A stretch of DNA of 64,000 nt from a virus. Position 1 is the stretch's first letter. Each line of letters starts with the position of its first letter. The notes under the pieces were generated by a model. The model worked only from the letters and a program-made list of their open reading frames with translations. It did not search any database and had not been told where the DNA came from. The DNA lies in IMG/VR virus record IMGVR_UViG_3300018890_000001, positions 628 to 64,627 of that record. The stretch is one strand, 5' to 3'. Shown here in pieces: positions 1 through 64,000 of the stretch. A program made the position numbers and the translations under genes.

Positions 1-7
1 CTGTGAA

Positions 8-1405
8 GTGATCATCGGATTTGCCGACGGTGAAAAGCGCACGAAGCTGAAGGGAAAAATTTGGTCGATCGGGCGCATCCCGCCAGACACTACCGTAATT
101 ATGATTGTCGATCCTTCCGCCGGTATTAAAGGAAGTACGTCCGCAACCAATTCAGCGGCAGAAAAACCTTCAGAACTAGAGCGTCCCGAATCAGACAAAA
201 TAGACCCGCACAAACTAGCGGTCGCGCTCAAAAAAGGGAAGATGGACCCGAAGAAAGTAGCTGAAGAACTAGCAGATCCGAAAAAAGCTGTCGGCGAGAA
301 GAAAACATCAAAATTTACTGCAAGTGGTTCAGGCGCAGCCACTAAGCCTGAAGAGAAAGAAGAGGAAAAACCGGATCTGTCTCCAGTCAAACCACCAGAA
401 AAAACCGCAACAGAACCTAAAAAAGAAGAGCAGTTTCAAGCAACTTTCAAAGGTCAGTCTCCTAGTTTCGACAAACTGATGGACAAGGTTAAGGAGACGA
501 GCGCATTAGCTAACGGTAATAAATTAAACTATTCCACCGCAGAACGTCTGTCATACACGGGTGCCAGTGGTGGCGCTCAGCTCAAATTCCAAAATAGTAC
601 CGACTTTAACGGTTCCAAAGGTGGGGAGGTACTGCTGGGTGCAGGAAAAGGTCACGCTGCAGCACTCGAAGCCATTCTCCAGGGAGACGTGATTGTCGTA
701 CCCCAAGGCGAGACGATGAAACAAGTCGGTCCCGGTCAAGGTGAACCGTCGGGAGTGATCCTAGATTACGCCAACAACCGAGCAGTATTTATCGGTAGAC
801 CGGAAATCACCAAGAGATCCCCGCTGCAACTTTCGTCAGGGCAAGGTGCAATCACCGTCGTCTCTCCGAATATCGAGCAAAAAACGGTGAACGGCGCGAC
901 TGTTGCAACTCCAGGCAAACCGGCACAACATCCTACGGGAATCGTAAAAATACCAAGCAAGGGTGAAATAAAGTTGGCCGATCCACTATCTCCTGGCTGT
1001 CCTTACACTTGGGGCGATATGACCCGAGAAGGGAAATTCACGGATGACCTAAAAGCAAGTCACATTGAAGGCGCGGTAAAAATATCGCAGTACCTCACGC
1101 AATGGACGGCGGAAACTGGCGGTAAAAAATGGGAAATTACTTCTTGGTTCAGACCGAGTTGGTACAACGTGCAGGTCGCTAGCAGTGGTGCGGACGGACC
1201 GCACACGCACGGCTCTGCGGTTGATTGTTGGTTTGAGGGATTCATGAAATTTTACGACAAGCTTGACGCTTCTTGGGATCACGGCGTCGCCATCAGTCCA
1301 GCCGGTAGTCCGACAGGTGAATTTATGCACATCGATTTAATTGCACCACCAAAACGACGCTGGGCGTACAGTCACCTCAGTTACACCTCTACGGGACTAT
1401 TCTAA
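8..1405 (+). CDS. Tail/baseplate-associated protein with C-terminal peptidase M15 domain (5'-partial)
   Basis: Frame is open from the window start. C-terminus ITSWFRPSWYN...HTHGSAVD...FMHID matches Zn-dependent M15 peptidases. The N-terminal part is tentatively hub-like. Confidence 0.75.
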   Translation: MIIGFADGEKRTKLKGKIWSIGRIPPDTTVIMIVDPSAGIKGSTSATNSAAEKPSELERPESDKIDPHKLAVALKKGKMDPKKVAEELADPKKAVGEKKTSKFTASGSGAATKPEEKEEEKPDLSPVKPPEKTATEPKKEEQFQATFKGQSPSFDKLMDKVKETSALANGNKLNYSTAERLSYTGASGGAQLKFQNSTDFNGSKGGEVLLGAGKGHAAALEAILQGDVIVVPQGETMKQVGPGQGEPSGVILDYANNRAVFIGRPEITKRSPLQLSSGQGAITVVSPNIEQKTVNGATVATPGKPAQHPTGIVKIPSKGEIKLADPLSPGCPYTWGDMTREGKFTDDLKASHIEGAVKISQYLTQWTAETGGKKWEITSWFRPSWYNVQVASSGADGPHTHGSAVDCWFEGFMKFYDKLDASWDHGVAISPAGSPTGEFMHIDLIAPPKRRWAYSHLSYTSTGLF

Positions 1406-3081
1406 TGGCTGACACAAAACCGACAACCACCAGTCCGATCGCCCCACAGACTACGATCGCAGATCCGACAAAACCAGCTACTCCGACTGCTGGCACAGCA
1501 ACAACTCCCGCGACCGCAACGACACCAGGCGCAACACCAACTGGAGGCACGGCAGCAGCGCCTGCCAAACCAGCGGAACCCATGTATCCGAGCGTGGAAG
1601 ACATTATGTTTGTCTGTCCGACAGCCAAGAAAGAAAATGTTGTTAAAAACCTGTCAGGAATTGTCGAGGAGATGGCGAAAGCTGGTTTAAATTCAAAAAA
1701 TAATTTAGTTGGAATTGTTGCAACTATTCACGTAGAAACAGAGATAGATCCGTTTAATCCAATTGAAGAAATCGATGGTCCGCGTCAGGCAATACTGAAC
1801 GGTTACAAAGGTGGTGCTGATTTTTTTGGACGTGGGTATATTCAAATCACACATGATTATAACTATAGAGATGCAGGTAAAGGAATTGGACTAGGAGATC
1901 AGTTAGTTAATAGTCCAAAAATGGCATTACAGCCAGAAGTTGCAGCAAAAGTTACAACGTGGTATTGGAAAACAAATGGTGTAGATAAAGCATCTGATGC
2001 AGGAGATTGGAGACAAGTTCGTAGGCTTGTCAACGGTGGTTATAATCACTACGACAAATTTTTTGCAGCGGTTCAACGCGGACTTGAAAGATTCACTAGA
2101 GGAATTAATTCTACTGGCGCGATCAACATGGGCACGTCCTATGGTGCTAGCGATGTAGATACCGGGGGAGGGCAATCGCGAACGGTTGTTGCAACAGGAG
2201 TACAAGGTCAAGCCGACATACTTGCGTATGCGTTAAACCTCCACGCACGAGATCGCATGAACTCTCATGAATTTTATGCGGTACTCGATTGTGCAGCAGA
2301 TCCAAGAATTCTTGATTTAGAAGCGCAGAAAACTTTTGAATTAAAAGGAATGTCGAAGGATCTTGACGGCGTTTACACCGTTGACGAGGTGACTTTTTTG
2401 CCGTTGACTGAAACTGTGCAGGCGATCGTCAAAGCAAAACGTCCAGATCCAAAAGCCGGTGCAGCAAACGCTTTCTTGTTTAACGCGCAGGGATTAGATC
2501 CGAAAGCTGGGGCCGCAGCCGATACGAATTCTACACCAGGGCAACCGGGTTCTGTCACGAAAATAAATGGGGAAGTAAAACTGGGTGTTCCTTTCAAATC
2601 GCAGAACGACAACGCTTTCAATCCAGGCGGTGCTTGTAATGCAACCAGCTTAGCGATGGCCTTGGAATTTTTAGGTGTAAAAGGGAAGGGTCCTGGTCAG
2701 TTCGAGGATGAAATTTATGAGCAATTACAAGCTTCTGGTGTTCACCCAGGGACACCAGGAGCAATGGTTGATATCGTTAAAAAATACGGAAAAACAGACA
2801 ACCATAACGGCGTCGCAACAGACGACGAAATCAGGAAACATCTCGACAAAGGCAAACCTGTAGTAATACACGGCGATTTCACAGAGAGTGGTCACATTCT
2901 TTGTGTGATTGGCTACAACGCCAAAGGATTTATAGTTAATGACCCTTATGGTAAATTCTTAGGCTCAATCGGAAGCTATGACAACAACGCTTCAGGTGCC
3001 AGCAATCTACATGAATATGCCACTGTCGTTAATACATTCTGGCACCAAAACGGGACAAACTCAGCCCATTTTATAGAATAA
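1405..3081 (+). CDS. Multidomain peptidoglycan hydrolase: GH19 lysozyme/chitinase + possible hub-like segment + C39-like peptidase
   Basis: GH19 motifs FFGRGYIQIT...NY and VRRLVNGG. C39-like motifs VPFKSQ...ACNATSLAM...GHILCVIGY...VNDPYG. Coupled to the previous ORF by TAATG. Confidence 0.85.
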   Translation: MADTKPTTTSPIAPQTTIADPTKPATPTAGTATTPATATTPGATPTGGTAAAPAKPAEPMYPSVEDIMFVCPTAKKENVVKNLSGIVEEMAKAGLNSKNNLVGIVATIHVETEIDPFNPIEEIDGPRQAILNGYKGGADFFGRGYIQITHDYNYRDAGKGIGLGDQLVNSPKMALQPEVAAKVTTWYWKTNGVDKASDAGDWRQVRRLVNGGYNHYDKFFAAVQRGLERFTRGINSTGAINMGTSYGASDVDTGGGQSRTVVATGVQGQADILAYALNLHARDRMNSHEFYAVLDCAADPRILDLEAQKTFELKGMSKDLDGVYTVDEVTFLPLTETVQAIVKAKRPDPKAGAANAFLFNAQGLDPKAGAAADTNSTPGQPGSVTKINGEVKLGVPFKSQNDNAFNPGGACNATSLAMALEFLGVKGKGPGQFEDEIYEQLQASGVHPGTPGAMVDIVKKYGKTDNHNGVATDDEIRKHLDKGKPVVIHGDFTESGHILCVIGYNAKGFIVNDPYGKFLGSIGSYDNNASGASNLHEYATVVNTFWHQNGTNSAHFIE

Positions 3082-3530
3082 TGATGTTACACCCAGCCTT
3101 TTTTCAGATGCCATTGTTCGGAGATTCAAGAACAAAAAAAAGACCAGATCCTGCTGAAGTGGGTTGGCGAATTATAGGTTATTCGACTTACGGTGGATAT
3201 ACGCTAGTTCGCTGGAGAGTCAAATCAGAACCAAGTCCCAGAGGGAAAAACCCGAACGCGATCTTCTTGCGTCGCGACATTGAGGGCGACATGAACGATG
3301 GCGAAACGCTGTATCGAGGAATTCCACCCAACCACGAAGTTATAGGTTCTGCTTGGTGGCGGATTTCGTTTTACGACGAAACGCTCAAGCTCGAAGCGGC
3401 ACCTCGTGGTGGGATGGAGAATCCCTCGGTATGGAACCGTCCCGCATGGAAAGCGGGAGCGTTTGGTCTGTCAACCGCCACGGCTCGCGCTTTGCGAGAT
3501 CCGCTCAACTACGTTACTTTTGAACCCTGA
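3081..3530 (+). CDS. Hypothetical protein in the tail/lysis operon
   Basis: 149-aa ORF coupled (TAATG) to the upstream gene. Confidence 0.65.
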   Translation: MMLHPAFFQMPLFGDSRTKKRPDPAEVGWRIIGYSTYGGYTLVRWRVKSEPSPRGKNPNAIFLRRDIEGDMNDGETLYRGIPPNHEVIGSAWWRISFYDETLKLEAAPRGGMENPSVWNRPAWKAGAFGLSTATARALRDPLNYVTFEP

Positions 3531-3535
3531 AATTT

Positions 3536-3766
3536 ATGACGGAAAATACGATTCGCGCACTTACACCAGTTTGGTTATCGACGATCGGTCTTTTGATTTT
3601 TGCGATCGCCGCGTTTTCTAAATTAGATCCACCATCATTTTCGATCGCCGCAACTTTGGCATCAACGGCGATCGGTGCCGCCGGAGGCGCTTCGGTGCAG
3701 TCGAGCGGTAAGCGAATTAGTGCTGAAAATGTTGAGAACATTGAAATGGAAGCTCCCAAGCCATAA
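3536..3766 (+). CDS. Small two-TM membrane protein, holin candidate
   Basis: 76 aa with two hydrophobic segments and a charged tail; last gene of the hydrolase operon. Confidence 0.5.
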   Translation: MTENTIRALTPVWLSTIGLLIFAIAAFSKLDPPSFSIAATLASTAIGAAGGASVQSSGKRISAENVENIEMEAPKP

Positions 3767-3811
3767 AAAACGAAAGCCCCAACTAATTAATTTAGTTGGG
3801 GCTTTCGTTTT
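3767..3811. terminator. Bidirectional intrinsic terminator
   Basis: AAAACGAAAGCCCCAACTA / TAGTTGGGGCTTTCGTTTT inverted repeat. Confidence 0.8.
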
Positions 3812-4002
3812 AAAGTTTATCTTCCACCACTTCCGGATCTGCCGTCCCCTCTATTTACAGGACCTTCACCTGAGTTTTCTGGTTGTACAAAGTATCTCAA
3901 TTGCATACTAAACCTTTGATAAACTACATTAGAAGTCATTTTTAACTTCTATATATTATAATACTTCATAAATGAATATCTTGTCAATGACAACTAACAA
4001 CG

Positions 4003-4284
4003 ATGAACAAAAAAGAACTGGTAGACCGCGTAGCACTAGCCACAGGATTGTCAAAGCAAACCATTACACAGGTAGTCAATGCTGTTATTGACGCGGTAAT
4101 GAAAGCCGTCTGTGCTGGCGAAAAAGTACAAATCGTAGACTTTGGTTCGATCGAACCTCGCAAGCGGAAAGCGCGTTCGGGTCGCAGTCCAAAAACAGGA
4201 GCTGAAATTACTATTCCCGAAACCGTCGTTCCTGCGTTCAGCGCCGGCAAAGCCTTCAAAGACATGGTAAACACCTCTCGTTAA
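4003..4284 (+). CDS. hup: HU/IHF-family DNA-binding protein
   Basis: MNKKELVDRVA...GEKVQIVDFGSIEPRKRKARSGRSPKTGAEITIP...VPAFSAGKAFKD is the HU signature. Confidence 0.95.
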   Translation: MNKKELVDRVALATGLSKQTITQVVNAVIDAVMKAVCAGEKVQIVDFGSIEPRKRKARSGRSPKTGAEITIPETVVPAFSAGKAFKDMVNTSR

Positions 4285-4312
4285 TTGGTTCGGTATCCGA
4301 GCGATCGCGAAC

Positions 4313-4357
4313 AAAATAAAACCCCCGTCACTCAAAAAATGACGGGGGTTTTATTTT
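4313..4357. terminator. Bidirectional terminator between convergent genes
   Basis: AAAATAAAACCCCCGTCA / TGACGGGGGTTTTATTTT. Confidence 0.8.
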
Positions 4358-4892
4358 ATGCAGCAAGTTGCTGTTGAATGTGTATAACTAATTTAGTCAG
4401 TACGTCATAGCATTCGTTATGCGGACTTTCAAACCAACCTACGTTTGGGCGATCGGATTGTCCAAAATCTTCCGGATCGTAATCGTCCCAGAATGAAACA
4501 CCATGACCTACGGATCTCAGGATTTCTCGACAAGCAACACCTTTATCTGTTTCCCACATTTTTGCAAACGTGAAATTATCCTTTAGATTGGAATCGATAA
4601 CAAAAATCATCCGCATTACACTTGTCTCGATCGCGCGCAACTCTGATTCAATATCTATTTTTGCCTCTTCGATAGCGATGGTAAATAATTCACAAATCTC
4701 TCCTCCGGGACGAACAAACTCTTTTCGCAACAAGTAAAATTCAGCGTTTTCTTCTGAATTTTCAACTTCACTTGCTACACAGTCTGCCAAAAGCATTATT
4801 GCGAGTTCTCGCAAATTGACTTCGGATTCTGCATCTGGAATACCTGTAGCTACATACGGTAATAACTGTTTGTTAGATGGCATATATTTCAT
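4356..4892 (-). CDS. Hypothetical acidic phage protein
   Basis: 178-aa ORF with its own terminator. C-terminal GHGVSFWD motif resembles other phage proteins. Confidence 0.7.
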   Translation of the reverse strand: MKYMPSNKQLLPYVATGIPDAESEVNLRELAIMLLADCVASEVENSEENAEFYLLRKEFVRPGGEICELFTIAIEEAKIDIESELRAIETSVMRMIFVIDSNLKDNFTFAKMWETDKGVACREILRSVGHGVSFWDDYDPEDFGQSDRPNVGWFESPHNECYDVLTKLVIHIQQQLAA

Positions 4893-4950
4893 TGAACGAC
4901 TACTATTTAAGTATATAAGATTTGCTTATAAAAAACAACAGAATAGGATA

Positions 4951-5008
4951 CCAATATAAAGAAAAGCCCCAATCACAAGACAGTAACTGGGGCTTTTCTT
5001 TATATTGG
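4951..5008. terminator. Bidirectional terminator
   Basis: 21-bp arms CCAATATAAAGAAAAGCCCCA / TGGGGCTTTTCTTTATATTGG. Confidence 0.8.
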
Positions 5009-5027
5009 CTTCAATTGATAAAGGCTT

Positions 5028-5243
5028 TTAGAATTTAGCCTTTATCGTGTTTGGCGACCAATGCGATCGCACGAGGTCGTAACGCGCTTTACCTTGAGAA
5101 GGGTGCGTGTTCCGAAGCCAAACTCTTTTGCTTTCAGGACAAACGATGCAGTCTGGATAGACTGGCGCACCGTTTTCTGCGATTAATTCAATACGAGCGA
5201 TTTCAAAGCTTTCACCATCGCGTAATGTGACATCTACAAACAT
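5028..5243 (-). CDS. Hypothetical protein
   Basis: 71-aa ORF preceded by GAGGG. Confidence 0.55.
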   Translation of the reverse strand: MFVDVTLRDGESFEIARIELIAENGAPVYPDCIVCPESKRVWLRNTHPSQGKARYDLVRSHWSPNTIKAKF

Positions 5244-5259
5244 GGATTTTCCCTCTTAG

Positions 5260-5541
5260 TTATTTAGCTTGGTAGATTTTGGTCGTTACCCAACACCCAT
5301 TTTTAAGTCGCTCTATAGTCACCTGATTGTCGTAAGGCATACCATCGGCAACAGTCATCCGAGAAAGTAAAACCCGCATATTTGCGGTTTCAATCTTCAC
5401 ATTATCAAAATGCCCACTATGTAGTGTAGGCAGGTTTTCTAGATACTCAAGTGTGTAATGTGTTTTAGATTTAGATGGCATTACAATTACCTCTGAAACA
5501 ACTATATTAATAGTAACATTATTACAATAATATACAAACAA
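5260..5541 (-). CDS. Hypothetical protein (likely start at internal MPSKSK)
   Basis: ORF track; GAGG precedes the internal ATG. Confidence 0.55.
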   Translation of the reverse strand: MFVYYCNNVTINIVVSEVIVMPSKSKTHYTLEYLENLPTLHSGHFDNVKIETANMRVLLSRMTVADGMPYDNQVTIERLKNGCWVTTKIYQAK

Positions 5542-5580
5542 TTTATTATACTAAATATATACTTCACAAACCTTTTGATC

Positions 5581-5739
5581 ATGAATGCTTCAGCACTTCG
5601 CATAAAAGAAATCTTTACTGAAAACACGACCAAAGAGATTAAAAGCGTACAATCGCCCGAGCAATCTACACAACCATTTTCCACATATCTACTAGGTGGG
5701 TTCGATCACCCGTTATTACCTAAATCTTGGCTAGAATAA
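5581..5739 (+). CDS. Small hypothetical protein (52 aa, below the ORF-track cutoff)
   Basis: Manual translation MNASALRIKEIF...PKSWLE*, downstream of an AT-rich promoter-like region. Confidence 0.35.
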   Translation: MNASALRIKEIFTENTTKEIKSVQSPEQSTQPFSTYLLGGFDHPLLPKSWLE

Positions 5740-5799
5740 TTACAGCTCAATATCGTCGCTCAACCATCCCTGGCAGCTCAAAACTGCTGGGGATTTTTA

Positions 5800-8700
5800 T
5801 TGGAAAAAAATATGGATCTCAATCAATTCATCAACCCAGAACTTCCCGAATCGCACTTCCCAAACTTGCAGTCGGGTCAAGTTATCGGCTGGGTGCCAGC
5901 TACAGTTACCGACTTAGACGATCCAAAAGGTCTGGGTCGAATTCGTGTCAAAGTCGATTTAATCGATCCAAATACTTCAATCAGCAACCTTGAAGACGGT
6001 TGGTGCTGGGTAGGAGAACGTTACACCGTCAACGAAAAAGCGGGTGGCAGTCACCGACTGCTGCAAACGGGAACCCAAATTGCAGCGTTACCAATGTTGG
6101 GTGATATGCGTCAACTACTGTTGCTCGACTGTTTACCGAATATGTACGATCGCCCGAATCCTGATTTCAATCGCGCGCAAGGTCGGCATGGCGAAACGAC
6201 TCCGGGAGGAGTGACCGTTGCAAACGATGATACGAACCAAAGTCGAGTTGAAGCGTACCCGCACGGCGTAGTGAAATCAGTGTCAGGAGAAGGTGATGTT
6301 CAAACTTCAACTGCTGGTGGTGCCAGGTCGCAACTTACTAGAAACGGCGACGCGCGGATCGAATCACCCAAAGCGTTTTTACACGCGCTTGAAAATGGAG
6401 ATTTGTCGGTCGCCAACGGTAGTGGCGCTGGCATGGCATTACAGGCTAACGGAAACACGACCGTGAAGTCGGCCTTTGGATCTGGTGTAACTCTCGGAGA
6501 AAAAGGAGCTACTTACACGGGACCGCTCAGTGAAGCTTCTGAATCTGTCAAGAAAGCCCGCAACTTGCTACTAGGTAATATCGGTCGCGGGTTAAAAATC
6601 ATGGAATTACTCGAAGAAATAATGGGTGCGCTCAAGAGTGAAGACGCAGATCCGCAGCTTGCGAGTTCGGCTATCAACAATTTGCTCGATCGCCTCGAAA
6701 AATATTTCTCAACGGATTTTGAGCAAGGTATCGAAACAATGATCGAGCTCGCGAAGCTTTCAGAAAAGGAGCTCGGTCGAACAATTGGAGATCAAATTGG
6801 ACAAGCTTACGATATTGATTTAGCGTCGATTGTAGGCGAAGTTAAAGGAATTGTTGGCGGCGGTTTTCCTGAAAGTTCCCTCAGCAAAATCCGAGAGAAA
6901 GCGGCTCAGATAATTGCAACTAGCTTAGAAAAAGTTTTCACTTATTTTCCTTCACGGTTGCGCAATGTTAGCGCAAATATGTATTTGTCGGCGGTAACAC
7001 GCGAGGAAGCGGACAAATGGGCCGATGAAGTCCTCAGCGGGAATCCCGGAACACAAGCAATGGACTTTATTACTCGAATTCTGCAAGACGAACCAGGTGC
7101 GGGAACAGTATTGGCGGCGATCGAGCAGATTAAGGATGGAGATCCTGGGTATGATGATCTGCTTAAAAAATTAGGGAAGGCGATCGTACCTGCGGTGAGA
7201 GCTGCGTTTGGCGTTGAAGTAGAAGCAGAAGAAGAAATCAAACTAACAGACATCTTTTCAAAGCTGGCTGAAGATGAGGAAGTAGTAAAAGAACTCGCTG
7301 CTTCATTGAATATCGAAAAGAAGGATCTTGAAAGTCAGCTTACTCGTGGCGTTGCACTATCCAACTTACGGGCGAGACTCAAGGAAGTGGTGCCAGCACA
7401 GCTCGTGGAGACTGGTACATTTCCATCTAAAGAGCTGCGCAACAAACTTATTCCGATCATGGAAGGCTTAAAACACGATCCTGAAATGCAAATGCAGGTT
7501 CTAGTTTCTGAATGCGTCCCCAAAGGTTATGAATCAGTTAAGAATTTACTTGGTCTGGATGTCATTAACGGAATCAAAGTCACCGAAAAACCTTGGGCGA
7601 TCCTACGTCCTGGTGAGATTGAATCGACTAAAGACAAAGAAGAAATTACCGAAAAAATTGGAGCTGAGCAAAAAGCACTTTGCGAAAAAGCTGTTGGACC
7701 ACTGGAAGCTTGTAAAGTTTTTGTCAAATTAATTCCTACCGCTAGGCAAGCGGTACAAGCAGTAATTCGATCTGACGTGGAGCAGCTAGACTGGACAATG
7801 ACTCAGATTAAGGAATTGCTGCCTGAGAATGAAATCAAGATTGATTCTGTGCTGGCGATCGCAGAAAGCGCCTGCCGACCTCTGATTTCTCAGATGAAAC
7901 CAAAACTAACAGAAGCTTTGGCTGCGCTACAACCCTTGATTAACGCCATTCCCGACAATTTCCATGCAACCTCTTTTGAGATATCAGAAGCGTCTGGCGA
8001 AATTGTAGCTGCTGGTAAAAATGTAGGGGGTCGCCTCGTCCTCAACTCAACACAGGGTGCGATGTTTTCCCCCAACGGCAAAAGTTCGGTGTTCGCTGCG
8101 CCCAAAGATATGGGAATGAAACTCGGTAAAGAAAACTCATTCAACGTGCACCACGACGCTGACAAAAAGGATGATGACGGTCTAGAAGAGGCGTGGCAAA
8201 CCAATTTCAACAAAGGATCGATCGCCACGCGCAATTCAGAAGAAAAGGTTAAGTCCGCCGGGTGGGTAATGGATCGCAAAGGAGAATTTAAAGTTGCAAG
8301 CTATCCAGAAACCGAAAAAAATGAGAAACACAAATTTGATTTACATAAAGCCGGATTGGATTGGACAGGCCAAACTTCGGAGATGGGCGTTTCGGAGAAA
8401 AAAATGGGGGCTAAAACTTTTATAGATGAAGTCGCTCAATCAGCTTTTGGGATGGAGTCATCCGACGAGCTTAAAGGGGGAATCACATCACTTCAAACCT
8501 TTAAAGAAGGTCTGCCCCAAACAATGATGCGCTTCGCTGCGAACGAAGCTCTCGGTGCCGGCGGTGTAGCGACATTGCAGTCAATTCGCGAAGGCAAACC
8601 CGAAGCGGTATTCGATTTAATCGGTGGGAAAGCAGGCGAAGCCGCAAAAGCAGCACTCCAAACCCTCAAAGATGGCAATTTGGAGGCGGGCTTAGAATTT

Positions 8701-9555
8701 GCATCTGGATTATTAGGTGAAAACGGCGCAAGTCAAGGTGCCAAAGCGCTTATGCAGACACTGAAAGACGGTAAACCTGAAGCATTAATGCAGTTTGCCG
8801 CCAGTCAATTAGGTGAAGGTGGAGGCTCTGCTGCTCAGGGTGCAAAAGCGCTTATGCAGACGCTAAAAGACGGCAAACCTGAAGCATTGTTAGAATTCTT
8901 GGCTGGTGATGGAAAAGAAGATGGCGAAACTGCATCTACTACTATGCAGACCATGAAAGATGGTAAACCTGAGACAAAAATGGAATTCAAAGCCGGTAAA
9001 GCAGGTAAACCAGCTAAGGCAATGATGCAGACCTTGAAAGATGGCGAACCAGAAACTCAACTCGATCTTGCCAGTGGTGAAGGTGGAAAAAAAGCGATGG
9101 CTGGATTACAAACTTTCAAGGGTGGACTCCCCGAGACGTTCTCCGGTATTAAAGGTGGTGTCGCAATGTTCCAAAGTTTTATCGAAGATCCAACATCAAA
9201 ACTCAGTTTTGCAGGGATTGCTGGTATGGCAATGGAGGCTTATCTTGGCGCGAATCCACAGGCAGCAATGGCGATCCAGGGCGGAAAAATGCTAATGCAA
9301 TCTTTGGATGGAGGGAAGTTTGAACTTGGTGATAAGTTAAAACTTGGTGGTTTTGGTGGTGGTGGAATCGATATCGGAAACGAAATCAAACTTGAAAATG
9401 CGCTAGGTGCGATGGTTAAAGTCGGATCGACGTTACAGATGATTAGTCCTGACGGCGGTAATCTAGTAGTAAGTAACGTTGTAAAAATTGGCGGTCGCGA
9501 TATTATTTCCGATATTATTGGAATTTTGGATCGACTTAGTAACGCTGGGTTGTAA
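5800..9555 (+). CDS. Baseplate spike (gp5/gpV/VgrG-like OB fold) with long helical insert and C-terminal repeats
   Basis: N-terminal ATVTDLDDPKGLGRIRVKV...WCWV is typical of the gp5 OB fold. 8-9 QTxKDGxPE repeats lie at about 8490-9200. Probable start ATG 5812. Confidence 0.75.
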   Translation: MEKNMDLNQFINPELPESHFPNLQSGQVIGWVPATVTDLDDPKGLGRIRVKVDLIDPNTSISNLEDGWCWVGERYTVNEKAGGSHRLLQTGTQIAALPMLGDMRQLLLLDCLPNMYDRPNPDFNRAQGRHGETTPGGVTVANDDTNQSRVEAYPHGVVKSVSGEGDVQTSTAGGARSQLTRNGDARIESPKAFLHALENGDLSVANGSGAGMALQANGNTTVKSAFGSGVTLGEKGATYTGPLSEASESVKKARNLLLGNIGRGLKIMELLEEIMGALKSEDADPQLASSAINNLLDRLEKYFSTDFEQGIETMIELAKLSEKELGRTIGDQIGQAYDIDLASIVGEVKGIVGGGFPESSLSKIREKAAQIIATSLEKVFTYFPSRLRNVSANMYLSAVTREEADKWADEVLSGNPGTQAMDFITRILQDEPGAGTVLAAIEQIKDGDPGYDDLLKKLGKAIVPAVRAAFGVEVEAEEEIKLTDIFSKLAEDEEVVKELAASLNIEKKDLESQLTRGVALSNLRARLKEVVPAQLVETGTFPSKELRNKLIPIMEGLKHDPEMQMQVLVSECVPKGYESVKNLLGLDVINGIKVTEKPWAILRPGEIESTKDKEEITEKIGAEQKALCEKAVGPLEACKVFVKLIPTARQAVQAVIRSDVEQLDWTMTQIKELLPENEIKIDSVLAIAESACRPLISQMKPKLTEALAALQPLINAIPDNFHATSFEISEASGEIVAAGKNVGGRLVLNSTQGAMFSPNGKSSVFAAPKDMGMKLGKENSFNVHHDADKKDDDGLEEAWQTNFNKGSIATRNSEEKVKSAGWVMDRKGEFKVASYPETEKNEKHKFDLHKAGLDWTGQTSEMGVSEKKMGAKTFIDEVAQSAFGMESSDELKGGITSLQTFKEGLPQTMMRFAANEALGAGGVATLQSIREGKPEAVFDLIGGKAGEAAKAALQTLKDGNLEAGLEFASGLLGENGASQGAKALMQTLKDGKPEALMQFAASQLGEGGGSAAQGAKALMQTLKDGKPEALLEFLAGDGKEDGETASTTMQTMKDGKPETKMEFKAGKAGKPAKAMMQTLKDGEPETQLDLASGEGGKKAMAGLQTFKGGLPETFSGIKGGVAMFQSFIEDPTSKLSFAGIAGMAMEAYLGANPQAAMAIQGGKMLMQSLDGGKFELGDKLKLGGFGGGGIDIGNEIKLENALGAMVKVGSTLQMISPDGGNLVVSNVVKIGGRDIISDIIGILDRLSNAGL

Positions 9556-9596
9556 AAACAAAGGGCGATCGAATTACATTGATCACCCTTTGTTTT
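9555..9596. terminator. Bidirectional terminator, GATC-core family
   Basis: AAAACAAAGGGCGATC / GATCACCCTTTGTTTT. Confidence 0.75.
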
Positions 9597-9654
9597 ATTG
9601 CAAATAAAATGATTTACGCATATAATAATAGTGTAGTAAATCACAGGTTTTTCT

Positions 9655-10017
9655 ATGCTATTAATTCGCTTAGACTGGGACACATTCAATGAAGAATTAG
9701 CAAAACGATATCTCAACAACTTCACAAAAGAAGGTCGTTGGGTATTGTGGCGGTATCTCGAAGACGTATCCGAACAAAGAGAACTGCGAGGTCTGTCTAA
9801 TATTCAAATAGACTTCGTTGTTATTGCTCTCACTTTTAAACAACGCTCTCTAAAAGCGTTTGCAAAAGAATACTATCTTGACGATCGTGACTACGACAAT
9901 TTGCACAAAACAATTCGTGACCGACTGATGGAAGTAGAACGGTTAATCGACTTTTGTGAAGAGTCTGGAGACATTGTGTATCGCAACAGCACCCGGACAC
10001 CGACTGACAGCTACTAA
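9655..10017 (+). CDS. Hypothetical protein, possible HTH
   Basis: 120-aa ORF with upstream promoter-like region and downstream terminator. Confidence 0.65.
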   Translation: MLLIRLDWDTFNEELAKRYLNNFTKEGRWVLWRYLEDVSEQRELRGLSNIQIDFVVIALTFKQRSLKAFAKEYYLDDRDYDNLHKTIRDRLMEVERLIDFCEESGDIVYRNSTRTPTDSY

Positions 10018-10026
10018 CTTTGATTA

Positions 10027-10065
10027 AAAAACCCAACAAGATAACGCATATCTTGTTGGGTTTTT
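10027..10065. terminator. Bidirectional terminator
   Basis: AAAAACCCAACAAGATA / TATCTTGTTGGGTTTTT. Confidence 0.8.
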
Positions 10066-10131
10066 ATTTTCTATTGGTCTAAAATACAATCACTTTATAG
10101 GTTTCCACTTATCACCAGCAGCGATCACCTC

Positions 10132-10308
10132 TTACGCAAATTTAACAGCAGCCGTGTGGCTATCAAAACCACGTTTGCAAATAGCTAATTGAGCTAGACC
10201 AAGACCCCACCAAGTAGGCTTGTCTGCCCAGACAATTATTTCTCCATTTCCTTCCTCTGTCCAAATCCTGATTGGACAACCGTCATGAATTGTTTCCTAT
10301 TCTTTCAT
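10132..10308 (-). pseudogene. Small gene with in-frame TAG at codon 4
   Basis: GAGGTG precedes ATG AAA GAA TAG; the frame then stays open for 54 codons (ETIHDGCPIRIW...VKFA*). Confidence 0.5.
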
Positions 10309-10375
10309 AAGACACCTCTAATTTTTACCTCAAATCAAAAAAAACTCCAGCGCGATTTGCACTGAAGCTTTTTTG

Positions 10376-10828
10376 TTATTTTTTGATTGCGTCCTGTAAT
10401 ATTTGTGCAACTTTCCTCAAACTTCCACTTGAAGAGTAGCGTGCATCCATCACCGTTTTCAAGATGGTCACGTAATCGTCAGCATTCCAATGATTGTTCA
10501 AAACCAAAACACTCAAAGCTTCTCGAAACGCTTCTATCGGGACAATGGGAGTGTTTTTAGCGAGGCATCCTCTGACTATAGAGGTCTGCGCTCGTCTATC
10601 CCAGTCTTCTTGAATTTCGGGAGTGACAATTGATATTTGATAACCAGCAGCCTCTTTCTTAGTAGCAAAGCCGTCTACTTTTTTGAATTTAATACTTGGA
10701 TCACTTTCTACCGTAATAGAGCGATCGGTAACAGCCAAAACTATAGTCTGATACCACGGTCTACTCGAAGAGGGCTTAACCGCGACGATATCACCAACAC
10801 TCAAGTCACGCAAACATCTAATTGCCAT
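10376..10828 (-). CDS. Hypothetical protein with SH3/KOW-like N-terminus
   Basis: LSVGDIVAV...TIVLAVTDRSITVE beta-barrel pattern. Confidence 0.65.
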   Translation of the reverse strand: MAIRCLRDLSVGDIVAVKPSSSRPWYQTIVLAVTDRSITVESDPSIKFKKVDGFATKKEAAGYQISIVTPEIQEDWDRRAQTSIVRGCLAKNTPIVPIEAFREALSVLVLNNHWNADDYVTILKTVMDARYSSSGSLRKVAQILQDAIKK

Positions 10829-10888
10829 TGGATTCGACAGATAAACTACATTTAAATCATATACATCTCCAGCGAGAAAGTCAACATA

Positions 10889-11170
10889 TTGTACAATATG
10901 TACATACCATCAAAACCGTCAATATTTATGTTATATCGAATACTGCCAACAAAATCAGGACAATACCCGCTGACTGGAGATATCTCGTGTATTCAAACAG
11001 CCGCCGATCACCAACACATGATCGGTAATTTAAAAGCATTTGCTCTGCGGTTAACTTGCATGGCAAGTTTGCTTGAGATTTACGATATGCCCGGAGGACT
11101 GGAAGAGGCTGTCGAGACTTTAGAATCGATCGCCAAGTTTTACGATAAAACCGACACACAATCTAAATAA
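10889..11170 (+). CDS. Hypothetical protein
   Basis: ORF track; true start may be internal. Confidence 0.4.
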   Translation: MYNMYIPSKPSIFMLYRILPTKSGQYPLTGDISCIQTAADHQHMIGNLKAFALRLTCMASLLEIYDMPGGLEEAVETLESIAKFYDKTDTQSK

Positions 11171-11173
11171 GCC

Positions 11174-11407
11174 GTGCCCAACCAAAACACGAACGAACCA
11201 CATCATGTAATTGTCACGCTATCTGACGACGCCTTCAATCTATTAAAAGAGCTTGCCGAAAATCAAGACATCGATCTCGATGAAGCAGTTCGACGGGCGA
11301 TCTCAACAGAAGAGTTCTTTTATAGTCGCCGTAAAGAAGGCTGTATTGTGCTAACAGTTAAAAACAAGAAAATTGAAGAGGTTTATTTTAGAGTGCCTAT
11401 CACTTAG
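11174..11407 (+). CDS. Ribbon-helix-helix (CopG-like) DNA-binding protein
   Basis: VIVTLSDDAFNLLKELAENQDIDLDEAVRRAI fits the RHH pattern common in cyanobacteria. Confidence 0.7.
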   Translation: MPNQNTNEPHHVIVTLSDDAFNLLKELAENQDIDLDEAVRRAISTEEFFYSRRKEGCIVLTVKNKKIEEVYFRVPIT

Positions 11408-11508
11408 TGGAATAATGGTGATCGAAAAGCAATGCGATCGCCATTATCTTGATTGATTTTTACCTAGAAGTATTTTATACTGATAAAGTAAGTCGATAGG
11501 AGTCAATC

Positions 11509-11850
11509 ATGTTAATCGTAACCGAAAAAATGTTTAGAGATGTCATGGGTAGCGCTTACCCACTGTCCTTCTCTCAAGAGGCGCTAGAGCTAATTCATCA
11601 ATATTTCAGTCAAGAAAAGAGTTGCCATACTGAATTTCGCCCGATGGATATCGACATCAATTTCAACGAGGAATCTTATTTTGATTGTGTAGAAAACAAT
11701 GATGTTCCGATAGAAGGTCTAGAAGAAGCGTCTTCTGAATTCGAGAGAATCGAAATCGTTAAAGAGGCAATATCAACTTTTTTGGAAGAGAAAGGTACTT
11801 TGGTAGGTTTTACATCCCGGCACACCGTTGTCTACAAAACTAATCGCTAA
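11509..11850 (+). CDS. Acidic phage protein, paralog 1 of 3
   Basis: FS.EALELI..Y...E...F.P..I...F.E and C-terminal GFTSRHTVVY are shared with the next two genes. Confidence 0.75.
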   Translation: MLIVTEKMFRDVMGSAYPLSFSQEALELIHQYFSQEKSCHTEFRPMDIDINFNEESYFDCVENNDVPIEGLEEASSEFERIEIVKEAISTFLEEKGTLVGFTSRHTVVYKTNR

Positions 11851-11896
11851 AACAAAGAAGCCCGGAACTAACATTAGTCCTAGGCTTCTTTGTTTT
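11849..11896. terminator. Bidirectional terminator
   Basis: AAAACAAAGAAGCC / GGCTTCTTTGTTTT. Confidence 0.75.
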
Positions 11897-11955
11897 TAGT
11901 TGTGTTAATTTGTATAGTCTAATATAATTTAAGTGTAGCGATCTTAAGGCGACTT

Positions 11956-12327
11956 ATGTATTTACCAGTAAACAAAGAAACTTTTGTCAATTATATTAGT
12001 AAGCGCTTTCCTGATAGGTTCACAAAGAAAGGTTTAGGTATTTTATTTGACTACCTAAAACAACACGAAGAACGGACAGGAATAGAAGAAGCTCTCGACC
12101 CACAGCAAATATTGCTGTCTTACGAGGAGTCAAACTATTACAGGTTTGCACCCAAACACCAGATTGAAGAGTCTATCGGTGAGGGAAAGAAACTTTGTAG
12201 TAGTATTGGCGCCAGTGGTCGCAGTTTTAAAGAGCTTCAGCAAAACGTGAAGAAACATATAGAAAGATCTAGTGCAATTTGTATTGGATTTACTTCTGAC
12301 AAAACCGTAGTCTATACTCGGAACTAA
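11956..12327 (+). CDS. Phage protein, paralog 2 of 3
   Basis: FTKKGLGILFDYLKQHEE...LDPQQI...YEE and GFTSDKTVVY. Confidence 0.75.
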   Translation: MYLPVNKETFVNYISKRFPDRFTKKGLGILFDYLKQHEERTGIEEALDPQQILLSYEESNYYRFAPKHQIEESIGEGKKLCSSIGASGRSFKELQQNVKKHIERSSAICIGFTSDKTVVYTRN

Positions 12328-12367
12328 TAAAAGCCCAGTAGATCAAATTAATCTACTGGGCTTTTAT
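12327..12367. terminator. Bidirectional terminator
   Basis: ATAAAAGCCCAGTAGAT / ATCTACTGGGCTTTTAT. Confidence 0.8.
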
Positions 12368-12428
12368 TGATTGACTATATATTGACTCAATGTTATAATT
12401 TAAATACAAATAAATCGAGGTAGTCGAT

Positions 12429-12785
12429 ATGTATAATACTCTCAGAGAATCGGATTTCGCTGGACAGTAAGACGACTGTCGTCCTGGTGAGTTCTCGGAT
12501 GAAGGATTCAAACTCTTGTATGCAGAGTTAATCCGTATAGAGACAGAAGATGGCGAAGAATCGGAATTTGATCCAGAAAGAATCGCAGGCGAGTACAATG
12601 AATGCGATTATGCCGCGTTCATGGACGAGTATAAACTCGAACTAGATGAGGACGAAGAGTATGAAGACGAATTTGAAGAGGAGGAAGCCATTAAGGAATT
12701 AATTAAAGAATTCCTTGATAACAAGAGTGCATTCTGTGCTTTCACGGATGAAGGCACGGTTGTCTACTTCTACAACTTCGAGTAA
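12429..12785 (+). pseudogene. Paralog 3 of 3, interrupted by in-frame TAA at 12468-12470
   Basis: ATG 12429 after GAGGTAG gives MYNTLRESDFAGQ*DDCRPGEFSDEGFKLLY..., in frame with ORF 12516-12785, which ends AFTDEGTVVY. Confidence 0.7.
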
Positions 12786-12796
12786 CCTGAACGAAT

Positions 12797-12837
12797 AAAA
12801 AGCCCAGCAGATCTGAATTGGATCTGCTGGGCTTTTT
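12797..12837. terminator. Bidirectional terminator
   Basis: AAAAAGCCCAGCAGATC / GATCTGCTGGGCTTTTT; near-identical to 12327-12367. Confidence 0.8.
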
Positions 12838-12857
12838 ACTGATCGATCGCCCACTAA

Positions 12858-13034
12858 TTAAACTGACTTCGGTTGGCGACTAGAGAGATCGAGTTCACTG
12901 ATAGTGGGCTTAATATCACGGGAAAGGGGGAGTCTTCTGGGTAAACCAAGCACGATCGCCCGCTCGTCAGATTTGGGTTTGCGAGATATGCGAGTCGTTA
13001 CGGGTTGCTGTTTAACTTTAGGTAAGCGCGGCAT
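12858..13034 (-). CDS. Small basic hypothetical protein (58 aa)
   Basis: Manual translation MPRLPKVKQQ...RQPKSV*; TGATG overlap with the HNH stop; GAGGT upstream. Confidence 0.5.
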   Translation of the reverse strand: MPRLPKVKQQPVTTRISRKPKSDERAIVLGLPRRLPLSRDIKPTISELDLSSRQPKSV

Positions 13035-13438
13035 CAATACCTCTTGAGGTTGCTGTTTTTCTCGAATCTAGCATATATCGAAAGTAGTCGGGCGATCGCC
13101 CGCAAGTAAAAATCAAGCAGATTCCGCAACCACGGAATTTTGCGATCGTAAATCCAGTGGACGAAGCTGTGGCATTTTGAGTGCAGCGGAACGCAGTCGC
13201 GAGCGAACTCTTCGGATTCTAAATTTTGGTAATGTAGGTGGTGAGCGTGATTCGCTTTCAGCCACGGCAGCAGGACGCACCGATCGCCAGTCGCTGCTTT
13301 AAATGCTTTTGATTTATATCTCCATTCGGGCGATCGGATATAACGAGTGTATTGCGATGAAAATGTTTTACGCATGACAGTAGATAAGCTGAAAATATAA
13401 TTAGTTCTATAATAACAGTTACAGCAATCTATAACCAC
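13034..13438 (-). CDS. Small HNH endonuclease (likely start 13375)
   Basis: YIRSPEWR...RC...HAHHLHY...CVPLHSKCH. Confidence 0.8.
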   Translation of the reverse strand: MVIDCCNCYYRTNYIFSLSTVMRKTFSSQYTRYIRSPEWRYKSKAFKAATGDRCVLLPWLKANHAHHLHYQNLESEEFARDCVPLHSKCHSFVHWIYDRKIPWLRNLLDFYLRAIARLLSIYARFEKNSNLKRY

Positions 13439-13494
13439 TTTACTTTAATAGAATTAAATCGTATAATAAAAAAGTAGTCATTCAGAGATCGATC

Positions 13495-13905
13495 ATGGTA
13501 TTCGACATACATAGACCAGACGTTAATGGTGCCCCCCCGAAGATGCAAAGCCTGGTTGCTTTATTTAGTAACCCGGATCTTGAAAAGATCCCTTATTACA
13601 GAGTGCGGACTGATGACAATATACTATCAAGCATTATAATTTTCGGATCTTTTGATCCCGCAGAAAGCTGGGTCAATAAGATCTACGAAAATTCAAGGTA
13701 CTTCAGATTTACTGTGTATTCTGAAAAAGGAAAACGCTATTACACTGAAGGAGAATCCGTAAGAATTGAGTTATTGACATTTGGTCACAAACTCAAAACG
13801 TTTGAAGGATTCAAGAAGTTTCGGAAGTACACAGGTGCGCCTGAGCAGTGCGCTGATAAGCTCAAAAAATGGCTGATAGCGACCGCTGAACTGGTGAACT
13901 CCTAA
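13495..13905 (+). CDS. Hypothetical phage protein, paralog A
   Basis: LF.NP...KIPYY...GSFDPAESW...SRYF.F, shared with 14018-14416. Confidence 0.75.
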   Translation: MVFDIHRPDVNGAPPKMQSLVALFSNPDLEKIPYYRVRTDDNILSSIIIFGSFDPAESWVNKIYENSRYFRFTVYSEKGKRYYTEGESVRIELLTFGHKLKTFEGFKKFRKYTGAPEQCADKLKKWLIATAELVNS

Positions 13906-13906
13906 T

Positions 13907-13947
13907 AAAAAGAGCGCAATATATTCGATATACATTGCGCTCTTTTT
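13907..13947. terminator. Bidirectional terminator
   Basis: AAAAAGAGCGCAAT / ATTGCGCTCTTTTT. Confidence 0.75.
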
Positions 13948-14017
13948 CATTGTTGATTGCATTTACATTACTTAAACAAAAAGATATACTAATAAGTAGT
14001 AGTTTATTTCAATTACC

Positions 14018-14416
14018 ATGACATCAAACAATCAACCTGCTAAAAATAACCCAGCTTGTATGAGCGTATTGGTTCCTCTTTTTGAGAACCCATTACCAAA
14101 TAAAATCCCCTACTGGGAAGTAAGCGCAAGCGATACCCCGATCGCCCACTTATCTGTTGCTGGCTCGCTCGATCCAGAAGAATCATGGTCGCATGGAGTG
14201 TTGTTTCACTCTTTGTACTTCATGTTTCATATCAGCCCGACCATTGGGGTCAACAAGTTGGCGTGGGAACCTAGAGAAAAAATCCGAATAAATATTAGAG
14301 CGCGTGATAGCGTGTTACGGATCGCAAACTTCTCGGATTACACCAGGACACCTAAGCAATGTGCTACACGAATGCGAAAATGGTTGAAAACCATCGTGAC
14401 ATATCTCGCAAAATAA
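14018..14416 (+). CDS. Hypothetical phage protein, paralog B
   Basis: LFENP..NKIPYW...GSLDPEESW...SLYF.F...YTRTPKQCA. Confidence 0.75.
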   Translation: MTSNNQPAKNNPACMSVLVPLFENPLPNKIPYWEVSASDTPIAHLSVAGSLDPEESWSHGVLFHSLYFMFHISPTIGVNKLAWEPREKIRINIRARDSVLRIANFSDYTRTPKQCATRMRKWLKTIVTYLAK

Positions 14417-14421
14417 ATGCT

Positions 14422-14465
14422 AACAAAAGCCCCATGTACAGAATTCTGTACATGGGGCTTTTGTT
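14422..14465. terminator. Bidirectional terminator, perfect 44-bp palindrome
   Basis: AACAAAAGCCCCATGTACAGAA followed directly by its reverse complement. Confidence 0.8.
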
Positions 14466-14568
14466 TTTTGTGCTCGCACCATGTAGTTAATATTATTGGT
14501 GATGTTTACAGGAATCTACAATATGTTAATATTATAAACGTAGTCAATGTGAGTATCCATGCCCGACA

Positions 14569-15324
14569 ATGAAAAATACTTCTAGAAACCAAAAAATTTC
14601 AGAGTTAAGCTGGCTAAGTATCATAAACAGAAATTCTTCTATAATGGTTGACATCAATGTAAGCCGGATAACCTTGATTGGTGGTTTGATCTACGATACA
14701 GTTCCTGGCATCGCAGAAACAGCGGGTCAAGCCTCGAAGTCATTTACAAAAGTTCGCCCAATACTACCATTCACACGACGAAGCAGCGCTTGGACATCTG
14801 AACAATACAATCGAGTAGTTAAATCGACTGATACCGAAATGTTTTTAGAGATGCTTCAAATTGCTGACAGCAGTATCAAAGAAGTTGATATCGATATTAA
14901 TTCGGAAGTGAGCATCTATAGAGCGAAGGGTTCCGAAAGGTTGGTCACGGCAGATCACGTTTTGCAAACACTGGCACAAGCAGCCTTCAGTTTGATCAAT
15001 CACAAATTCTTGGCGATCGAACAAATCGAGAACGGTCTTTACATCAGTAGTTACAAAGATTTGTGGGTTCATTTGTTTGAGATGTCTGCTCTTTTCGAGG
15101 CTCAAATAATTGCTACAACCCACAGCACCAAGATGATCAAAGCTTTTGCTGAGGTGTCAGGTTCATTGGGGAAGGATGAATACTATAGTTCCAGTTCTTA
15201 TGTAGAACTCGCCCGCAAAGAAAAAAGTAACGAACTTGTGACGGTCAGTCGCGATGCGGATACAGTGCTGTATGCGCTAGAACATTCTAAAGACGTACAA
15301 GGAGGGTGTAGTATTGGAAGCTAG
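14569..15324 (+). CDS. Degenerate AAA_21/ABC-type ATPase homologue
   Basis: FLAIEQIENGLY aligns with Walker B LLIDEIENGLH. QIIATTHS is the H-loop. No GxxGKS/T after the ITLIGG strand. Confidence 0.65.
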   Translation: MKNTSRNQKISELSWLSIINRNSSIMVDINVSRITLIGGLIYDTVPGIAETAGQASKSFTKVRPILPFTRRSSAWTSEQYNRVVKSTDTEMFLEMLQIADSSIKEVDIDINSEVSIYRAKGSERLVTADHVLQTLAQAAFSLINHKFLAIEQIENGLYISSYKDLWVHLFEMSALFEAQIIATTHSTKMIKAFAEVSGSLGKDEYYSSSSYVELARKEKSNELVTVSRDADTVLYALEHSKDVQGGCSIGS

Positions 15325-15562
15325 TGAACCGTCAAGGGACGCGGCGTGGCATGAAGCTCGGAGCATTGCCTGTGTCAATATTGCCCGAATCCTTGCAAAA
15401 CTGAATGTCGGTCGTCCGGGTAAACTTAGTATTCTCGAACGTAACTTGGCAGAAGCAAGGGAGCTGCTAGAGGAATCGAAAGGGTCGATCGCCCAGAAAG
15501 ATATAAGTCAACCCAAACAGCAACCCGTCGAAAAAGAGGAGACTCCAGAAATCGACTGGTAA
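15314..15562 (+). CDS. Hypothetical protein
   Basis: 82-aa ORF overlapping the upstream stop; GGAGGG upstream. Confidence 0.5.
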   Translation: MEASEPSRDAAWHEARSIACVNIARILAKLNVGRPGKLSILERNLAEARELLEESKGSIAQKDISQPKQQPVEKEETPEIDW

Positions 15563-15666
15563 TGTTAAGATTCCAAAATACCCAATTCTCAGACAACCGA
15601 TCACTGTATTTGATCGGTTTTTTGTTGGATTCCAAATCCTAAAACCAACCTTAATTTTTTAAAAAT

Positions 15667-16173
15667 ATGCCTGTAACCGCTCCGCTGCTACCGCCATTTG
15701 AAGCAACTGTTACCAAGATTTCTGATGGAGACACGATAAAAGTTATGATTCCAGGGTCTTTAGAAGAAGTGACGATCCGGTTTGCTTGTGTCGATACCCC
15801 AGAAAGGGGACAGCTTGGCGGAAGTGCCGCAACAGCCCATTTGAAATCTGTTTTACCTCCTGGCTCGGTCGTTCAAATTGTACCGACAAGCGTGAAAGAC
15901 CGATACGATCGCCAGCCAGGATTTGTAATTTTCGACAAACTAAACGTAAACGTTGCCCAAGTCGCTACCGGACACGCTTGGGTTTACATCGAATACCTGG
16001 GAACTTGTCCACAGTACGTCAATGTCTTGAACGAAGCGCAAGAAGCAGCGCGGCTGAATGAACTAGGTCTGTGGCAGGGGAAAGTTAAACCATGCCCTCC
16101 CTGGGAATGGCGCGTAAATAGATGTATGCCACCAATGCCATTGCCGGATTGCAAACCCGTTTCTACTCCTTAA
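15667..16173 (+). CDS. Thermonuclease (SNase-like)
   Basis: VTKISDGDTI...IRFACVDTPE...DRYDR...GHAWVY...ELGLW. Confidence 0.9.
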   Translation: MPVTAPLLPPFEATVTKISDGDTIKVMIPGSLEEVTIRFACVDTPERGQLGGSAATAHLKSVLPPGSVVQIVPTSVKDRYDRQPGFVIFDKLNVNVAQVATGHAWVYIEYLGTCPQYVNVLNEAQEAARLNELGLWQGKVKPCPPWEWRVNRCMPPMPLPDCKPVSTP

Positions 16174-16231
16174 GCATGAGCGGGATGCTATTTCGATTTG
16201 TTAGCTTTACCCAAAGCGTAGAGGTGATGTT

Positions 16232-16498
16232 ATGGGAAAAATGGCATGGCTGTACGGGAGATCACCCAAATTCAGAATTCTCCATTTAAATGTCGATGGT
16301 AGTGGCTGGCGACCGTACACCCATTTTCCACAATATTCTGTACGCGATTACGAGATAAAAAGTGGTTCCAAAGGCTGGGCAACTTACCAAAAACTACGAC
16401 ACGCCGGATGGGAACTTATCGAAACTGCGATTGCTGAAAGCACACGATTGCCTGTATTGGCAATGATTGGTGGCGACGGACATAGAATGGGTGGATGA
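16232..16498 (+). CDS. Cyanobacterial-type conserved hypothetical protein
   Basis: WRPYT.FPQY...GSKGWATYQKL..AGW.L motif recalled from filamentous cyanobacteria. Confidence 0.65.
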   Translation: MGKMAWLYGRSPKFRILHLNVDGSGWRPYTHFPQYSVRDYEIKSGSKGWATYQKLRHAGWELIETAIAESTRLPVLAMIGGDGHRMGG

Positions 16499-16598
16499 AA
16501 AAGGAAAGTCGCACAACATGGTTTTGTTTACCGCCCTTACTTATCCGATCAAAACAATGATCGTACGCGGGCGATCGGTCAACCTCAGTTAAAATAAA

Positions 16599-16946
16599 AT
16601 GGCATTCCTAAAACTAACAATTCCAAAGCAACAGAACGAAGAAACTCCGACCGACACATTAGAAGTAGAAGATGAGGCGATCGTTATCACATCGATCGCC
16701 AGCTTCTACAAAGTAGGCTTAATTAGCTACTGGGTGCTAAGTCCGCAGGGCTTGACGTTTACAAAGAGCGGCAGTAATTTTTCTAGCCTCAAACTCAGGA
16801 AAGACAACGCAAACCCAGACGATTTGACGCTGGAAGTAAGGTACGCAACCAGCGACGCTAAAGAGGTTAGCGGAAACATAACCGTAGCTAAGATGCAATT
16901 TGTATCGGAACTACCACATGATGTCCATATTAAATTAAACCAATAA
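16599..16946 (+). CDS. Hypothetical beta-rich protein
   Basis: 115-aa ORF ending at a terminator. Confidence 0.65.
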   Translation: MAFLKLTIPKQQNEETPTDTLEVEDEAIVITSIASFYKVGLISYWVLSPQGLTFTKSGSNFSSLKLRKDNANPDDLTLEVRYATSDAKEVSGNITVAKMQFVSELPHDVHIKLNQ

Positions 16947-16987
16947 AATAGCGGGTGATCGATTAATCGATCACCCGCTATTTTATT
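16942..16987. terminator. Bidirectional terminator, perfect 46-bp palindrome (CGATC-core family)
   Basis: AATAAAATAGCGGGTGATCGATT + AATCGATCACCCGCTATTTTATT. Confidence 0.8.
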
Positions 16988-17283
16988 TATTTGATTTTGA
17001 ATCGCATTACAAGCTTAGGGATTCCAAGAAGTTCTACCCCAGTATTGACAATTGATTCGTTGTACGTTTCGCGCATTCTTTCTACAACCGCTTTTCTAGC
17101 AAGTTCTAAGTAGTCGTGGGTTGAATAAGATCCGAAACCTTGTAGTGGTAATTTCGCAGAAGCATGGTGACAGGGTTCCCAGTAGTCACCAACAACAATC
17201 AGCTCATTTTCATTAGCAGCAAAAGTACACCCGGAGCATTTATAGATACCGTTGTGTTCCGTTACGTGGATAGTTGGTGGCAT
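16987..17283 (-). CDS. Hypothetical protein with Cys/His motifs
   Basis: 98 aa; CSGC and PCHH may bind Zn. Confidence 0.6.
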   Translation of the reverse strand: MPPTIHVTEHNGIYKCSGCTFAANENELIVVGDYWEPCHHASAKLPLQGFGSYSTHDYLELARKAVVERMRETYNESIVNTGVELLGIPKLVMRFKIK

Positions 17284-17387
17284 ATGATTGAATATTTAAA
17301 CTACATCTATATAGTATGATATTTTTTATTGTCTGTAAAGCTGTTTTGCAAAGGCGAGTAGTCAGTGTAAATCACCCGCCCCTTTGT

Positions 17388-18294
17388 TTATATTGATTTT
17401 CTACGAAGGTTTTCGATCGTCAACCAATCAGAATTCATCAGTAATCGCATAAAATCTTTAGTTTCACCTGTAGGTGCGTCCCAATGATTAGCCATCACTG
17501 AAGCAACTAAATTAGAATCTAATGTATGATCGTAGTCAAGCAAGCTATGCGCATCTGCACCTGCAGCTACAGAGCCCATCATCGTCCACAAACTTGTATA
17601 TTTTTCCATCGATCCAACCACGTCGTTTCTCAAAGAACATCTTGCGTACTATTGTGCAACACTCCCGCGCTTATTTAAGCTTGTAATACACTTGCAAAAT
17701 CCAATAATTGCGTCAGTGAGAAATTACATAGCCGCCCTTTTATTAGCGCAGACAACTGATCTCGCTCAATATTCAGGATTTTACAAGTTTGCCCCAAGTA
17801 CCTCCACCGTTATCGGGAACACCCTCAAACACTTGATATAACTCAAGCATGGGAATTCCCATATTTGATCCTAGGTGGTTTAAGCTCTCTTGAGTACGCT
17901 TATTCCGAAGCCAGTCGGCAACATTTTTCTGCGGCTCTCCTGGGTTTATGCTGGATACGGTATCAGACACAACTGTTCGCGATTCTGTGATGCCCTTGGA
18001 GTAAGGATATGCGGTTTGTTTATCACCACAAACTCAGGAGAGCCTTTTCTGCTTACCAGTCGCTTGCTTATGTGCAGTCGCCATCGCCGTCGCATTGATA
18101 TAGAACAGTTCATTTGAGTCGCTGAACGTTTTTGGTTTGTAGCTGTGTCGATGCGCTAAAGTCCAGCACCGATCGCCCGCAAGATTATCTGTTTCGCGCT
18201 CAGATGTTCCGTCAAAAAATAGCGGTGTACTCGATTTTTGAAGACAAGCTCTGGACGGGTAAGTGCCACCTTGGGAGCCACAAAATAATCTCAT
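17388..18294 (-). other. Three short ORFs (17388-17633, 17773-17970, 18034-18294), small genes or fragments of a decayed gene
   Basis: Same-strand short ORFs without clear RBSs, downstream of the rep-like gene. Confidence 0.3.
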
Positions 18295-18322
18295 GTTAGG
18301 TTCCAGTTATTGGGTTTTAGAT

Positions 18323-18400
18323 ATCAGTCATCAGTCATCAGTCATCAGTCATCAGTCATCAGTCATCAGTCATCAGTCATCAGTCATCAGTCATCAGTCA
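18323..18400. repeat. Heptamer tandem array (ATCAGTC)x11, STRR-like
   Basis: 11 perfect copies starting at the stop codon of the rep-like gene; resembles cyanobacterial STRR heptamers. Confidence 0.95.
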
Positions 18401-19981
18401 CCAACCAATGTCGCCAAAGACTTGCTCCCCTTGAGAAGGGATTGATTCTTGGGCGATCGCCCGCTCAACCTTTGCTTTAGTTCGCTCAATTTTTTCCCCG
18501 CGACACATAGCTGAGAGCATGGCAAGATTGGCGCGACATTCTTCTTCCGACATTTCCAATGCGGGCGTCGTACGAGATTCTGTCACGACCAGAGCGGGAG
18601 ATCGCCCTTGGGCTTCTTCACTGGCTTCTTCGCTGGTGATCACCAATAGTTCTGACTGACAAGACTGAATTTGCGGTGTTTGATACTGGTGTAACTCTTG
18701 CAAAGCAGAAATGGCGTCCGCTGAAGTTGCTTTGCGCTTAGGTGTTAACCAAGGATCGAGCGCTGGATATTGCACTCCAACTTTTGCCAATCTCTGACAC
18801 TCATCGCGTAAGAACACTACGCGGTCTTTAATTGCTTGCCAAAGTATTTCCATCTGTCTGGGGCTTTCCAATAGTCGCCCAACTTGTATCGCAGCTTCTG
18901 CCGGCGTAGTACCCGGTTTTGACAAGTACCGCTCTTTAAGACACTGGAGCACTGCTTCACAAGGTACTCCCGGTTCTGCTTCCCACTCCCGACGATCGCC
19001 CGTCCCAATCGGCACCCCAGCTTTGAACTCTTCCCAGTAAGGGCTAGGCACGCCGTCGCGTGTCATGTTGCGGGCGATCGTGTACGCCCAACCTGACGGG
19101 TTTTTTTTGCCTGATTTTTCACCGTAAGCCTTGAGCTGTTCTTGGAAATCCTTGAGCTCGTTTTCATCAAAAGCAGACCCTACCTTAGTATAAGCGACCT
19201 CTGCTTTTATATAAGCGACCTCTGCTTTTATATAAGCGACCTCTGCTTTTATATAAGCGGACTCTACTTCTGGACTAGCGAACTCGACCGTCGCGGAAAA
19301 TTGATCCAATTTTTCAATCTCGGGGTTTACCCAAAAATCTTCTTCTTGATTAATAGGTGTGCAAATAACCTCATGTTGCACTGGTTCCTGTAATTCGAGT
19401 TCAGTCTTTAAACCGAACCCTTCCTTTTGATTTTCTTCTTGAGAATTTATTTCTTTGTCAAAACCGCCTTCTCTCTCAAGATTTTGAAGAGGTAGATCTG
19501 AAAAGGTATCTTGATATGATTTGTCGCCAGTTGCAAAATCGATATGAGCGTTTCCGTCAGATCGATTTGTCTGTTTTGAACAAATCGATAGCGGCGCACC
19601 TTCCAGCAGCTCAGTCAGCTTGTCATGGTTGACGCTGTAATACTTACACTGATCCCAAGAATGTGCTCGAAGCTTGCGAGTCACTACCAGCCCAATTGCC
19701 TCAAGTCGTGAAAATATGCGTCGCAGTCTCCCAGGCGTAGCCCAGATAAAGTTGCTGAGCCAGTCTATTTGCTTACCGTGAGACTTACTCAACTTTCTGG
19801 GATTGGTGCAGGCGATCGGGTTACGGATCATCTTTAATCCATCGTGGGCGATCGTCCCGCCCATCTGCGGATTCTCGACGCACCACTGAAGCTTGTTGAA
19901 GATTACTGCTTCTTCTAGACCGATGACGGCGGCTAGCTCTGGGGAAAAATATCCTAATTCGTGGGTCATGACATCCTCCAT
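18398..19981 (-). CDS. Replication initiator / replisome organizer-like protein (N-terminal winged HTH); likely start 19969
   Basis: LAAVIGLEEAVIFNKLQW...LRRIFSRLEAIGLV...DQCKYYSVNHDKL resembles phage O/DnaD-like N-termini. GGAGG lies 5 nt before ATG 19969. Confidence 0.65.
   Translation of the reverse strand: MEDVMTHELGYFSPELAAVIGLEEAVIFNKLQWCVENPQMGGTIAHDGLKMIRNPIACTNPRKLSKSHGKQIDWLSNFIWATPGRLRRIFSRLEAIGLVVTRKLRAHSWDQCKYYSVNHDKLTELLEGAPLSICSKQTNRSDGNAHIDFATGDKSYQDTFSDLPLQNLEREGGFDKEINSQEENQKEGFGLKTELELQEPVQHEVICTPINQEEDFWVNPEIEKLDQFSATVEFASPEVESAYIKAEVAYIKAEVAYIKAEVAYTKVGSAFDENELKDFQEQLKAYGEKSGKKNPSGWAYTIARNMTRDGVPSPYWEEFKAGVPIGTGDRREWEAEPGVPCEAVLQCLKERYLSKPGTTPAEAAIQVGRLLESPRQMEILWQAIKDRVVFLRDECQRLAKVGVQYPALDPWLTPKRKATSADAISALQELHQYQTPQIQSCQSELLVITSEEASEEAQGRSPALVVTESRTTPALEMSEEECRANLAMLSAMCRGEKIERTKAKVERAIAQESIPSQGEQVFGDIGW
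19189..19259. repeat. 21-bp direct repeats x3 plus a partial copy (TATAAGCGACCTCTGCTTTTA), iteron-like
   Basis: Exact copies at 19189, 19210 and 19231, partial at 19252; encode (AYIKAEV)n. Confidence 0.9.
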
Positions 19982-20060
19982 GAGTTTCTCTGAAACTCGC
20001 TGATGCCTGCCGGATGGAAACTAATTAAGCGTGTAATACGAACAACTATTTTTTAGTGAG

Positions 20061-20089
20061 TTGACGCTTTTACAATTATTCGCTATAAT
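20061..20089 (+). promoter_or_regulatory. Near-consensus sigma70 promoter for a predicted antisense RNA
   Basis: TTGACG-N17-TATAAT with no + strand ORF downstream. Confidence 0.75.
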
Positions 20090-20095
20090 GAAGCG

Positions 20096-20164
20096 AATAT
20101 GGTAAATCAATTTTCGTTGAGTTTCTTTGTTTCGCTATTCCGGCAGGCTTAGCGATTTTTTTTT
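20096..20164 (+). ncRNA. Predicted ~70-nt RNA antisense to the rep leader
   Basis: Consensus promoter upstream; terminal hairpin TCGCTA-N12-TAGCGA followed by T9. Confidence 0.6.
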
Positions 20165-20210
20165 GTCTGCGTGATCTGATACTTGGCAGAGTATACAGAC
20201 TGACGATCCT

Positions 20211-20238
20211 ATTGTACGCGATTTTGGCTCAGGCGCAA
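20211..20238 (-). promoter_or_regulatory. Putative rep promoter
   Basis: Minus strand TTGCGC-N16-TACAAT, embedded in the repeated GGCTCAGGCGCAAG motif. Confidence 0.5.
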
Positions 20239-20276
20239 GGGCTTTCTGAGGAGTTCTATACCACGGTTTCAATAAA

Positions 20277-20311
20277 AAGGGCGCACATCTAATATATAGA
20301 TGTGCGCCCTT
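20277..20311. terminator. Terminator hairpin
   Basis: AAGGGCGCACATCTA / TAGATGTGCGCCCTT. Confidence 0.75.
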
Positions 20312-20316
20312 CGTCG

Positions 20317-20976
20317 TTAGTCAGGGAATACCGACAGTTCGCCAGCGGCGACTAATCGCAGTGCATCCATAACTTCTTCATTTGGCGAAAAGAAGAATTT
20401 TGCCAATGTTGGACACATTCGAGACGCTTTCGGGCCTGGAAAGATCAAATCTGGGCATATCCAGCTAGTAAGGCTACGCGAGAAGCGGTAAGAACTTTTG
20501 TCCCAACTCGCTTGATCTAGCGAACCTTCACCTCGATCAAATATGTCAAGTAGCTTTTTCGCCAAGGAGACTTCACTGCTTTTGTCGGCAAGACCGATCA
20601 CCCCTGCTAGGATAGCGCCAGTCAAATCAGCCCCACTTAAATCTACAAGATGCAAATTAGCATTGGTCAAATTAGCACTTCGCAAATTAGCAGCTAGTAA
20701 ATTACAACTGCATAAATTTGCATTTGTCAGATTTACCTCTACAAGGCGTGTGTATTGTAAATTAGCGTCCATCAAGCTACTGTTTTCCAAATTTGCTCTA
20801 AACAGGATCGTGTAGAGTAGGTTTGCTTCTTTTAAGTTGGCTCCCGACAAATTCGCGTGACGTAACGTGGAGTGGGTTAAGTTTGCTTTGCACAAATTAG
20901 CGTTACTTAAATCTGCACGATCTAGCTGTTTTTCAGAAAGATTTGCCGCTTCTAACTCTTTGGTTGTGATTATCAT
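20317..20976 (-). CDS. Pentapeptide repeat protein with C-terminal extra domain
   Basis: About 120 aa of A(N/D)LxxA repeats followed by about 90 aa of non-repeat sequence. Confidence 0.9.
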   Translation of the reverse strand: MIITTKELEAANLSEKQLDRADLSNANLCKANLTHSTLRHANLSGANLKEANLLYTILFRANLENSSLMDANLQYTRLVEVNLTNANLCSCNLLAANLRSANLTNANLHLVDLSGADLTGAILAGVIGLADKSSEVSLAKKLLDIFDRGEGSLDQASWDKSSYRFSRSLTSWICPDLIFPGPKASRMCPTLAKFFFSPNEEVMDALRLVAAGELSVFPD

Positions 20977-21064
20977 TTAATTTTGTTGAATGACTACATC
21001 AATATATTACAATTTATTACGTACTAAGTAAAGTGATTTCTGTGATTAAGGTATGATCGATTTT

Positions 21065-21179
21065 GGTTCAGGCGCAAGGGATTTCCAGGTGGTCTTGCAC
21101 CTGAGTTATATAAAAGAGCGGGGGATCGATAAATTATCGATCGCCCCCTTTTTATTCGTAATCTTGGCTCAAGCGCAAG
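21065..21179. repeat. Inverted repeat unit (14-bp arms, 15-bp spacer), terminator and extra half-site
   Basis: GGTTCAGGCGCAAG-N15-CTTGCACCTGAGTT, hairpin at about 21112-21153, then GGCTCAAGCGCAAG at 21166. Confidence 0.8.
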
Positions 21180-21195
21180 TGATATATCTTTGCGA

Positions 21196-21573
21196 TTAAC
21201 TGAATTTAGCTTTTGCGGCTTGTACCGAGTCTTTAGCTTGTAAAAGTTCGATTAGACACCTTTTGAATTCGCCGCGCTGGACTTGAAATTCAATTTTTTC
21301 TGCAATATTTAACTCTTCGGTAACATTTCGTAAATCTCTAGTGAGTTGACCGCTAGTATTTTTGTTACTCCGAATTCGTAACCAAATGCTTGTTTCTTCC
21401 TCAGCCGCTAACAGGGGAGGATGCAGATTAGCTAGCCTTTGCGTATCGATAACTGTGAGATTCTCACCGATTTTGTTGCACTCCTGTTGTACTGTACCAG
21501 GTAAGCTTTCGACTTGCTGGTATAGCGCCATAATAAAAGCTTGAAAGATTTCGTCTTGTGTATCTTGCATCAT
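21196..21573 (-). CDS. Cyanobacterial-type hypothetical protein
   Basis: 125 aa; FQAFIMALYQQ..SLP..VQ.....IG motif. Confidence 0.65.
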   Translation of the reverse strand: MMQDTQDEIFQAFIMALYQQVESLPGTVQQECNKIGENLTVIDTQRLANLHPPLLAAEEETSIWLRIRSNKNTSGQLTRDLRNVTEELNIAEKIEFQVQRGEFKRCLIELLQAKDSVQAAKAKFS

Positions 21574-21617
21574 AGTTTTTGGGAATTTTGACAGTAGGTG
21601 TGTGTGAATTTAGGCTC

Positions 21618-21721
21618 ATTGTACAAGGTTTTGGCTCAGGTGCAAGGTATTTTCAGATGGTCTTGTACCTGAGCCACAAAAAGAGCGGGCGATCGATAAT
21701 TTCGATCGCCCGCTCTTTTTT
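21618..21721. repeat. Inverted repeat/promoter unit plus CGATCG-core terminator
   Basis: GGCTCAGGTGCAAG-N15-CTTGTACCTGAGCC (21633-21675); minus-strand TTGCAC-N16-TACAAT; hairpin GAGCGGGCGATCGA/TCGATCGCCCGCTC. Confidence 0.8.
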
Positions 21722-21775
21722 ATTGAGTGATTTTACGCAGGTAATTTCATCGCCTGCATAAGCGTTTTACATTTT

Positions 21776-22114
21776 CTAGGGTGTACGGAATTTTACCGTT
21801 CCAGTTTCCACCCAGGGGGCGTCCCATTCTGTGACCAGCTTTGATAATCGCACCGCTACAGCTTCAATGTCTTGCGGCGAGCGCATAGGAATGCGTTTAT
21901 GTAACGTGCTGGACGCTCGATAACGATCTTTTGGTCCAGCCTCGATAATTTCGTCTAGTGACATTTCAATCACAAAATTGATATTTATCGAGCAATCACC
22001 AGTCGGCACATGAGGTGGTTCCATATCTAACTGTTGTAAGATAGATATCAATGTGAATATGCCAGAAATCTTGCTATTAACGTTGAATGTGTTGAAGATA
22101 AGTTTGAATGACAT
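21776..22114 (-). CDS. Hypothetical protein
   Basis: 112-aa ORF. Confidence 0.55.
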   Translation of the reverse strand: MSFKLIFNTFNVNSKISGIFTLISILQQLDMEPPHVPTGDCSININFVIEMSLDEIIEAGPKDRYRASSTLHKRIPMRSPQDIEAVAVRLSKLVTEWDAPWVETGTVKFRTP

Positions 22115-22279
22115 AACGTTGCATTTTTTGTGTATAATTTAGTCTGCCATAATAATAAGTAGATAAATGTTGTTTTATTTTAAATTAACTTATTGAAAGT
22201 AGCTACAGCGCAAATACATTTGCCGACAGTAGCCAAATATATTGACGCATACATAATTTCTTGGTAAGATTAAATAGTA

Positions 22280-22723
22280 GTGATCCAATCAATAAAAGTC
22301 ATGACAAATCTTACAGCAACAATTTCAGAAACAAAACTGATTGACGTAAAAGGGCGACTTTCTAAGGACAGCGATAAATTCGTCGCCAAATGTGTCCTCA
22401 TTGATTTGCGTACTGGAGAACACGTAATTACGATAGAGTTCCATAAGTGGCGAAACTATCGATGTGATGTTTTTATCCAACACAAAGCTACGGGACTGCA
22501 CTTAGTGAGCACTATTAGAGATAGCTCTAAGGCTTATGCCTTGGTTGCGGTCTTAAGAAAAGTAGGGATTACGTTTGAGCCACGGATTTGGGATATCTGT
22601 CCTGATGTTCACAATTCAACACCGACTGACTTGGTGATGAATGCGATCGCCAATACCCTGGCAATACCCCCAGAAAGTAGAACAACCGTTTTGGCGGAAG
22701 CCGAAAACATCAATGCCCGTTAA
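22280..22723 (+). CDS. Hypothetical protein
   Basis: 147 aa; promoter TTGACG-N17-TAAGAT at about 22243-22271; terminator downstream. Confidence 0.7.
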   Translation: MIQSIKVMTNLTATISETKLIDVKGRLSKDSDKFVAKCVLIDLRTGEHVITIEFHKWRNYRCDVFIQHKATGLHLVSTIRDSSKAYALVAVLRKVGITFEPRIWDICPDVHNSTPTDLVMNAIANTLAIPPESRTTVLAEAENINAR

Positions 22724-22747
22724 TCTCTAATTCTAAATAGAATACAG

Positions 22748-22787
22748 AAAGCCCACGTATTTTAAAAGCTTAAAATACGTGGGCTTT
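22748..22787. terminator. Bidirectional terminator
   Basis: AAAGCCCACGTATTTTAA / TTAAAATACGTGGGCTTT. Confidence 0.8.
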
Positions 22788-22871
22788 TAGTTTTGTCGAT
22801 CACCTCTTTGTTAGACACTCATAGTTTGCTAAAATAAGACCGATCACCCACCAATCGTAAAGGAGCTTTCT

Positions 22872-23120
22872 ATGTCAGTAGATGCAGGTACAGTACCAGA
22901 ACTCGCACACCATCGACTCGATACGTCGGGAACACTGATGACCGTCGAGGCGGGTTCAAGCTATGACGAGCTACGAGAGAAGCTCATATCTGGTGAGGTG
23001 AAACTCAATTTTAGTTATCTGCCACCACGACCGATCGAACTAAAGAATCTCAATATCGGTCCAGCAGCGCGCCCGTTAGTCGATCCGAACAAGACACCAG
23101 AGCGTATAATTTATTTGTGA
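22872..23120 (+). CDS. Small hypothetical protein
   Basis: 82 aa; AAGGAG RBS; own terminator. Confidence 0.65.
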   Translation: MSVDAGTVPELAHHRLDTSGTLMTVEAGSSYDELREKLISGEVKLNFSYLPPRPIELKNLNIGPAARPLVDPNKTPERIIYL

Positions 23121-23132
23121 ATCAGTTTTAAC

Positions 23133-23178
23133 AAAAAAAGGGGGTGATCGGATTAAACTCCGATCACCCCCTTTTTTT
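23133..23178. terminator. Bidirectional terminator, CGATC-core family
   Basis: AAAAAAAGGGGGTGATCGGA / TCCGATCACCCCCTTTTTTT. Confidence 0.8.
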
Positions 23179-23244
23179 TATCATTGACGATTTATACGTT
23201 TGTTGTTATACTAAATCATGTAGTTGATTTAGTTTGGTGATTTC

Positions 23245-23514
23245 ATGTGTAATGAGATAGAAAGGACAACATTAGTCACACTCACGAACTTCCGCTTTCG
23301 ACCAGTTGATGTTAGATGGGTGGAATTAGAGGTTCAAGCACCATTTTCTAAGAAACGGCAAACAAAATTACAATTACGTGATGGTAAGCTGTTTGTGTGT
23401 GAAAGTGATGCCCCAGGTTATAGTGAAGACGTAGCCACTATAAGATTTACGACCGATCCAGATAATTGGATTCGTGGCGAACGTAACCTGAAGGTCGCTG
23501 AAGAAGAAGTGTAA
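23245..23514 (+). CDS. Hypothetical protein
   Basis: 89 aa; promoter TTGACG-N17-TATACT upstream. Confidence 0.65.
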   Translation: MCNEIERTTLVTLTNFRFRPVDVRWVELEVQAPFSKKRQTKLQLRDGKLFVCESDAPGYSEDVATIRFTTDPDNWIRGERNLKVAEEEV

Positions 23515-23523
23515 TTTCTGGTA

Positions 23524-23569
23524 TAAAAAGAGTGGGTGATCGAAGTTAATCGATCGCCCGCTCTTTTTT
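23524..23569. terminator. Bidirectional terminator, CGATCG-core family
   Basis: AAAAGAGTGGGTGATCGA / TCGATCGCCCGCTCTTTT. Confidence 0.8.
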
Positions 23570-23588
23570 TAGCATCCGTGAGTAGGTA

Positions 23589-23837
23589 TTATTCCTTTCC
23601 TGTGTTGCCTAATTTAGTTTTGACTAACGATTGAACTCTTTGTGTTATCGTCGCTCGAATTGTATTCGCGATAGATGCCGTCTCTAATAGGGTTTTCCCA
23701 TCCGTGCTTAACCCTACTTTTATCTTATGTTTTAATTCGCCATATTCACGTTCTAATTCGCAAAGCTTTGCTAAGAGCTTCACAAAAGTGGTTTTCTTGT
23801 CTTTCAGTAAATCTTTTGCTTCTTCAATGTAGCTCAT
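23589..23837 (-). CDS. Small helical hypothetical protein
   Basis: 82-aa ORF. Confidence 0.55.
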   Translation of the reverse strand: MSYIEEAKDLLKDKKTTFVKLLAKLCELEREYGELKHKIKVGLSTDGKTLLETASIANTIRATITQRVQSLVKTKLGNTGKE

Positions 23838-23886
23838 TGCATTACTTGTGTGAGATTAAAGCTCAACACCTAATAAATATAGTATC

Positions 23887-23932
23887 AAAAAAGAGTGGGC
23901 GATCGACTGACTTCGATCGCCCACTCTTTTTT
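23887..23932. terminator. Bidirectional terminator, CGATCG-core family
   Basis: AAAAAGAGTGGGCGATCGA / TCGATCGCCCACTCTTTTT. Confidence 0.8.
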
Positions 23933-24314
23933 ATTTCTCTGATTCCCGCCCGAGGAACTTGACTTCGTAGTCGTAGATTATTGAGCGCCAACCTTCAATT
24001 TCGTATTCAATTGCCCACGATATGCCGTCGATTATTTGCCAATAGCCCAAGTAATGCCCAGGAATGTTTATTTCTTTTTCAACCTCTTCTACAGCCTGTT
24101 TAGTGTACGGATAAATTGCAAACGTTTTTTCCCAGGCTGTTTGTGGATTGTTGCGTAGGTCTTTTGCGCTTTCACAAAGTGGAATATCATTAACCGCTTT
24201 ATTCTCAAAAATATTAGCGGAGTAAAGCTTCTCTGCCAAAAGTGCTTGTTCGTAAAGCCTAAGAGCGCCCGCATGAACGTGTGGTACTGACTGTGTATCT
24301 TTTTGCAATCGCAT
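23931..24314 (-). CDS. Hypothetical protein
   Basis: 127-aa ORF divergent from the exonuclease gene. Confidence 0.55.
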   Translation of the reverse strand: MRLQKDTQSVPHVHAGALRLYEQALLAEKLYSANIFENKAVNDIPLCESAKDLRNNPQTAWEKTFAIYPYTKQAVEEVEKEINIPGHYLGYWQIIDGISWAIEYEIEGWRSIIYDYEVKFLGRESEK

Positions 24315-24394
24315 ATCCAGTGACTCTAATTTTTAATAGATTTTACCATAAATACATATTCGTGTATAATGGTATTGTCCTAATATGGCTGTTG

Positions 24395-24913
24395 ATGGTT
24401 GTGATATATTTTATAGACACGGAATTCATTGAGCCAGTTGAACCAGGCGAAATTGATTTGATCTCGATCGCCCTCGTTGACAAAAATGGACGTGAGTATT
24501 ATGCAATCAGTAACGAGTTCGATCCAAGCAAAGCTAACGAATTTGTGAAGGAGAATGTGTTACCAAAACTTGACGATTCAAGCACTTGGAAGTCGCGGGC
24601 AGTCATCAAGCAGGAACTGTTGGATTTCGTGGTTGGAGATGGCGAGGGGATCGAATTTTGGGGTGAATATTCAGCTTATGACTGGGTGGTTTTCTGTCGG
24701 ATATTCGGAAGTATGGTTGACCTGCCACCTGGGTATCCTTATTACTGCAATGACTTAATTCAGTGGATGAAACAGTTGGGATTGGGGCAAATTCCAGTTC
24801 CGATAGAGTCGACAGAGGTGCACAACGCTTTATTCGATGCTCGCTGGAATAAGAAAGCTTATGCTTTTCTCGAACAGAAACAGTCCGAAATTCTTCGAGG
24901 TTCCGGACTTTGA
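24395..24913 (+). CDS. DEDDh 3'-5' exoribonuclease (Rv2179c-like)
   Basis: YFIDTEFIE...LISIALV...EYYA...WGEYSAYDWV...HNALFDARWN. The TM-like N-terminus in the ORF track (from 24281) is probably spurious. Confidence 0.85.
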   Translation: MVVIYFIDTEFIEPVEPGEIDLISIALVDKNGREYYAISNEFDPSKANEFVKENVLPKLDDSSTWKSRAVIKQELLDFVVGDGEGIEFWGEYSAYDWVVFCRIFGSMVDLPPGYPYYCNDLIQWMKQLGLGQIPVPIESTEVHNALFDARWNKKAYAFLEQKQSEILRGSGL

Positions 24914-25254
24914 TGACGTTTCTACCTCAAGACACGGAACTGGGGACGATCGCCTTGATCGAGATTTACATTTATTACGATCGCCCGTGTTTCTTCTCGT
25001 GTCTCAACGCGGAGGGGAAATATTTCCTAGCACTTTGGATTGACGAGACTTTGAAATCCGATCGCTGGCTGTATGCGCCTGTCGCTAAAGCTGTGTTAAA
25101 TAACATTCAAGCGCCTGACTTTAATTTTAGAAGCGCGTTTCAGGATGCTGCGGGCGATCGTGTTTTTGATGTTGAAGTTTTCAATGATGGGCGATCGTCT
25201 AATGTAACCATACTAAACTGTTCTGAATTGTTAGATGAATTATTACCGATTTAA
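24910..25254 (+). CDS. DUF6575-like protein
   Basis: YIYYDRPCFFSC.N..G.YFLALWIDE.....WLYAPV; TGATG coupling. Confidence 0.6.
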   Translation: MMTFLPQDTELGTIALIEIYIYYDRPCFFSCLNAEGKYFLALWIDETLKSDRWLYAPVAKAVLNNIQAPDFNFRSAFQDAAGDRVFDVEVFNDGRSSNVTILNCSELLDELLPI

Positions 25255-25271
25255 TTGTCTCCGTAGAACAG

Positions 25272-25673
25272 GTGTGTTATGATTTGTTCATCCAATCAAA
25301 ATGTAGTAGGTTGATTATGCTTTATGGTGCGCTTATAGGGTGGGACGCAGAGGTTCCCTTTATACATTACTCTGCTCAAGATGCAACAACGGAAAGAGTT
25401 GTTTTCGGACAGCATGACGATCAGTTGAAATATACCTATGATGATCGATTAATGCAGTGGAATTATAAAAAATGGAAATCTAGTAGAGAGTCTGTAGAAC
25501 TACCTGCGGGAACCCCACGGTATTGGCAAGAGGTTTTACGAAAATTCTGGGACGATCCTGAATTGGAATTAGGTTGTATTATTACAGCCGTCAATCAAAG
25601 TAATGGGTTTCAATATCTAATCTTTGGTTGCAAAATCTCTGAAAAACCAACGCAAGCAGTCAGTAACCCATAA
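25272..25673 (+). CDS. Hypothetical protein (likely start MLYGAL)
   Basis: Y.DRL.QW...KW...YW...LR.FW.DP..ELGCII motif. Confidence 0.65.
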   Translation: MCYDLFIQSKCSRLIMLYGALIGWDAEVPFIHYSAQDATTERVVFGQHDDQLKYTYDDRLMQWNYKKWKSSRESVELPAGTPRYWQEVLRKFWDDPELELGCIITAVNQSNGFQYLIFGCKISEKPTQAVSNP

Positions 25674-25722
25674 AAATATGAGGTGATCTCAATACTGAGA
25701 TCACCTCATATTTTTATGGGTT
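25665..25722. terminator. Bidirectional terminator with 27-bp arms
   Basis: AACCCATAAAAATATGAGGTGATCTCA-ATAC-TGAGATCACCTCATATTTTTATGGGTT. Confidence 0.8.
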
Positions 25723-26146
25723 ATTCTAGGCAATCGTCGCCTGTAGGGATTTCATCGTCACAGCTAAAGCCGTTAAAATTCAATAGCTCGTTTCCGTTAA
25801 AGGTGACGCTTGTGACTTCAAGCGTGTCGTTTAGTGACGTTAGATCGCGCAGGTATTGAATCGCACGACCGTAAACGTCGGCATCTGTCCAAAACGCTTT
25901 AACGTGATCGCGTCCTTCGCGACCTGCGTTCTGGATGACACCGAACGGTTTCCCTTCAAACCAAACACTCGCGAGCTGCCAGTATCGACGGTGATCGAAA
26001 TTAATCCTCCTGACGATTCTTGTTTCTATTTTTGTGTTTTCAAGATCGCAATCAAAATATTCCCCAATGTGTTGGAGAAAATTGTACAAATGGAGATTTG
26101 TTGATTCCGGATTTAGTGTGTAAAGCTGCTGAATGGTAATACGCAT
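25721..26146 (-). CDS. Hypothetical phage protein
   Basis: 141 aa; WQLASVWFEGKPFGVIQNAGREGRDH motif. Confidence 0.7.
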   Translation of the reverse strand: MRITIQQLYTLNPESTNLHLYNFLQHIGEYFDCDLENTKIETRIVRRINFDHRRYWQLASVWFEGKPFGVIQNAGREGRDHVKAFWTDADVYGRAIQYLRDLTSLNDTLEVTSVTFNGNELLNFNGFSCDDEIPTGDDCLE

Positions 26147-26263
26147 TTGGTTTTATTGTGAACATCATAGATATTATACAATTGTATTTACTGTATACCA
26201 ATATATTTATTGCTACAAGCAAGATAAGATTGTATAATAATTGTACTTTATAAAGTAAAACGA

Positions 26264-26611
26264 ATGATTACTGCAACAAGTAACGAATGGGGTACGGTTA
26301 AAGTGAATGGTCTATGCAACAAAGGTGAGCAATTTGGTGATCCTTGGTTAATAGTCATTGGCAATGGTGGGTACACGAGTCTTTGTTTAGTCGTTATTGC
26401 TAACGATGCTGATGAAGCGATGGACATCTATGCGGATTCTAACTACGTTCATTTGACACAAATGGCAACACCACCACCTCCAGAAGAAGAAGACTGGTAT
26501 AGCCAGTTAGGTAACTCTGGGGAATGGCACGATTTGTCCTATACGACTAGAAATAGTTGTGTTCGTTGCACTGTAAATTATTTTGCGAAGGCCGACAGTT
26601 TGAGTTCGTAG
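26264..26611 (+). CDS. Hypothetical phage protein
   Basis: 115 aa; VIAN.ADEA.D.YAD...LGNSGE motif. Confidence 0.7.
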   Translation: MITATSNEWGTVKVNGLCNKGEQFGDPWLIVIGNGGYTSLCLVVIANDADEAMDIYADSNYVHLTQMATPPPPEEEDWYSQLGNSGEWHDLSYTTRNSCVRCTVNYFAKADSLSS

Positions 26612-26621
26612 ATCAATCAAC

Positions 26622-26657
26622 AAAAAGCCCGACAGACGAAAATCTGTCGGGCTTTTT
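26622..26657. terminator. Bidirectional terminator
   Basis: AAAAAGCCCGACAGA / TCTGTCGGGCTTTTT. Confidence 0.8.
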
Positions 26658-26667
26658 CATTGGTTGA

Positions 26668-27138
26668 TTACGTTTGCAATCGGTCTAACTCACCGTTTAG
26701 CACGGTACCGACAATTTCAGAGCCTTTAAATAGTTCATACTCACCATTTAGCTCTGGTTTGTAATCCTTGATGTAAGCATCTGGGTATCCGTGGACTTTG
26801 TAAGTACGCCGTATTGTTTTCCTTAGTGCGTCATGATCGCCGCGAAGCGGTATCGTTGGTGACTGCGCGTACCCGATTTGAACTTGTGGCGGTGGCGCGA
26901 GCCATACCGTGCATTTGGTTGCCAGTATGAACTCCCAACGTTTTCTAGCAGGCAGTTTAATTCGCAAGAGTAGCGGATTCCGCCATTGATTTTTAGGTTC
27001 CTTGAAAAACGAATCTTCGTAGCGGTCAGTTACGATCGCCCCGGTCTGAGAAATTGCTCGTTCTAACAATTTCAATCGTCGTTTCGACTGATTTCTTAAC
27101 TCTGCGTCCCAGTATTCGTAGATAATTTCTGTGTCCAT
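26668..27138 (-). CDS. Hypothetical protein
   Basis: 156-aa ORF. Confidence 0.65.
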   Translation of the reverse strand: MDTEIIYEYWDAELRNQSKRRLKLLERAISQTGAIVTDRYEDSFFKEPKNQWRNPLLLRIKLPARKRWEFILATKCTVWLAPPPQVQIGYAQSPTIPLRGDHDALRKTIRRTYKVHGYPDAYIKDYKPELNGEYELFKGSEIVGTVLNGELDRLQT

Positions 27139-27392
27139 TTTTTGATTGCTAAATTTGTTTGTCCGCCAGCTTCTTCGTGGTAAATGTCTAGTAAATCAAG
27201 TCTTTCCGTAGCATAGAGTTCGTTTAGCTTTGGGTTTTGCTCGACGGTTGCCGCTAGTGCGAGTATTTGTTGCGTTAGTGTATCCTCTAATTCTTCAATG
27301 TCTATGTCTATATCACCACAATTGATTTTACCCAAAGTTATTGCGATAGCTTGCAGGTGAAGGATTATTGTTGCTTTCATGATAATGATCAT
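27096..27392 (-). CDS. Hypothetical protein
   Basis: 98-aa ORF overlapping the start of the downstream gene. Confidence 0.5.
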   Translation of the reverse strand: MIIIMKATIILHLQAIAITLGKINCGDIDIDIEELEDTLTQQILALAATVEQNPKLNELYATERLDLLDIYHEEAGGQTNLAIKKWTQKLSTNTGTQS

Positions 27393-27455
27393 CGATTATA
27401 TTACCAACCAGTATACAATATAAAGTACACTGTTGTAATAGAATAAGGAGTTTAT

Positions 27456-27800
27456 ATGGCTAGTTATTCGGACGCTGAATACGATGAATGGTATGACAAA
27501 CTAATGGGTGCAAGAAACACTGACGTTTTGGTATCTTTAGATCGCGATTTACGAAAAATCACGATTTATTTAGCTTGTGCAGACTACAAGCGAGATTGTT
27601 TGTTGGATGCGATAAGTGATTTTGATAGCGCTAGTCTGGTGGGATTGCATTTTGAGAGAGAAACTGGCAGCCCAGATACTTACGTCATTGAAGTTAACGG
27701 AGCGTGGAATATTGATAAAATTTGCTTGCAGTTGATAGAAAGAATCAAACTGGAGGGTGTCGGTATTGATGTGCAGGTTCAGGATACTTCACTGTCCTAG
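27456..27800 (+). CDS. Hypothetical protein
   Basis: 114 aa; AAGGAG RBS. Confidence 0.7.
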   Translation: MASYSDAEYDEWYDKLMGARNTDVLVSLDRDLRKITIYLACADYKRDCLLDAISDFDSASLVGLHFERETGSPDTYVIEVNGAWNIDKICLQLIERIKLEGVGIDVQVQDTSLS

Positions 27801-27802
27801 CG

Positions 27803-28054
27803 CTAATACCCGTATTCTTCCAGCCAGCGATACAGATTGTCTAAATCTTTGTCGCTGGGTACCCCACGCTGAGCCAGAAAACGAGTGGAGTTAGTAACGG
27901 TTTAACTTCAGAAAAGGCGGCACCTTGGATTTTGCCAAATAATCAAGGGTATCCAAACGATGACGATCGATACGCCTAGCGAAAGGCAACTGGCTAGCAA
28001 GCAATCAGATGCAAATGAATTAATTGTCATTTCGGCAACTCCATTTCTGTCCAT
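27803..28054 (-). pseudogene. Small membrane-protein gene with two in-frame stops
   Basis: MDRNG...IVIVWIPLIIWQNPRCRLF*S*TVTN...YRWLEEYGY*; TGA at 27908-27910 and TAA at 27902-27904. Confidence 0.35.
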
Positions 28055-28091
28055 TCTGCAATTCTACGCTCGAAGCAACTGATTTCTTGAA

Positions 28092-28131
28092 TAAAAAGAG
28101 GGTGATCGGTTAATTCCGATCGCCCTCTTTT
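28092..28131. terminator. Bidirectional terminator, CGATCG-core family
   Basis: AAAAAGAGGGTGATCGG / CCGATCGCCCTCTTTTT. Confidence 0.8.
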
Positions 28132-28502
28132 TATTCAACTGCCACCAGGGAACTTTCTCGTTCGCGATGTCTCCTGATTATTTTTGCGAACAATTTTTCA
28201 GCGGTGGTAATTGCTGAAAGTTTGAGCAAATTACGGGCAACGTATCTATCTTGTTCGGACAACTTGTACCGACGGTCGATCGCCGCCAGTTCAGCTATCC
28301 GGGCTTCGTAGTTCGTGCAGTTATGGCGCAAGTGAGCTTTCACCATTTCTTCGGTTACTTTTTCTACTGGGATTTTCCAGTATACCGCTGTCGATTGCAC
28401 GAAATCCGCGAGTTCGGGTGTGCGACGCACCGTAGGATAAATGCGTACTTTTGATGCCCATTCAACTGCCAGCGTCGTTTTTTCTCGCCAGGTTTTGCCC
28501 AT
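28131..28502 (-). CDS. Hypothetical protein
   Basis: 123 aa; LRHNCTNYE motif; end of the nrdJ operon. Confidence 0.65.
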   Translation of the reverse strand: MGKTWREKTTLAVEWASKVRIYPTVRRTPELADFVQSTAVYWKIPVEKVTEEMVKAHLRHNCTNYEARIAELAAIDRRYKLSEQDRYVARNLLKLSAITTAEKLFAKIIRRHRERESSLVAVE

Positions 28503-28504
28503 AG

Positions 28505-28714
28505 CTACGCCACCAATCCCTTCCTTTTTGGTGTTTTCCTCCGCTGCCCCTTCCCTTGTCGGGTATGCGTTGCTGGAACTTTTACAGGTTGCTCTGCTGT
28601 GACTTTACCCGATTCGTCTTTTACAGCAACACTGGCAATTAAGCGCAGTACGCGAGAAACTTCTGCGGGCGATCGGTAGTCGAGCACTTGATATTTATTC
28701 GGTTTCGGTTTCAT
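28505..28714 (-). CDS. Small basic hypothetical protein
   Basis: MKPKPNKYQV... preceded by GGAGG. Confidence 0.55.
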   Translation of the reverse strand: MKPKPNKYQVLDYRSPAEVSRVLRLIASVAVKDESGKVTAEQPVKVPATHTRQGKGQRRKTPKRKGLVA

Positions 28715-29093
28715 TGTGTTTCCTCCATTCTTCGTATTGAACCTTGATTTTCTCGGAATACTTGGCAAACAAACGTGAATCTCGCTGTGTCCATTCAAAT
28801 TCATTTCCGGTAATAAGCCCCTTTAGTAAATAAGAAGGGTACTTGCCAAGTTCTGGAATCGTACAGTTTGTGCGCCCTTGATAAAGGTGGGGATGTGCAA
28901 TACCGTTTTCGTCAACATAATCGCGATCGATGCGACGGATTACTTTTCCAATTATTTCACCAGAGGTGCTATGGCGCACAATATCTCCTGGTTGGTACAG
29001 ATACTGAGGGTCTGGTTCTGGTAGGGGCATATCGGCTTGACATCCCCACATCTTGCATTCTCGTGTACCACACGTTCGTTTGCAGTCTTTCAT
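28695..29093 (-). CDS. Hypothetical protein (Cys-rich N-terminus + SH3-like domain)
   Basis: ATGA overlap with the nrdJ stop; CKRTCGTREC and YQPGDIVRH. Confidence 0.6.
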   Translation of the reverse strand: MKDCKRTCGTRECKMWGCQADMPLPEPDPQYLYQPGDIVRHSTSGEIIGKVIRRIDRDYVDENGIAHPHLYQGRTNCTIPELGKYPSYLLKGLITGNEFEWTQRDSRLFAKYSEKIKVQYEEWRKHNETETE

Positions 29094-30256
29094 GTTTGTG
29101 GTTCCGACAATGGTATCAAGCACTTGTCGGAATCGCAAGCTGCTGGTCCTTCGACTTCCTCTGGCGAAGTGTACCTAGAAAGTGCTTTGTAGAAATCGTC
29201 GCAGGTGCGTCGAGCTTCTACTTCTTGGCAGAGACAGTCATAAGTTTCTCGGGTGATCGGTTGAAAAGGCATTCGGGGGAACGTTTCATATTCATCGAAG
29301 CGGGCGAGGATCGCTGCTGATACGTAACCTTCGTCATTTTGGATTGCATCAAAAATAGCTTTCGCTAAATCGGCAACTTCATGTTCTCGCACCTCAATTG
29401 TCGCTGAAGTGTTGTGGGTGGTGTAGTTTTTCTGCACATTCAGGTAGTAGTCAAGTTGGGCGGTTGCTGAAAATTGACTAATATCGATTTTTTCTACACC
29501 AGGTAAGTTGGCCCAGCTCACGGCAGTCGGAATTTCAATCAACCATTCAGTGCAGCGCTCATCAAACGGATCGTCGAGCAATTGTCCGTTTTCGTCTTTG
29601 TCGGATTGTGCCGGTACGACCGTATATCCGTACTCGATCGCAGCAAGGGCGATCGGATTGTTTTTGCCGATCGTAATCCTGCGAATAAACCACTGTGCTT
29701 TTGGCGGATGCCAACCTGGAGACGCACCTGTCAGCAAAGCTTTGCTGCCCGAGGGCTGGATCGTATTACATCGATTCGGACACTTCAACCCATGTTGATC
29801 GCAATAATCTCGCACCGTAGTTTCGACTGTTTTTCGCCAGCGCACTAAGTAAGCCGTTTCGATATCTCGATACAGCGTCCCAAAATTCCAACCAGATTCG
29901 TCAACGAGTTCATAATTGTCAACATAAATGTCGAGTAATTGGGAGATTTTTTGAACATTTTGCTCAACTATTGGTTGTGGATAAAAGTCTGGGCGACCAT
30001 CAGCAAACCATTGCAACCATTTAGCTCCTAGTGCATTGACACAGAAATCAAACCAGCCAGTAAAGGAAACTCCGACAATCGGATCGAGATCGCGACTGTA
30101 CTGATATAGTGGCTCTGCAAATTGGTGTTGAAGCAAAGTCGAAACGAGTAAGCCGCCAGCGTAAAAAGCAGTATCCTGTTCTTCTAAATTGAATGGATCA
30201 AGTTGGTTAAGGTGTACCTCAGAGAGATTACATAAAAAATTTGAGCCGATAATTTC
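29090..30256 (-). CDS. nrdJ: Class II (B12-dependent, monomeric RTPR) ribonucleotide reductase, exon 2
   Basis: EIIGSNFLCNLSEVH...VGVSFTGWFD...TIQPSGSKALLTGASPGWH...ACDSDKC. Confidence 0.95.
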   Translation of the reverse strand, partial: EIIGSNFLCNLSEVHLNQLDPFNLEEQDTAFYAGGLLVSTLLQHQFAEPLYQYSRDLDPIVGVSFTGWFDFCVNALGAKWLQWFADGRPDFYPQPIVEQNVQKISQLLDIYVDNYELVDESGWNFGTLYRDIETAYLVRWRKTVETTVRDYCDQHGLKCPNRCNTIQPSGSKALLTGASPGWHPPKAQWFIRRITIGKNNPIALAAIEYGYTVVPAQSDKDENGQLLDDPFDERCTEWLIEIPTAVSWANLPGVEKIDISQFSATAQLDYYLNVQKNYTTHNTSATIEVREHEVADLAKAIFDAIQNDEGYVSAAILARFDEYETFPRMPFQPITRETYDCLCQEVEARRTCDDFYKALSRYTSPEEVEGPAACDSDKCLIPLSEPQT

Positions 30257-30505
30257 CAATTTGTTATCCCAAGGGCTTTTTATCCTTTGGTTCTACAGAT
30301 TTAAGTTTTCTGTAGGTCGGCGTACTTTTTGTATGTATATTCTTGTTACATACCTCCGCACTCTTGCCAATTTTATATTCTCTTTCGAGGTTCAATTGGT
30401 ACGCTCTACGGTGTCATGAGTTTTTTGGCTCTCGTGATTACCTCGGAATTGGCGTTTCAGCTTTCTCCGATTTTGCGAAGTTTTTAACGTGAGGCAAAAT
30501 TATCT
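30257..30505 (-). ncRNA. ORF-less group I intron (249 nt) in nrdJ
   Basis: The 5' exon ends in U paired to G in P1 and the intron ends in G. P10 pairs GAUAAUUUU with the 3' exon GAAAUUAUC. P7 pairs GAGCGUAC with GUACGCC with a bulged A. Removal restores NPCG-EII. Confidence 0.9.
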
Positions 30506-31729
30506 ACCACACGGATTTAGACCTAATCGCGATAAGCGATGATCTAACTCTTTAACAGGCATTGACGGATAACCATCTTGCATCCATTTTCGAGATTCAC
30601 CGCGATCGTAGGCTTCTAAGAATGAGGTTCTAAGGAGTTCGTTTGTAAGTAAATCTACATTGCATCTCGCAACCGCTTCGCCACCCCATTGGATCGCTCC
30701 TTCACCAGAGCGATATTGTTTAGCAACAGATTCTTTGCATTCTTCAAGTGTGGGTTTATGATGAAATACAAGCGAGTGATTAGCCATTCTTAAAGCATCA
30801 CGCTTTGGATCAATACGCCAATTTCCTTCCGTATCTTGCCCCCAAAGATTGTCCTTAGCGGATGCTCCGATTTTGTCGTTATGATTGAACTGTCGAATTC
30901 CTGCTGTTCGCCTAACGTTTCCGGCAACAATTACAATTGCCGCTTCATCAATTAACAAACTGCACTCAACTGAATTCAATCTGCGCCCGATTGCCCCATT
31001 TAATATTAAAGCGCACTTATCAAACAATTCGGGTAGTTTGATAGGGTTGGAAATGCCTCCGAACCCCTTAAGCTTTTCGCCAGCAGGACGTACAGAGCCT
31101 AGTCCAATATGGACTTTGATTGGTTCGTTAGCCAGATAACTACAATCGAACGCTAGATTGATCAACGCTTGATATGCGTCCACCCAACCTTTGCGGCTAT
31201 CTCCAACCCAAATCACAGATGTTATTGAGTTGTTGATCTGTTTAGTTTCATTTTTTCGTTGGTGTGGTGCGTACTCACCAATTTCAGAGAAGATTTCAAT
31301 CTTCAGTTGATTGCGGACTATCGGCAGGCGATCGATACAATCTTCAGTTAGGACTGCGCCAGTGCCGCAACCTTGCATTCCTAAATCCATCAACAAACCA
31401 AAAACTTCCAAGGATGTCAGCTTTAAACTGGTGCAGTTGTAAGCTCCTGGGAAGTTTTCTGGTTGTTCTATCCATTCTCGGCCGCCTACCCAAAGCCAGC
31501 GACCGGACGATAGACATTTGAAATTATACTGTTGCTCGTACAATAGGTCGTACTCCTCTTCACTTAACTTTCCTAGCTTTGAAATACCATCAATTGTCCG
31601 ATCGCACACTTCTTTCCAGGTTTCTCGGACACCGTTGTTGTTGTGTGAGTAGGAACGAAAAAATACAAATGGGGCTGATGGTGCATTTTCTGGGAACATT
31701 GGCATAATTGTTATTTCCTTGTGTTTCAA
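30506..31729 (-). CDS. nrdJ: Class II ribonucleotide reductase, exon 1
   Basis: FFRSYS...ETWKEVCDR...SGRWLWVGG...AYNCTS...GCGTG...GDSRKGW...AGNVRRTA...GLNPCG. Confidence 0.95.
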
Positions 31730-31731
31730 TC

Positions 31732-32280
31732 CTAGAATGGTAGCTCTAGTTGTACGTGATTGGATTTGAACCGTCGTTTGCGAGGTGATCCGGGTTGAAT
31801 GTTTTCCCAGCGTTTCCCACTTATAATTTTAGACACGTTAGAACCCGATATCTCGAATTTGTCGGCAATTTCTTTGTGTGTGTATTTACCACTTTGCCCA
31901 AGCTTTCTAATTTGCAAGATTTGCTTTTTGTTTAGCTTGGTATTACCAGATCCGATCTTTTTTTTGTGGGTTCCGTGTCTAATTTTATCAGCGGTGTTTT
32001 CAGCTTTTGTCCCCCATTTCAAATTGGTAAGACAATTGTTTAATCGATCGCCATCTCGATGACAACCTTCGTAACTAGAGTCTGGTGGGTATCCGTAGAA
32101 AGCGAGTAACACCACGCGGTGTAGTGCTTTTAACTTTCCCCTTATTCTGACATAAAAATAACCGTCACTGAGTATCCAGCACGGTTGTTTTTTTTCTAAC
32201 AGAAAAACATTTCCAAATATATCGACTTCATATTCGGGGGCGTATGGTATTGGTTTTTGGAATAATGCTGGTTGCAGCAT
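31732..32280 (-). CDS. Free-standing HNH homing endonuclease with C-terminal HTH
   Basis: LHRVVLLAF.G.P...CHRDGDRLNN.L.NL.WGT.AEN, followed by HKEIADKFEISGSNVSKI. Confidence 0.85.
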   Translation of the reverse strand: MLQPALFQKPIPYAPEYEVDIFGNVFLLEKKQPCWILSDGYFYVRIRGKLKALHRVVLLAFYGYPPDSSYEGCHRDGDRLNNCLTNLKWGTKAENTADKIRHGTHKKKIGSGNTKLNKKQILQIRKLGQSGKYTHKEIADKFEISGSNVSKIISGKRWENIQPGSPRKRRFKSNHVQLELPF

Positions 32281-32337
32281 ACCTGAGATATAGTTGACTA
32301 CTCTTCAAGTATGCCACAACCTATCGATTATGCCCGA

Positions 32338-34476
32338 TTAAAATGTGAGGTAATTTGGTTCATCTAATGCTTCCAGAATCACTTCGACGTGTCTTGATTG
32401 TGCGTCGCCTTTGTTGCAGAATTCTTGCAAGGCTTCGCATGAAATCACGTCGCTCAATGAAAGCCCGTAGTCTCGCATTTGGTTGAACGCATTATCGCAA
32501 TGGTTACTTGTTAACAAGTTGGTGCGAATCAGTTCGACATTAGGTTGACCTACATCTGGTAGTTTGATTTCGATAGGTGTCGTTTCGACTCCCTGAATTT
32601 GTTTTTCAACTTTGGGTGTCGTCTTCGCGACCTTCTTGGGTTTAACCGCGTTCTCCGTTGCAACCTTACCGTTTTTCCCGATCGCCAATCGTTCTTCTTT
32701 GCTCAAGCAACCGTATTGTGCTGCAACTTTCAATCGCGAATCAAGTGGCTTGATAGCTTCTTTGTTTCCAGCTCGGTACAATTCGGCGGCTTCGTAAACT
32801 TCAGTGCTTGCTAATTGGAGACGGTCACAGATCACCTCGGTGTTTAGGTCGCTCCAGTGACCTTTGATGTAGCTACCGACAGCGCCCCAAGCTTCTGAGG
32901 CAATCACTGCGAGAAAGTGACGCCCGACGGAATGCGTTAAAAACGTTTTGACTTCGGGATTGTTGATTGCACCTTGAAAGGTTGCGATCGGGCTTTCAGG
33001 CAAAGGTTCGTTATTTTTTCGAGCCTGTGCGCGTTCGTGGTTTGTGCGGTAGGTATCGAAAGCTGTTTTCAGAATCTCTTCTGCTTTTTTAATGAGTTCA
33101 CCGTCTAACTCTGGTTCTCGCTCAGGTTCCGGAGATTCCGGTGTTGGGTCGGACGCAACTTCTTTTGTGACGATTGGTGGCTCTGGAATTGGTTCAGGAG
33201 TGACGTGCGTCAAAAAGTCAACCACGTCCTCAGCTTGAATTTCGATCGCCCGCTCAACATCCAAAGGAGGTAGCGGTGGTTTTGGAACAATCTGCGACAG
33301 TACGATCGCCTGCTTTTCAGAAGGCATTGCAGTAAAAGCACCGACAAATACTTCTGGTTGAACTTCGCTTAAGTTGCTGGCAGCGAAAATCTGCCCATCA
33401 GTGTAGTTAGCTTCTGCGGTTGCTCTCAGTTTGTCAATTTCTTGGAGCAGTGGCTTTTCTGCGTGCTCTACTGCGAGCTTGATTTTGTCGAGGTGTCCTT
33501 TTTCGGAAACCAGGTGTAGTAAATCCCCGACTACTTTGGCATCTTTCGGCTTTGCACGTACCAGATCTTTGGTTGGAATTTTTTCGCTTGTACCGTCAAG
33601 GCACAACACTTCGACAAGTTCAGAATTTCCAGGTTCGTGATTCTGTATGACTACCGTATGACCGTACAGCGCTTGATGATCCCCTCTGACAATTGCGGCT
33701 TCGTGGAGTCGGGCGATCGGTTCGCCCGTAAATTTCTTTTCGCCTCGGAGTAATTTTTTCTCCTCTCCCGAGTTGTCGAGACGCACAATCACGGCGTCCA
33801 TTACATTAGACAGTACATTACCGTCTGAAGATATTTCTTCGTCGATAATTTCGACAGCGACGCCTCTCATGGTTTTGTCGAACTCTACCCGATCACCGAC
33901 TTCAGGCAACGTATAGGTTTTAATCAAATTACCGACGCGGGCGACAACTAAATCGTTTTTGGGATCTGTTTCATTCGCCACGGTTACGTCCCCTACCAAT
34001 TCATCCAAAATGGCGATCGCCACCTGCCTGCGTCGTTCTGTATCCGTGGCACGCACATTTGGTTTGGAGTAGGTATCCGGTAATTTGCCTAACAGCCCAA
34101 AACCAACACCAAGGCCGACTTCTGAAAAAATAGTTTGCAGTGCCGCTTCGGTATCTTCCGGGCGATCGAGCGCCTGCTCCCATTCGATGAGTTTGCGCCC
34201 AATTTCAATGTCTTTGCGGTATGAGGCTTTTAATTGGCGATATTTAGAGCGGAGTTTCTTCTCTTCCCCAGATGCAGCCGCTTGTTCGCGGATCTCGATG
34301 TCGCGCTTACCCAGATCCATATAGTGCTGTCGAATCAAATCTGTCAACTTTGGAGTTTCTTCCAATATCGTAGCGTTTAGATCTTCAAGCGCCAACTCCC
34401 AATCCTTGCCCATATCGACTTCCTTGGTTTTTTCGGTGGAAGTATTTTCCGAGAGATCCAGTCTTTCGTCGCTCAT
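32338..34476 (-). CDS. Large hypothetical protein (coiled-coil N-terminus, KOW/SH3-like middle)
   Basis: 712-aa ORF with acidic Pro-rich linker; no catalytic motif recognised. Confidence 0.75.
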   Translation of the reverse strand: MSDERLDLSENTSTEKTKEVDMGKDWELALEDLNATILEETPKLTDLIRQHYMDLGKRDIEIREQAAASGEEKKLRSKYRQLKASYRKDIEIGRKLIEWEQALDRPEDTEAALQTIFSEVGLGVGFGLLGKLPDTYSKPNVRATDTERRRQVAIAILDELVGDVTVANETDPKNDLVVARVGNLIKTYTLPEVGDRVEFDKTMRGVAVEIIDEEISSDGNVLSNVMDAVIVRLDNSGEEKKLLRGEKKFTGEPIARLHEAAIVRGDHQALYGHTVVIQNHEPGNSELVEVLCLDGTSEKIPTKDLVRAKPKDAKVVGDLLHLVSEKGHLDKIKLAVEHAEKPLLQEIDKLRATAEANYTDGQIFAASNLSEVQPEVFVGAFTAMPSEKQAIVLSQIVPKPPLPPLDVERAIEIQAEDVVDFLTHVTPEPIPEPPIVTKEVASDPTPESPEPEREPELDGELIKKAEEILKTAFDTYRTNHERAQARKNNEPLPESPIATFQGAINNPEVKTFLTHSVGRHFLAVIASEAWGAVGSYIKGHWSDLNTEVICDRLQLASTEVYEAAELYRAGNKEAIKPLDSRLKVAAQYGCLSKEERLAIGKNGKVATENAVKPKKVAKTTPKVEKQIQGVETTPIEIKLPDVGQPNVELIRTNLLTSNHCDNAFNQMRDYGLSLSDVISCEALQEFCNKGDAQSRHVEVILEALDEPNYLTF

Positions 34477-34525
34477 AATATATACTTGGGTAAGTGGTTT
34501 AAGTAGCCTAAGTGGTTCTGGACTG

Positions 34526-34777
34526 TTACTTATTGCGATTAAGGGGCGAAACTGTTTTAGCTGTCAGTTTCGCCTTTTTGTTTGCGTGTGAACGAGACTG
34601 AATGCGTTTCCGTGCGAGATTTTCGTTTAAGACACCGCTGGCGACTGTATCGACTGATACGCCACGTCGAGCGGCTTCATCAATCAGGTAGGGGTGCAAG
34701 CCTTCGACGATACTTACGGATACTGTAATCGTTACGTATTGTACTTCGTAACTAGGTGTGGTTTTGGCGATTGGCAT
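34526..34777 (-). CDS. Small RHH-like DNA-binding protein
   Basis: ITVSVSIVEGLHPYLIDEAARRGVSVDTVASGVL. Confidence 0.6.
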   Translation of the reverse strand: MPIAKTTPSYEVQYVTITVSVSIVEGLHPYLIDEAARRGVSVDTVASGVLNENLARKRIQSRSHANKKAKLTAKTVSPLNRNK

Positions 34778-34933
34778 AAACTTTACTACATTTACTTGTT
34801 CACTACTTTAGCGCGGTTTTGTCTCGAAAATCATTTTGTTACAAAACTTAACGATTAGACTGCAATCTTTGATGATGTGTTCGCTTTGTTTTATGGGTTG
34901 TGTTAGGTTAAGAAATATTTACACCTAAAATCG

Positions 34934-35308
34934 ATGCTACATTGGCTGATTATTGCTGGTGAAATAATTGTCGCAACTATACTAATAGTGCTGGCCGTAA
35001 AAAATGGGCGCAAAATTGACAATCAATTGTCAACTGAAGGCAAGCTTAGAGCTGTTAATGAAAAATTGCAAGCTAGAGTGCTGCGTCTAGAGCTGACTGA
35101 CAAACAACATTCTGATGATATTGATCTTTTACAAAAACAAATGCTTCAAGTTCACGAGTGGGTTAGTCAAGTTACCTTTAGTGATTTCATTGATAAAGTT
35201 GACACGTTAAGAGATCGTGTCAAAGAAACCAAAGAGCAACGTGAACGTCGTCTCGATCGCAATATACAAGCACAAGAATATTACGAACCCCCTAATCACC
35301 AGAAGTAA
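34934..35308 (+). CDS. N-terminal TM + coiled-coil protein
   Basis: Hydrophobic residues 3-23 followed by a heptad-rich region. Confidence 0.65.
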   Translation: MLHWLIIAGEIIVATILIVLAVKNGRKIDNQLSTEGKLRAVNEKLQARVLRLELTDKQHSDDIDLLQKQMLQVHEWVSQVTFSDFIDKVDTLRDRVKETKEQRERRLDRNIQAQEYYEPPNHQK

Positions 35309-35672
35309 AATCTGTGGGATAAGCATCGGGTGGGAGTTCTCTTCGTGGATTAAAACCACTTTTCTTGGTTAAAAATAGTTCCATTTCTGTATTTCTGTGT
35401 TTTAGGATACCAAGTTTTAGGCGGTAGTTGTCAAGACTTTTTTGAACATCTAGTCTAAAGCCTTCATTAGTCATATCCAGGGTGCGTTGAACTTCTTCAC
35501 GGAACATCATTTGTTCTTCACGAATTTTTAATTGCAATTCTTTTAAAAGCATTTGCGATCGCCATGAAGCCAGCCAAAAAGCACCAGCAGCAACCGCTGA
35601 GCCAAAGGTGAAAATTGTAATAAACAATTCAAAAGTGGTCTTAGAATCAGACATTGTTATTACTGACAGCAT
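35292..35672 (-). CDS. N-terminal TM + coiled-coil protein, convergent with the previous gene
   Basis: TM segment followed by coiled coil; 17-nt 3' overlap. Confidence 0.65.
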   Translation of the reverse strand: MLSVITMSDSKTTFELFITIFTFGSAVAAGAFWLASWRSQMLLKELQLKIREEQMMFREEVQRTLDMTNEGFRLDVQKSLDNYRLKLGILKHRNTEMELFLTKKSGFNPRRELPPDAYPTDFTSGD

Positions 35673-35845
35673 AAAATTTTAATAAAAATACACCGAAAAG
35701 CATTGCTGATTTCTCGGTGCAAATATTCTTTGTGGATAAAATTGCGCTAGTAAACCTGCTGTCGAGCGGGTCTTGCCTCATTTTAACAAGTTTTGCACAG
35801 CGAAAATAAATATCGGGAACCAGCAAATTTGCTTGAGTCTCGGAA

Positions 35846-36484
35846 GTGACTTCGGTATACTCACTTTGTAGTCGATTTGGTTCAATTATGGACGTACAGA
35901 CGCTTCTGAGTCATTATCAGGAGTCACAAGATGCTTTTTGGCAATCCTGGGGCTTTCTGTGTCGCAGTTACTTGCTGTTGCGAAAGGTAAATCCGCTACT
36001 CGGAGACGGTATTGTCGTTCTGGGTGGACTTGCTGGTTTGTTGGCTGCTTTGGAAGTTTTTACTTTGGTGTCCAAAATCTTTAGTGAGAAATATATTACA
36101 GCGCTCTGTAACTTCCAAAAAGGAATCTGCAAAATTCTACATTGGGTTTTCCGACAGATTCGTAATACCTTAAGTTCGCTACTCGTTTTCTGTCGATTTT
36201 TAAGAAGAAAAACCCGACAGAAAAGTGTGGTCGCTCTGTCTGAAACCGAAACAATAAATCGGAAACAGTTGGCGATCGAAACACGGAGCTTGCTTTTAGA
36301 AGTTCTAGCAACCGATGCGCGTCACCGCACGGCAATGAGACCGTTGCTCCGCGAAGCGGATACAAAGCTGCGAATCTTAGATCGCGGTGACTGTGCTTCG
36401 TTAGTACAGAAAGCGCTGATTGAAACAAAAGGTACGGCTATAAAGCGGTATGCACAGTCTATTTTAGAAATATGTAATTTCTAA
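35846..36484 (+). CDS. Hypothetical membrane protein
   Basis: 212 aa with a hydrophobic segment; terminator at 36490-36520. Confidence 0.55.
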   Translation: MTSVYSLCSRFGSIMDVQTLLSHYQESQDAFWQSWGFLCRSYLLLRKVNPLLGDGIVVLGGLAGLLAALEVFTLVSKIFSEKYITALCNFQKGICKILHWVFRQIRNTLSSLLVFCRFLRRKTRQKSVVALSETETINRKQLAIETRSLLLEVLATDARHRTAMRPLLREADTKLRILDRGDCASLVQKALIETKGTAIKRYAQSILEICNF

Positions 36485-36581
36485 AAATAAACCATCCAAA
36501 TTAAAACAATTTGGATGGTTATTTGTTTTAATTTACTTTACTTAATGTATTAATAACTGTATAATCTTAGAGTAAAAAGAT

Positions 36582-37751
36582 TTGGATACGTTTATGTATT
36601 TCACAAGTAGAAAACTGTCAAATAACTTAATTGTTGGTCTAAAAAAGGCTGAAGTTGTTTTCAATAACAAGAAGGATTGTTATGAGGTAAAGATACCACA
36701 ACTCGATCGCCAAGATTACGAGGAGTTTAAACAAGTTCTCGAAGAAATCCACGGTAAGTGGAACCATTCAGCAAACGCACACGTTTTCGAGTCCGATCCG
36801 ACAGAAATGTTAAATGCGGTGATTGAAGTGGGTTGTTTCCCTCAAAGGAAACCGCATGATGCGTTTTTTACGCCTCCAGATGTTGTAGACGATTTATTGC
36901 GATGGGGTGGCTTTCACTACTCTCAAGGAGTGAGTCATTATTACAAATGTTTAGAGCCTTCTGCCGGACACGGCTTTATAATCGATGTACTCAGAAGGAA
37001 ATACCCAGGAGTTGAAAAATGTTTTGACTGCTGCGAAATAGACGGTTTTAATCGGGATATTTTACAGCGAAAAGGTTACAACATTGTTGGCGATAATTTT
37101 TTACAAACCAAGCTCGAACCACAATATCACTGGGTAATTATGAACCCACCTTTCAACGGGAAGGCTGGCGATTATATAGCACATATTGAAGCTGCATTTG
37201 AATTGCTGCTTCCAGGTAGAGATTTGCTGGCGATCGTGCCCGAATCATTTCTAACTTCACAGGCTAAGCGCGTTGTGAAGTTTAGGAATAAAGTGTTTAC
37301 CTATGGTGAACACGCCAATTTACCCGACAAGGTTTTTGCTGAATCGGGAACTCAAATCAAATGCTGCATGATAAAAATGCAGAAGTACAGTCCTGTAAAG
37401 ATTCAAGAATTTGAAACACCAGGATATCTATACGATTACTTTGATCTTTATACAGGTCAAATTATCGTCAGCTTAACGAGTGAGTCAGAATGGTTTAAAC
37501 GTTTTAGCGCACTCGTCAATCAAGTCGAGCAAGGTAGGATAACTACAAAAGATATTTTTTTGAAGGAAGTTGTACGTGATGCGGATGATATTGTTTTATC
37601 TGCAATTTCACGTCATGAAGCTAGTTTCAGATGGGATGATTTCACCAAACAGAGATTAGCTGAATACTTTCTTCAAGATATGATTGATGAATATTTGGAT
37701 GGGCAGAATCCTTTCCAGAGTACAAAGCCTAGACAGTTATCGCTGTTCTAG
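36582..37751 (+). CDS. Orphan amino-DNA methyltransferase (N6A/N4C), phage type
   Basis: Motif I CLEPSAGHG and motif IV IMNPPF; N-terminal GKWN....HVF segment. Confidence 0.85.
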   Translation: MDTFMYFTSRKLSNNLIVGLKKAEVVFNNKKDCYEVKIPQLDRQDYEEFKQVLEEIHGKWNHSANAHVFESDPTEMLNAVIEVGCFPQRKPHDAFFTPPDVVDDLLRWGGFHYSQGVSHYYKCLEPSAGHGFIIDVLRRKYPGVEKCFDCCEIDGFNRDILQRKGYNIVGDNFLQTKLEPQYHWVIMNPPFNGKAGDYIAHIEAAFELLLPGRDLLAIVPESFLTSQAKRVVKFRNKVFTYGEHANLPDKVFAESGTQIKCCMIKMQKYSPVKIQEFETPGYLYDYFDLYTGQIIVSLTSESEWFKRFSALVNQVEQGRITTKDIFLKEVVRDADDIVLSAISRHEASFRWDDFTKQRLAEYFLQDMIDEYLDGQNPFQSTKPRQLSLF

Positions 37752-37756
37752 AACAA

Positions 37757-37800
37757 ATAAAAAAACCGTCCGAGTTAATCAACTCGGACGGTTTTTTTAT
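37757..37800. terminator. Bidirectional terminator
   Basis: ATAAAAAAACCGTCCGAGTT / AACTCGGACGGTTTTTTTAT. Confidence 0.8.
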
Positions 37801-38978
37801 CAAGATCCCTTTATGTCACCGATCGCCCCACGTACCAGTCCACCAAGGACAATCCGAAACGACTGCACATTAAGTCCTGGCAGCACTCTCAACTTAGTTC
37901 CTGAATCGACACCTCCAGCGATCGATATCGGGATTTTTTTTCCCCAAGGGTGCAGTTCTAAAAACGCAGTTTCTGGATTGTCTATGATGCTTAACAGTTT
38001 GTCGCAGATTGCCCGAACATCTTTACCTTCTTGGGCGATCGCCACGACTTCCACGACTTGATCAAAACTGTAGGCAGCGATCCACTTAAACTCTTTCTGG
38101 TTCGCTGCCTTGATCCATTCCGGGAGTACGGTGTACTGGCGGTTTTTCTCTTCAATCGACATCAGGGCGATCGACGGTGTGCTACTTACCTGGAAGATGT
38201 CACCGGCGGCTTCGACTTCTGGTTTAAAGGAGAACATCAACACCCCTCGGCTACCAGGAGTGACGGTACGATTTAAAAGGATTTTAGATTCTTGAACCGA
38301 TGCACCAACGAAAAACGAACCGGGTGCTAAGAATGAAGCGGATTCGATCTTATCTTTGGCAATTCCTGGCGGTAATGCTACGCTCACACCGTCATCACCG
38401 ACAATTACTGTGCGCGTCAATTTAACAGGTTGCCCCAATCGCTCAGGCAGTGCGAAGCTTAGTGCGTAATCAACCATATCGCCAAGGGCGACGCTGTAAC
38501 CGAGTTTGATCTGCGAAACAAATGGACTGCCAGAGAGCGCTGCGGGAATATCAACTGTCAATTGTCGAGTCGCAATTTCTTGGGGCGTGCCGACGCTTAC
38601 TGACAAGCTATAGTTCTCCGGGATCTGTTCGAGCTTTAATCTGAATTTTATTGAACCACTCCACAGTGGCAGTGTTTCTCTGATTGCTTCACAACTAACA
38701 AATACGGGTTCTTCTACCGGAATCCATTCACCCAGAAAAAATTTCATAAATTGGTTTGGCGGTCGGATGACAGCGACGCTCACCCAACCTTCGCTTGGTA
38801 CGACTTGAAATCCTTGGAATCCGTAACCGAGGCGCGCCCGACATTCTGGTGATGTTAAATATCCGATACTCGCTCCAGGTGCCAAACTCCAACAAAAAAA
38901 ACCGCCCGGTGCTGTCCAAGGCTTTAAGTTTGTGATGTTGATTGCTTTTTCTAAATCTAATGTGTGCGTGAGTTCCAT
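37800..38978 (-). CDS. Putative virion structural protein (neck/tail-completion-like)
   Basis: 392 aa, beta-rich. C-terminal SFDQVVEVVAIA...VRAICDKL is loosely tail-terminator-like. Confidence 0.4.
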   Translation of the reverse strand: MELTHTLDLEKAINITNLKPWTAPGGFFCWSLAPGASIGYLTSPECRARLGYGFQGFQVVPSEGWVSVAVIRPPNQFMKFFLGEWIPVEEPVFVSCEAIRETLPLWSGSIKFRLKLEQIPENYSLSVSVGTPQEIATRQLTVDIPAALSGSPFVSQIKLGYSVALGDMVDYALSFALPERLGQPVKLTRTVIVGDDGVSVALPPGIAKDKIESASFLAPGSFFVGASVQESKILLNRTVTPGSRGVLMFSFKPEVEAAGDIFQVSSTPSIALMSIEEKNRQYTVLPEWIKAANQKEFKWIAAYSFDQVVEVVAIAQEGKDVRAICDKLLSIIDNPETAFLELHPWGKKIPISIAGGVDSGTKLRVLPGLNVQSFRIVLGGLVRGAIGDIKGS

Positions 38979-39056
38979 AGCGGTATATCTAAAGGCTTAG
39001 TCGATGTTGACATAGATTGAGGAATTGTGGGCGATCGGTACTCGGTTCCCAAAACA

Positions 39057-39091
39057 AAAGCCCCAAGAGATTTTAGATCTCTTGGGGCTTT
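39057..39091. terminator. Bidirectional terminator
   Basis: AAAGCCCCAAGAGAT / ATCTCTTGGGGCTTT. Confidence 0.75.
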
Positions 39092-39126
39092 CTTTATTTT
39101 AAGGATTACAGTCGATCGCCAACAAT

Positions 39127-39387
39127 TCAATCTTTCTCTTCTAGTTCTAGACGGTGCTTTTCAACAAGCTGTTTATGTTGCGCGTACTCTTTGGTTAGGC
39201 GACGTTCTTCTGTAGCTGCAACGAATGCAATACTACCGATTACAGTTAGACCGATCGCTGTTGGTGAGGGCTTACCACCTGTCATTACGAGCATCAAACC
39301 AAATCCGAGTCCGACTTGAGCTGTTTGTGTTACGAGGGAACTCAATCTGGATTTTGCTACTTCTTTGAGACTTTCTTGATCACTCAT
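39127..39387 (-). CDS. Small two-TM membrane protein
   Basis: Two hydrophobic helices and a charged C-terminus. Confidence 0.6.
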   Translation of the reverse strand: MSDQESLKEVAKSRLSSLVTQTAQVGLGFGLMLVMTGGKPSPTAIGLTVIGSIAFVAATEERRLTKEYAQHKQLVEKHRLELEEKD

Positions 39388-39399
39388 AATCCCTCTCGG

Positions 39400-39891
39400 T
39401 TAATATTTTATTGGTTCAAGATCTTTCATTATTTGGCGGTTGCTGACGGTGACAATCAACTTAATGTTTTTACCTTTAAGTGGAGGTTGCCTATCAGGAA
39501 TAGTCGTTTTCTTTAGCCATTTGGGACTGTCATCCACAATAAGTTTGGATTCAACCAGCCCATCAAGTAGGAACTTTCGAGCACCTTCTAAATTGTCGTC
39601 ATCTATGCGATTGTCTACAAAAAACAGTAAATTTACCCAAGTGGGTTCTCTGTACTTGATTAATTGTCGACTTTCGACGATGTGAATTATTTTACTAATC
39701 CATATTTTCTTTTGCCTTTCGTACTCGCTCGATCTCCGAAACCTTTTCCCACGGTTGGTTGCGCCAGAGACACAAAGCGTCCGCATTGCCAGCATCTCAT
39801 TTGTGGTCGGCGGAATCTCATCTAGCGCAAAATTTTGTACCAAATGTGCGATTTTTACTATTTTGAAATCTTTTTTGCTTGTTCTTGTCAT
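39400..39891 (-). CDS. rusA: RusA-like Holliday junction resolvase
   Basis: DDDNLEGARKFLLDGL....IVDDS matches the RusA D-x-D-N..K...D...DD pattern. Confidence 0.8.
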   Translation of the reverse strand: MTRTSKKDFKIVKIAHLVQNFALDEIPPTTNEMLAMRTLCVSGATNRGKRFRRSSEYERQKKIWISKIIHIVESRQLIKYREPTWVNLLFFVDNRIDDDNLEGARKFLLDGLVESKLIVDDSPKWLKKTTIPDRQPPLKGKNIKLIVTVSNRQIMKDLEPIKY

Positions 39892-39921
39892 GTTGATACC
39901 TTTAAATTTTTGTTGAGTTAC

Positions 39922-40530
39922 TCAGAAATTCTTTTGACGCAATCCGCCTATATAGCCACGCAAATACGCTTCAGATAAGTTTATAAGCTCTTGTCCTTTA
40001 AGTGCTTTAGGGCTGTTAACGTGATGCGTTACTACGCGGTCTTCATCATTGTGGTTGAATTTAGCTACGAATAAGCGCTGATCTGTGTTGTCTAGATTTA
40101 GTCCATCCAGACAACCTATATTTTGCGTAAACAAAAGTAGAGTTTTTTTGTGCGTTTTTGCGAGCTTAAATAGGTCTTCTGTTAATCTCCGACAAAGGCG
40201 CGGATCTAGATATAACCCAAAGTCTTCAAAACCTACAATGTGAGGTGAAAGGCTTGACGAAACTACAGTCAAATAAAAACAAACAAGCCGCTCATGTCTT
40301 TTGCGGATTGTCTTTTCTGTTAAGAGCGTGCGATCGAATCCCATCGCGTGAAGCAATTCTTCGAGTTTAAATGGATATTCCTTGAAGGCGTTTACGAGAT
40401 TATCAATTTGCGAATCAGAGTGATCAGTCTTGTAAATAAATTCAATGTCAATCAGTTTGTCAGCAAGCCCGTCAAGGGCTCCTGTTTCTCCAATAAAGAC
40501 GTTAAATTGTGACAAATTCAGTTTTAACAT
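39922..40530 (-). CDS. Second degenerate AAA_21/ABC-type ATPase homologue
   Basis: FNVFIGETGA (no GKS), GFEDFGLYLDP (vs IDEPENGLHP), LFTQN (vs TTHN/S) and C-terminal LSEAYLRGYIGG. Confidence 0.6.
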   Translation of the reverse strand: MLKLNLSQFNVFIGETGALDGLADKLIDIEFIYKTDHSDSQIDNLVNAFKEYPFKLEELLHAMGFDRTLLTEKTIRKRHERLVCFYLTVVSSSLSPHIVGFEDFGLYLDPRLCRRLTEDLFKLAKTHKKTLLLFTQNIGCLDGLNLDNTDQRLFVAKFNHNDEDRVVTHHVNSPKALKGQELINLSEAYLRGYIGGLRQKNF

Positions 40531-40613
40531 TCGTTGTGTAAAATGAATTTCCTTTCTGCAACCGCAATTAAGCCCAACCTTTGGATGGTTGGGTCTTCAC
40601 GGTGTTTGACATT

Positions 40614-40862
40614 CTATTGGAATTCGGAAAGAATGGTACGGTATTCCTCACACGTTCTTTCGAGGTGTTCGAGTTTGCGGTAGCAATTGCGTTCGCTTCT
40701 AGTCACTTGGTTCAACATTGTTGAGTAAACCTGTTGTTGTTCCGCGTTTTTGTGGGCTAATTGCATGAACAGTTTCTGTAACTCGCAAATATCTAGTTCT
40801 CGTATTTCGTGACTCAAGCTAGCGAGCCGCGCCTGTACTTCGAGCGGTAATTCAATATCCAT
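40614..40862 (-). CDS. nblA: NblA-like phycobilisome degradation adaptor with C-terminal extension
   Basis: IELPLEVQARLASLSHEIRELDICELQKLFMQLAHKNAEQQQVYSTML aligns without gaps, by eye, to the NblA pattern (ELSLEQQF...V..MS.EQA...L..L.EQM......Y..LL). Confidence 0.6.
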   Translation of the reverse strand: MDIELPLEVQARLASLSHEIRELDICELQKLFMQLAHKNAEQQQVYSTMLNQVTRSERNCYRKLEHLERTCEEYRTILSEFQ

Positions 40863-41315
40863 ACCACGGTTTCTCTCTTGCAAAAAGTTGGGTTACGTAA
40901 ATGCGGAAGCCGTTAGTACCGTCTTCATCGTGAACTTCGCTGTCGATCACCTGTTCTCGAAATTTCTGTAACGATATTCTGAAACTTCTGCGGTCGCTAC
41001 GTTTTCTCTGATTTCGATAAGCCTAAGTGCTTTCACTTTGTCAGCTCGCGGATCGGACCCGGTGTGACAAATTGCACCTTCCCAAACATCAGCGTCGCAC
41101 ATCCACTGACTGTGCTCTCGCGCGATGTCGCTTATTTTATCTACAAGCTTTAAGGGGGGTAGCTTGAGACTTGTTCGGTGCTGATTGACGACATCAAATA
41201 TTACAGACTCGAATTCGATATCATTGTTCGACTGATGGATTTCGATGGGTAGGCGATCGACAGAAGGCTCTGGGGTTGGGAATAGATTGAAAAAGTTGAA
41301 AAGTGTACTTGTCAT
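40852..41315 (-). pseudogene. CAP/SCP-domain protein, split between frames
   Basis: VNQHR....PPL....IAREHSQWM...H...R...ENVA in ORF 40947-41315. The C-terminal YVTQLF motif lies in the -1 frame, ending at 40852. Confidence 0.6.
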
Positions 41316-41365
41316 GAGCGCAAATCCTCCTATCTGTTGATGTCTATTTGATAATGCTGACGGTA

Positions 41366-42043
41366 TTACGATCGCCCAGCTTCGACCAAAGTAAAAGCTT
41401 CTGGGTCTGATATTCCAACTCGAACGGGTTCGCCAAAAAAGTCAACAAGGGTATAGCTCGTTTGGTAGCGAAGACGTGCGCCGTCGTCGGGGCGGATTAA
41501 GTCGTATTCGTAATTAGGCACGACATCATCGTCGTACAGTTTCTTAATTAGCTCTAAATACTCATTGCTCAAGTTTGTACCATCGAGCTTCCATGACTGG
41601 CGGTAATCGTAGCCAGTCCAGTCGGGAGCTAGTCGCAGACCGCGTTTTGGTGGAACGGTGCTGTGCTTGCACCGATCGTTCAACATACTGACGATCGTGA
41701 TTAGCTTTCCTTCGCTATCTGCTTGGAGTAATGGCTCCAAAGAATGTGCAAGTTTTGGATTCGATCGACCAACAGCTTCAACGGTCACTTCCGAGAACAG
41801 CGAGAATAGTGCTGGCGGAAAAGCCAAAATCTGATACGGCTGTTTGCCGGCACCTCTTGATATGTATGCGCTTTTCAGCCCGCGTCGTTGCGCTTCTTTT
41901 TGAATCCAAGTTCTTGTAGATTCAAATTTGTTGAGCTGACTGGACAAGATACTAGCTGAGTGTCTGGGAGTTACAAACAAATCTTTCCCGTCATCTGCGA
42001 TCTCGCAGTGGTCTAGAAGTGACACCGAATTATTTAATTGCAT
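41366..42043 (-). CDS. Protein with possible C-terminal PAS/MEKHLA-like fold
   Basis: WTG...Y.ELIKKL..D..V..YEY...RPD.G...Y.T.Y.LV...G.PVRVG pattern. Confidence 0.45.
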   Translation of the reverse strand: MQLNNSVSLLDHCEIADDGKDLFVTPRHSASILSSQLNKFESTRTWIQKEAQRRGLKSAYISRGAGKQPYQILAFPPALFSLFSEVTVEAVGRSNPKLAHSLEPLLQADSEGKLITIVSMLNDRCKHSTVPPKRGLRLAPDWTGYDYRQSWKLDGTNLSNEYLELIKKLYDDDVVPNYEYDLIRPDDGARLRYQTSYTLVDFFGEPVRVGISDPEAFTLVEAGRS

Positions 42044-42455
42044 TTTTTAACTCCTCCGGGCGATCGAATTCTAGTTTGCGACCCTGAAACAGTTGTTCCA
42101 AGGTATAAGGAATATTGTCGGAAGCCGCCAAGAATGAAAGATCTGAATCTGTCGGTCGATCTCCCGCAGTTATACTTTCTAACCGCTCCATCGGTATTTG
42201 TACGTCCTCGACTAGCGATTGCCAATCGATATTTTCTAAGACTTGGGCAATCGGCGGTGCCGGATTTAAAAAAGGATCATCTATGATATGTATCCCATAT
42301 GTCTCAAAGTATCTTTGTGCTACAGTAACCAGCTCGCTTAAATACACGTACTGTGCAATCCGCTTCGTTGCAGCTAAAACATTTAAAGCCACTTTGACTC
42401 CTATTGGGAATATGACTTTAAATGTTTTAGTTTCTGTTGCCTTTTCTTTTTTCAC
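42030..42455 (-). CDS. Putative transcriptional regulator (RHH-like N-terminus + HTH); probable GTG start 42455
   Basis: FKVIFPIGVKVAL; IDWQSLVEDVQIPMERLESITAGDRPTDSDL. Confidence 0.5.
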   Translation of the reverse strand: MKKEKATETKTFKVIFPIGVKVALNVLAATKRIAQYVYLSELVTVAQRYFETYGIHIIDDPFLNPAPPIAQVLENIDWQSLVEDVQIPMERLESITAGDRPTDSDLSFLAASDNIPYTLEQLFQGRKLEFDRPEELKNAIK

Positions 42456-42876
42456 GTTGTAAAACTTCCCATTTTTCTTCAAGTACCAAGTCCATGATGT
42501 AAGCAATGCGCTTGACGAAGTACGGTGCGCCTTTACCTTCAAAACCCCAGTGAAGCGCGGCACTGGAACCGATATCCCAAGCTTCAACTTCTCGGAGCCA
42601 AGCCTGTTTCCAAGTTAGCGTCAATCGCTTGTCAGTTCGGAAGCAGGTTACTTCTTGTGAACACTTTTTGTGTTTTTCGATCCCGCGATACAGCAAAGGA
42701 AGCCATTTATCACAGAACTGATCGAGTGGCATAGAGCCACCAGGATTCATGATCAGTTTGTTGAGTGCGCTTAGTTCTGTTTTTTGGGGAACCGCATTCG
42801 GTCGAACAGTCGTTGTTAGCATGGTTGTACAACAGATTATGTCTCCTTCGATCGCCCCCACTTTTGTTGCAAGCAA
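42427..42876 (-). CDS. Putative HTH regulator
   Basis: 149 aa; divergent from the membrane/ATPase operon. Confidence 0.45.
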   Translation of the reverse strand: MLATKVGAIEGDIICCTTMLTTTVRPNAVPQKTELSALNKLIMNPGGSMPLDQFCDKWLPLLYRGIEKHKKCSQEVTCFRTDKRLTLTWKQAWLREVEAWDIGSSAALHWGFEGKGAPYFVKRIAYIMDLVLEEKWEVLQREKRKGNRN

Positions 42877-42917
42877 ATTAATCGGGCGATCTTTTTTATG
42901 TTAACGCTAGGGGTAAA

Positions 42918-42962
42918 AGGTGTCAAGGGTGTCAAGGGTGACAAAGGTGACAAAGGTGTTGA
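42918..42962. repeat. Five tandem 9-bp repeats RGGTGWCAA abutting a -35 box
   Basis: AGGTGTCAA, GGGTGTCAA, GGGTGACAA, AGGTGACAA, AGGTGTTGA. Confidence 0.9.
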
Positions 42963-42987
42963 CAATCCCGTAATACTCTATTAGATT
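42959..42987 (+). promoter_or_regulatory. Sigma70-type promoter of the 43020 operon
   Basis: TTGACA-N17-TAGATT, then GAGG RBS before ATG 43020. Confidence 0.65.
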
Positions 42988-43019
42988 GAAAGGTATCTAT
43001 ATCTAATGAGGTTGAGTTT

Positions 43020-43487
43020 ATGCAACTCAAAGAAATGGTCGGTTCCATATTCGCTGATTTCAGCAAACGAGTTTCTCACACGTTAACCAGCGGAAAAGGT
43101 TTAGGTGTTTATTACCGTACTCCAGAAGAGGCACGTCTACTTCAAGAGCAAGCGCAACTGGCAAAAGCAGCAGTAGATCCAACGGTTGCTAGCTTAAACG
43201 CGCAAATTGACATCATAAAAGCAGAAACAACAATGACGGTCGCCGGCATTAAATATGTTGGTGCGGAAGTAGAATCTCTAGCTGACAAGCTGGACGCGGT
43301 TGCTGACTTGTCAGATGTTGTAGCAAACGCTTCACCGAGAGCTCAAGCTGCTATTTCGCGAATGAACGAAAACGCTTTGGCGTTTGGCGACGAATTTGAG
43401 CGGATGCTCAACCCAGATTCTGGTCAACAATCTGGTCGGGCGATCGAACCAGCGCCTCAGCAGAAATTCCTGTACGCTTCGCGTTAA
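43020..43487 (+). CDS. Coiled-coil hypothetical protein
   Basis: 155 aa, Ala-rich helical. Confidence 0.7.
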   Translation: MQLKEMVGSIFADFSKRVSHTLTSGKGLGVYYRTPEEARLLQEQAQLAKAAVDPTVASLNAQIDIIKAETTMTVAGIKYVGAEVESLADKLDAVADLSDVVANASPRAQAAISRMNENALAFGDEFERMLNPDSGQQSGRAIEPAPQQKFLYASR

Positions 43488-43536
43488 CGCTTTCAATCAA
43501 GTCAACTAATCAAAAGGTAGTTTAGGATCATCGATC

Positions 43537-43815
43537 ATGAAATTCATAGATTTCGTTCCAGTCACTGGCAGTGTAATCGTAGTAGGCGTTTTAGCTGCAC
43601 TAGCTAAGTCAGCGATCCAACCGATCGCCCTTTACGCAATTTGTGGTTTAATTTGCATTGTTTTAGCAAAACTTTTGGGTCTCAAATATGTTGGGAGCCT
43701 TTCTGACGTTACCCGTTTACGTCCATCAGTCATTAACCTTCATTTGTGCGCGTCGCTTTTAGCTTCGGCGTTTGTTCTCGCTATCACACTCGGAGGCGAA
43801 AATGTACGACCCTAA
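43537..43815 (+). CDS. Small three-TM membrane protein
   Basis: Three hydrophobic segments. Confidence 0.65.
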   Translation: MKFIDFVPVTGSVIVVGVLAALAKSAIQPIALYAICGLICIVLAKLLGLKYVGSLSDVTRLRPSVINLHLCASLLASAFVLAITLGGENVRP

Positions 43816-44137
43816 AAAACACGTTGCTAAAGAGTGGCAGATTATCGGTTGCGGGGCTGTCACCGCAGTCGCTGTGACAGGTGCATTTTTTGCACCAATC
43901 AAGTCTGGCGAAATTCCGGTGGCTCGTTTGATGGCGTTTGCCATTGCAGGTTCAGCTCTGACCGCAGGAGCATTGATCGAAAAATCGAAAGAACCGCTCG
44001 ATCGCCAGAAAGAAGTGATAGATGCAAAAAATAGAAAAGTCTTTGCCAAGACACAGGGACTCGATGCTGCGTTTTTGATTGAGACTAAACAAGCTCAGAG
44101 TACAGAAGCGCTCGTCAAGGAGTGCGACAAAAACTAA
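43802..44137 (+). CDS. Two-TM + coiled-coil protein
   Basis: GGAGG then MYDPKK; two TM helices. Confidence 0.65.
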   Translation: MYDPKKHVAKEWQIIGCGAVTAVAVTGAFFAPIKSGEIPVARLMAFAIAGSALTAGALIEKSKEPLDRQKEVIDAKNRKVFAKTQGLDAAFLIETKQAQSTEALVKECDKN

Positions 44138-45066
44138 TGGCTAGCAAGCGAGAACCGACAGTCAAAGACGTTCAGAAGATTCTGGATTTGCTTAAGACAG
44201 AAGATCCGTACAAAGAAAATGGGGGTTTAATTTACTGGGACGGCACCGTAACGTCAGAGCACAATTACGCGATCTGTCGAAGTGCGATTTTACTCGATCT
44301 TGACTCTTATGACTGGAAGAAAGTTAAAGCACTTTGGATTTGCGCGGAGTTGCCAAAACCACCGGGCTATATCGATGAGTGCTGTGGTGGTTGTGAAGAT
44401 CGAGAACTTTCTCGATTAGAACTCTCGAAGTTCGATTACGCGGAATTTGTTTCTACAGTTCCGCGCAAGGATTGGGTAACTCCGGGTCAAAAAGCTTGGG
44501 CGGATAAATTTGGAATCCCGGTCATTGTTTATCAGCGACCTTACCCAAATCCAGCAAAAGGGGAAAAGTTCGGGACGTGGGATATTTACGATCCAATCAA
44601 AACTAATGATAAGGCGATCGGTGTAAATCTCGGTCAATTATCGAAGTTCGCTGGAATTTCCGCAGTGGAAGATCGGGAACATTTGACCACGGTTGCCAGG
44701 CTGGCAATCGAGGAACGCGAATTGCACGAAGCAGCTATCCATGCAGCTTGGTTGAAAATGTGCAACGCTCATAATGAGGGGCTTCAGGAATGCCAGTTGG
44801 CTTACGAGCAATTGCAAGCACAAACTGAAGTGTTCGATCGTCGCATAAAAACTGCGTTGCACCGTATCGATCGCCAAGAAATACAATCACTAGCGCTGTC
44901 TGCAACGAAAGCTGCGCCTGTAAATATTCGGGCGCGATCGAAATCTAATACGGCAACTCCAGTGATGTCGGTATTACCACCAGCTAGTGCTGAGAAATTG
45001 GACAGTCCGCTTTACACAACGCCCCCCATTGAAACGTTTCAGTATATAGAGGTGCGAAGAATTTAA
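44137..45066 (+). CDS. Hypothetical protein (alpha/beta N-domain + coiled coil)
   Basis: TAATG coupling; A...GIPV motif is loosely like DUF4406/flavodoxin-like folds. Confidence 0.6.
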   Translation: MASKREPTVKDVQKILDLLKTEDPYKENGGLIYWDGTVTSEHNYAICRSAILLDLDSYDWKKVKALWICAELPKPPGYIDECCGGCEDRELSRLELSKFDYAEFVSTVPRKDWVTPGQKAWADKFGIPVIVYQRPYPNPAKGEKFGTWDIYDPIKTNDKAIGVNLGQLSKFAGISAVEDREHLTTVARLAIEERELHEAAIHAAWLKMCNAHNEGLQECQLAYEQLQAQTEVFDRRIKTALHRIDRQEIQSLALSATKAAPVNIRARSKSNTATPVMSVLPPASAEKLDSPLYTTPPIETFQYIEVRRI

Positions 45067-45115
45067 TATGGTCTGGTGCATCTACCTATCCAACAAAGCA
45101 AACTAAAGGGGTTGA

Positions 45116-45499
45116 ATGAATCGCAAACTAACTGAGAAAGCCAAACATCGTGGTTGCGGGATTGAAATGTATGAAATGTGGAATTGTCATGAATTTGACG
45201 GAATTGGTTACTCCTACGTCATTATCAATCACCAAGGGGTACCGCGTACTGATCAAACCGATGAATACTGGATAGATAGTGTGTCATACGCACTGACAAA
45301 AGCAATCGCGTCAATAGACGAGGATCTTGATTCGTGGTGGGCGATTTCTTGTTTAGCGATGTACCGAAACAAGTTTGAGCATTTCGCTTTGGTTTATTTT
45401 GGCGAAGAGACGGGTGCGATCGCAAAAGGAATGGAAGAATTGCAAAAACGCTATCCCAAACACAAATATTCGGTGAAAATATTAGGCGCGGATATGTAG
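45116..45499 (+). CDS. Hypothetical protein
   Basis: 127-aa ORF. Confidence 0.6.
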   Translation: MNRKLTEKAKHRGCGIEMYEMWNCHEFDGIGYSYVIINHQGVPRTDQTDEYWIDSVSYALTKAIASIDEDLDSWWAISCLAMYRNKFEHFALVYFGEETGAIAKGMEELQKRYPKHKYSVKILGADM

Positions 45500-45814
45500 A
45501 TACAAGTCAACCATAAAAGTGAGAAAACGTAAATGCTAGTTACAACCAAGTATTGTATCAAGATTTTATGCAACTTTTAATATGGGAGATCTTGCTATTA
45601 ACTGCTAGTCCCTTCGTTACCACTGAAACGCAAACACCGACTTTTGTGAAGCAAGCTGCGATTTTACAGCGATTGTCGATCACCACCCGATCTTAACGGC
45701 GCTCATTCAAGCGGATGCAATGCTCAAAGTTTTTGGTTTACAGGGTGAGGACGCTGACGATTTGGTTAAGGGTGCATTGCGTTATGTAGCTATGTTGTGT
45801 TCTGAGGTACAGAA

Positions 45815-46021
45815 ATGAAAATTACGGTTGAAGGTACACCCGAAGAATGTGATACTTTGCTGAATGTATTGCGTGGTGTGAAAAAACTTGACAACAAGCT
45901 GGAAGTAGAAGTGGTCGCGATCGAAACCGTCGTAGAACCAGCACCTAGAGTACCGCTTGTGCTAATAAACGGTGGTTTGGGCGATCGAAAGCAGCGGGTG
46001 ATCGAACTACCTAAATTTTAG
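45815..46021 (+). CDS. Small hypothetical protein
   Basis: MKITVEGTPEEC... followed by terminator 46040-46075. Confidence 0.55.
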   Translation: MKITVEGTPEECDTLLNVLRGVKKLDNKLEVEVVAIETVVEPAPRVPLVLINGGLGDRKQRVIELPKF

Positions 46022-46260
46022 GGATACACTAATCAGCAAAAAAAAGACGCGATTTATAAAAATCGCGTCTTTTTTATCGTGTTCGTTGAAACTGCGTGAT
46101 ATTTGTGCAAATATCGGAACAATCGTTGCTTGTGTACTAATTGGGTGTAATAGTATTACACATAGGTCACTACACAAGACTTTTGTGTAATGCAAATTTG
46201 TGTAGCAAGTAAATCAAAGTTCAATTGTTGTAAGCGTTTGGGGAGGGTTGTATTTGTGTA

Positions 46261-46734
46261 ATGAATAATCTGGATGACACGCCCGCGATCGTGTATCAGG
46301 TTGCTGTATTAAATGCCCGCGAATTTGCTGCTTGCAGATCGGCTCTAACAAATGGGTACTCGATCAAGCGAAGTGAGCTTTATATCCTTAATCGGAGAAC
46401 TGGAAAGCTCGTAACGCGAAAAACGCTTTGGGAATGGGATTGCATATTGCAAGCACACCCCAAAATGATCAACTATCGTCGGGATAGCACGCAGCAATCC
46501 CTGTGGAATCCTGGGCAAGCCTGGAACCCTCATCAGGTATGGTGTTTAGAAAAAGTTGCGGACTTTATGGCGACCAAAGCCATCTACCGCAACACTGAAA
46601 GCAAAAAGAGAAAGTACAAAAGCAAAGGGGTGTTGCGGTTCCCAACTTACGAAGAACTCAACCAATACCTTGCCGACAATCACGAAAAATTCACCCACAA
46701 ACAATTTCTGAAGGAGAGATTTCATGTCAGTTAA
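46261..46734 (+). CDS. Hypothetical protein
   Basis: 157 aa; overlaps the next start. Confidence 0.65.
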   Translation: MNNLDDTPAIVYQVAVLNAREFAACRSALTNGYSIKRSELYILNRRTGKLVTRKTLWEWDCILQAHPKMINYRRDSTQQSLWNPGQAWNPHQVWCLEKVADFMATKAIYRNTESKKRKYKSKGVLRFPTYEELNQYLADNHEKFTHKQFLKERFHVS

Positions 46735-47419
46735 ATTTGATGATTTGGCTACCGAATTAAAGACCACCGTCGGTCAATTGACTACTCTGGCGGAAATCCT
46801 AAATGAGGAAACAGCCAATTCTGAAACACCATTAAATTTACCAATTGGAGCAAAGGTAAATTTGACTAACGAAGACGCTGTGCTGCTGCGAAATGAGTTC
46901 AAGAAAAGACAACAAAGTAATGTTCCGGCGAACCCCACTCCGCAGTTGAATCCCGGTCCGATGCGCAATACAAGCGATATTCAGCAAGCGGAAGCATCTG
47001 ACGTTCCAACTGCTCAGCAAGAAGCCCCGACGGCATCTGAAATGGATACTGTGCATATAAATTTCGAGCAGGCAATTTCTGCTCAAGAAACACAGGATCA
47101 ACAGCTTTTTGAGAACGATCTTTCCACAATCAAACACCATCAATTCCAGCTTGGTGTACTCAAGGCTATATATGGTGCAACGGCTAATACTGAAGGGTTT
47201 ATGGCAGGGCAGAATGCACTTGCAGCCGCTAGGAATGCACAGGCTGTTGAGGCGCTTAAGCGTAAAGCAAGGATGCTGGCGGGAACCGAGGGCGCTGATT
47301 TTTTGCCCAAATATCCAAATGTAGCCCAGCTCTCGACGGAGATCCCGGAAGCGCCGAAGTCACTGAATCAACAGAATTCAAACAGTTTGGATCGCCTGAA
47401 GAAATCGTCGCCGCAATAG
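46724..47419 (+). CDS. Possible N-terminal HTH + coiled-coil protein
   Basis: FDDLATELKTTVGQL at the N-terminus; Q/A-rich helices. Confidence 0.65.
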   Translation: MSVKFDDLATELKTTVGQLTTLAEILNEETANSETPLNLPIGAKVNLTNEDAVLLRNEFKKRQQSNVPANPTPQLNPGPMRNTSDIQQAEASDVPTAQQEAPTASEMDTVHINFEQAISAQETQDQQLFENDLSTIKHHQFQLGVLKAIYGATANTEGFMAGQNALAAARNAQAVEALKRKARMLAGTEGADFLPKYPNVAQLSTEIPEAPKSLNQQNSNSLDRLKKSSPQ

Positions 47420-47613
47420 ACAAGCTTCGCGAAGAGAATCGATCGGTAACGTTTATTCTCTTCGTTAGTTCAAATCAAAATCTGTGGAGTCGAATATTGG
47501 TTATGAATTGGCTACGGAATCGGATCAACAATTTTTTAGCAGCACCATCCCCCAGTTATACCGAATTTAGCTCTATTTGCGCTAATTTGATGGGTTTACC
47601 TTAAGGAGGCAAA

Positions 47614-47913
47614 ATGACAGTATCAAACGCAAACATTCCTTTCGATCGCGAGCAAGTCCGGTCTACTAAGCCTGAAGTTCAACAAGCGGAATCTCGCGTC
47701 ACTGACGAGTTTGAAAGAATTATTCCGATTGACGAACAGACTTTTAATCGCTTGCGATTAGGTGGAATTGATGAATCAGAGTATGGAACTATTGAAGACC
47801 GTTTGTTTGTATCGAGAACGGCATTTAATTCAAAAGGTGATTGCAGCCCTACTGACAATACCTGGAGGGTACTCAAGTCGATCGCCCGCAAAATTAGCAA
47901 AATAGGGGGTTGA
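47614..47913 (+). CDS. Hypothetical protein
   Basis: 99 aa; AAGGAGG RBS. Confidence 0.7.
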   Translation: MTVSNANIPFDREQVRSTKPEVQQAESRVTDEFERIIPIDEQTFNRLRLGGIDESEYGTIEDRLFVSRTAFNSKGDCSPTDNTWRVLKSIARKISKIGG

Positions 47914-47918
47914 ATTAA

Positions 47919-48728
47919 ATGAATCAAGGAAAAGGTGGGGCGCTAGTTCCGTTGGCAGACCGCATGATAGTTCCCACTGGTTCTGCGATGCTAGCGAACG
48001 ACTACAACATCGATGGCTTGGACATCCCAAGCACTTTGACGCTTGACGATTTTGAAGCCTTGGGTCAGCGGGCGATCGAGATCCAATGGCTTTTAGATAA
48101 TTTACCAACTATCAAAGATAAGTTGATGCTTGTCATCAGGGGGCAGGTTTCCTGGGAGCAAATGAAGTGTGAATTGATGAAAGCTGGGTACAAGGGTGCC
48201 GGCGATATCAAAAAGAGCACTATCGACGCTCTTATTGCAGAACAAGCTTTCAATGCCAAGGTTGCCCAGCAGGATTACAGATTAAGCGCAAACACGAAGA
48301 AATTCGGTCAAGAGACTACCGAAGTCAATGCCTTTACGGATTCGTTAATCGAGCTGGATTTGGCGTCACTCAGAGCGCGGAACGCTGCAATTCTCGAACA
48401 AAAAAGACAAGCTGCCAACAGTGAAGATGCCGCAGCTATCGCAGAATGGGAGACTGCTCGAAAAAACAACGATCTACAAGCAGCTTCAATGTTGCTTCAG
48501 TACGGAACCGCAGCTCGATCGCACCCTAAATTTCCCGGTGGAGCGCAGGCGATCGGTGGTTCCTCCCGGCAACAAGCGTCATTCGGTGGTTTTAGTGGAA
48601 CCCGTCAACAACCCAAAGATCGTTTAAAAATCGAACTCGAAGGTAATGTCGCTGGCGCAGCAAACCGTTTTGCTAACCGCGCTGGCAATGGCGTCAAAAA
48701 GCTGAAAAATTTCTTTTTTGGAGGGTAG
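47919..48728 (+). CDS. Coiled-coil hypothetical protein
   Basis: 269 aa, helical, with a Gly-rich tail. Confidence 0.7.
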   Translation: MNQGKGGALVPLADRMIVPTGSAMLANDYNIDGLDIPSTLTLDDFEALGQRAIEIQWLLDNLPTIKDKLMLVIRGQVSWEQMKCELMKAGYKGAGDIKKSTIDALIAEQAFNAKVAQQDYRLSANTKKFGQETTEVNAFTDSLIELDLASLRARNAAILEQKRQAANSEDAAAIAEWETARKNNDLQAASMLLQYGTAARSHPKFPGGAQAIGGSSRQQASFGGFSGTRQQPKDRLKIELEGNVAGAANRFANRAGNGVKKLKNFFFGG

Positions 48729-48730
48729 TC

Positions 48731-49126
48731 ATGTTTTCGTTAGCTAATCGACCAGAGCCACCCACAGTTGAAGTTGATGTGGAAGTCCCGAAATCCGCAT
48801 ATTATCTACGTTTGAAATCCCAAAGCAACGTAGCCTTTTTGGGGATCTGCTTTGGGGTGGGAGTGGTCGCTACCAATGTTATCCGGCTGTTCCCGGAATA
48901 CTACGTTTTTTACGCTCTCCTGTCTGTCTCAGGAATAATTGCATTGCTTGCGTTTCCTTCGGCAGACCTTGGAGCTAAATATTTGTGGAGATGGGGTGCA
49001 ATCGCGCTTCTGGGTGGTTTAGCGCTGCCTTGGTGGGAAATCCTACATCTCATCCCTAAATGGGTGTGGATAGGCTTATTTTTGGCGATTGTTGGGATTG
49101 TAGTGGCGATCGGAGGTAATCACTAA
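48731..49126 (+). CDS. Four-TM membrane protein
   Basis: Four hydrophobic segments. Confidence 0.7.
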   Translation: MFSLANRPEPPTVEVDVEVPKSAYYLRLKSQSNVAFLGICFGVGVVATNVIRLFPEYYVFYALLSVSGIIALLAFPSADLGAKYLWRWGAIALLGGLALPWWEILHLIPKWVWIGLFLAIVGIVVAIGGNH

Positions 49127-50910
49127 TGAAGCACATCGCTGCAAAGCTTGTTTTAAGTGGTTTAGCGATTTTAATGGCGGTCGCGCCAGTTCCATTTGAA
49201 AAGTGGGCTTGGCAGCGAGTTGGGCTTGGCATTCTGGGATTGGCGGGAATAACTTCTACTAAGTCCAAAATTGACCAGGAGATGGAGGAACAGCATTTAG
49301 TTGATGTTCAAGTTTTTGAAGAAAAACTGTACGAAAGACAACTTACTGAATTACAGCGCGGGCTAGCCCTGGAAGCTGCGCGACAACAAGAAGCTATTCG
49401 GTTTGACTTACAAACTAAAATGGCGACCGCTGACTACCAAGGCGCGTTTGTCACCATCATGGAAGAAAAGCACCCTTACTACCTTGATGCTTTACAAGCA
49501 CAACAACAAGCTGCTTTAGAGGCTCAAAAACGAGCGTATTCTGCTGAAGGTGGATTGGTTGACCGTGTTGGTGAAATGATTGAAGTTGGGGTGATCGGAG
49601 CTGAGACAGGTATTAACCTAGAAACTGGTGTACAGCAAAATTCAATCCCTAAATATTTAAGGAGTTTCGTTTCAACTACTTGTTTGGCTTGGGGCGCGCA
49701 AGGTAGCGGTAAATCGTGGTTTGTTCGCTATTTAGCAAAAATTAAGGTTGATAAAGGATATCGCGTTATCGTCTTCGATCCAAACAGCAATCAAGCTGCT
49801 TGGAGAGGTGTAGAACTCATCAATACTTACGAAGCTATTGAAGAGAAGATGCGTTGGTATATCGAAGAAGTAATGTCGCGCTACCAAGTGTTTACAGCTT
49901 CTGATTATGACGAAGACGTTTGGCGGGCGCAACTTTGGACTGACGGTAAAGCAATTAGTGTTATTTGCGAAGAGGTTACAACCTATGCCGATTTTATCCC
50001 AGACACCGAATTAGTTAAACAGTTTATCAAGGTGGCGACTACATTAAGTCGAAAGCAAGAGATGCCAGTTACGTTTGTTACCCACAACAATACGCAAACT
50101 TGTTTCGGCAATATCAAAGGTCTTGGTCAGTTAATCGCGGATATGCAACAAATTAAGTTGATTCCCAAAACAGACCCACAAACAGATCAGCCAGTTGCAT
50201 CTGGTCGGGCGCAGGTGCGATCGAACAGCGAACAAAATTGGGTGGATGTTACAGTACCGAGAATTACCTCAAAAATTACAGATTTTACCCGAATAACACA
50301 GGTTATTTCTACCCAAGAACAGTCAGATATTGTTGATACTGAGACATCGAATCCTGTGGATAATTCCGTAGAGCTAGATCAAAACGAGATTAATTTGATT
50401 ACCAGTATCGAAACTCAAAAAGAGCAACTCGACGCGACTTTCAATAAAACCTACAATCCGCTAGATCACTTCATGCAAGAAGCTAGTCAAGAGCAGTTGG
50501 AAGAGATGATCAAAAGTTGGCGAGCGTTGGCTGATACGTCGCGATCAGACGTATCAGATACTTTGATACAAAAAAACGCATCTGATACGCATCAATCGCC
50601 AGAACCTGCACAGGATAACGGTTCGCGACGTATTTGGGATGTATCAGATTTCCGTAAAAACCTACCAGATCGCCAAGAGGAGGTGATGTTTCGAGAGTTG
50701 GATACATTTTTTCAAAACGTATCTCGTAGTCCCAACAGAATTATTAAAGAAGCGTGGGGACTCTCAAATGGGAATGTTTACAGTTCAATTGGAAAACCAT
50801 GTTTTGTCTATTTAGTGACAAAATATGGCACTGACGAGCACAAGACTTCCCCGAAGTTCGCAAAACACATTGGAGAATACTTGGGTTCTGATGACGCTAA
50901 TGACGAGTAA
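49126..50910 (+). CDS. Membrane-anchored P-loop ATPase (FtsK/HerA/TraD-like)
   Basis: Two N-terminal TMs, coiled coil, Walker A GAQGSGKS, VIVFDP, Walker B ICEEV, LSRK, and a possible C-terminal wHTH. Confidence 0.75.
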   Translation: MKHIAAKLVLSGLAILMAVAPVPFEKWAWQRVGLGILGLAGITSTKSKIDQEMEEQHLVDVQVFEEKLYERQLTELQRGLALEAARQQEAIRFDLQTKMATADYQGAFVTIMEEKHPYYLDALQAQQQAALEAQKRAYSAEGGLVDRVGEMIEVGVIGAETGINLETGVQQNSIPKYLRSFVSTTCLAWGAQGSGKSWFVRYLAKIKVDKGYRVIVFDPNSNQAAWRGVELINTYEAIEEKMRWYIEEVMSRYQVFTASDYDEDVWRAQLWTDGKAISVICEEVTTYADFIPDTELVKQFIKVATTLSRKQEMPVTFVTHNNTQTCFGNIKGLGQLIADMQQIKLIPKTDPQTDQPVASGRAQVRSNSEQNWVDVTVPRITSKITDFTRITQVISTQEQSDIVDTETSNPVDNSVELDQNEINLITSIETQKEQLDATFNKTYNPLDHFMQEASQEQLEEMIKSWRALADTSRSDVSDTLIQKNASDTHQSPEPAQDNGSRRIWDVSDFRKNLPDRQEEVMFRELDTFFQNVSRSPNRIIKEAWGLSNGNVYSSIGKPCFVYLVTKYGTDEHKTSPKFAKHIGEYLGSDDANDE

Positions 50911-50949
50911 TCTATGTTTAATTAATCAAACTACCAAACCAGGGGTTAA

Positions 50950-51255
50950 ATGCAACTTATCCAATTTCTTTTTTTGATTGGGGTTTCGTGTCTACTTTTC
51001 ATGTTTCTTTTTTCAGGGGTGATCGGTTACTTCTTTTACTCTTTGTCACACGGTGCTCCGCCGCTGGAAGTAACGACACCAACACTTCTTCATTGGGAAA
51101 ACCTACCGAAAGTTTCCAAGAAAACGTTACTTCCAGCGATTACTATGCTTACCGCTCTCTGGGTGTTAATCGGTTCAGGGGAATCTAAGAAAGAAGACGA
51201 CAAAAGTGGAAAAAGCAAAGGACGTACTCGGAGACGCCACCAAGATGAAGATTAA
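50950..51255 (+). CDS. Two-TM membrane protein with basic tail
   Basis: Hydrophobic segments and a K/R-rich end. Confidence 0.65.
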   Translation: MQLIQFLFLIGVSCLLFMFLFSGVIGYFFYSLSHGAPPLEVTTPTLLHWENLPKVSKKTLLPAITMLTALWVLIGSGESKKEDDKSGKSKGRTRRRHQDED

Positions 51256-51280
51256 AAATTCACACTCTTGAGGAAAACCC

Positions 51281-51976
51281 ATGTATTTAGAAAAGACGGA
51301 TTGTGACAACTTTGTTGAAGACCTTTGGATCAATAATATGGATGAAGGGATTCAGGTTGTAGGTGCTAAAGATTCGTTCAAGTTAAACGCTATTTGCCAG
51401 CTACTTGAAAAATTAAGTCCAGACCCTACTGAGATTTTTGTGTTGAGTCCAGATATCGAGCAGAAACAATTTTGGGATTTGGCAGGTATCCCGATCGCCC
51501 AAGATTTGAATCAAATTGCGTCCTCGCTCCGTCAATTACTTCAGGAATTGCATAAAAGGCAAAGCATTTTCCGCATTTTTATCGGACATCACATCAACTG
51601 CGTAATCGAGATCGATGATTTGCATGATGCACTTGTTGAGCGAGGGCTCAGTTTGGGTATTGAGTACGACGCGCGAGAATTGAATGAAGCTGTGGCAGAA
51701 CTTCGAGATCTTGGTCCAAGAGTTGGCATTACTGTTATTGCATGTACAAAATCTGAACCGTATTGGAACCACTGCCTTTATTCGGGAGAATCAGCGATCC
51801 GATTCGCGAAAACCGCGAGTCAAGATGTTCTTGAGGAAGTTAGTAACCAAGCATACCCGTGTTGCTTTACGATCGCCAACGATGTCTATTTAATGTCGGT
51901 GACAGACCATCTTACGTCGTCTATACCTCGGGTGATCGCTTTGATTTCTGAAAACAAACGGGCGATCGCGCTGTAG
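51281..51976 (+). CDS. Degenerate FtsK-like ATPase domain (no Walker A)
   Basis: ELHKRQ...VIEIDD...LGPRVGITVIACT resembles the FtsK EM..R...IIIDE...GRA.GI.LI.ATQ pattern. Confidence 0.45.
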   Translation: MYLEKTDCDNFVEDLWINNMDEGIQVVGAKDSFKLNAICQLLEKLSPDPTEIFVLSPDIEQKQFWDLAGIPIAQDLNQIASSLRQLLQELHKRQSIFRIFIGHHINCVIEIDDLHDALVERGLSLGIEYDARELNEAVAELRDLGPRVGITVIACTKSEPYWNHCLYSGESAIRFAKTASQDVLEEVSNQAYPCCFTIANDVYLMSVTDHLTSSIPRVIALISENKRAIAL

Positions 51977-52021
51977 ATTCATTTTTCAAATACTAATCAA
52001 ACACAACCATAGGAGGTTCTC

Positions 52022-52282
52022 ATGATTTCTCAAAATTACATCGGCGTCGAGTCAATCAATATTCATTCTTCAGCGAACGTGACAATTCATAAGGGAGATG
52101 CGTTTCAAGTAAAGATTACACCACTATCTGAGGGCAGATACAATATAGCGAATTATGGTATAATATGTATAGAAAAGAAAATGACACTACACAGATTCAA
52201 CAAAGCGAATAAATCGAGACAACTCGAAGCAGCCATTGAAGTAGAAGATCGTCACTTTTGTAAAACCAAAATAAATATTTAA
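52022..52282 (+). CDS. Hypothetical protein
   Basis: 86 aa; AGGAGG RBS. Confidence 0.55.
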   Translation: MISQNYIGVESINIHSSANVTIHKGDAFQVKITPLSEGRYNIANYGIICIEKKMTLHRFNKANKSRQLEAAIEVEDRHFCKTKINI

Positions 52283-52332
52283 TTTATTTCAAAAATAAAT
52301 CAAGATATTTCGGATCAGTGATTCGTAAGTTG

Positions 52333-52490
52333 TTGAAAACGTTAAACACAGTCAGTATAGTGCGCGACATTATACAGATTAAGACCGAGAGATGAGAATT
52401 CTTGCGGTCAAAACTTGCTCCCACCAGAGGTGGATCTAGAGCGAACAAAAAGCCCGCCTTATCCTGACTGGATTTGGAGGGCTTTTTGTT
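52333..52490 (+). ncRNA. Orphan promoter-to-terminator unit (structured RNA or 15-codon ORF)
   Basis: TTGAAA-N17-TATAGT, two hairpins, then terminator AAAAAGCCC...GGGCTTTTT. Confidence 0.35.
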
Positions 52491-52542
52491 TTAATATTTT
52501 CATAAATGCTGTATATTAACAATGTAGCTATGAGCAACTAAT

Positions 52543-52857
52543 ATGCGCGTACATCTTAACAATCATGACAATCAATGTTCGGTAAAAGAGTATAATAGCC
52601 TGCAAAGAGAATATGGTTGTTGTTTTGAAAAACTAAAGGTAACGGATAGGTGTATGATTTTGGCTGTTTTAGCTGTTTCATTGCACAATTTGCTTATGAA
52701 TGATCCGTTTAGAAGTATGACTACGTATAATTTGTATGAAACTGCTATGTCAATAATGGCAAGAGATTGCTGTACAAGGTTGATGGGCTTGACTTTTGAA
52801 CATATGACGTGTGCCTGTAGCGCACTTCTGTCTCAATTGAACTTACCACGAGAATAA
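52543..52857 (+). CDS. Hypothetical protein
   Basis: 104-aa ORF ending at a terminator. Confidence 0.55.
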   Translation: MRVHLNNHDNQCSVKEYNSLQREYGCCFEKLKVTDRCMILAVLAVSLHNLLMNDPFRSMTTYNLYETAMSIMARDCCTRLMGLTFEHMTCACSALLSQLNLPRE

Positions 52858-52858
52858 A

Positions 52859-52909
52859 ATAAAAAAAGCGGGCGATCGAATATATTGATTCGATCGCCCG
52901 CTTCTTTTT
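52859..52909. terminator. Bidirectional terminator, CGATCG-core family
   Basis: AAGCGGGCGATCGAAT / ATTCGATCGCCCGCTT. Confidence 0.8.
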
Positions 52910-53003
52910 TATTTCAAAGAAAAACCGTCTATTGGATCAGAATAGACGGTTTCCTTATGAATGTGTTCCGCCGCTGTTTTAATAACGACTTCATTATCAT
53001 ACA

Positions 53004-54065
53004 TCATTTTTGCACGTTGTCAACTTTTATTTTTGCTTTATCTAAAATTGCTTTTACCTTTTTATACTTCTCTGCACCGACTTTGCTCCGACCTTCGTAA
53101 TACGCTTCTATATTGTCGCGAAAAAAAGAAGCCACCTTTCCGACCACCTCCTGCGCGACAGCTTCGACTTTTTTCTCGGAGTTACCGATCGCCTTCGTTG
53201 CTGCTTCAAATCCAGCAACCGTCGCAGTACCGATATCGTTCATCATTTCTTGAGTGTTGCGACCAACTCGTTTAAGTTGTTCACGCGCTTCTGCTTGAGC
53301 TTCTTTGCGATCAAGTTCATTCTCGACTTTTTTTCTGGAACCTTCGTAAAATTCTTCGTCGGTAACATTTCTCTGGGTCGCAGTATCGATTGCTTTATTG
53401 ATCACACCGTCAACCGCATCTTTGAAAGTTTGAACGACAACTTCTTTGAGGGTTCTACTTTTGATTGGGGCACTTAAATCATTCAGTGTACGGTCGAGAG
53501 CTTCAGTTGTTCGGTCTTTTGCGTCGAGCAACATCTCCTTGTGTTCGTAATCGCTTACGTCAAGAATCAATTCGGTGATGAGTTTATTGGCTTCACTTTT
53601 GGGTAAAACTTTTTGTAATTCGTAATCAAGATCCGATATAGCGCGATCGCGCTCGTCAACATCAACACCTTTGAGATCTTTGCCAGATAGTGCTACAGCG
53701 GGCGCTAATTTTTTTAAAACCGCATCTCGGTAAGCCGTCTCGCCACCGGACACTTTTGCCCAGACTTTTGCGACTGGATCTGACGTGCCTGCAAGTCTTT
53801 TAGCAATTGTGGCGATCGCCTCCTGGCGTTCAGGAGTATCGGCTTTCCATATTTTTTGTTCTTTATCGAGAAAAACATTTAATTTTTCACCGTCTGACAT
53901 AGCTGACGCTGATTTTGCCCATTTACCGTCAGCGGATCGAACGCGGTTTTGCTCGCGATCGTAATCTGAGAGTTGGGCACCTGCTACGATTAGCTGTGTT
54001 TCTAAAATTTTTAATTGAAAATCAGTATATGTCATCGGATTACCTGCGATAATACAGCAATTCAA
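53004..54065 (-). CDS. Helical phage protein (likely start MTYTDF at 54035)
   Basis: RVRSADGKWAK motif, typical of phage morphogenesis-region proteins; lies downstream of the tube gene. Confidence 0.7.
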   Translation of the reverse strand: MNCCIIAGNPMTYTDFQLKILETQLIVAGAQLSDYDREQNRVRSADGKWAKSASAMSDGEKLNVFLDKEQKIWKADTPERQEAIATIAKRLAGTSDPVAKVWAKVSGGETAYRDAVLKKLAPAVALSGKDLKGVDVDERDRAISDLDYELQKVLPKSEANKLITELILDVSDYEHKEMLLDAKDRTTEALDRTLNDLSAPIKSRTLKEVVVQTFKDAVDGVINKAIDTATQRNVTDEEFYEGSRKKVENELDRKEAQAEAREQLKRVGRNTQEMMNDIGTATVAGFEAATKAIGNSEKKVEAVAQEVVGKVASFFRDNIEAYYEGRSKVGAEKYKKVKAILDKAKIKVDNVQK

Positions 54066-54091
54066 AACGAGCTGCGGTTTTGGGTTTTTAG

Positions 54092-55454
54092 TTGATGTGA
54101 GCGTGAAGCCCTACGAGCCACCGAAGATGCGCGTCGGGACAAAAGCGCAGCCAAAAAATAAATTGAGCTGTAGCAAATAAATAATCGTTTTTGTGCGTTA
54201 TGATGATTTTATCAGTATTCCGCACACCTGATAAATGTATAAAGCTTACAAGTACAGAATTTACCCCACAAGTGATCAAGAGGTTTTGCTCGCAAAATCT
54301 TTTGGGTGCGCACGATGGTTCTGGAACTACGCTTTAAACCTGTGTCAAGAAACCTACAAGCATACTGGTAAGGGATTGTCTAGGGGCTACATACAAGGCT
54401 TACTTCCTACACTCAAAAAAGAGTACGAATGGCTAAAAGAGCCATATGCTCAATGTTTGCAGGCGGTTGCGCTCAATCTATCTACAGCCTACAAAAACTT
54501 TTTTGAGAAGCGGGCGATGCCCCCAAAGTTTAAAAACAAGTACAGTAGACAGTCGATCAGCTATCCGCAAAACATAAAGTTCGATGGGGACTATATCAAC
54601 TTACCTAAGATTGGTCTAGTTTTCTGTCGAAGACACCGTGATTTCGTAGGTGACATTAAAACTGTTACCGTTTCTCGAAACCCAGACGGTAAACACTTTG
54701 TTTCTGTTTTGATTGACGACGGGAAAGAACACCCTGAGCTAGTCGCAGTAGATAAGACTATTGGCATTGACGTGGGGTTGACTCATTTTGCAGTCACCAG
54801 TGATGGTTCTAAATTTGACAATCCCAAGCATTTCGTCAAGCGTCAACGGAACTTAAAGCGCAAACAACAGAAGCTTTCTCGCAAAAAGAAAGGCAGTCAA
54901 AACCGGAAAAAGGCAAAACGGGCTGTAGCCAAAGTCCACTCCAAAATTGCCAGATGTCGCGAAGATTTTCTACATAAGCTATCCCGCAAGATAGTCAACG
55001 AAAACCAAGTTATTGCAGTAGAAAATCTCAATATCAAGGGCATGGTCAAAAATCATAATCTAGCCAAAGCTATTAGTGACGTTGGTTGGGGGATGTTTTG
55101 CACGATGCTTAAGTACAAGTCGAAGAACGAAGGAAGAAGACAATACGTCGAAATCGATAGATGGTTCCCTAGCTCTAAGACTTGCCATGTATGCCTAAAT
55201 CAAATCAAGCAGCTTACGCTTGACGTTAGAGCATGGACTTGCAAACATTGTGAAACACACCATGACCGTGATATCAACGCAGCAATCAATATTAGAAATG
55301 AAGCCTTGCGGATTTTGGCATTAGGAATTAGTGCTTCTGCCTGTGGAGGGGATGTAAGTCGATCCGGTAAAACTTCGGTTTTGTTGGACGCTATCCCCAT
55401 TGAATCAGGAAGCCAGACGATGACCGATTAATTGGCCGTCGTCTGGTAATTCAC
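54092..55454 (+). mobile_element. IS200/IS605-family element carrying tnpB only
   Basis: Right end GAAG-hairpin(CCAGACGA/TCGTCTGG)-TAATTCAC at 55454. Left-end-like GAAGCC...GCGTCGGGA near 54105; left boundary approximate. Confidence 0.8.
54235..55431 (+). CDS. tnpB: RNA-guided endonuclease TnpB
   Basis: YKYRIYPT N-terminus, RuvC IGIDVG / VENL / HDRDINAA with all catalytic acids present, Zn ribbon CHVC...CKHC. Confidence 0.95.
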   Translation: MYKAYKYRIYPTSDQEVLLAKSFGCARWFWNYALNLCQETYKHTGKGLSRGYIQGLLPTLKKEYEWLKEPYAQCLQAVALNLSTAYKNFFEKRAMPPKFKNKYSRQSISYPQNIKFDGDYINLPKIGLVFCRRHRDFVGDIKTVTVSRNPDGKHFVSVLIDDGKEHPELVAVDKTIGIDVGLTHFAVTSDGSKFDNPKHFVKRQRNLKRKQQKLSRKKKGSQNRKKAKRAVAKVHSKIARCREDFLHKLSRKIVNENQVIAVENLNIKGMVKNHNLAKAISDVGWGMFCTMLKYKSKNEGRRQYVEIDRWFPSSKTCHVCLNQIKQLTLDVRAWTCKHCETHHDRDINAAINIRNEALRILALGISASACGGDVSRSGKTSVLLDAIPIESGSQTMTD

Positions 55455-56032
55455 ACAATACCAGCTCTGCCGGTCATACGGTTGAAGCGGTTTTGGTTTT
55501 GTAGATCACCCAAAGCAACGCCTCTAGAAGCTGCTCTGGTTACAACACGCGCATCATCGTAAGAAATAGTGCATTCCAACATCGTTGCACCGTCGCCGTC
55601 GGTCGAATCGATATCGGCGTCCGGTATTGTATATTTCATGCACCATACGCCTTCCAGGTCTGCGAACGCTGATTGTAAATCATCTCCAGATTCGGCAAAC
55701 TGACCCGGTTTTCCTGTAAATGTTCGCAAAAACTCAATCTCGGCGTTGCGCTTGTAGTTCGGATTTACGCCACCAAGCCCCTTGTCTACGGCTTGCTCGA
55801 ACCAATCGAGGTAAGCTTCGCGGGAAGTGTCATCCGAAAAGTGCAACGTGATTGTAAACTCGCCCGGTTCAACGCGACCACCAGTGACTTTTGTGCCATC
55901 GGGCAGTTCGATCGCCCCAACGGCCACATCAATAGTACCGCGCTGGGTAATTACGATTTCGGGCAGACCAGCAACGCGGAAACGTTGCTTGGCTTTTTTG
56001 AAAATATTTTGCTGTAATGTCTGCTTTTGCAT
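55451..56032 (-). CDS. Contractile tail tube protein
   Basis: GRVEPGEFTITL...YLDW...YKRNAEIEF...GVWC...ECTISYD (gp19/Afp1-like); follows the sheath gene. Confidence 0.85.
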   Translation of the reverse strand: MQKQTLQQNIFKKAKQRFRVAGLPEIVITQRGTIDVAVGAIELPDGTKVTGGRVEPGEFTITLHFSDDTSREAYLDWFEQAVDKGLGGVNPNYKRNAEIEFLRTFTGKPGQFAESGDDLQSAFADLEGVWCMKYTIPDADIDSTDGDGATMLECTISYDDARVVTRAASRGVALGDLQNQNRFNRMTGRAGIV

Positions 56033-56056
56033 GATGGAGTTTCCCAGATAAAAGGA

Positions 56057-56298
56057 TTGACACTCCCCAGACTGAAGTTGAGGGGATTCTTAATTCAGCG
56101 ACTAACCTTAAAATTTCCTGTCCTTACGGCAATACTCAAACCTTTCAACCGTGGGATACACCAATTGACGAGTCTAAGTTCAGAAGCATCCCAGCGGGTT
56201 TGTCTCCAAAAGCGTACTAGGATATTTCCCTAGAGTTTGGGTATGCCCTACCCTACTTAGCGATTTCGACCGTCGAAAATTTTTCAACCTCGACGGTC
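56057..56298 (-). mobile_element. Non-autonomous IS200/IS605 remnant: omegaRNA-type 3' end without tnpB
   Basis: Minus strand ends AAGAATCCCC-TCAACTTCAGTCT-GGGGAGTGTCAA. Its 5' part encodes LSRVGHTQT, like TnpB C-termini. Hairpin GACCGTCGA/TCGACGGTC at 56268-56298. Confidence 0.75.
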
Positions 56299-56306
56299 AG
56301 TGAAAA

Positions 56307-59288
56307 TCACATACTGTCGAGAATCGAAGGTCCGGTATTAATTACCAGGCGCTCAACTATTCCTGTGGGTGTCCACACAAAATTCGCCGTTAGTACGCCG
56401 TTAATGACTTCAACAAGCTGACCGCCACTTTGTCCAACGGTTGAATTTGAGTCGGCGTCTTGTCCGGTGTTAATTCGGATTGCTTCATCAAAAGTCAGGT
56501 ACTGCGAAAATACACCTTTGCTGTATTCGCGACGCGCAAAACTTCGCAAAATCATGCGGAACTGAGCTGCGAGGTCTGGTTGATTTGGTCGGAAAACCAA
56601 CTCTTGCAAGTTATCAACTTCGATAAAGATCCGGTTGTAGTTTGACTGGCAGCGTCGAATGTGGAGAAAAATGTAAGCCGAACTAAGGCTTGGCGCTCTT
56701 GCGCCCCAGACGATGATATTGCCCTCGCTATACTTGAGCATTTGAACGCCCGAAGTGTTCGCAATTACCTCATCGGATCGCCCAATTTCAAACGGCAACC
56801 CGATCGCCCTTGGTAATCTGGCTGCGCGTCCGGCAAACATGACGTGATACCCAGCGTTGTTTACCGCAAACAGGGATTCGCCGCCCATGATGTCACCAAC
56901 GGCAGTAACCATCCGCTTCCCAGCACCGAATGGAGACGCGATGTAGATATAACTGGGCGCTGCTACGCTAGCAAAATCATTCCGACCTAATTCTTGTTTG
57001 ATGTAGGATTCGATCGCCGCTGCTGTTGTTAGGTAGACAGGCAATTCATAACGGAATTCGTAAGACCGCGCTTCTGCGTAAGTTGCACCGGCTTTGTTTA
57101 CGGTGATAGAGCTGATGCCCGGAAACGCCATACGCACCAATCCGAGGTTGCGACCGTAAACCGCGTTTTCTACGTGATTCGTGTCAGGATCTACGTACTT
57201 TGTCCAATAGTAGGGAATTGTGTTTGCTGTGTTGCCGTCGTACCCACCTTCGAGGGCGATCGGATGATTCACGAAAAATGAATTCCCGGTTTGCGTTGCA
57301 ACAGTTAGATCGTTGCCAACACCTACGTAAAAATAACCTGCTTTTTTAGCCTTCGTTTGCGCGGGAGCGTTGCTGGTAAATGCACGTTCGAGCAACACTT
57401 GAGTATCGCTAACAATCCGCACAATTTTCCGAGCTTCTTTTGAGTGGGGGCTATAAATATAGTCTCCAATCACCAGCGAAGTCAAAAATGTCGTACCCGC
57501 GCCGTTAACGGTTGTTCCGGTTGACGAAATTGAACCTTCTAAATCTACAGGAGCGTAAGCTTCTTTGATTCGGATCAGATTTCTGTATTGATCGTAAGGA
57601 GAGATGTACAGTGAGCTGCCAATCGTCTTGGTGTAGTCGAGATCGATTACCGTGTAAAGTCGGGTTTGAGTCAGCGCCAGAATTTTACTACCGGCGATCG
57701 GTCGCACGTCGGAGTCTTCTGCTGTAGTGTACGTACTTGTCCACAGCGATCGCGCTCGAATCCATGCCAAGATATTTTCGCCAGAGCTGCGATAGGCAAC
57801 ATTTCCCACAGTATCGGAAACAACTGTGTCCACGAAAAGTGGGTCGTTCGGATCGAGACTGGCATCGGGAATGTGCAACACCTGCGAATTGTTGAAAAAT
57901 ACTCGCAGTGAGAAATGTGTCTCTGGTCTGCTTTCACCTAGGGCGGTTTCAACGGTTAACCCTTCGCCTATCGGCTGTAAAAGTTTGACAGTTGCCCGTT
58001 TCGATTGCTTGGCGAGACTTACGTCGGTGAAGTCACTGGAAAATGGCTTCTCAATTTTTAACGAAGTTGCGGTGGGGATTGCCATAACTTTGATTGCTTC
58101 TCCAGCGCGCAACGGATCGACAATATAATCACCAACCTGAACTTGAGCGGTAAATGTCGTACCTGTGCCTGTAACTGTTAAACCTTGTTGTTCAATTTGA
58201 GTACCGGCGGAGAGCGCTGCTGTAAATCCAGAAGTTAGTGTCAAGACCGTCGCGCTGGTAATTGCCTCGATTTTGCGTCCTTGGCGCGCCCCACCAATCG
58301 TTGCATAGATGGTGTCGCCCACATTCAGATCCGTAGTGAATGCGGTCCCAACACCAGTAACCGTTTTGTTGTCGCGCATCATAGTTTGATCCGCGACGTT
58401 ACCCCCGGTATAAGAGTCGTTTACCGTCAGCGTAGTGTCGGAGGTAATTGACACGATTACGCGCCCCTCTGTGCCGAGATAGATATTGTCGCCAACGTCT
58501 AAATCTGTCGAGAAAGTGGTTCCCGTACCAGTCAAAATGTTGTCGTTGACCGTTACTGTTCCGGCGATCGGCTGCAATAGCGGAAATGTTACAGTGCCGG
58601 TAATATTCGGATAGCGATCGTAACTGGCGGTGCCACCCAGTACGCTTGGTCCGGAGATGCCTTCTTGCAGTAAGTTCCACTGTGCACCACAGGTGAAAAC
58701 GGTTTCGCCCGCGCGACCAATAGCCTGAGTATTTGCAATAATGGTAAATCTTTTGCCTGGAGCAGACTCGAATTCCACCTCAGCCCCAACATACTCGTTC
58801 GCCAACGTACCTGGCGCAATGATAGTAAAACTTCGAGCGGAAGCTACCAGCACGGGTGTTAATGCAATTTCAGACGCTTGACCTCCCCAACGACCTTCGT
58901 TCGCGGCTTCAATTTCAAGCGCGTCTGCACCAAGCCAGTTTTTTAAAACTTTCTTGGCGCGTTTCGCTTTACCGTCCACATCAATCCTGGTTAGCCACAG
59001 TAAGCCGGCTCCGGCACCGTTTTGCCAAAAACCTTCAACTGCGTCTGGAGTTTGTTGGCTGGCATCCGGATATAAAGCCCAATTGGGAGCTTTCGGATCG
59101 CCAAAAACTTCTAAATACTGCTTGCGAGACGTAACCGGAATCGGCGTTGACATCGGTCCGCGTTTCATGATTCCCCCGAACCAAACGCTACCGTAGCGAG
59201 GATCTGCCAAAATATTCGATGCCGGTCTTTCTTCGACTGAAACCCCTGGAGCGCCTGGAGGTGCACCGTATCTGCGAACGACGACCAT
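56307..59288 (-). CDS. Contractile tail sheath protein with inserted repeat domains
   Basis: N-terminal PGVSVEE...GIMKRGP...ITSRKQY..VFG; C-terminal IIVWGAR...LHIRR...LVFRPN...FVWTP..VERLVI; 4 GTGTxF...VGD inserts. Confidence 0.9.
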   Translation of the reverse strand: MVVVRRYGAPPGAPGVSVEERPASNILADPRYGSVWFGGIMKRGPMSTPIPVTSRKQYLEVFGDPKAPNWALYPDASQQTPDAVEGFWQNGAGAGLLWLTRIDVDGKAKRAKKVLKNWLGADALEIEAANEGRWGGQASEIALTPVLVASARSFTIIAPGTLANEYVGAEVEFESAPGKRFTIIANTQAIGRAGETVFTCGAQWNLLQEGISGPSVLGGTASYDRYPNITGTVTFPLLQPIAGTVTVNDNILTGTGTTFSTDLDVGDNIYLGTEGRVIVSITSDTTLTVNDSYTGGNVADQTMMRDNKTVTGVGTAFTTDLNVGDTIYATIGGARQGRKIEAITSATVLTLTSGFTAALSAGTQIEQQGLTVTGTGTTFTAQVQVGDYIVDPLRAGEAIKVMAIPTATSLKIEKPFSSDFTDVSLAKQSKRATVKLLQPIGEGLTVETALGESRPETHFSLRVFFNNSQVLHIPDASLDPNDPLFVDTVVSDTVGNVAYRSSGENILAWIRARSLWTSTYTTAEDSDVRPIAGSKILALTQTRLYTVIDLDYTKTIGSSLYISPYDQYRNLIRIKEAYAPVDLEGSISSTGTTVNGAGTTFLTSLVIGDYIYSPHSKEARKIVRIVSDTQVLLERAFTSNAPAQTKAKKAGYFYVGVGNDLTVATQTGNSFFVNHPIALEGGYDGNTANTIPYYWTKYVDPDTNHVENAVYGRNLGLVRMAFPGISSITVNKAGATYAEARSYEFRYELPVYLTTAAAIESYIKQELGRNDFASVAAPSYIYIASPFGAGKRMVTAVGDIMGGESLFAVNNAGYHVMFAGRAARLPRAIGLPFEIGRSDEVIANTSGVQMLKYSEGNIIVWGARAPSLSSAYIFLHIRRCQSNYNRIFIEVDNLQELVFRPNQPDLAAQFRMILRSFARREYSKGVFSQYLTFDEAIRINTGQDADSNSTVGQSGGQLVEVINGVLTANFVWTPTGIVERLVINTGPSILDSM

Positions 59289-59399
59289 AATTTTATCCTT
59301 TGAGAATTGAACACAAAAAAATCGATGCTGTGAAAGCACCGATTAAAGTTGGCTGGCAAATATTTAGGTTTGAATTCTAACGGCGAAACCGATATTGAA

Positions 59400-59819
59400 T
59401 TACTCTTCGCCAGCCGGAAGCGACGGAACGCCGTTACCGTCGTAACCACCGTCTACACGGAGTATGATCACCCGTTCAAGAATGGTACGTTCTCCGCCAT
59501 TAGGTGAAATACGGGTCGGTTGAAAACCTTCTTGACGCTCTAGTTTATCGAGCTGTGCCGGAGTCATTTTCAGTAACGGATCGTCTTCTTGCAAAACCCC
59601 TAAGTCGGTTCCAAAAATCAAAGATTGATCGTAGGGGAGTTTTTCAAGAAATTTTTCGACGACCGCAATCTCGTCGAGAGTTAGATCCGTCATTTCCGTG
59701 GTGATGAAAATCTCTTCGGATAGCTCCGGGTGCCGACGTTCACCTTTAAACCCTTTAGGATAAGGAATTTGAAGCGGTTCAACTGGACGTGCCAGGGCCG
59801 TTTGTCGAATTCGAGGCAT
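59400..59819 (-). CDS. Hypothetical protein upstream of the sheath gene
   Basis: 139-aa ORF in the same orientation as the tail operon. Confidence 0.65.
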   Translation of the reverse strand: MPRIRQTALARPVEPLQIPYPKGFKGERRHPELSEEIFITTEMTDLTLDEIAVVEKFLEKLPYDQSLIFGTDLGVLQEDDPLLKMTPAQLDKLERQEGFQPTRISPNGGERTILERVIILRVDGGYDGNGVPSLPAGEE

Positions 59820-60023
59820 AGATTTGTTTGTATAGCGTCAATCTAAGCCGAATAACTACCCGACCTAAATCGATCGCCGGGTAGGGTTTGATGAGAATAT
59901 TTATTTTATACTAACAAGCTTGGATTGACACTGCAATGGCCTCGTGTTAGGATTTCGGAAGAAAAAAGAATAAATTAAAAGACAAACTTTCAAAAAGCGT
60001 CACCCGGTCTGGGAACAGATCGG

Positions 60024-62297
60024 TTGGCGCTTTTTTATTTTGCTAGATTATGCCAACTCATGCCAAATTTTGAAAGAAATGTAAACGATTGGGCTGTTAT
60101 CCAGGTTTCTCCAGCAAGCGAGACAGATCCGCGAGTGCCAATGGCGGATGAATTTGCACTTAACTCGCGGATCGAAACGGTTAACACATGGAAATCTCGG
60201 TTACAGCAAGGATGGATTTCTGTCCCTTCGGTTCAAGTTACAGGGGCAAGAACCTTCGTTCTCGCCAATGGTGTAGCACTCGTACCGTCACATAGCGAAT
60301 ACAAATTAGAAGTTGCTGGTTCGTTAGCGATCCCAGCACTTCCAAGTCCCGGTTCCGTCGTGAAGCGGGACGATTTTTTATCATTGGTGGTTGTCGCAAC
60401 AGAATTTAACAAAGACCATGATCCCACTCTTGGTCAAGTTGCTTTTTCTTATCGCAGACCACAAACCGCAGGTGGCTTCGTTGTTGAGACAACCCAAAAA
60501 GAAAACACAAGAAGAATGCGCTCCGTGTGGCTGATGGTACTAAGTCCACAACCACTAACCGGAGATGACTTTTTTAATGCGTTACCTCAAGACGCTTCTG
60601 GAAACCGAACGATCGGTATTGCCAACAAAACCCCTCAAGGATTTAGTCTGGGTGACCATAGGATTTATGCACTAGATCCGACACTCACATCAGGCCAGTC
60701 CTATTTTGTTTTTGCAGATTCGGCCTACGCTTTACCCTTGTTGCAAGTTCGCAGACTTCAAAATTACCTAGAACGTGGATACGTGTGGGGCAATGGTGGC
60801 GAAGGAAACCTCAGTAAAGATGTGCATTTAAGCGACATCTCCGAATCCGCTACGCAACATCAAAACGACGATCTTGTTCGGCAAAGAGCGCTTCAGGTTT
60901 TTTCAGGGATTCCGTCAAAAGGTTTCACCTACTCACGAACTGTTCAAAATTTATTAGCTGGCAACGTTTCAGGCAACCCAGGACGACCGGGAGAGTCAGC
61001 CGCATCCCCGAACGGTTCGGTTTGTTTGGCAAACGATCAACGGGTTAGCTTTACTAATCAGCAAATTACTCAGAAACTTGCTTGCTTGCCAGTAACCGCC
61101 GGCAGCGATGGCTCTGGAAATGCGATCGTAATTTTCCCTCTGAACTCTAACGTTCCTTTAGGAACTAGATTTTCAGAGAAACGCGAAGATCATAAGGTTT
61201 ATGCTGCAAATGGCACAGATCAAACCCCTTTTGGTGTTTTCCAGAATTTAGGGGCGACCGGCGCACTTACTTGGATTGCCGATTCAAACTCTGTAATTAA
61301 ACCAGGAAATGTCTGTTACTTCGTGCCTGGTATAAATTTTCCGAGTGGTTCTGGCTTTTCTGTACCTTTTGACAAATGTGAAGCTGGATGGGCAAACGGA
61401 ATGTCGATGGATGGGGGCAACATCCTAGACGCAGCCGTTAACGATCTTGATGCCTACCGCGCGCCTACCGTAAATCAAGAATTTATTGCTGTTTTTGGCC
61501 GAGAACGCGCCGCGCTTCACTATATATATAGGAAAGTCTCTGTAACTTCTGACGGAAATGGCATTGCTGTAATCCCTTTGGCCGAAAGAGGTGTATTTGC
61601 TTTTATTGAAGGAATTCCAGGTCGTATTGATAAGCCAGTTGTTACTGGTTTATCAACAAATACAACTTATGCTGCTTTAGTTTATTACCCACCGCGATCG
61701 ACAGAACAGTGGCAGTGGCAGTTGCGTTATTGCTCGTACCAGGGACTCAATGATCCCACCATTCTAAATGGTGCTGAGATTACATCAACCCCTCTGTTGT
61801 TTGCACACACTCAAGGTGGGGGTACCAGCGCTTTTTTTGGAGACTCGGAACTCAAGTATTCTGCGATTTCCATGCACCTACCGATCGGAAATAGTACCAC
61901 CAAGCATTACGGACTAAATACGCCAGTCAATTTACCTGGTGAAAATTATGCCGACCCAATTGCCTTCCGGGAATTACAAACAGTTCCCGGAAGTGGATGC
62001 TCCTTGCCAAGAATAGGACGAAAAATTGTTTTTGTCGCAAATAACACAAATGCTCCAAGATCTGTAGCTGGAGCAACGCACCTCGACGATGGGGTTACAC
62101 CGCCACCACCTGGTAGTCGTTTAGGTTGCCAGTTGCCCACATTGTCATCGAATAGACCTTTTCAAGGTGTTCTGTGTGTGGGACTTCAGTCAAACCAGCA
62201 TAAATATTTGGCAATTGCGACTATCAATACTAAGGGGAGTGAATCTTTTGTGTTTGACAGTACAAGTGGTATTGGTTTTGATATTTATAAAATGTGA
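60024..62297 (+). CDS. Putative baseplate/tail-associated structural protein (likely start 60060)
   Basis: 757 aa, G/S/N/P-rich and beta-rich; precedes a propeller protein. Confidence 0.55.
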   Translation: MALFYFARLCQLMPNFERNVNDWAVIQVSPASETDPRVPMADEFALNSRIETVNTWKSRLQQGWISVPSVQVTGARTFVLANGVALVPSHSEYKLEVAGSLAIPALPSPGSVVKRDDFLSLVVVATEFNKDHDPTLGQVAFSYRRPQTAGGFVVETTQKENTRRMRSVWLMVLSPQPLTGDDFFNALPQDASGNRTIGIANKTPQGFSLGDHRIYALDPTLTSGQSYFVFADSAYALPLLQVRRLQNYLERGYVWGNGGEGNLSKDVHLSDISESATQHQNDDLVRQRALQVFSGIPSKGFTYSRTVQNLLAGNVSGNPGRPGESAASPNGSVCLANDQRVSFTNQQITQKLACLPVTAGSDGSGNAIVIFPLNSNVPLGTRFSEKREDHKVYAANGTDQTPFGVFQNLGATGALTWIADSNSVIKPGNVCYFVPGINFPSGSGFSVPFDKCEAGWANGMSMDGGNILDAAVNDLDAYRAPTVNQEFIAVFGRERAALHYIYRKVSVTSDGNGIAVIPLAERGVFAFIEGIPGRIDKPVVTGLSTNTTYAALVYYPPRSTEQWQWQLRYCSYQGLNDPTILNGAEITSTPLLFAHTQGGGTSAFFGDSELKYSAISMHLPIGNSTTKHYGLNTPVNLPGENYADPIAFRELQTVPGSGCSLPRIGRKIVFVANNTNAPRSVAGATHLDDGVTPPPPGSRLGCQLPTLSSNRPFQGVLCVGLQSNQHKYLAIATINTKGSESFVFDSTSGIGFDIYKM

Positions 62298-62306
62298 TCA
62301 CGTATT

Positions 62307-63518
62307 ATGGCAAAAAATCCAGCACTTTTCCCGGATACATTCATACTCGATGGTACAGTCTCTGATTCAGGGCTTGGTGCTTTAGAGATCGCCGTCAATA
62401 ATTTAAATGTCGCCTCTAAATCCGGTGCGATGCGACAAGCTAATGCAATTCGCGTTAGTGGATTGAATTCAATTAAAAATCAAAATAGTGGGATGCCTAC
62501 ATTAAACAGTTTGCTCCCAACTAGATCTGTGGGCAAGTTCACCGTTCTCCCTTCAGAGCCAACAGGTACTGTAGGGTACTTTATCAGTGGTTGGGGAGAT
62601 ACCTCACAGGATATATCTAATCAAAGAACAAGAACCGATCGATTCACTTTCGCAACGGACACGATAACGAATTTAGGTAGCAAAATAGAACCACACTTGC
62701 ATTATACAACTGGAAATCCTACTTATGGGTACATTTTCGCGGGTGTGAGTGCCGCAAACAAAATATGGAGATTAACGTTTCAAACAGAAACGTATACGTT
62801 AATCGGGGCCGCATTATTCCCAAATCGTTATAACGGCGCTAGTCTAAAGAATCAATCTCGTGGGTATATTTGCGCGGGATCATCAGGAGGTACTGTTTAT
62901 GGTGAGATAGATCGCTTTACATTTGCTGGAGAAGTTTGTGTTTCCATTGGTAGTATTTTACAAACAAGAAACTCAAGCTCAGGATTCGGCAACAAATTCA
63001 ATGGTTATATTGGTGGGGGACTTGCTGACGGTATTAATACCAGTCCAACAAACAATCTAGAGAAATTTATTTATGCTTCGGAGGTAAAATCAACAATTTC
63101 CGCAGCATTAAGTTTGGCAAGATCTGCGATGGGTACTTGGATGCCTGGATCTACACTTGCGGCATACTTACTTTCGGGATTAGCTTACGGGTCTTTTCCT
63201 ACAGCGGGCGTTAGTCCGGCACGAAATTATTATCCAAATGTTATCGATAAGTTCACATTTACTGGAGAAACCTGCGCGGCATTAGGTACAACACTTTCTA
63301 AAGGTAGTACCAACTATGGAGCTATAGGTAATACAACACGATGTGTTATGGGTGGTGGTGTTACACATACAGATGCGTATGCTACGCAAAACACATACAC
63401 GGTAGAATCTAATGAAATTAAAGCTATTACATTCGCAACAGAAACCAATGCTGTTTTAGCTTCTGTATTGTCAATTGGTCGATTTTATTTAGCTGGTGTA
63501 GACAATTCAAGTATTTAA
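62307..63518 (+). CDS. Kelch-like beta-propeller protein, possible receptor-binding protein
   Basis: About 6 repeats of GYxxGG...IDRFTFAxET. Confidence 0.7.
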   Translation: MAKNPALFPDTFILDGTVSDSGLGALEIAVNNLNVASKSGAMRQANAIRVSGLNSIKNQNSGMPTLNSLLPTRSVGKFTVLPSEPTGTVGYFISGWGDTSQDISNQRTRTDRFTFATDTITNLGSKIEPHLHYTTGNPTYGYIFAGVSAANKIWRLTFQTETYTLIGAALFPNRYNGASLKNQSRGYICAGSSGGTVYGEIDRFTFAGEVCVSIGSILQTRNSSSGFGNKFNGYIGGGLADGINTSPTNNLEKFIYASEVKSTISAALSLARSAMGTWMPGSTLAAYLLSGLAYGSFPTAGVSPARNYYPNVIDKFTFTGETCAALGTTLSKGSTNYGAIGNTTRCVMGGGVTHTDAYATQNTYTVESNEIKAITFATETNAVLASVLSIGRFYLAGVDNSSI

Positions 63519-63522
63519 CACT

Positions 63523-64000
63523 ATGACTCAACCGCATCTTTCATTAAATGGCACTTCAGGCACACTCTGGGAAATCAGGCGACAAGAAAATATACACCCG
63601 TATCTAGGAATCCGTCAGGCAATCTTAATCATCAACGATCACACAAAAGCGCTAAAAGAGGGGAAACTCGCTCAGAAAAAAGCAAGGGTTGCTTTAAGCG
63701 CACAAAAAGAAAAGTTTTTAAGTGTAGAGGGTGATGAGCGCGATATTCTTTTCGACGAAATCGAACTTGCTGAATACAACTTAGAATCATTTGATCAACT
63801 CATTCTTGATGTCGAAACAGAATTAAATGTTGCACTGCAAGAAAAGCTGAGAATCGAAAATTGCAATCCTGACATGATTACAAAAAGCTACGAAGAATTG
63901 CAAGTTACCTATGCCAACGAAGCATTTCAATGTAAGTTGGCCCGTGCCGTAGTTGTTTCTGCCTATAGTAGTCACAAGATGATTTCAGAAGGTGCCGCCG
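63523..64000 (+). CDS. Coiled-coil protein (3'-partial)
   Basis: Manual translation MTQPHLSLNG... is open to the window end. Confidence 0.65.
   Translation, partial: MTQPHLSLNGTSGTLWEIRRQENIHPYLGIRQAILIINDHTKALKEGKLAQKKARVALSAQKEKFLSVEGDERDILFDEIELAEYNLESFDQLILDVETELNVALQEKLRIENCNPDMITKSYEELQVTYANEAFQCKLARAVVVSAYSSHKMISEGAA

Follow-up and report, generated by a model that had tools for sequence, protein, structure and literature searches.

An 82-residue protein encoded by a phage of a cyanobacterial host is very probably a homologue of NblA, and its last 30 residues are predicted to prolong the second NblA helix as a coiled coil. NblA itself is a dimeric helix-loop-helix adaptor of ~60 amino acids, which binds phycobiliproteins and ClpC and induces the breakdown of both the rods and the core of the phycobilisome (review PMC7966870). 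We place the phage protein in the NblA lineage, as a subfamily that is both divergent and extended. The original prediction had offered the same reading of its identity, namely a distant relative of NblA whose extension is a coiled coil, and this part is now supported by the family profile, hhalign, AlphaFold2 (AF2) and the ESM Atlas. It had also proposed that the phage directs antenna degradation and that the extension may alter dimerisation or protease recruitment. By the curated thresholds, the 82-residue protein is not a member of the Pfam family PF04485.

The window, that is, the whole stretch of 64,000 nucleotides analysed here, comes from an IMG/VR virus record of 199,763 bp that is complete according to CheckV and contains the NblA-like gene in one copy. 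The predicted open reading frame is real: the list of reading frames and the sequence place a coding sequence for 82 amino acids (P0001) at 40614..40862 on the minus strand, stop codon included, with an ATG start and a TAG stop at 40614-40616. All nine homologues sharing 68-87% identity with the protein are also 82 residues long and begin with the identical Met. Therefore, an 89-residue version initiated from the TTG at 40883 is unlikely. In the metagenomic relative L007, the upstream gene stops 10 nt before the equivalent ATG.

The comparison with the L007 gene (71% amino-acid identity) gave a dN/dS of 0.12 for the whole gene; the core (residues 1-52) is at 0.08 and the tail (residues 53-82) at 0.20. 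As the values are low in both parts, both halves are protein-coding and constrained, and the gene is under purifying selection.

The 82-residue protein had no match to PF04485 at E<=10 when it was examined with HMMER, as the original prediction had proposed, and a six-frame search of the whole phage record with the same family gave no match either. No NblA match was obtained for the protein in NCBIfam or PHROGs even at E<=10, and thus the curated thresholds of PF04485 (25 bits) and NF045916 were not reached. The gene was not matched by megablast or tblastn among 50,697 phage records, and the search of viral contigs and genome contigs with the family alignment revealed no relatives. A 50-residue NblA fragment found nothing, or only a match at E=0.08, in genome contigs, phages and plasmids. 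Against a hidden Markov model (HMM) built from 125 NblA sequences, the protein scored 6.6 bits, a value attained by 1.4% of the shuffled sequences, which places it among the weakest members of its family. Because of this weak score of the single protein, the link to NblA is a transitive one, via the family profile.

The best Pfam match of the protein was DUF6614 (E=0.0018, below threshold). This match and those to Transcrip_act and to the N-terminus of IstB, also below threshold, were dismissed as noise from helical sequences, since none of these families is hit by the family profile in the PDB. In NCBIfam, 11 of the 19 members weakly resemble the helices at the N-terminus of IstB, the helper ATPase of IS21, and these matches (best E=3.2e-4) fall well short of the 300-bit cut-off. 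Since IstB is present in the PDB and was not matched by the family profile at E<=10, this resemblance is also probably noise of the helical pattern.

The relatives of the protein were gathered by an exhaustive profile search into a family alignment of 19 sequences (A3), in which the more distant members added are 84-93 residues long, with one of 66 residues. When the profile of these 19 sequences was run against 177,635 distinct PDB sequences, the NblA of S. elongatus (3cs5) was found at E=1.4e-5 (28.4 bits) and the NblA of Nostoc PCC 7120 (1ojh) at E=2.2e-3. These two were the only matches below E=0.06, the value at which the next one, an unrelated coiled coil, appeared. The profile made from 10 close homologues gave NblA as its single PDB match (E=0.16) and paired positions 3-52 with residues 8-57 of 3cs5 with no gap. 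The larger profile pairs, again gapless, its positions 3-53 with 3cs5 (residues 7-57) and its positions 4-53 with 1ojh (residues 5-54), so that little of either NblA chain is left uncovered. HMMER thus reproduced with both structures what the original prediction had seen by eye, an alignment of the first 50 residues to NblA with no gap.

The similarity was also examined between alignments. For this, an NblA set of 125 sequences was used, consisting of 120 proteins and five individually added ones: those of the Ma-LMM01 phage, Acaryochloris, Kovacikia, a divergent Nostoc flagelliforme sequence and the Nostoc PCC 7120 plasmid sequence that served as the query. The hhalign comparison of the family with this set gave a probability of 81.9% and E=1.1e-5 over 55 columns (E=4.6e-4 with a narrower NblA alignment), and the control with a reversed alignment gave a probability of 0.3%. 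In the other direction, all 125 NblA sequences scored positively against the family HMM with a median of 16.3 bits, the Ma-LMM01 protein reaching 14.8 bits. Reversed NblA sequences scored <=2.0 bits and only 1 of 5000 shuffled sequences reached 12 bits; as these controls are far lower, the similarity to NblA is more than chance. Sub-threshold matches to PF04485 (best E 1.3e-4) and to the NblA model NF045916 of NCBIfam (best E 4e-4) were each found for 5 of the 19 family members, and one member, P0011, covered positions 1-48 of the 50 in the Pfam NblA profile (E=1.2e-3).

The NblA-like core delimited by HMMER, hhalign, AF2 and the ESM Atlas comprises residues 1-52 (40707..40862, minus strand). 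Its most conserved block in the family is L5-P6-L7-E8, which is paired with the invariant L7-S8-L9-E10 of NblA; L5, L7 and E8 are invariant in the family and P6 is nearly so. The pentapeptide L-P-L-E-V is identical to the L-S-L-E-Q of NblA at three of five positions, Ser being replaced by Pro and Gln by Val. The Gln position (profile position 6) is relaxed in marine cyanophage NblAs, too (10.1101/494369).

Where helix 2 of NblA ends, the Nostoc residues Y48, L51 and L52 are matched by Y46, M49 and L50, and these positions are aromatic or hydrophobic throughout the family. L51 and K53 (Nostoc numbering) are the residues with which NblA binds phycobiliproteins. The equivalent of L51, M49, is hydrophobic in all family members, and the equivalent of K53 is N51, a position that varies across the family. 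In S-TIP37, whose viral NblA is experimentally active, the K53 position is occupied by Thr (PMC12695635, Extended Data Fig. 8); therefore, the missing Lys need not be disqualifying.

The AF2 model of the monomer, computed with the 19-sequence alignment (pLDDT 91.6, pTM 0.50), has two helices, the first short and the second long, as in the NblA fold. Helix 1 is formed by residues 7-22 (40797-40844, minus strand), the chain breaks at L23-D24 (40791-40796, minus strand), and the second helix runs through residues 25-81, its first half (residues 25-52) lying within 40707..40862 of the minus strand. As residue i of the 82-residue protein corresponds to residue i+2 of 1ojh in the gapless alignment, the break sits on the NblA loop N24-M25-S26. 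An AF2 run with a shallow alignment had given one unbroken helix and was superseded by the run with the deeper one.

Meanwhile, the ESM Atlas model of the sequence, likewise a monomer, had as its top structural neighbour an NblA/ycf18 cluster from cyanobacteria whose members all (100%) carry PF04485; over 63 aligned residues, TM is 0.72 relative to the query and 0.90 relative to the length of the NblA. The feature search in the same atlas led to viral clusters without names (best 0.83), which we treat only as a lead. Searches with the AF2 model did not retrieve NblA: Foldseek against the PDB and BFVD gave nothing at E<=0.001, and VIA-align against 48,161 chains gave generic coiled coils with Z <=6.7. 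Because generic coiled coils are to be expected for a helix of 57 residues, we regard this outcome as uninformative rather than negative.

The C-terminal extension comprises residues 53-82 (40617..40706, minus strand) and was delimited by the AF2 helix 25-81, conservation, heptad scoring and the A3 alignment. According to the alignment, it begins directly after the phycobiliprotein-binding end of NblA helix 2. A single heptad register covers residues 46-82 with the core positions 46, 50, 53, 57, 60, 64, 67, 71, 74, 78 and 81, and the hydrophobic fraction across the family is 0.86 in the core and 0.16 at the other positions. Together with the AF2 helix, this register bears out the ~30 extra helical residues that had been predicted. 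In NblA, two chains pair as a homodimer or heterodimer into a four-helix bundle; in the phage protein, the heptad pattern suggests that the tail may self-associate. Its charge is balanced (six basic and six acidic residues), and S56, E57, L64 and E68 are nearly invariant across the family.

Two cysteines lie in the core of the tail, Cys60 (40683-40685, minus strand) at a d position and Cys71 (40650-40652, minus strand) at an a position. Among the 18 family members that reach the tail region, Cys60 is kept in 17 and Cys71 in 16. Their placement is compatible with a dimer in which Cys60 and Cys71 might meet across the interface as a disulfide or a metal site. The close subfamily has Tyr at position 74 (Tyr74, 40641-40643, minus strand; C-x10-C-x2-Y), where distant members have Cys. 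Most of the latter, among them P0011, P0013 and P0016-P0019, have the pattern C-x10-C-x2-C, with a CxxC at 71/74. The pattern may point to a site for a metal or a disulfide, reduced in the close subfamily. The 66-residue member, P0014, which is encoded on a 1.3-kb contig, is as long as NblA and has no coiled-coil tail, which would fit either a true short form or the product of a truncated or frameshifted gene.

The NblA-like gene is located in a block of minus-strand genes extending from 42876 to 37800, in which the genes are small and mostly unannotated. The block also includes a RusA-like resolvase gene (39400-39891, minus strand), and a DNA methyltransferase gene (36582-37751, plus strand) lies near it. 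The gene order is kept in L007 and L008, two relatives from metagenomes whose proteins are 58-89% and 30-54% identical, respectively: the genes for 149-, 185- and 225-residue proteins, the CAP-domain gene, the NblA-like gene and RusA. The position of the NblA-like gene between the CAP-domain gene and RusA is thus common to relatives with 71% and 37% identity. In L007 and L008, RusA follows the NblA-like gene directly. The 202-residue gene that lies between the two in the window (39922-40530, minus strand) is a lineage-specific insertion since it has no counterpart in either relative.

The CAP/SCP-domain gene directly upstream (40852-41315, minus strand) is broken in the window and intact in L007 (180 residues) and L008 (171 residues). 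Its 122-residue reading frame at 40947-41315 corresponds to residues 1-122 of the L007 protein, and a 32-residue fragment at 40852-40950, in another frame and with a GTGA start/stop overlap, corresponds to residues 156-180; ~33 codons are missing.

The upstream spacer of the NblA-like gene (40863..40899, minus strand) contains a purine-rich GAGAGA about 11 to 16 nt before the ATG and overlaps the tail fragment of the broken CAP gene. No convincing sigma-70-like promoter was found directly upstream of the NblA-like gene, and the nearest one on the minus strand lies where the gene block begins, at 42926-42898. Directly 3' of the stop codon, a weak hairpin (40561..40603, minus strand; predicted fold -19.6 kcal/mol, z -1.5, poor U-run) might possibly serve as a terminator or as an RNA-stabilising stem. 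In L007, the NblA-like gene is followed by a stronger hairpin (6809-6869, plus strand; -19.9 kcal/mol, z -3.95) and then by a U/A run; the hairpin of the window is in the same place, but it is different and weaker.

Two further genes were seen elsewhere in the window. The 558-residue protein encoded at 1405-3081 (plus strand) has a GH19 chitinase-like domain and a Peptidase_C39_2 domain and is probably an endolysin. The 409-residue reading frame at 30500-31729 (minus strand) resembles a B12-dependent ribonucleotide reductase in the insertion and alpha-domain parts alone; this enzyme may be split or present only in part.

The palindromic HIP1 octamer GCGATCGC occurs 16 times in the window (for example, at 3602, 38035 and 57746) compared with 1.0 expected, and none of 100 shuffled sequences reached this number. 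It is also enriched in the relatives, with five copies in the 12.8 kb of L007 and two in the 4.9 kb of L008. The FtsK/HerA-like ATPase of the window, searched against 72,556 plasmids, had homologues only in Nostoc, Tolypothrix, Microchaete and Calothrix. According to the HIP1 enrichment and these plasmid homologues, all from Nostocales, the host is cyanobacterial, and it is probably a filamentous, probably terrestrial cyanobacterium. Thus, the setting assumed in the original prediction, a phage with a cyanobacterial host, is borne out by the virus record, HIP1 and the plasmid homologues. No second NblA, Photo_RC (psbA/psbD), ClpP or phycobiliprotein gene was found in the phage. As the phage has no ClpP, any action of the NblA type must rely on the ClpC-ClpP of the host.

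On the basis of this analysis, we consider it fairly probable that the protein is a phage NblA-type adaptor which still directs the degradation of the phycobilisome antenna. Residues 1-52 would constitute the NblA core, in which the hydrophobic pattern of helix 2 is preserved, and helix 2 would be extended by 30 residues with two cysteines in a hydrophobic seam. During the infection of a filamentous cyanobacterium, the protein would hand phycobilisome proteins over to the host ClpC-ClpP, which would then strip or degrade the antenna, as in experiments with other viral NblAs. The extension would most likely lengthen or lock the dimer, possibly via inter-chain disulfides, and could reshape the phycobiliprotein-binding end. 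For the 82-residue protein, we infer dimerisation, the binding of ClpC and phycobiliproteins, the loss of the antenna and the roles of the cysteines.

The protein could also be derived from NblA and have ceased to be an adaptor of phycobilisome degradation, which appears rather unlikely to us. It would then be either a retargeted ClpC adaptor, whose coiled-coil tail recruits other host proteins (e.g., defence or regulatory ones) to ClpC proteolysis, or an anti-NblA, which forms heterodimers with the host NblA or occupies ClpC, so that bleaching is blocked and the antenna is kept working. Such a shift of function would fit the strong conservation of the N-terminal L-P-L-E together with the variable K53-equivalent position, and the start of the extension at the phycobiliprotein-binding end of helix 2, where it could occlude binding. 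It also finds parallels in known systems: a viral NblA expressed in Synechococcus caused the cleavage of proteins beyond the phycobilisome (PMC12695635), and the NblA proteins of Synechocystis can work as heterodimers, as cited in PMC7966870. However, the family retains the conserved Tyr, the L51-equivalent and the Leu beside it, Lys is missing at position 53 in an active viral NblA as well (PMC12695635), and the sequence identifies no partner or target for the altered function.

Very improbable, in our estimation, is the origin of the protein as an unrelated small coiled-coil protein of the phage (structural, regulatory or a DNA-binding helper) with a convergent or artefactual likeness to NblA. 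This explanation would account for the lack of a match at any curated threshold, for the sub-threshold matches to DUF6614 and other helical families, for the weak IstB matches in 11 of the 19 members and for the generic coiled coils that were all the structure searches with the AF2 model returned. It is opposed by the two independent NblA structures that were the only significant PDB matches, both gapless and with the loop in register, and by the failure of the reversed and shuffled controls. Moreover, the ESMFold-based structure search independently ranked NblA first, the host is cyanobacterial, and IstB, though available in the PDB, was not matched.

The gene suggests that large phages of filamentous cyanobacteria from mats and soil crusts can carry NblA relatives which escape the curated models; counts of viral genes for antenna degradation would therefore come out too low. 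Such phages have been reported without nblA, the 239-kb Microcoleus phages described in a preprint being the case in point (10.1101/2023.04.12.536658). What is new is the C-terminal extension, predicted to be a structured coiled coil and beginning exactly where the phycobiliprotein-binding end lies. An extension at the antenna-binding end would be a natural experiment on the remodelling of the adaptor dimer and of its binding surfaces. The cysteine-bearing tail might even define a new functional class, namely a redox- or metal-gated dimer, a retargeting of ClpC or a block of the host NblA, which we regard as unlikely. With a redox- or metal-gated dimer, if true, antenna degradation would be switched on only in a particular state of the cell.

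Compared with cyanobacterial NblA (PF04485; 1OJH and 3CS5), the phage protein has the same helix-loop-helix of ~50 residues, the L-x-L-E motif, the position of the loop and, at the end of helix 2, the Tyr and the hydrophobic pair. Meanwhile, the identity is only ~16%, the phage protein stays below the Pfam and NCBIfam thresholds, and it has Val in place of Q11, Pro in place of S8 and Asn (variable) in place of K53. Cyanobacterial NblA is encoded by the host and has a short unstructured tail, whereas the present protein is encoded by a phage and carries 30 additional residues with a cysteine-bearing heptad repeat.

Viral NblAs are active and beneficial to the phage (10.1101/494369; PMC12695635), and in marine cyanobacteria a viral NblA led to faster infection and lower photosynthesis (PMC12695635). 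The NblA of the Microcystis phage Ma-LMM01 (79 residues) resembles the present protein in being encoded by a phage, in being longer than host NblA and in having an additional helix. However, this helix is N-terminal and is predicted to deepen the binding in the phycocyanin groove (PMC11477984), whereas the present extension is C-terminal and a coiled coil. The core of the Ma-LMM01 protein is close to that of host NblA, so that a plain tblastn search with the Nostoc NblA finds it at E=4e-5; the same search misses the present protein. The NblA of the marine T7-like cyanophage S-TIP37 (78 residues) and other marine phage NblAs, including experimentally active ones, share with it the poor scores against the Pfam NblA model (10.1101/494369), the relaxed Gln position (Val here) and the absence of Lys at position 53 (Thr in S-TIP37, Asn here). 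In contrast, the marine proteins are made of two helices with unstructured termini and follow the classical dimer model (PMC12695635), whereas the extra length of the present protein is predicted to be a structured coiled coil with conserved cysteines.

Follow-up and report, generated by a model that had tools for sequence, protein, structure and literature searches.

Streptomyces plasmids move double-stranded DNA with a single FtsK-like protein, TraB, whose C-terminal winged helix binds the clt array of 8-bp repeats, and Spd membrane proteins are needed for spreading. In EccC-type motors, active FtsK-like domains occur together with degenerate ones, and the motor may be split over two genes. 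TcpA of Clostridium perfringens pCW3 (PDB 6o1x/6o1w) has N-terminal transmembrane (TM) segments followed by a single FtsK-like NTPase domain. FtsK/SpoIIIE-like genes in Bacillus phages provide a precedent for a phage-borne translocase gene (PMC8597652). Here we compare these systems with a gene block in a cyanobacterial phage; we found no paper that describes this module.

The window, a stretch of 64,000 nucleotides, belongs to the 199,763-bp genome of a contractile-tailed phage whose hosts are filamentous soil-crust cyanobacteria. A portal, a gpA-type large terminase (TerL, genome positions 192404-194452, E 1.4e-12) and a tail sheath confirm the tailed phage proposed in an earlier note. The block (window positions 43020-52857; Table 1) is co-oriented throughout on the plus strand and adjoins the tail sheath and tube operon, a convergent operon that it meets at the terminator 52861-52908. 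There are 14 plus-strand ORFs of at least 60 aa in 43020-51976, and two more (52022-52282 and 52543-52857) precede the terminator, in agreement with the co-oriented block of about 15 genes described earlier. That description also listed five small TM proteins, where the hydropathy scan gives four (43537-43815, 43772-44137, 48731-49126 and 50950-51255). Several genes are tightly coupled: the start at 46724 overlaps the end of the 46261-46734 gene, the stop at 48728 and the start at 48731 are 2 nt apart, and one base at 49126 is common to the stop of the membrane-protein gene and the start of the ATPase gene. Five related phage contigs show synteny with the block, at protein identities down to 30-40%, so it is not a chance arrangement; a second viral contig of ~189 kb keeps it at 30-40% identity. 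Judged by these sequence comparisons, the block belongs to the core of this phage group. Relaxase (PF03432), Mob_Pre (PF01076) and CagE_TrbE_VirB (PF03135) have no Pfam match anywhere in the 199,763-bp genome, so that the lack of a relaxase and of VirB4 pointed out earlier extends to the whole genome. ParA, ParM and a tyrosine integrase were not found in the phage genome, a Pfam scan of the block proteins returned no cell-wall hydrolase, and the endolysin-like genes lie 40 kb from the block.

Table 1 Genes and signals of the block, in window coordinates
Feature	Position	Strand	Basis
9-bp repeat array (AARGGTGWC, ~5 tandem copies)	42916-42960		TRF: period 9, 4.9 copies, 88% matches
Sigma-70-like promoter match, TTGACA-17-TAGATT	42959-42987	+	Consensus scan, 10/12 matches; pattern match only
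155-aa soluble protein, first gene	43020-43487	+	ORF; 48-76% identity in L013, L018, L019
92-aa membrane protein, 3 predicted TM helices	43537-43815	+	Hydropathy; 58-83% identity in related phages
121-aa membrane protein, 2 predicted TM helices	43772-44137	+	Hydropathy; 52-80% identity in relatives
314-aa soluble protein, Cys-rich patch	44122-45066	+	58-84% identity in relatives
127-aa soluble protein	45116-45499	+	53% identity to L066:10540-10917
68-aa protein, closes first transcription unit	45815-46021	+	ORF and comparison with relatives
Palindromic hairpin with flanking A- and T-runs, bidirectional-terminator-like	46038-46075		Inverted repeat I19
Cluster of 6-7 copies of TTGTGTAA/TTACACAA	46129-46260		Local k-mer clustering
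157-aa basic protein	46261-46734	+	26 K+R vs 15 D+E; 32-93% identity in relatives
231-aa acidic low-complexity protein	46724-47419	+	31-84% identity in relatives
99-aa soluble protein, among replaced segments	47614-47913	+	Identity 40% in L018 vs 80% in L019
269-aa soluble protein, core gene 1	47919-48728	+	phrog_31528 at 4.5e-23
131-aa polytopic membrane protein (4 TM), core gene 2	48731-49126	+	Hydropathy; phrog_36329 at 3.7e-12
594-aa membrane-anchored P-loop ATPase	49126-50910	+	DUF87, AF2 model, structural alignment
101-aa membrane protein, 2 TM, basic tail	50950-51255	+	Hydropathy; 34-69% identity in relatives
231-aa degenerate paralog of motor core	51281-51976	+	hhalign vs ATPase core: probability 73%, E 3e-5
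86-aa protein, closes second unit	52022-52282	+	ORF and comparison with relatives
GC-rich hairpin with flanking A- and T-runs, terminator-like	52444-52490		Inverted repeat I11
104-aa protein, last co-oriented gene	52543-52857	+	62-73% identity in L013 and L019
Strong bidirectional terminator, 20-bp stem with GCGATCGC palindrome	52861-52908		Inverted repeat I1

The ATPase is predicted to begin with a TM hairpin (aa 4-46), to continue in a long helix (aa 27-139) and to fold into a RecA-type core (aa 172-390), from which a linker leads to a helical bundle at the C-terminus (aa ~504-590). Of the several coiled-coil proteins listed in the earlier note, the analysis covered this long helix of the ATPase. 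Walker A is GAQGSGKS (aa 190-197) and Walker B is ICEE (aa ~279-283); K196 in Walker A, E282/E283 in Walker B and the arginine finger R309 are invariant or nearly so in 35 sequences. Of the Pfam families, DUF87 alone (PF01935, 'HerA central') passes the threshold, at E 3.1e-7 over aa 172-403 and with 31.2 bits where 23.2 are required; together with the hairpin and the intact Walker A, this match bears out the membrane-anchored P-loop ATPase of the earlier note. FtsK_SpoIIIE (PF01580) has no match at E ≤0.1 across the whole phage genome or in an hmmscan of the ATPase, T4SS-DNA_transf (PF02534) has none at E ≤0.1 in the phage genome, and TrwB aligns in sequence from Walker A to the DPN stretch alone, at non-significant E values (0.16-1.3). 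One family member carries the NCBI name 'type IV secretory system conjugative DNA transfer family protein', a lead only.

The core is modelled by AF2 with a pLDDT of ~90. Its best match in VIA-align is TcpA (Z 18.0, rmsd 3.0, 208 residues aligned), followed by FtsK (Z 16.5, rmsd 3.6, 220 aligned), EccC/EssC (Z 14-15.2), VirB4 (13.0), HerA and TrwB (12.7 each) and the STIV2 packaging ATPase (11.9), and Foldseek returns FtsK at 4e-7 and TcpA at 7e-7. The predicted core has the RecA-type pump fold of FtsK/SpoIIIE, and the protein has the layout of TcpA and type IV coupling proteins, in which N-terminal TM segments precede one NTPase domain. The models thus support an FtsK/TcpA-like motor with a coupling-protein-like architecture. 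The C-terminal domain is modelled as a five-helix bundle (pLDDT 63-79); its best structural match has a Z of 5.6, none is significant, and no winged-helix entry is among the matches listed. A grouping with packaging or HerA enzymes, named earlier as a possible objection, was not seen, since the fold is nearer to TcpA and FtsK than to HerA or STIV2 and the terminase is a separate protein. HerA shares the DUF87 match but scores below TcpA, FtsK and EccC, and the HAS-barrel is absent from the phage ATPase, the N-terminal 170 residues of which are predicted as TM hairpin and long helix with no β strands. We also considered a packaging enzyme and rejected it, because the genome has its own TerL and portal elsewhere and homologs occur on plasmids without virion genes; the only match of the ATPase to packaging families is a weak one to phrog_2666, in the P-loop.

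Compared with TcpA, the phage ATPase has the same order of domains and likewise resides on a mobile element. However, the two are only ~15% identical, PF01580 is unmatched here, a relaxase and a VirB4-like protein were not found in the phage genome, and a long helical stalk sets the phage ATPase apart, as does its C-terminal helical domain, which is unrelated. The TraB/clt/Spd systems of pSVH1 and pIJ101, for which PMC12282955 lists references, resemble the phage locus in their single membrane-associated FtsK-like motor, their small membrane proteins, the lack of a relaxase and their location on replicons of a filamentous multicellular host. In contrast, the winged helix and the 8-bp clt array were not found in the phage, the Gram-negative host has two membranes as well as septal junctions, and the carrier is a tailed phage. 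The candidate arrays that we compared with clt are the five 9-bp repeats and the TTGTGTAA cluster, both of which lie in promoter regions. FtsK/SpoIIIE has the RecA-type hexameric pump fold and membrane anchoring in common with the phage ATPase. The latter, however, is not matched by PF01580, has two TM helices where FtsK/SpoIIIE has four, lacks a recognisable gamma domain and comes with its own set of small membrane partners.

The search of cyanobacterial plasmids that the earlier note suggested was successful. A three-gene core, in which the gene of a soluble protein is followed by that of a multi-pass membrane protein and then by that of the anchored ATPase, is found in related phages, on 39 small plasmids and on integrase-bearing elements. 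The plasmids all come from filamentous cyanobacteria, with ATPase cores 45-52% identical; the 45 genome loci that carry the family are mostly plasmid-sized contigs, with up to 4 copies per genome. The 269-aa protein is homologous to the product of a ~220-240-aa gene that plasmids and integrated elements have at this position (hhalign of the phage against the cellular alignment, 95.3%, E 2e-8; hmmsearch, L068 3.9e-13 and L028 2.5e-12), and the homolog in L068 matches phrog_31528 at 0.0024. At least 30 cellular loci have a membrane protein of 130-190 aa at the second position; its sequence link to the 131-aa phage protein, the gene of which is translationally coupled to the ATPase gene, is borderline (E ~1e-3). 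These matches indicate that the three-gene core of the phage module and that of the plasmid and integrated-element module are of common descent.

In 28 of the 37 cellular loci of at least 12 kb, a co-oriented gene for an actin-like ParM/StbA protein (parM) precedes the module, with ParG divergent and a replication gene adjacent. Such operons are present on the Nostocales plasmids pCC7120delta (WP_010999524), pCC7120epsilon (WP_010994159) and pNPUN05 (WP_012412833), where they are annotated only as hypothetical or ATP-binding. They share the order of the three genes, the homologous upstream soluble protein and the 45-52% identical core with the phage, but parM is their first gene, a response regulator is often their last, and neither the N- and C-terminal ends of their ATPases nor their remaining accessory proteins are related in sequence to those of the phage. 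The integrase-bearing elements (L067 and L068) also encode a cell-wall hydrolase and a primase-helicase of the DnaB type; none of 10 ORFs scanned matches a capsid or tail PHROG. One third of the 39 plasmids are typed as relaxase-lacking, and many related plasmids encode MOBV or MOBP relaxases. All named holders belong to filamentous genera from several orders (Nostocales; Leptolyngbya/Stenomitos/Kovacikia; Microcoleus/Coleofasciculus/Symplocastrum). Of 401 sampled cyanobacterial genomes, 13 have a match, each of at least 5.2 Mb, and the filamentous-only host range may partly be an effect of the genomes searched and of the specificity of the search pattern.

The presence of related sets on plasmids and integrated elements of filamentous cyanobacteria suggests that the module may move DNA across the cell membrane. 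Our best explanation, which we favour tentatively, is that the block is a module of mobile elements and encodes a DNA pump at the membrane or septum that is used for cell-to-cell spread. A ring-forming motor of the FtsK/TcpA type would be the engine, anchored in the cytoplasmic membrane by its N-terminal hairpin and mounted on the helical stalk. Made together with the coupled polytopic protein, the 269-aa partner, three more small membrane proteins and a dead copy of the motor, it would pump the double-stranded DNA of the element through a channel built from the small membrane proteins. The site of pumping would be the septum between neighbouring cells of the filament, and the replicating phage genome could reach adjacent cells without virions, much as TraB and Spd spread plasmids through the Streptomyces mycelium. 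The DNA substrate, the septal site, the direction in which the substrate would move and any advantage that the phage would gain are our inferences.

Several results argue for such a pump. A conjugative coupling protein and FtsK are the nearest matches of the fold, and the TM hairpin followed by the motor is the layout of TcpA, type IV coupling proteins and TraB. The module is common to non-viral mobile elements, every named holder genus is filamentous, the module is kept across the phage group to 30-40% identity, and the motor is separate from the phage packaging machinery. A TraB-like transfer of double-stranded DNA would do without a relaxase, in keeping with the phage, where none was found, and with a third of the plasmids, which are typed as lacking one, and the NCBI name of the one family member is a further lead. 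Against it, the C-terminal domain is a helical bundle in which neither a winged helix nor a gamma domain is recognised, the repeat clusters sit in promoter regions and look like operators, the FtsK_SpoIIIE and T4SS-DNA_transf families have no match, no cell-wall hydrolase was found in the phage module, and the scores of the protein-export motors EccC/EssC come close to that of FtsK. The earlier interpretation as a module for spread between cells therefore stands in part, with the FtsK/TcpA-like fold, the plasmid relatives and the degenerate paralog in its favour and neither a winged-helix C-terminus nor a convincing clt-like array found.

The position of the module behind parM speaks for segregation no less than for transfer, which keeps partitioning, an alternative of the earlier note, a live option. 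A motor at the closing septum, or one that delivers replicons to the poles, could keep copies of the plasmid, or of a phage genome that resembles a plasmid, in both daughters as a replicon-specific counterpart of FtsK/SpoIIIE instead of a transfer system. The neighbouring ParG and replication genes, the FtsK-like fold and a phage genome without its own ParA, ParM or tyrosine integrase are in line with this, and FtsK/SpoIIIE genes of Bacillus phages are said to segregate the phage genome into the spore (PMC8597652). We nevertheless consider this main rival possible but rather doubtful. The phage module has no parM partner, and L067 and L068 carry the module despite being integrated. A septal DNA-clearing pump would not be expected to need four extra small membrane proteins, and small multicopy plasmids should seldom be caught in septa.

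Among sibling phages the ATPase is a mosaic, with cores 20-25% identical and ends 45-96% identical. Sequence comparison thus indicates that the motor core is swapped among siblings and the ends are conserved. In the window, the ATPase has a core of the plasmid/element type that shares 62-64% identity with cores from cellular elements, and the products of neighbouring genes, the 99-aa protein and the degenerate partner, are swapped too. Cassette-like turnover of this kind is common in conflict systems, and the block might serve superinfection or entry exclusion of rival phages and elements, or interference with the homologous machines of host plasmids. In PADLOC the ATPase has a weak match to mad8 (E 7.7e-7, 26.9 bits), which covers the P-loop region only, and nine other block proteins match nothing significantly. 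We regard a conflict module as unlikely, as no defence family is matched outside this generic region, dozens of small plasmids have this core module in their backbone, beside replication and partition genes, and recombination with resident homologs explains the mosaicism equally well.

The degenerate partner bears out the FtsK-like protein without Walker A described earlier, in both its profile-profile match to the ATPase core and its degenerate Walker A (GAKDSFKL). Acidic Walker-B-like residues are retained in the motif alignment, and in L012 an intact stand-alone copy of the core adjoins the partner homolog. From its motifs, the partner is a putative catalytically dead copy of the motor domain. 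EccC/EssC likewise join an anchored FtsK-like domain to a degenerate second one; the phage motor, however, has one active domain compared to three, its degenerate domain is encoded by a separate gene after a membrane-protein gene, and WXG100-type substrates and other type VII components are unmatched in the phage block. The anchored ATPase and the separate degenerate domain could energise a type VII-like export of small module proteins, several of the block's products being small and soluble and EccC-type motors being able to mix active and degenerate domains over two genes. Such an export system seems improbable to us: EccC/EssC are among the best structural matches yet EccC scores below TcpA and FtsK, no module protein matches a WXG100-like or other type VII family at E ≤0.1, and the family goes with replicons, namely plasmids, integrated elements and phages, rather than with chromosomal secretion loci.

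ORF127L-ORF129L of the Planktothrix phage PaV-LD (HQ683709), a tailed cyanophage of a filamentous host, offer a viral parallel in layout. The TM-anchored P-loop ATPase ORF127L, annotated as FtsK/SpoIIIE, is preceded by proteins of 269 and 143 aa and followed by small membrane proteins, but sequence similarity is not detectable past the Walker A region, and a peptidase M23 gene (ORF123L) follows in the PaV-LD block. A virion- or lysis-related role (DNA delivery at infection, membrane assembly or lysis control), to which this neighbouring peptidase gene and the adjoining tail sheath and tube operon of our phage might point, is highly improbable. Plasmids and integrated elements in which no virion genes are recognised carry the module too, a terminase and a portal are encoded elsewhere in the phage genome, the endolysin-like genes are distant, and the similarity to PaV-LD is limited to the P-loop.

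The signals of the block are partly shared with the relatives. The 9-bp array stops at the -35 box of the promoter-like site, which lies 33 nt upstream of the first gene; 2-3 copies are present in L019, degenerate ones in L018 and one in L013. The array is a candidate operator or activator site, and a clt-like role is also possible. The hairpin at 46038-46075 divides the block into two units and has counterparts in L013, L018 and L019. The cluster at 46129-46260 contains the inverted repeat TACACAA-N5-TTGTGTA, and its final copy overlaps the start codon of the 46261 gene; it is kept in L018 and L019 and present as a variant in L013, and L012 has three 21-bp direct repeats instead. This cluster is most likely an operator.

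Among the accessory genes, the product of the first has a weak DUF948 match below the cut-off (E 0.011), the 43772-44137 gene probably starts at an internal ATG, and the 44122-45066 product has no match in Pfam, PHROG, NCBIfam, PADLOC or PDB. In the distant phage L066, the homolog of the 45116-45499 product sits directly after the ATPase. The 46261-46734 product is kept even in L066; its basic composition and structure-atlas hits to MerR/HTH-like clusters (TM 0.50-0.57), which we take as leads only, make it a candidate DNA-binding regulator.

Our analysis establishes the co-oriented plus-strand genes at 43020-52857 as a conserved mobile-element module built around a membrane-anchored motor ATPase. 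Fourteen ORFs of at least 60 aa lie between 43020 and 51976, with two more up to the terminator that closes the block, and two further terminator-like hairpins point to a division into two or three transcription units. A hydropathy scan puts the number of small membrane proteins at four (92, 121, 131 and 101 aa), slightly fewer than the five of the earlier note, whose description of the block otherwise holds; the scan additionally finds a TM hairpin in the 594-aa ATPase.

Features of the block, its surroundings and related contigs (window positions unless another sequence is named)
Feature	Position	Remark
~24-nt motif, consensus about ACTTTTGTnGCAAGnAAAT	42859-42882; 46178-46218; 52253-52276	upstream of block; upstream of second unit; end of second unit
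Tandem array, five 9-bp units	42916-42960	ends at -35 box before first gene
Terminator-like hairpins	46038-46075; 52444-52490	
TTGTGTAA/TTACACAA motif cluster with central inverted repeat	46129-46260	precedes basic 157-aa gene, overlaps its start codon
Gene for basic 157-aa protein	46261-46734	
99-aa gene	47614-47913	
HIP1 palindrome GCGATCGC, examples	47878-47895; 48515-48532; 52861-52908	last in stem of main terminator
Gene for 269-aa protein	47919-48728	
Membrane-anchored ATPase	49126-50910	
231-aa degenerate partner	51281-51976	
Strong bidirectional terminator	52861-52908	end of block
TnpB/OrfB gene, IS605 family	54235-55431 (+)	between 353-aa gene and tail tube gene
Tail sheath gene	56307-59339	
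Large terminase, lambda gpA-type	genome 192404-194452	
Chemotaxis protein	G000:C1:198100-199728 (-)	L011:13100-14728; last ORF of viral record, outside window
Three direct 21-bp repeats, unit about ACCTGGTTTTACTCGTGGGAT	L012:6810-6880	where window has TTGTGTAA cluster
Stand-alone 220-aa motor core	L012:12160-12822 (+)	beside partner

Judged by its gene content, the virus is a contractile-tailed jumbo phage, a myophage of about 200 kb, because it encodes a portal (a match to phrog_2662), a large terminase of the lambda gpA type (E 1.4e-12), a tail sheath matching PDB sheath proteins (E 2.3e-10), and a DNA polymerase, a helicase, a ribonucleotide reductase and endolysin-like proteins. Pfam Terminase_6N and Terminase_6C have no match in the phage. 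The record of 199,763 bp, of which the window covers bases 628-64627, is rated complete by CheckV. Biocrust metagenomes of two studies contain the phage DNA, and there are no RNA data sets among the listed holders of the sequence. A role of the block's ATPase as the phage terminase was rejected, as the gpA-type TerL and the portal are present separately.

The only Pfam family that matches the ATPase is DUF87 ('HerA central domain'; 31.2 bits against a cut-off of 23.2). PF01580 (FtsK_SpoIIIE) and PF02534 (T4SS-DNA_transf) do not match it, NCBIfam holds no family for any module protein, and searches of PDB sequences with the module proteins return only non-significant P-loop matches, which for the ATPase cover a stretch from Walker A to a DPN motif common to VirB4 and TrwB. 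An AlphaFold2 model built from 35 homologs predicts a RecA-type core at residues 172-390 (pLDDT about 90), preceded by the TM hairpin and a long helix and followed by a linker and a small helical domain. In an exhaustive structural comparison the core is closest to TcpA, the FtsK-like coupling protein of pCW3 (Z 18.0, rmsd 3.0 over 208 residues), followed by FtsK (Z 16.5), EccC/EssC (Z 14-15), VirB4 (Z 13.0), HerA and TrwB (Z 12.7 each) and the STIV2 packaging ATPase (Z 11.9). Foldseek concurs (FtsK 4e-7, TcpA 7e-7). Grouping with packaging or HerA enzymes, which the earlier note had named as evidence against its proposal, is therefore not what the comparison gives, TcpA and FtsK both scoring above HerA and the STIV2 ATPase. 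At the level of the predicted fold, the motor is thus established as nearer to DNA translocases and conjugative coupling proteins than to HerA or packaging enzymes; it is also distinct from the terminase. Walker A, the acidic Walker B pair and one arginine are invariant or nearly so across the family. Folded alone, the C-terminal domain is modelled as a five-helix bundle with no significant structural match (best Z 5.6), so a winged helix as in TraB or the FtsK gamma domain is not supported.

The module reaches well beyond phages. The earlier note had proposed a search of cyanobacterial plasmids for the syntenic cluster, and this search succeeded, with the same core gene order recovered there. 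By tblastn the motor core is found at 45-52% identity on 39 plasmids, including pCC7120delta and pCC7120epsilon, all from Nostoc, Tolypothrix, Calothrix, Microchaete, Scytonema or Kovacikia. Scanning one genome per species gave 45 loci, mostly on plasmid-sized contigs and with up to four copies per genome, whose named holders all belong to filamentous genera from several orders. The ATPase family is modest in size: when 1.84 billion representatives were searched exhaustively by profile, 275 proteins scored E <=1e-10. The module's core consists of a soluble protein (~220-270 aa), a polytopic membrane protein (130-190 aa) whose gene overlaps the ATPase start, and the anchored ATPase, in an order identical in phage, plasmid and integrated contexts. 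The soluble protein is homologous across contexts (hhalign 95.3%, E 2e-8; hmmsearch 3.9e-13). Among the other accessory proteins, profile comparison of phage and plasmid operons with shallow alignments detects nothing; with deeper alignments the 269-aa protein alone links the two, the membrane protein being borderline. The plasmid operon proteins do not match the three PHROGs that the phage genes match, and an atlas search with the 269-aa protein was uninformative.

The usual plasmid setting places the module behind a ParM/StbA partition gene, with ParG and a CyRepA1-type replication gene alongside. In four of the five plasmid loci inspected (L001, L002, L016 and L017, from Nostocales), a co-oriented gene for a response-regulator transcription factor lies directly 3' of the ATPase gene. 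Closer relatives of the window's core are found in other settings, on two element loci. One (L068) carries a tyrosine integrase, a DnaB-type primase-helicase, HTH regulators and a VanY-type cell-wall hydrolase, with no capsid or tail PHROG match in the 10 ORFs scanned; the other (L067), a contig of 22.9 kb, has the same gene set without a called integrase, and an M15 peptidase. A distant ATPase relative from Dendronalium phyllosphericum (P0228, WP_214436628.1) bears the NCBI name 'type IV secretory system conjugative DNA transfer family protein'; distant members mostly lack a name, and the remaining names in the family are hypothetical, ATP-binding or DUF87.

Synteny over the whole block extends to the phage contigs L012, L013/L014, L018 and L019; L013, L018 and L019 also share its sheath and tube neighbours, at 85-98% identity. 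In a second viral contig, about 189 kb long, a reduced core is retained at 30-40% identity. In isolated phages (INPHARED) neither the ATPase nor the 269-aa protein has a significant match. The ATPases of the sibling phages (P0009-P0014) are 45-85% identical to the window protein over the N-terminal anchor and stalk and 67-96% over the C-terminal domain, but just 20-25% over the motor core, where the Walker A motifs also differ. A conserved core with variable ends was rejected for the phages, since the siblings show the opposite. With the cores of cellular elements, by contrast, the window's core shares 62-64% identity, the ends of those proteins being unrelated. A core tree groups the phage cores of the window's type in a single clade (SH-aLRT 99), which after midpoint rooting is placed among cyanobacterial assembly and metagenome cores, a few of which were checked for context. 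Because the ends are conserved and the core divergent among siblings, and because the window's core lies near cellular cores both in identity and in the tree, we conclude that the phage gene and cellular mobile elements have exchanged the motor cassette. Such wholesale swapping of a motor core is an unusual pattern for an ATPase. The adjoining 99-aa gene and the partner are likewise replaced in some siblings.

Profile-profile comparison aligns the 231-aa partner to the motor core (E 3e-5, probability 73%). In the partner, a degenerate GAKDSFKL stands in place of the ATPase's P-loop GAQGSGKS, and acidic Walker-B-like residues are kept. In L012 the partner adjoins a stand-alone copy of the motor core whose Walker A is intact (GNSGSGKS). 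Two genes upstream of this copy lies the full-length ATPase, with a core 83% identical to it. The copy resembles an intermediate of a duplication, suggesting an origin of the partner through duplication and decay of the motor core. Complex prediction for motor core and partner gave a score of 0.00, which weighs for neither side.

What the module does is tentatively best read as DNA transport through the membrane, plausibly at septa, as the earlier note had it. We favour this possibility because the module occurs on replicons of every kind and all named hosts are filamentous, because neither the phage nor a third of the plasmids carries a relaxase, and because a wall hydrolase adjoins the module in some elements. 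The more far-reaching form of DNA transport, speculative and somewhat unlikely, is an undescribed relaxase-free transfer machine common to plasmids, integrated elements and tailed phages of filamentous cyanobacteria. A single membrane-anchored FtsK/TcpA-like motor would drive the transfer, the replicating phage genome would pass directly between cells along the filament with no virions, and the motor cassette would be traded between the phage and its host's plasmids. A role in segregation would account for the frequent linkage to parM (a ParM-like gene in 28 of 37 loci) and is rather unlikely. Conflict or exclusion fits the swapping of motor cassettes and is improbable, and protein export, to which the similarity of the motor to EccC points, is quite improbable. 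A virion or lysis role is most improbable.

We know of no described mode by which plasmids or phages travel inside a filament of multicellular cyanobacteria or from one filament to another, and a literature search found no description of this operon. The nearest published systems include TcpA of pCW3, the best structural match to the motor core, and Streptomyces TraB/clt/Spd, whose TraB-like winged helix is not supported here. The FtsK/SpoIIIE-like genes of Bacillus phages are also among the nearest cases (PMC8597652), and the only conjugation type assigned to the cyanobacterial phylum is the VirB4-based MPF-C class (PMC12282955). PaV-LD has an analogous block with an ORF127L annotated as FtsK/SpoIIIE, but its ORF122-130 proteins share no similarity with the module beyond the P-loop. 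Notable in the present case are a 200-kb myophage as carrier with no cell-wall hydrolase in its block, a degenerate motor paralog, a clear swap of the motor core between sibling phages and cellular elements, and a search for a winged-helix tail that found none. A single-motor dsDNA system, if borne out, would repeat independently what Streptomyces does to spread DNA in a multicellular bacterium, making it the second such case; a tailed phage that used it would make infection and conjugation harder to tell apart. Since pCC7120delta and pCC7120epsilon, with their homologous operons, reside in a genetically tractable model strain, the question is directly testable. Even with a role in segregation or exclusion, the family would be a conserved, unannotated backbone module of cyanobacterial mobile elements.

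Several repeats are candidate regulatory sites. Since L012 has 21-bp repeats in place of the TTGTGTAA cluster, phage relatives differ in the repeat set that they carry at this intergenic place. The position of these repeats and of the 9-bp array fits operators; a role as recognition sites for the pump is also conceivable. The 157-aa protein gives weak MerR/HTH-like leads. The ~24-nt motif is a candidate promoter or regulator site specific to the phage.

A methyl-accepting chemotaxis protein (MCPsignal 6.5e-33, with a 4HB_MCP sensor) is encoded by the final ORF of the viral record. Either the phage carries a gene of host origin here, or the ORF belongs to host flank and the record would then be a prophage. 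The TnpB/OrfB gene (OrfB_IS605 7.8e-31, with HTH_OrfB_IS605 and Cas12f1-like TNB domains) is a recent insertion, because the 353-aa and tail tube genes directly adjoin in L013 and L018. The cyanobacterial HIP1 palindrome is frequent in the block, which fits long adaptation to a cyanobacterial host.

Follow-up and report, generated by a model that had tools for sequence, protein, structure and literature searches.

Background

Does the spacer that separates the tail sheath gene of a phage from its tail tube gene hold a guide RNA that the phage has put to use, or the remains of a transposon of its host? The omegaRNA (reRNA) of IS605-type TnpB proteins, such as that of ISDra2, is encoded by the last ~100 nt of tnpB together with the right end of the element. 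It consists of a structured scaffold, its guide is taken from the first ~16-20 nt of the flank, and its target needs a transposon-adjacent motif. To our knowledge, the region from the tnpB 3' end to the right end encodes an omegaRNA in every characterised TnpB system. IS200/IS605 ends also work as DNA hairpins, and in the IS608 mechanism the transposase TnpA needs the subterminal hairpin. A preliminary description of the locus studied here had read its sequence as a stand-alone omegaRNA-type element, either acting in trans with a host or phage TnpB or domesticated by the phage for tuning sheath:tube expression.

Here we report a comparative analysis of this spacer in the phage, in related phages and in host genomes. 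The explanation that we favour, to which we assign a probability of about 0.7, is that a copy of a Microcoleus PATE, truncated on its 5' side and immobilised, lies in the spacer as an omegaRNA module without tnpB and is most likely a neutral or slightly costly passenger.

Results and discussion

The spacer and the flanking tail genes

The window, that is, the whole stretch of DNA analysed, comprises 64,000 nt (positions 628 to 64,627) of the 199,763-bp virus record IMGVR_UViG_3300018890_000001. Microcoleus is confirmed as the probable host by the relatives of a phage-encoded TnpB protein (TnpB2, see below), which are 83-92% identical across many Microcoleus genomes. The sheath-tube spacer occupies positions 56033-56306 (274 nt), with the ORF of the tail sheath gene as upstream neighbour (56307..59339, minus strand, 1010 aa) and that of the tail tube gene as downstream neighbour (55451..56032, minus strand, 193 aa). 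Both gene assignments of the preliminary description hold: sheath residues 799-978 match solved phage tail sheath proteins (9ezm, 8bky; E 2e-10), and the Atlas clusters nearest to the tube protein are the Phage_TTP_2 and T4 gp19 tube families, with scores of 0.95-0.96. Pfam and PHROGs searches left the tube protein unnamed and returned for the sheath a sole match, a repeated 'tail fiber'-type domain at residues 260-382. This inserted stretch has matches among PHROG families annotated as 'tail fiber' or 'minor tail', and also matches a chain of a distal tail protein (23gd_B), which suggests decoration domains on the sheath surface.

A transposon right end within the spacer

Profile searches and alignments place at 56057..56268, on the minus strand, a 5'-truncated fragment of the IS200/IS605 family that corresponds to the complete omegaRNA-type module of a tnpB-less host element, or PATE. 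The fragment scores 202.6 bits against a profile of the host family (nhmmer, E 1e-60) and shares 86-92% identity with host copies. Read on the minus strand, the 3' part of the spacer runs GAATTAAGAATCCCC..GGGGAGTGTCAA, followed by TCCTTTTATCTGGGAAACTC, CATC and the tube ATG. The subterminal hairpin of the right end, CCCC..GGGG, lies at 56065..56085 (minus strand) and has 2 mismatched pairs when compared with the nearest host copies; the terminus TCAA lies at 56057..56060 (minus strand), where homology to every host copy stops, the flanks beyond it being unrelated between the spacer element and the host copies. The adjoining flank, TCCTTTTATCTGGGAAACTC (56037..56056, minus strand), would supply a 20-nt guide; it belongs to the tube 5' UTR and ends 4 nt before the ATG at 56032. 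The 3' end of the insert is 24 nt upstream of this ATG, and the insert has the sense of the late operon.

The right end aligns with the sequence that follows the stop codon of tnpB2, ..GAAGAATCCCC..GGGGAGTGTCAA, and remnants of TnpB C-terminal codons can be read in the element in shifting frames (..VGHTQT.., ..SLN*ESP..). Within its own genome the element is single copy, a self-similarity search giving only short matches at the tnpB2 3' end. Most of what had been noticed at the outset was borne out. An IS200/IS605 3' end is present at a significance far above chance (E 1e-60 with nhmmer, 3e-16 with a covariance model); the hairpin and the TCAA end are found on the minus strand, which is also the strand of the flanking late genes; the ORF list contains no tnpB ORF in the spacer; and homology begins just past the last RuvC motif, tnpB-linked 3' ends aligning right after the NAARNIL codons. 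The extent had to be revised. An element is indeed present in the 274-bp spacer, but it is ~210 nt long (56057-56268) and not ~240, and it does not reach 56298, the hairpin at 56269-56297 being native phage sequence that is conserved in five relatives without the element. The original observation is thereby confirmed with corrected boundaries.

A family of tnpB-less elements in the host

A BLAST-type search gave 6-40 matches per genome in five Microcoleus/Lyngbya genomes, the best being 86-89% identical over about 209 nt. Copies were present in 55 of 144 host-family genomes (E<=1e-30); the best were 91-92% identical, and several subfamilies could be distinguished. No tnpB ORF adjoined the host copies, nearly every one of which is the 3' part of an ORF-less element of 510-580 bp with its left end 300-400 nt upstream. 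This host element has an invariant TTATC at its 5' border, a left end with two small hairpins in common with the left end upstream of tnpB2, a promoter-like TGnTAtAcT box resembling an extended -10, a middle part of about 200 nt without detected similarity to tnpB, and an omegaRNA module of about 205 nt that corresponds by homology to the final ~105 nt of tnpB and the right end, and terminates in TCAA. The spacer copy represents its 3' two-fifths. Left end and last ~150 positions are the only parts common to the PATE and the tnpB2-type IS. The host family therefore has what defines PATEs, namely the lack of a protein gene, multiple copies and ends in common with a tnpB-bearing IS. A decayed full tnpB IS was also considered as the identity of the spacer element and rejected, the host copies all being tnpB-less PATEs.

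The PATE was examined at the host loci L087-L121 and L157-L168, an example being L089:1501-2010 (minus strand). Both its promoter-like box and its middle region are conserved; the middle region reads ..GACACACTTTTAGGCATAAAC.GGGGGAC..GCGAAAAC.. and has no Rfam match. At one locus (L107:320-1688, host G004) a tnpB starts about 30 nt downstream of a PATE right end on the same strand, which looks like one IS200/IS605 element inserted beside another.

Comparative evidence for an omegaRNA-type module

A covariance model, R1, was built solely from 44 tnpB-linked 3' ends of the tnpB2 family, from the position after the NAARNIL codons to TCAA. Its sole match in the window covers 56057-56265 (minus strand) over the full model length, with 68.5 bits (E 3e-16). 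The same model gives 33-87 bits for host PATE copies, a range that includes the spacer copy, and 181 bits for the end of tnpB2 itself. When 27 family members were aligned to R1, 88.8% of cells were paired, against 27-49% with the partners slid, and 29 of 43 model pairs had double changes, values that none of 500 shuffles reached; this alignment was fitted to the model and so leans towards it. An independent MAFFT alignment of 31 PATE modules analysed with RNAalifold again gave double changes, at 29 of 49 pairs. The covariation spans six helices over about 200 nt. The single-sequence fold of the spacer element (MFE -59.5 kcal/mol) is no better than that of shuffles (z = -0.05), so the support for the fold is comparative and not thermodynamic.

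The spacer element is homologous to a tnpB 3' end through to the right end, it has a conserved secondary structure with compensatory changes, and it stops at the right-end cleavage site with the flank in the position of a guide. These are the properties expected of an omegaRNA, and the description of the spacer as an omegaRNA-type module without tnpB is supported by the R1 match together with the covariation, which is strong across the family. Homology and position thus support a putative omegaRNA-type module. No score reached an Rfam gathering threshold anywhere in the window; with E up to 10, Rfam returned nothing above chance level for 55300-56500 and no match for four host elements.

Stems of this kind might conceivably serve only single-stranded DNA recognition during TnpA transposition, the copies having no functional omegaRNA. 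The action of IS200/IS605 ends as DNA hairpins and the missing Rfam match would agree with such a reading, but covariation over six helices and about 200 nt extends far beyond a subterminal hairpin, the corresponding region encodes an omegaRNA in the characterised TnpB systems, and the host copies carry a promoter-like box upstream. We regard this as the least probable of the explanations considered here.

State of the phage copy

The spacer copy keeps 31 of the 43 model pairs; of six mismatched pairs, two fall in the right-end hairpin, at places occupied by G-C pairs in its closest relatives. Among 30 host copies, 93 columns reach a conservation of 90% or more; the phage copy conforms at every one of these, whereas host copies deviate at 0-19. 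By this measure it is as intact as a typical host copy, a state that would fit recent arrival and selection alike. The fragment starts 5-12 nt before the onset of homology between PATE and tnpB IS, a placement to be expected of roughly 1 in 20 random breakpoints.

What distinguishes the phage copy from a PATE is its 5' side. No left end, TTATC or promoter was found upstream, where a profile of the 5' part aligns over no more than its final 40 positions, and no promoter or terminator was predicted inside the insert. Left and right ends with subterminal hairpins and a 5' target motif define a PATE; since the phage copy is without left end or TTATC upstream, it is a fragment of a PATE and not a PATE. 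The copy is immobile, being incapable of transposition.

Related phages and the insertion junctions

Five related phage contigs cover the locus, four with a full tube gene (95-98% amino acid identity) and the fifth with its first 56 residues (100%). DNA identity of the flanking genes to these relatives is 77-85% where blastn aligned, so the insertion need not be very recent. The spacers of the relatives are 63-71 nt long, have a hairpin after the sheath stop and lack the element in 5/5 cases. The absence of the element from all five is the reason why we consider a passenger, rather than a regulatory device of the phage, most likely.

The native hairpin has the arms ACCGTCGA / TCGACGGT (56269..56297, minus strand, just after the sheath stop) and is found in all five relatives. 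Its 6-bp core is kept in all six phages with one compensation of C-G to U-A, and the contig L152 is nearly identical. It had been considered as a left end of the transposon, an idea rejected on finding it in relatives without the element. This hairpin, the loop of which is too long for the terminator scanner, may act between sheath and tube, either as a weak attenuator or as an RNA-stability element. An interrupted T-rich tract follows it in the relatives and is displaced by the insert in this phage.

Compared with L152, the insert (56057-56268) replaces TTCTAT between ..TCGACGGT and TCCTTTTAT... At the right junction, host homology stops exactly at TCAA, as it should at a genuine transposon end; at this point L154 and L155/L006 have empty sites that read TTTCAA|TCC, with a native TCAA. 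At the left junction, local alignments to host copies extend to 56283, through a microhomology (56269..56283, minus strand) of phage AAAATTTTCGACGGT with host element AAACTTTTTCACGCT, even though L152 has this stretch natively. Upstream of the module, the closest host subfamily has ACTTTTTCACGCT, to which the native AATTTTCGACGGT is similar.

Contigs from four biocrust DNA runs of two studies (2017 and 2021), one of which may be the source sample, bridge both junctions with zero differences. The junctions being unchanged in the runs of 2017 and 2021, the insertion allele persists, and no empty-site joint was seen in the covered parts of these contigs. None of the public runs listed as holding the locus is an RNA run. 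A blastn search of INPHARED phages with 1.3 kb and a search of IMG/VR for the exact right-end pattern gave no match, and PLSDB plasmids gave one match of 45 nt, to the right-end hairpin only.

Two histories fit these junctions. In the first, a Y1 TnpA of the host would have inserted a PATE copy directly behind the sheath-proximal hairpin while the phage DNA was replicating, and a later deletion between two imperfect 13-nt repeats would have cost the copy its target motif, left end, promoter and middle part. In the second, one illegitimate recombination with microhomology at both ends would have brought in the fragment. In either case, the relic would be read through within the sheath-tube late transcript. 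Its scaffold seems intact enough for binding by a cognate TnpB, whether phage TnpB2 or the product of host copies, and it could be loaded by TnpB.

Other transposon sequences in this phage and its relatives

The phage carries a candidate partner. The tnpB2-type IS lies at 169.8-171.2 kb of the genome, with the tnpB2 gene at 169954-171165, and has ~90% identical copies in Microcoleus. The D/E/D motifs of TnpB2 are readable (LDVG, YEDL, DRDENAARNI), and the protein is apparently intact and of the family cognate to the spacer module. The IS and the spacer copy have the same right end, GAATCCCC..GGGGAGTGTCAA, the same conserved single-stranded motifs (ACGCTTnGGGAGA, AAGAATC) and the same helices by the covariance model. 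The left end of the IS matches that of the host PATEs, which is the end lost from the spacer copy. The spacer copy differs from the IS in having no protein gene, a lower score (68.5 vs 181 bits), other stem sequences and a longer central helix. A Y1 transposase gene was not found in the phage; host genomes have 6-8.

Two further tnpB-less matches to R1 lie in the phage outside the window, at G000:C1:189455-189599 (plus strand, 41.9 bits) and 40-135 (plus strand, 23.2 bits). The closest complete relative (G145, IMGVR_UViG_3300032431_000001, 188,399 bp) has ten R1 matches, three of them strong, among which are 159364-159522, 163691-163849, 166039-166197 and 140004-140144, all at sites different from those in this phage. 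Full-length PATEs are present in other viral contigs. Given the extra fragments in the phage, the ten matches in G145 and the PATEs in viral contigs, transposon debris is evidently common in these phages. We also noted a solo left-end-like stretch in the phage genome (197669-197714, minus strand) and, in G145, a partial tnpB about 3 kb downstream of the tube gene (L006:6193-6578).

A second, unrelated IS adjoins the other end of the tube gene. Complete and with a probable 5' motif TTGAT, it occupies positions 54066-55454 (plus strand), between the tube gene and the next gene. Its gene, tnpB1 (54235..55431, plus strand), encodes 398 aa with Pfam OrfB_IS605, HTH and TNB domains. The element with a TCAC end that had been noticed beside the tube gene is this complete IS with its tnpB; its right end (..TTCAC, about 55454) lies directly against the stop codon of the tube gene. 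Since ..TTCAC provides both the TGA stop and the third base of the sense codon before it, the length of the tube protein is unchanged. Of the relatives, four distinct ones continue beyond the tube gene; none of them has the IS, and a terminator stands in its place. The IS is not matched by R1, and its would-be guide is antisense to the tube 3' end.

Guide targets and the proposed functions

No second target for the guide of the spacer module was found in the phage, and none beyond chance in five host genomes. Because the guide matches only its own flank, there would be no target for cleavage; because the right end, in place of TTATC, stands before that one match, self-cleavage is not expected. 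The empty sites of the relatives read TCTAT, TTCAA or TTTAT at the position of TTATC and lose the match to the guide after 6-9 nt. Homing into these relatives is not supported, since the motif position differs and the guide diverges.

The idea of a domesticated or purpose-built phage device finds no support in these comparisons. The element is a 5'-truncated multicopy transposon of the host and is absent from five relatives, its guide is plain flank with no other match, and the empty sites of the relatives are without TTATC. The proposed functions, a trans-acting guide or the tuning of the sheath:tube ratio, are not supported. A literature search for stand-alone omegaRNAs in phages found nothing relevant.

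Weighing the explanations

Several observations sit uneasily with a mere passenger. The fragment equals the omegaRNA module almost exactly and none of its 93 conserved columns is changed; a cognate, apparently catalytically intact TnpB is encoded by the same phage; the allele recurs without change in biocrust runs from two studies (2017 and 2021), and the relatives are only 77-85% identical in DNA; and the T-rich tract behind the conserved hairpin has been replaced, with a possible effect on read-through into the tube gene. One could therefore imagine a working trans-acting guide RNA, late transcripts supplying an omegaRNA to TnpB2 or a host TnpB that would cut insertion-free co-infecting relatives (homing or exclusion) or other DNA. 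The complete scaffold with all conserved family positions kept, the cognate intact tnpB2 in the same genome and the near coincidence of fragment boundary and module start speak for it, as does the view that host PATE omegaRNAs act in trans (bioRxiv 10.1101/2023.03.14.532601). Yet the guide matches nothing besides its own flank, behind a right end in place of TTATC; the empty sites of the relatives (TCTAT/TTCAA/TTTAT) diverge from it after 6-9 nt; the element is absent in 5/5 of them; two pairs are broken in the stem adjoining the guide; and both the motif and the RNA are inferred. We consider a guide of this kind quite unlikely.

The position of the insert invites a different reading, in which a structured element acting in cis would alter termination, processing or translation and so set the sheath:tube ratio, possibly via TnpB cleavage of the polycistronic mRNA. 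The insert stands directly 3' of the conserved hairpin in place of the T-rich tract of the relatives, has the operon sense and ends 24 nt before the tube ATG. Against this, five relatives manage with a spacer of 63-71 nt, no promoter or terminator is predicted inside the insert, its single-sequence fold is no stabler than shuffles (z = -0.05), and in both sequence and structure the insert is a member of the host transposon family, with nothing specific to the phage; the reading is very unlikely. A combined form, in which a bare omegaRNA gene has been kept in the late operon, so that TnpB2 would be loaded late against the sheath-tube junction of insertion-free competitors (homing or exclusion) or TnpB processing would uncouple sheath and tube expression, seems still harder to credit. 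An adaptive role of the spacer element of any kind is, taken overall, improbable, though well short of negligible, and the truncated host PATE carried as a passenger is the reading that we retain.

Conclusion

Transposons without tnpB but with an omegaRNA-type module are abundant in Microcoleus and related cyanobacteria, and these host PATEs appear to enter the phages of these hosts and to decay there into solo guide-RNA modules. For annotation, such spacers are best treated as transposon debris and not as phage regulators, and the copies offer, for one TnpB family, a naturally occurring series of scaffolds that covary. Should the phage TnpB prove to load the relic, this would be a rare case of a transposon guide RNA used without its transposon; nothing found here points in that direction.

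The nearest known counterparts of the spacer module are of two sorts. Like the omegaRNA of ISDra2, it extends from the tnpB end to the right end, has a structured scaffold, would take its guide from the flank and would require a transposon-adjacent motif at its target; unlike it, the module has no tnpB upstream. Its scaffold has about 205 nt; compared with the form linked to tnpB2, about 50 nt are inserted in the centre. The host element as a whole is of a kind already described, being by its sequence a PATE-type non-autonomous IS200/IS605 derivative. PATEs of Geobacillus stearothermophilus are protein-less IS200/IS605 derivatives that 'often encode omegaRNAs' used in trans by TnpB (bioRxiv 10.1101/2023.03.14.532601). 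The host family resembles them in its hairpinned ends, the lack of an ORF, its many copies, a fixed 5' motif (TTATC) and a 3' module of omegaRNA type, the homologue of which belongs to a tnpB IS of the same genomes. It differs in its conserved middle region of about 200 nt and in the organisms, Microcoleus and relatives, and the phage copy differs further in having neither left end, target motif, promoter nor middle part.
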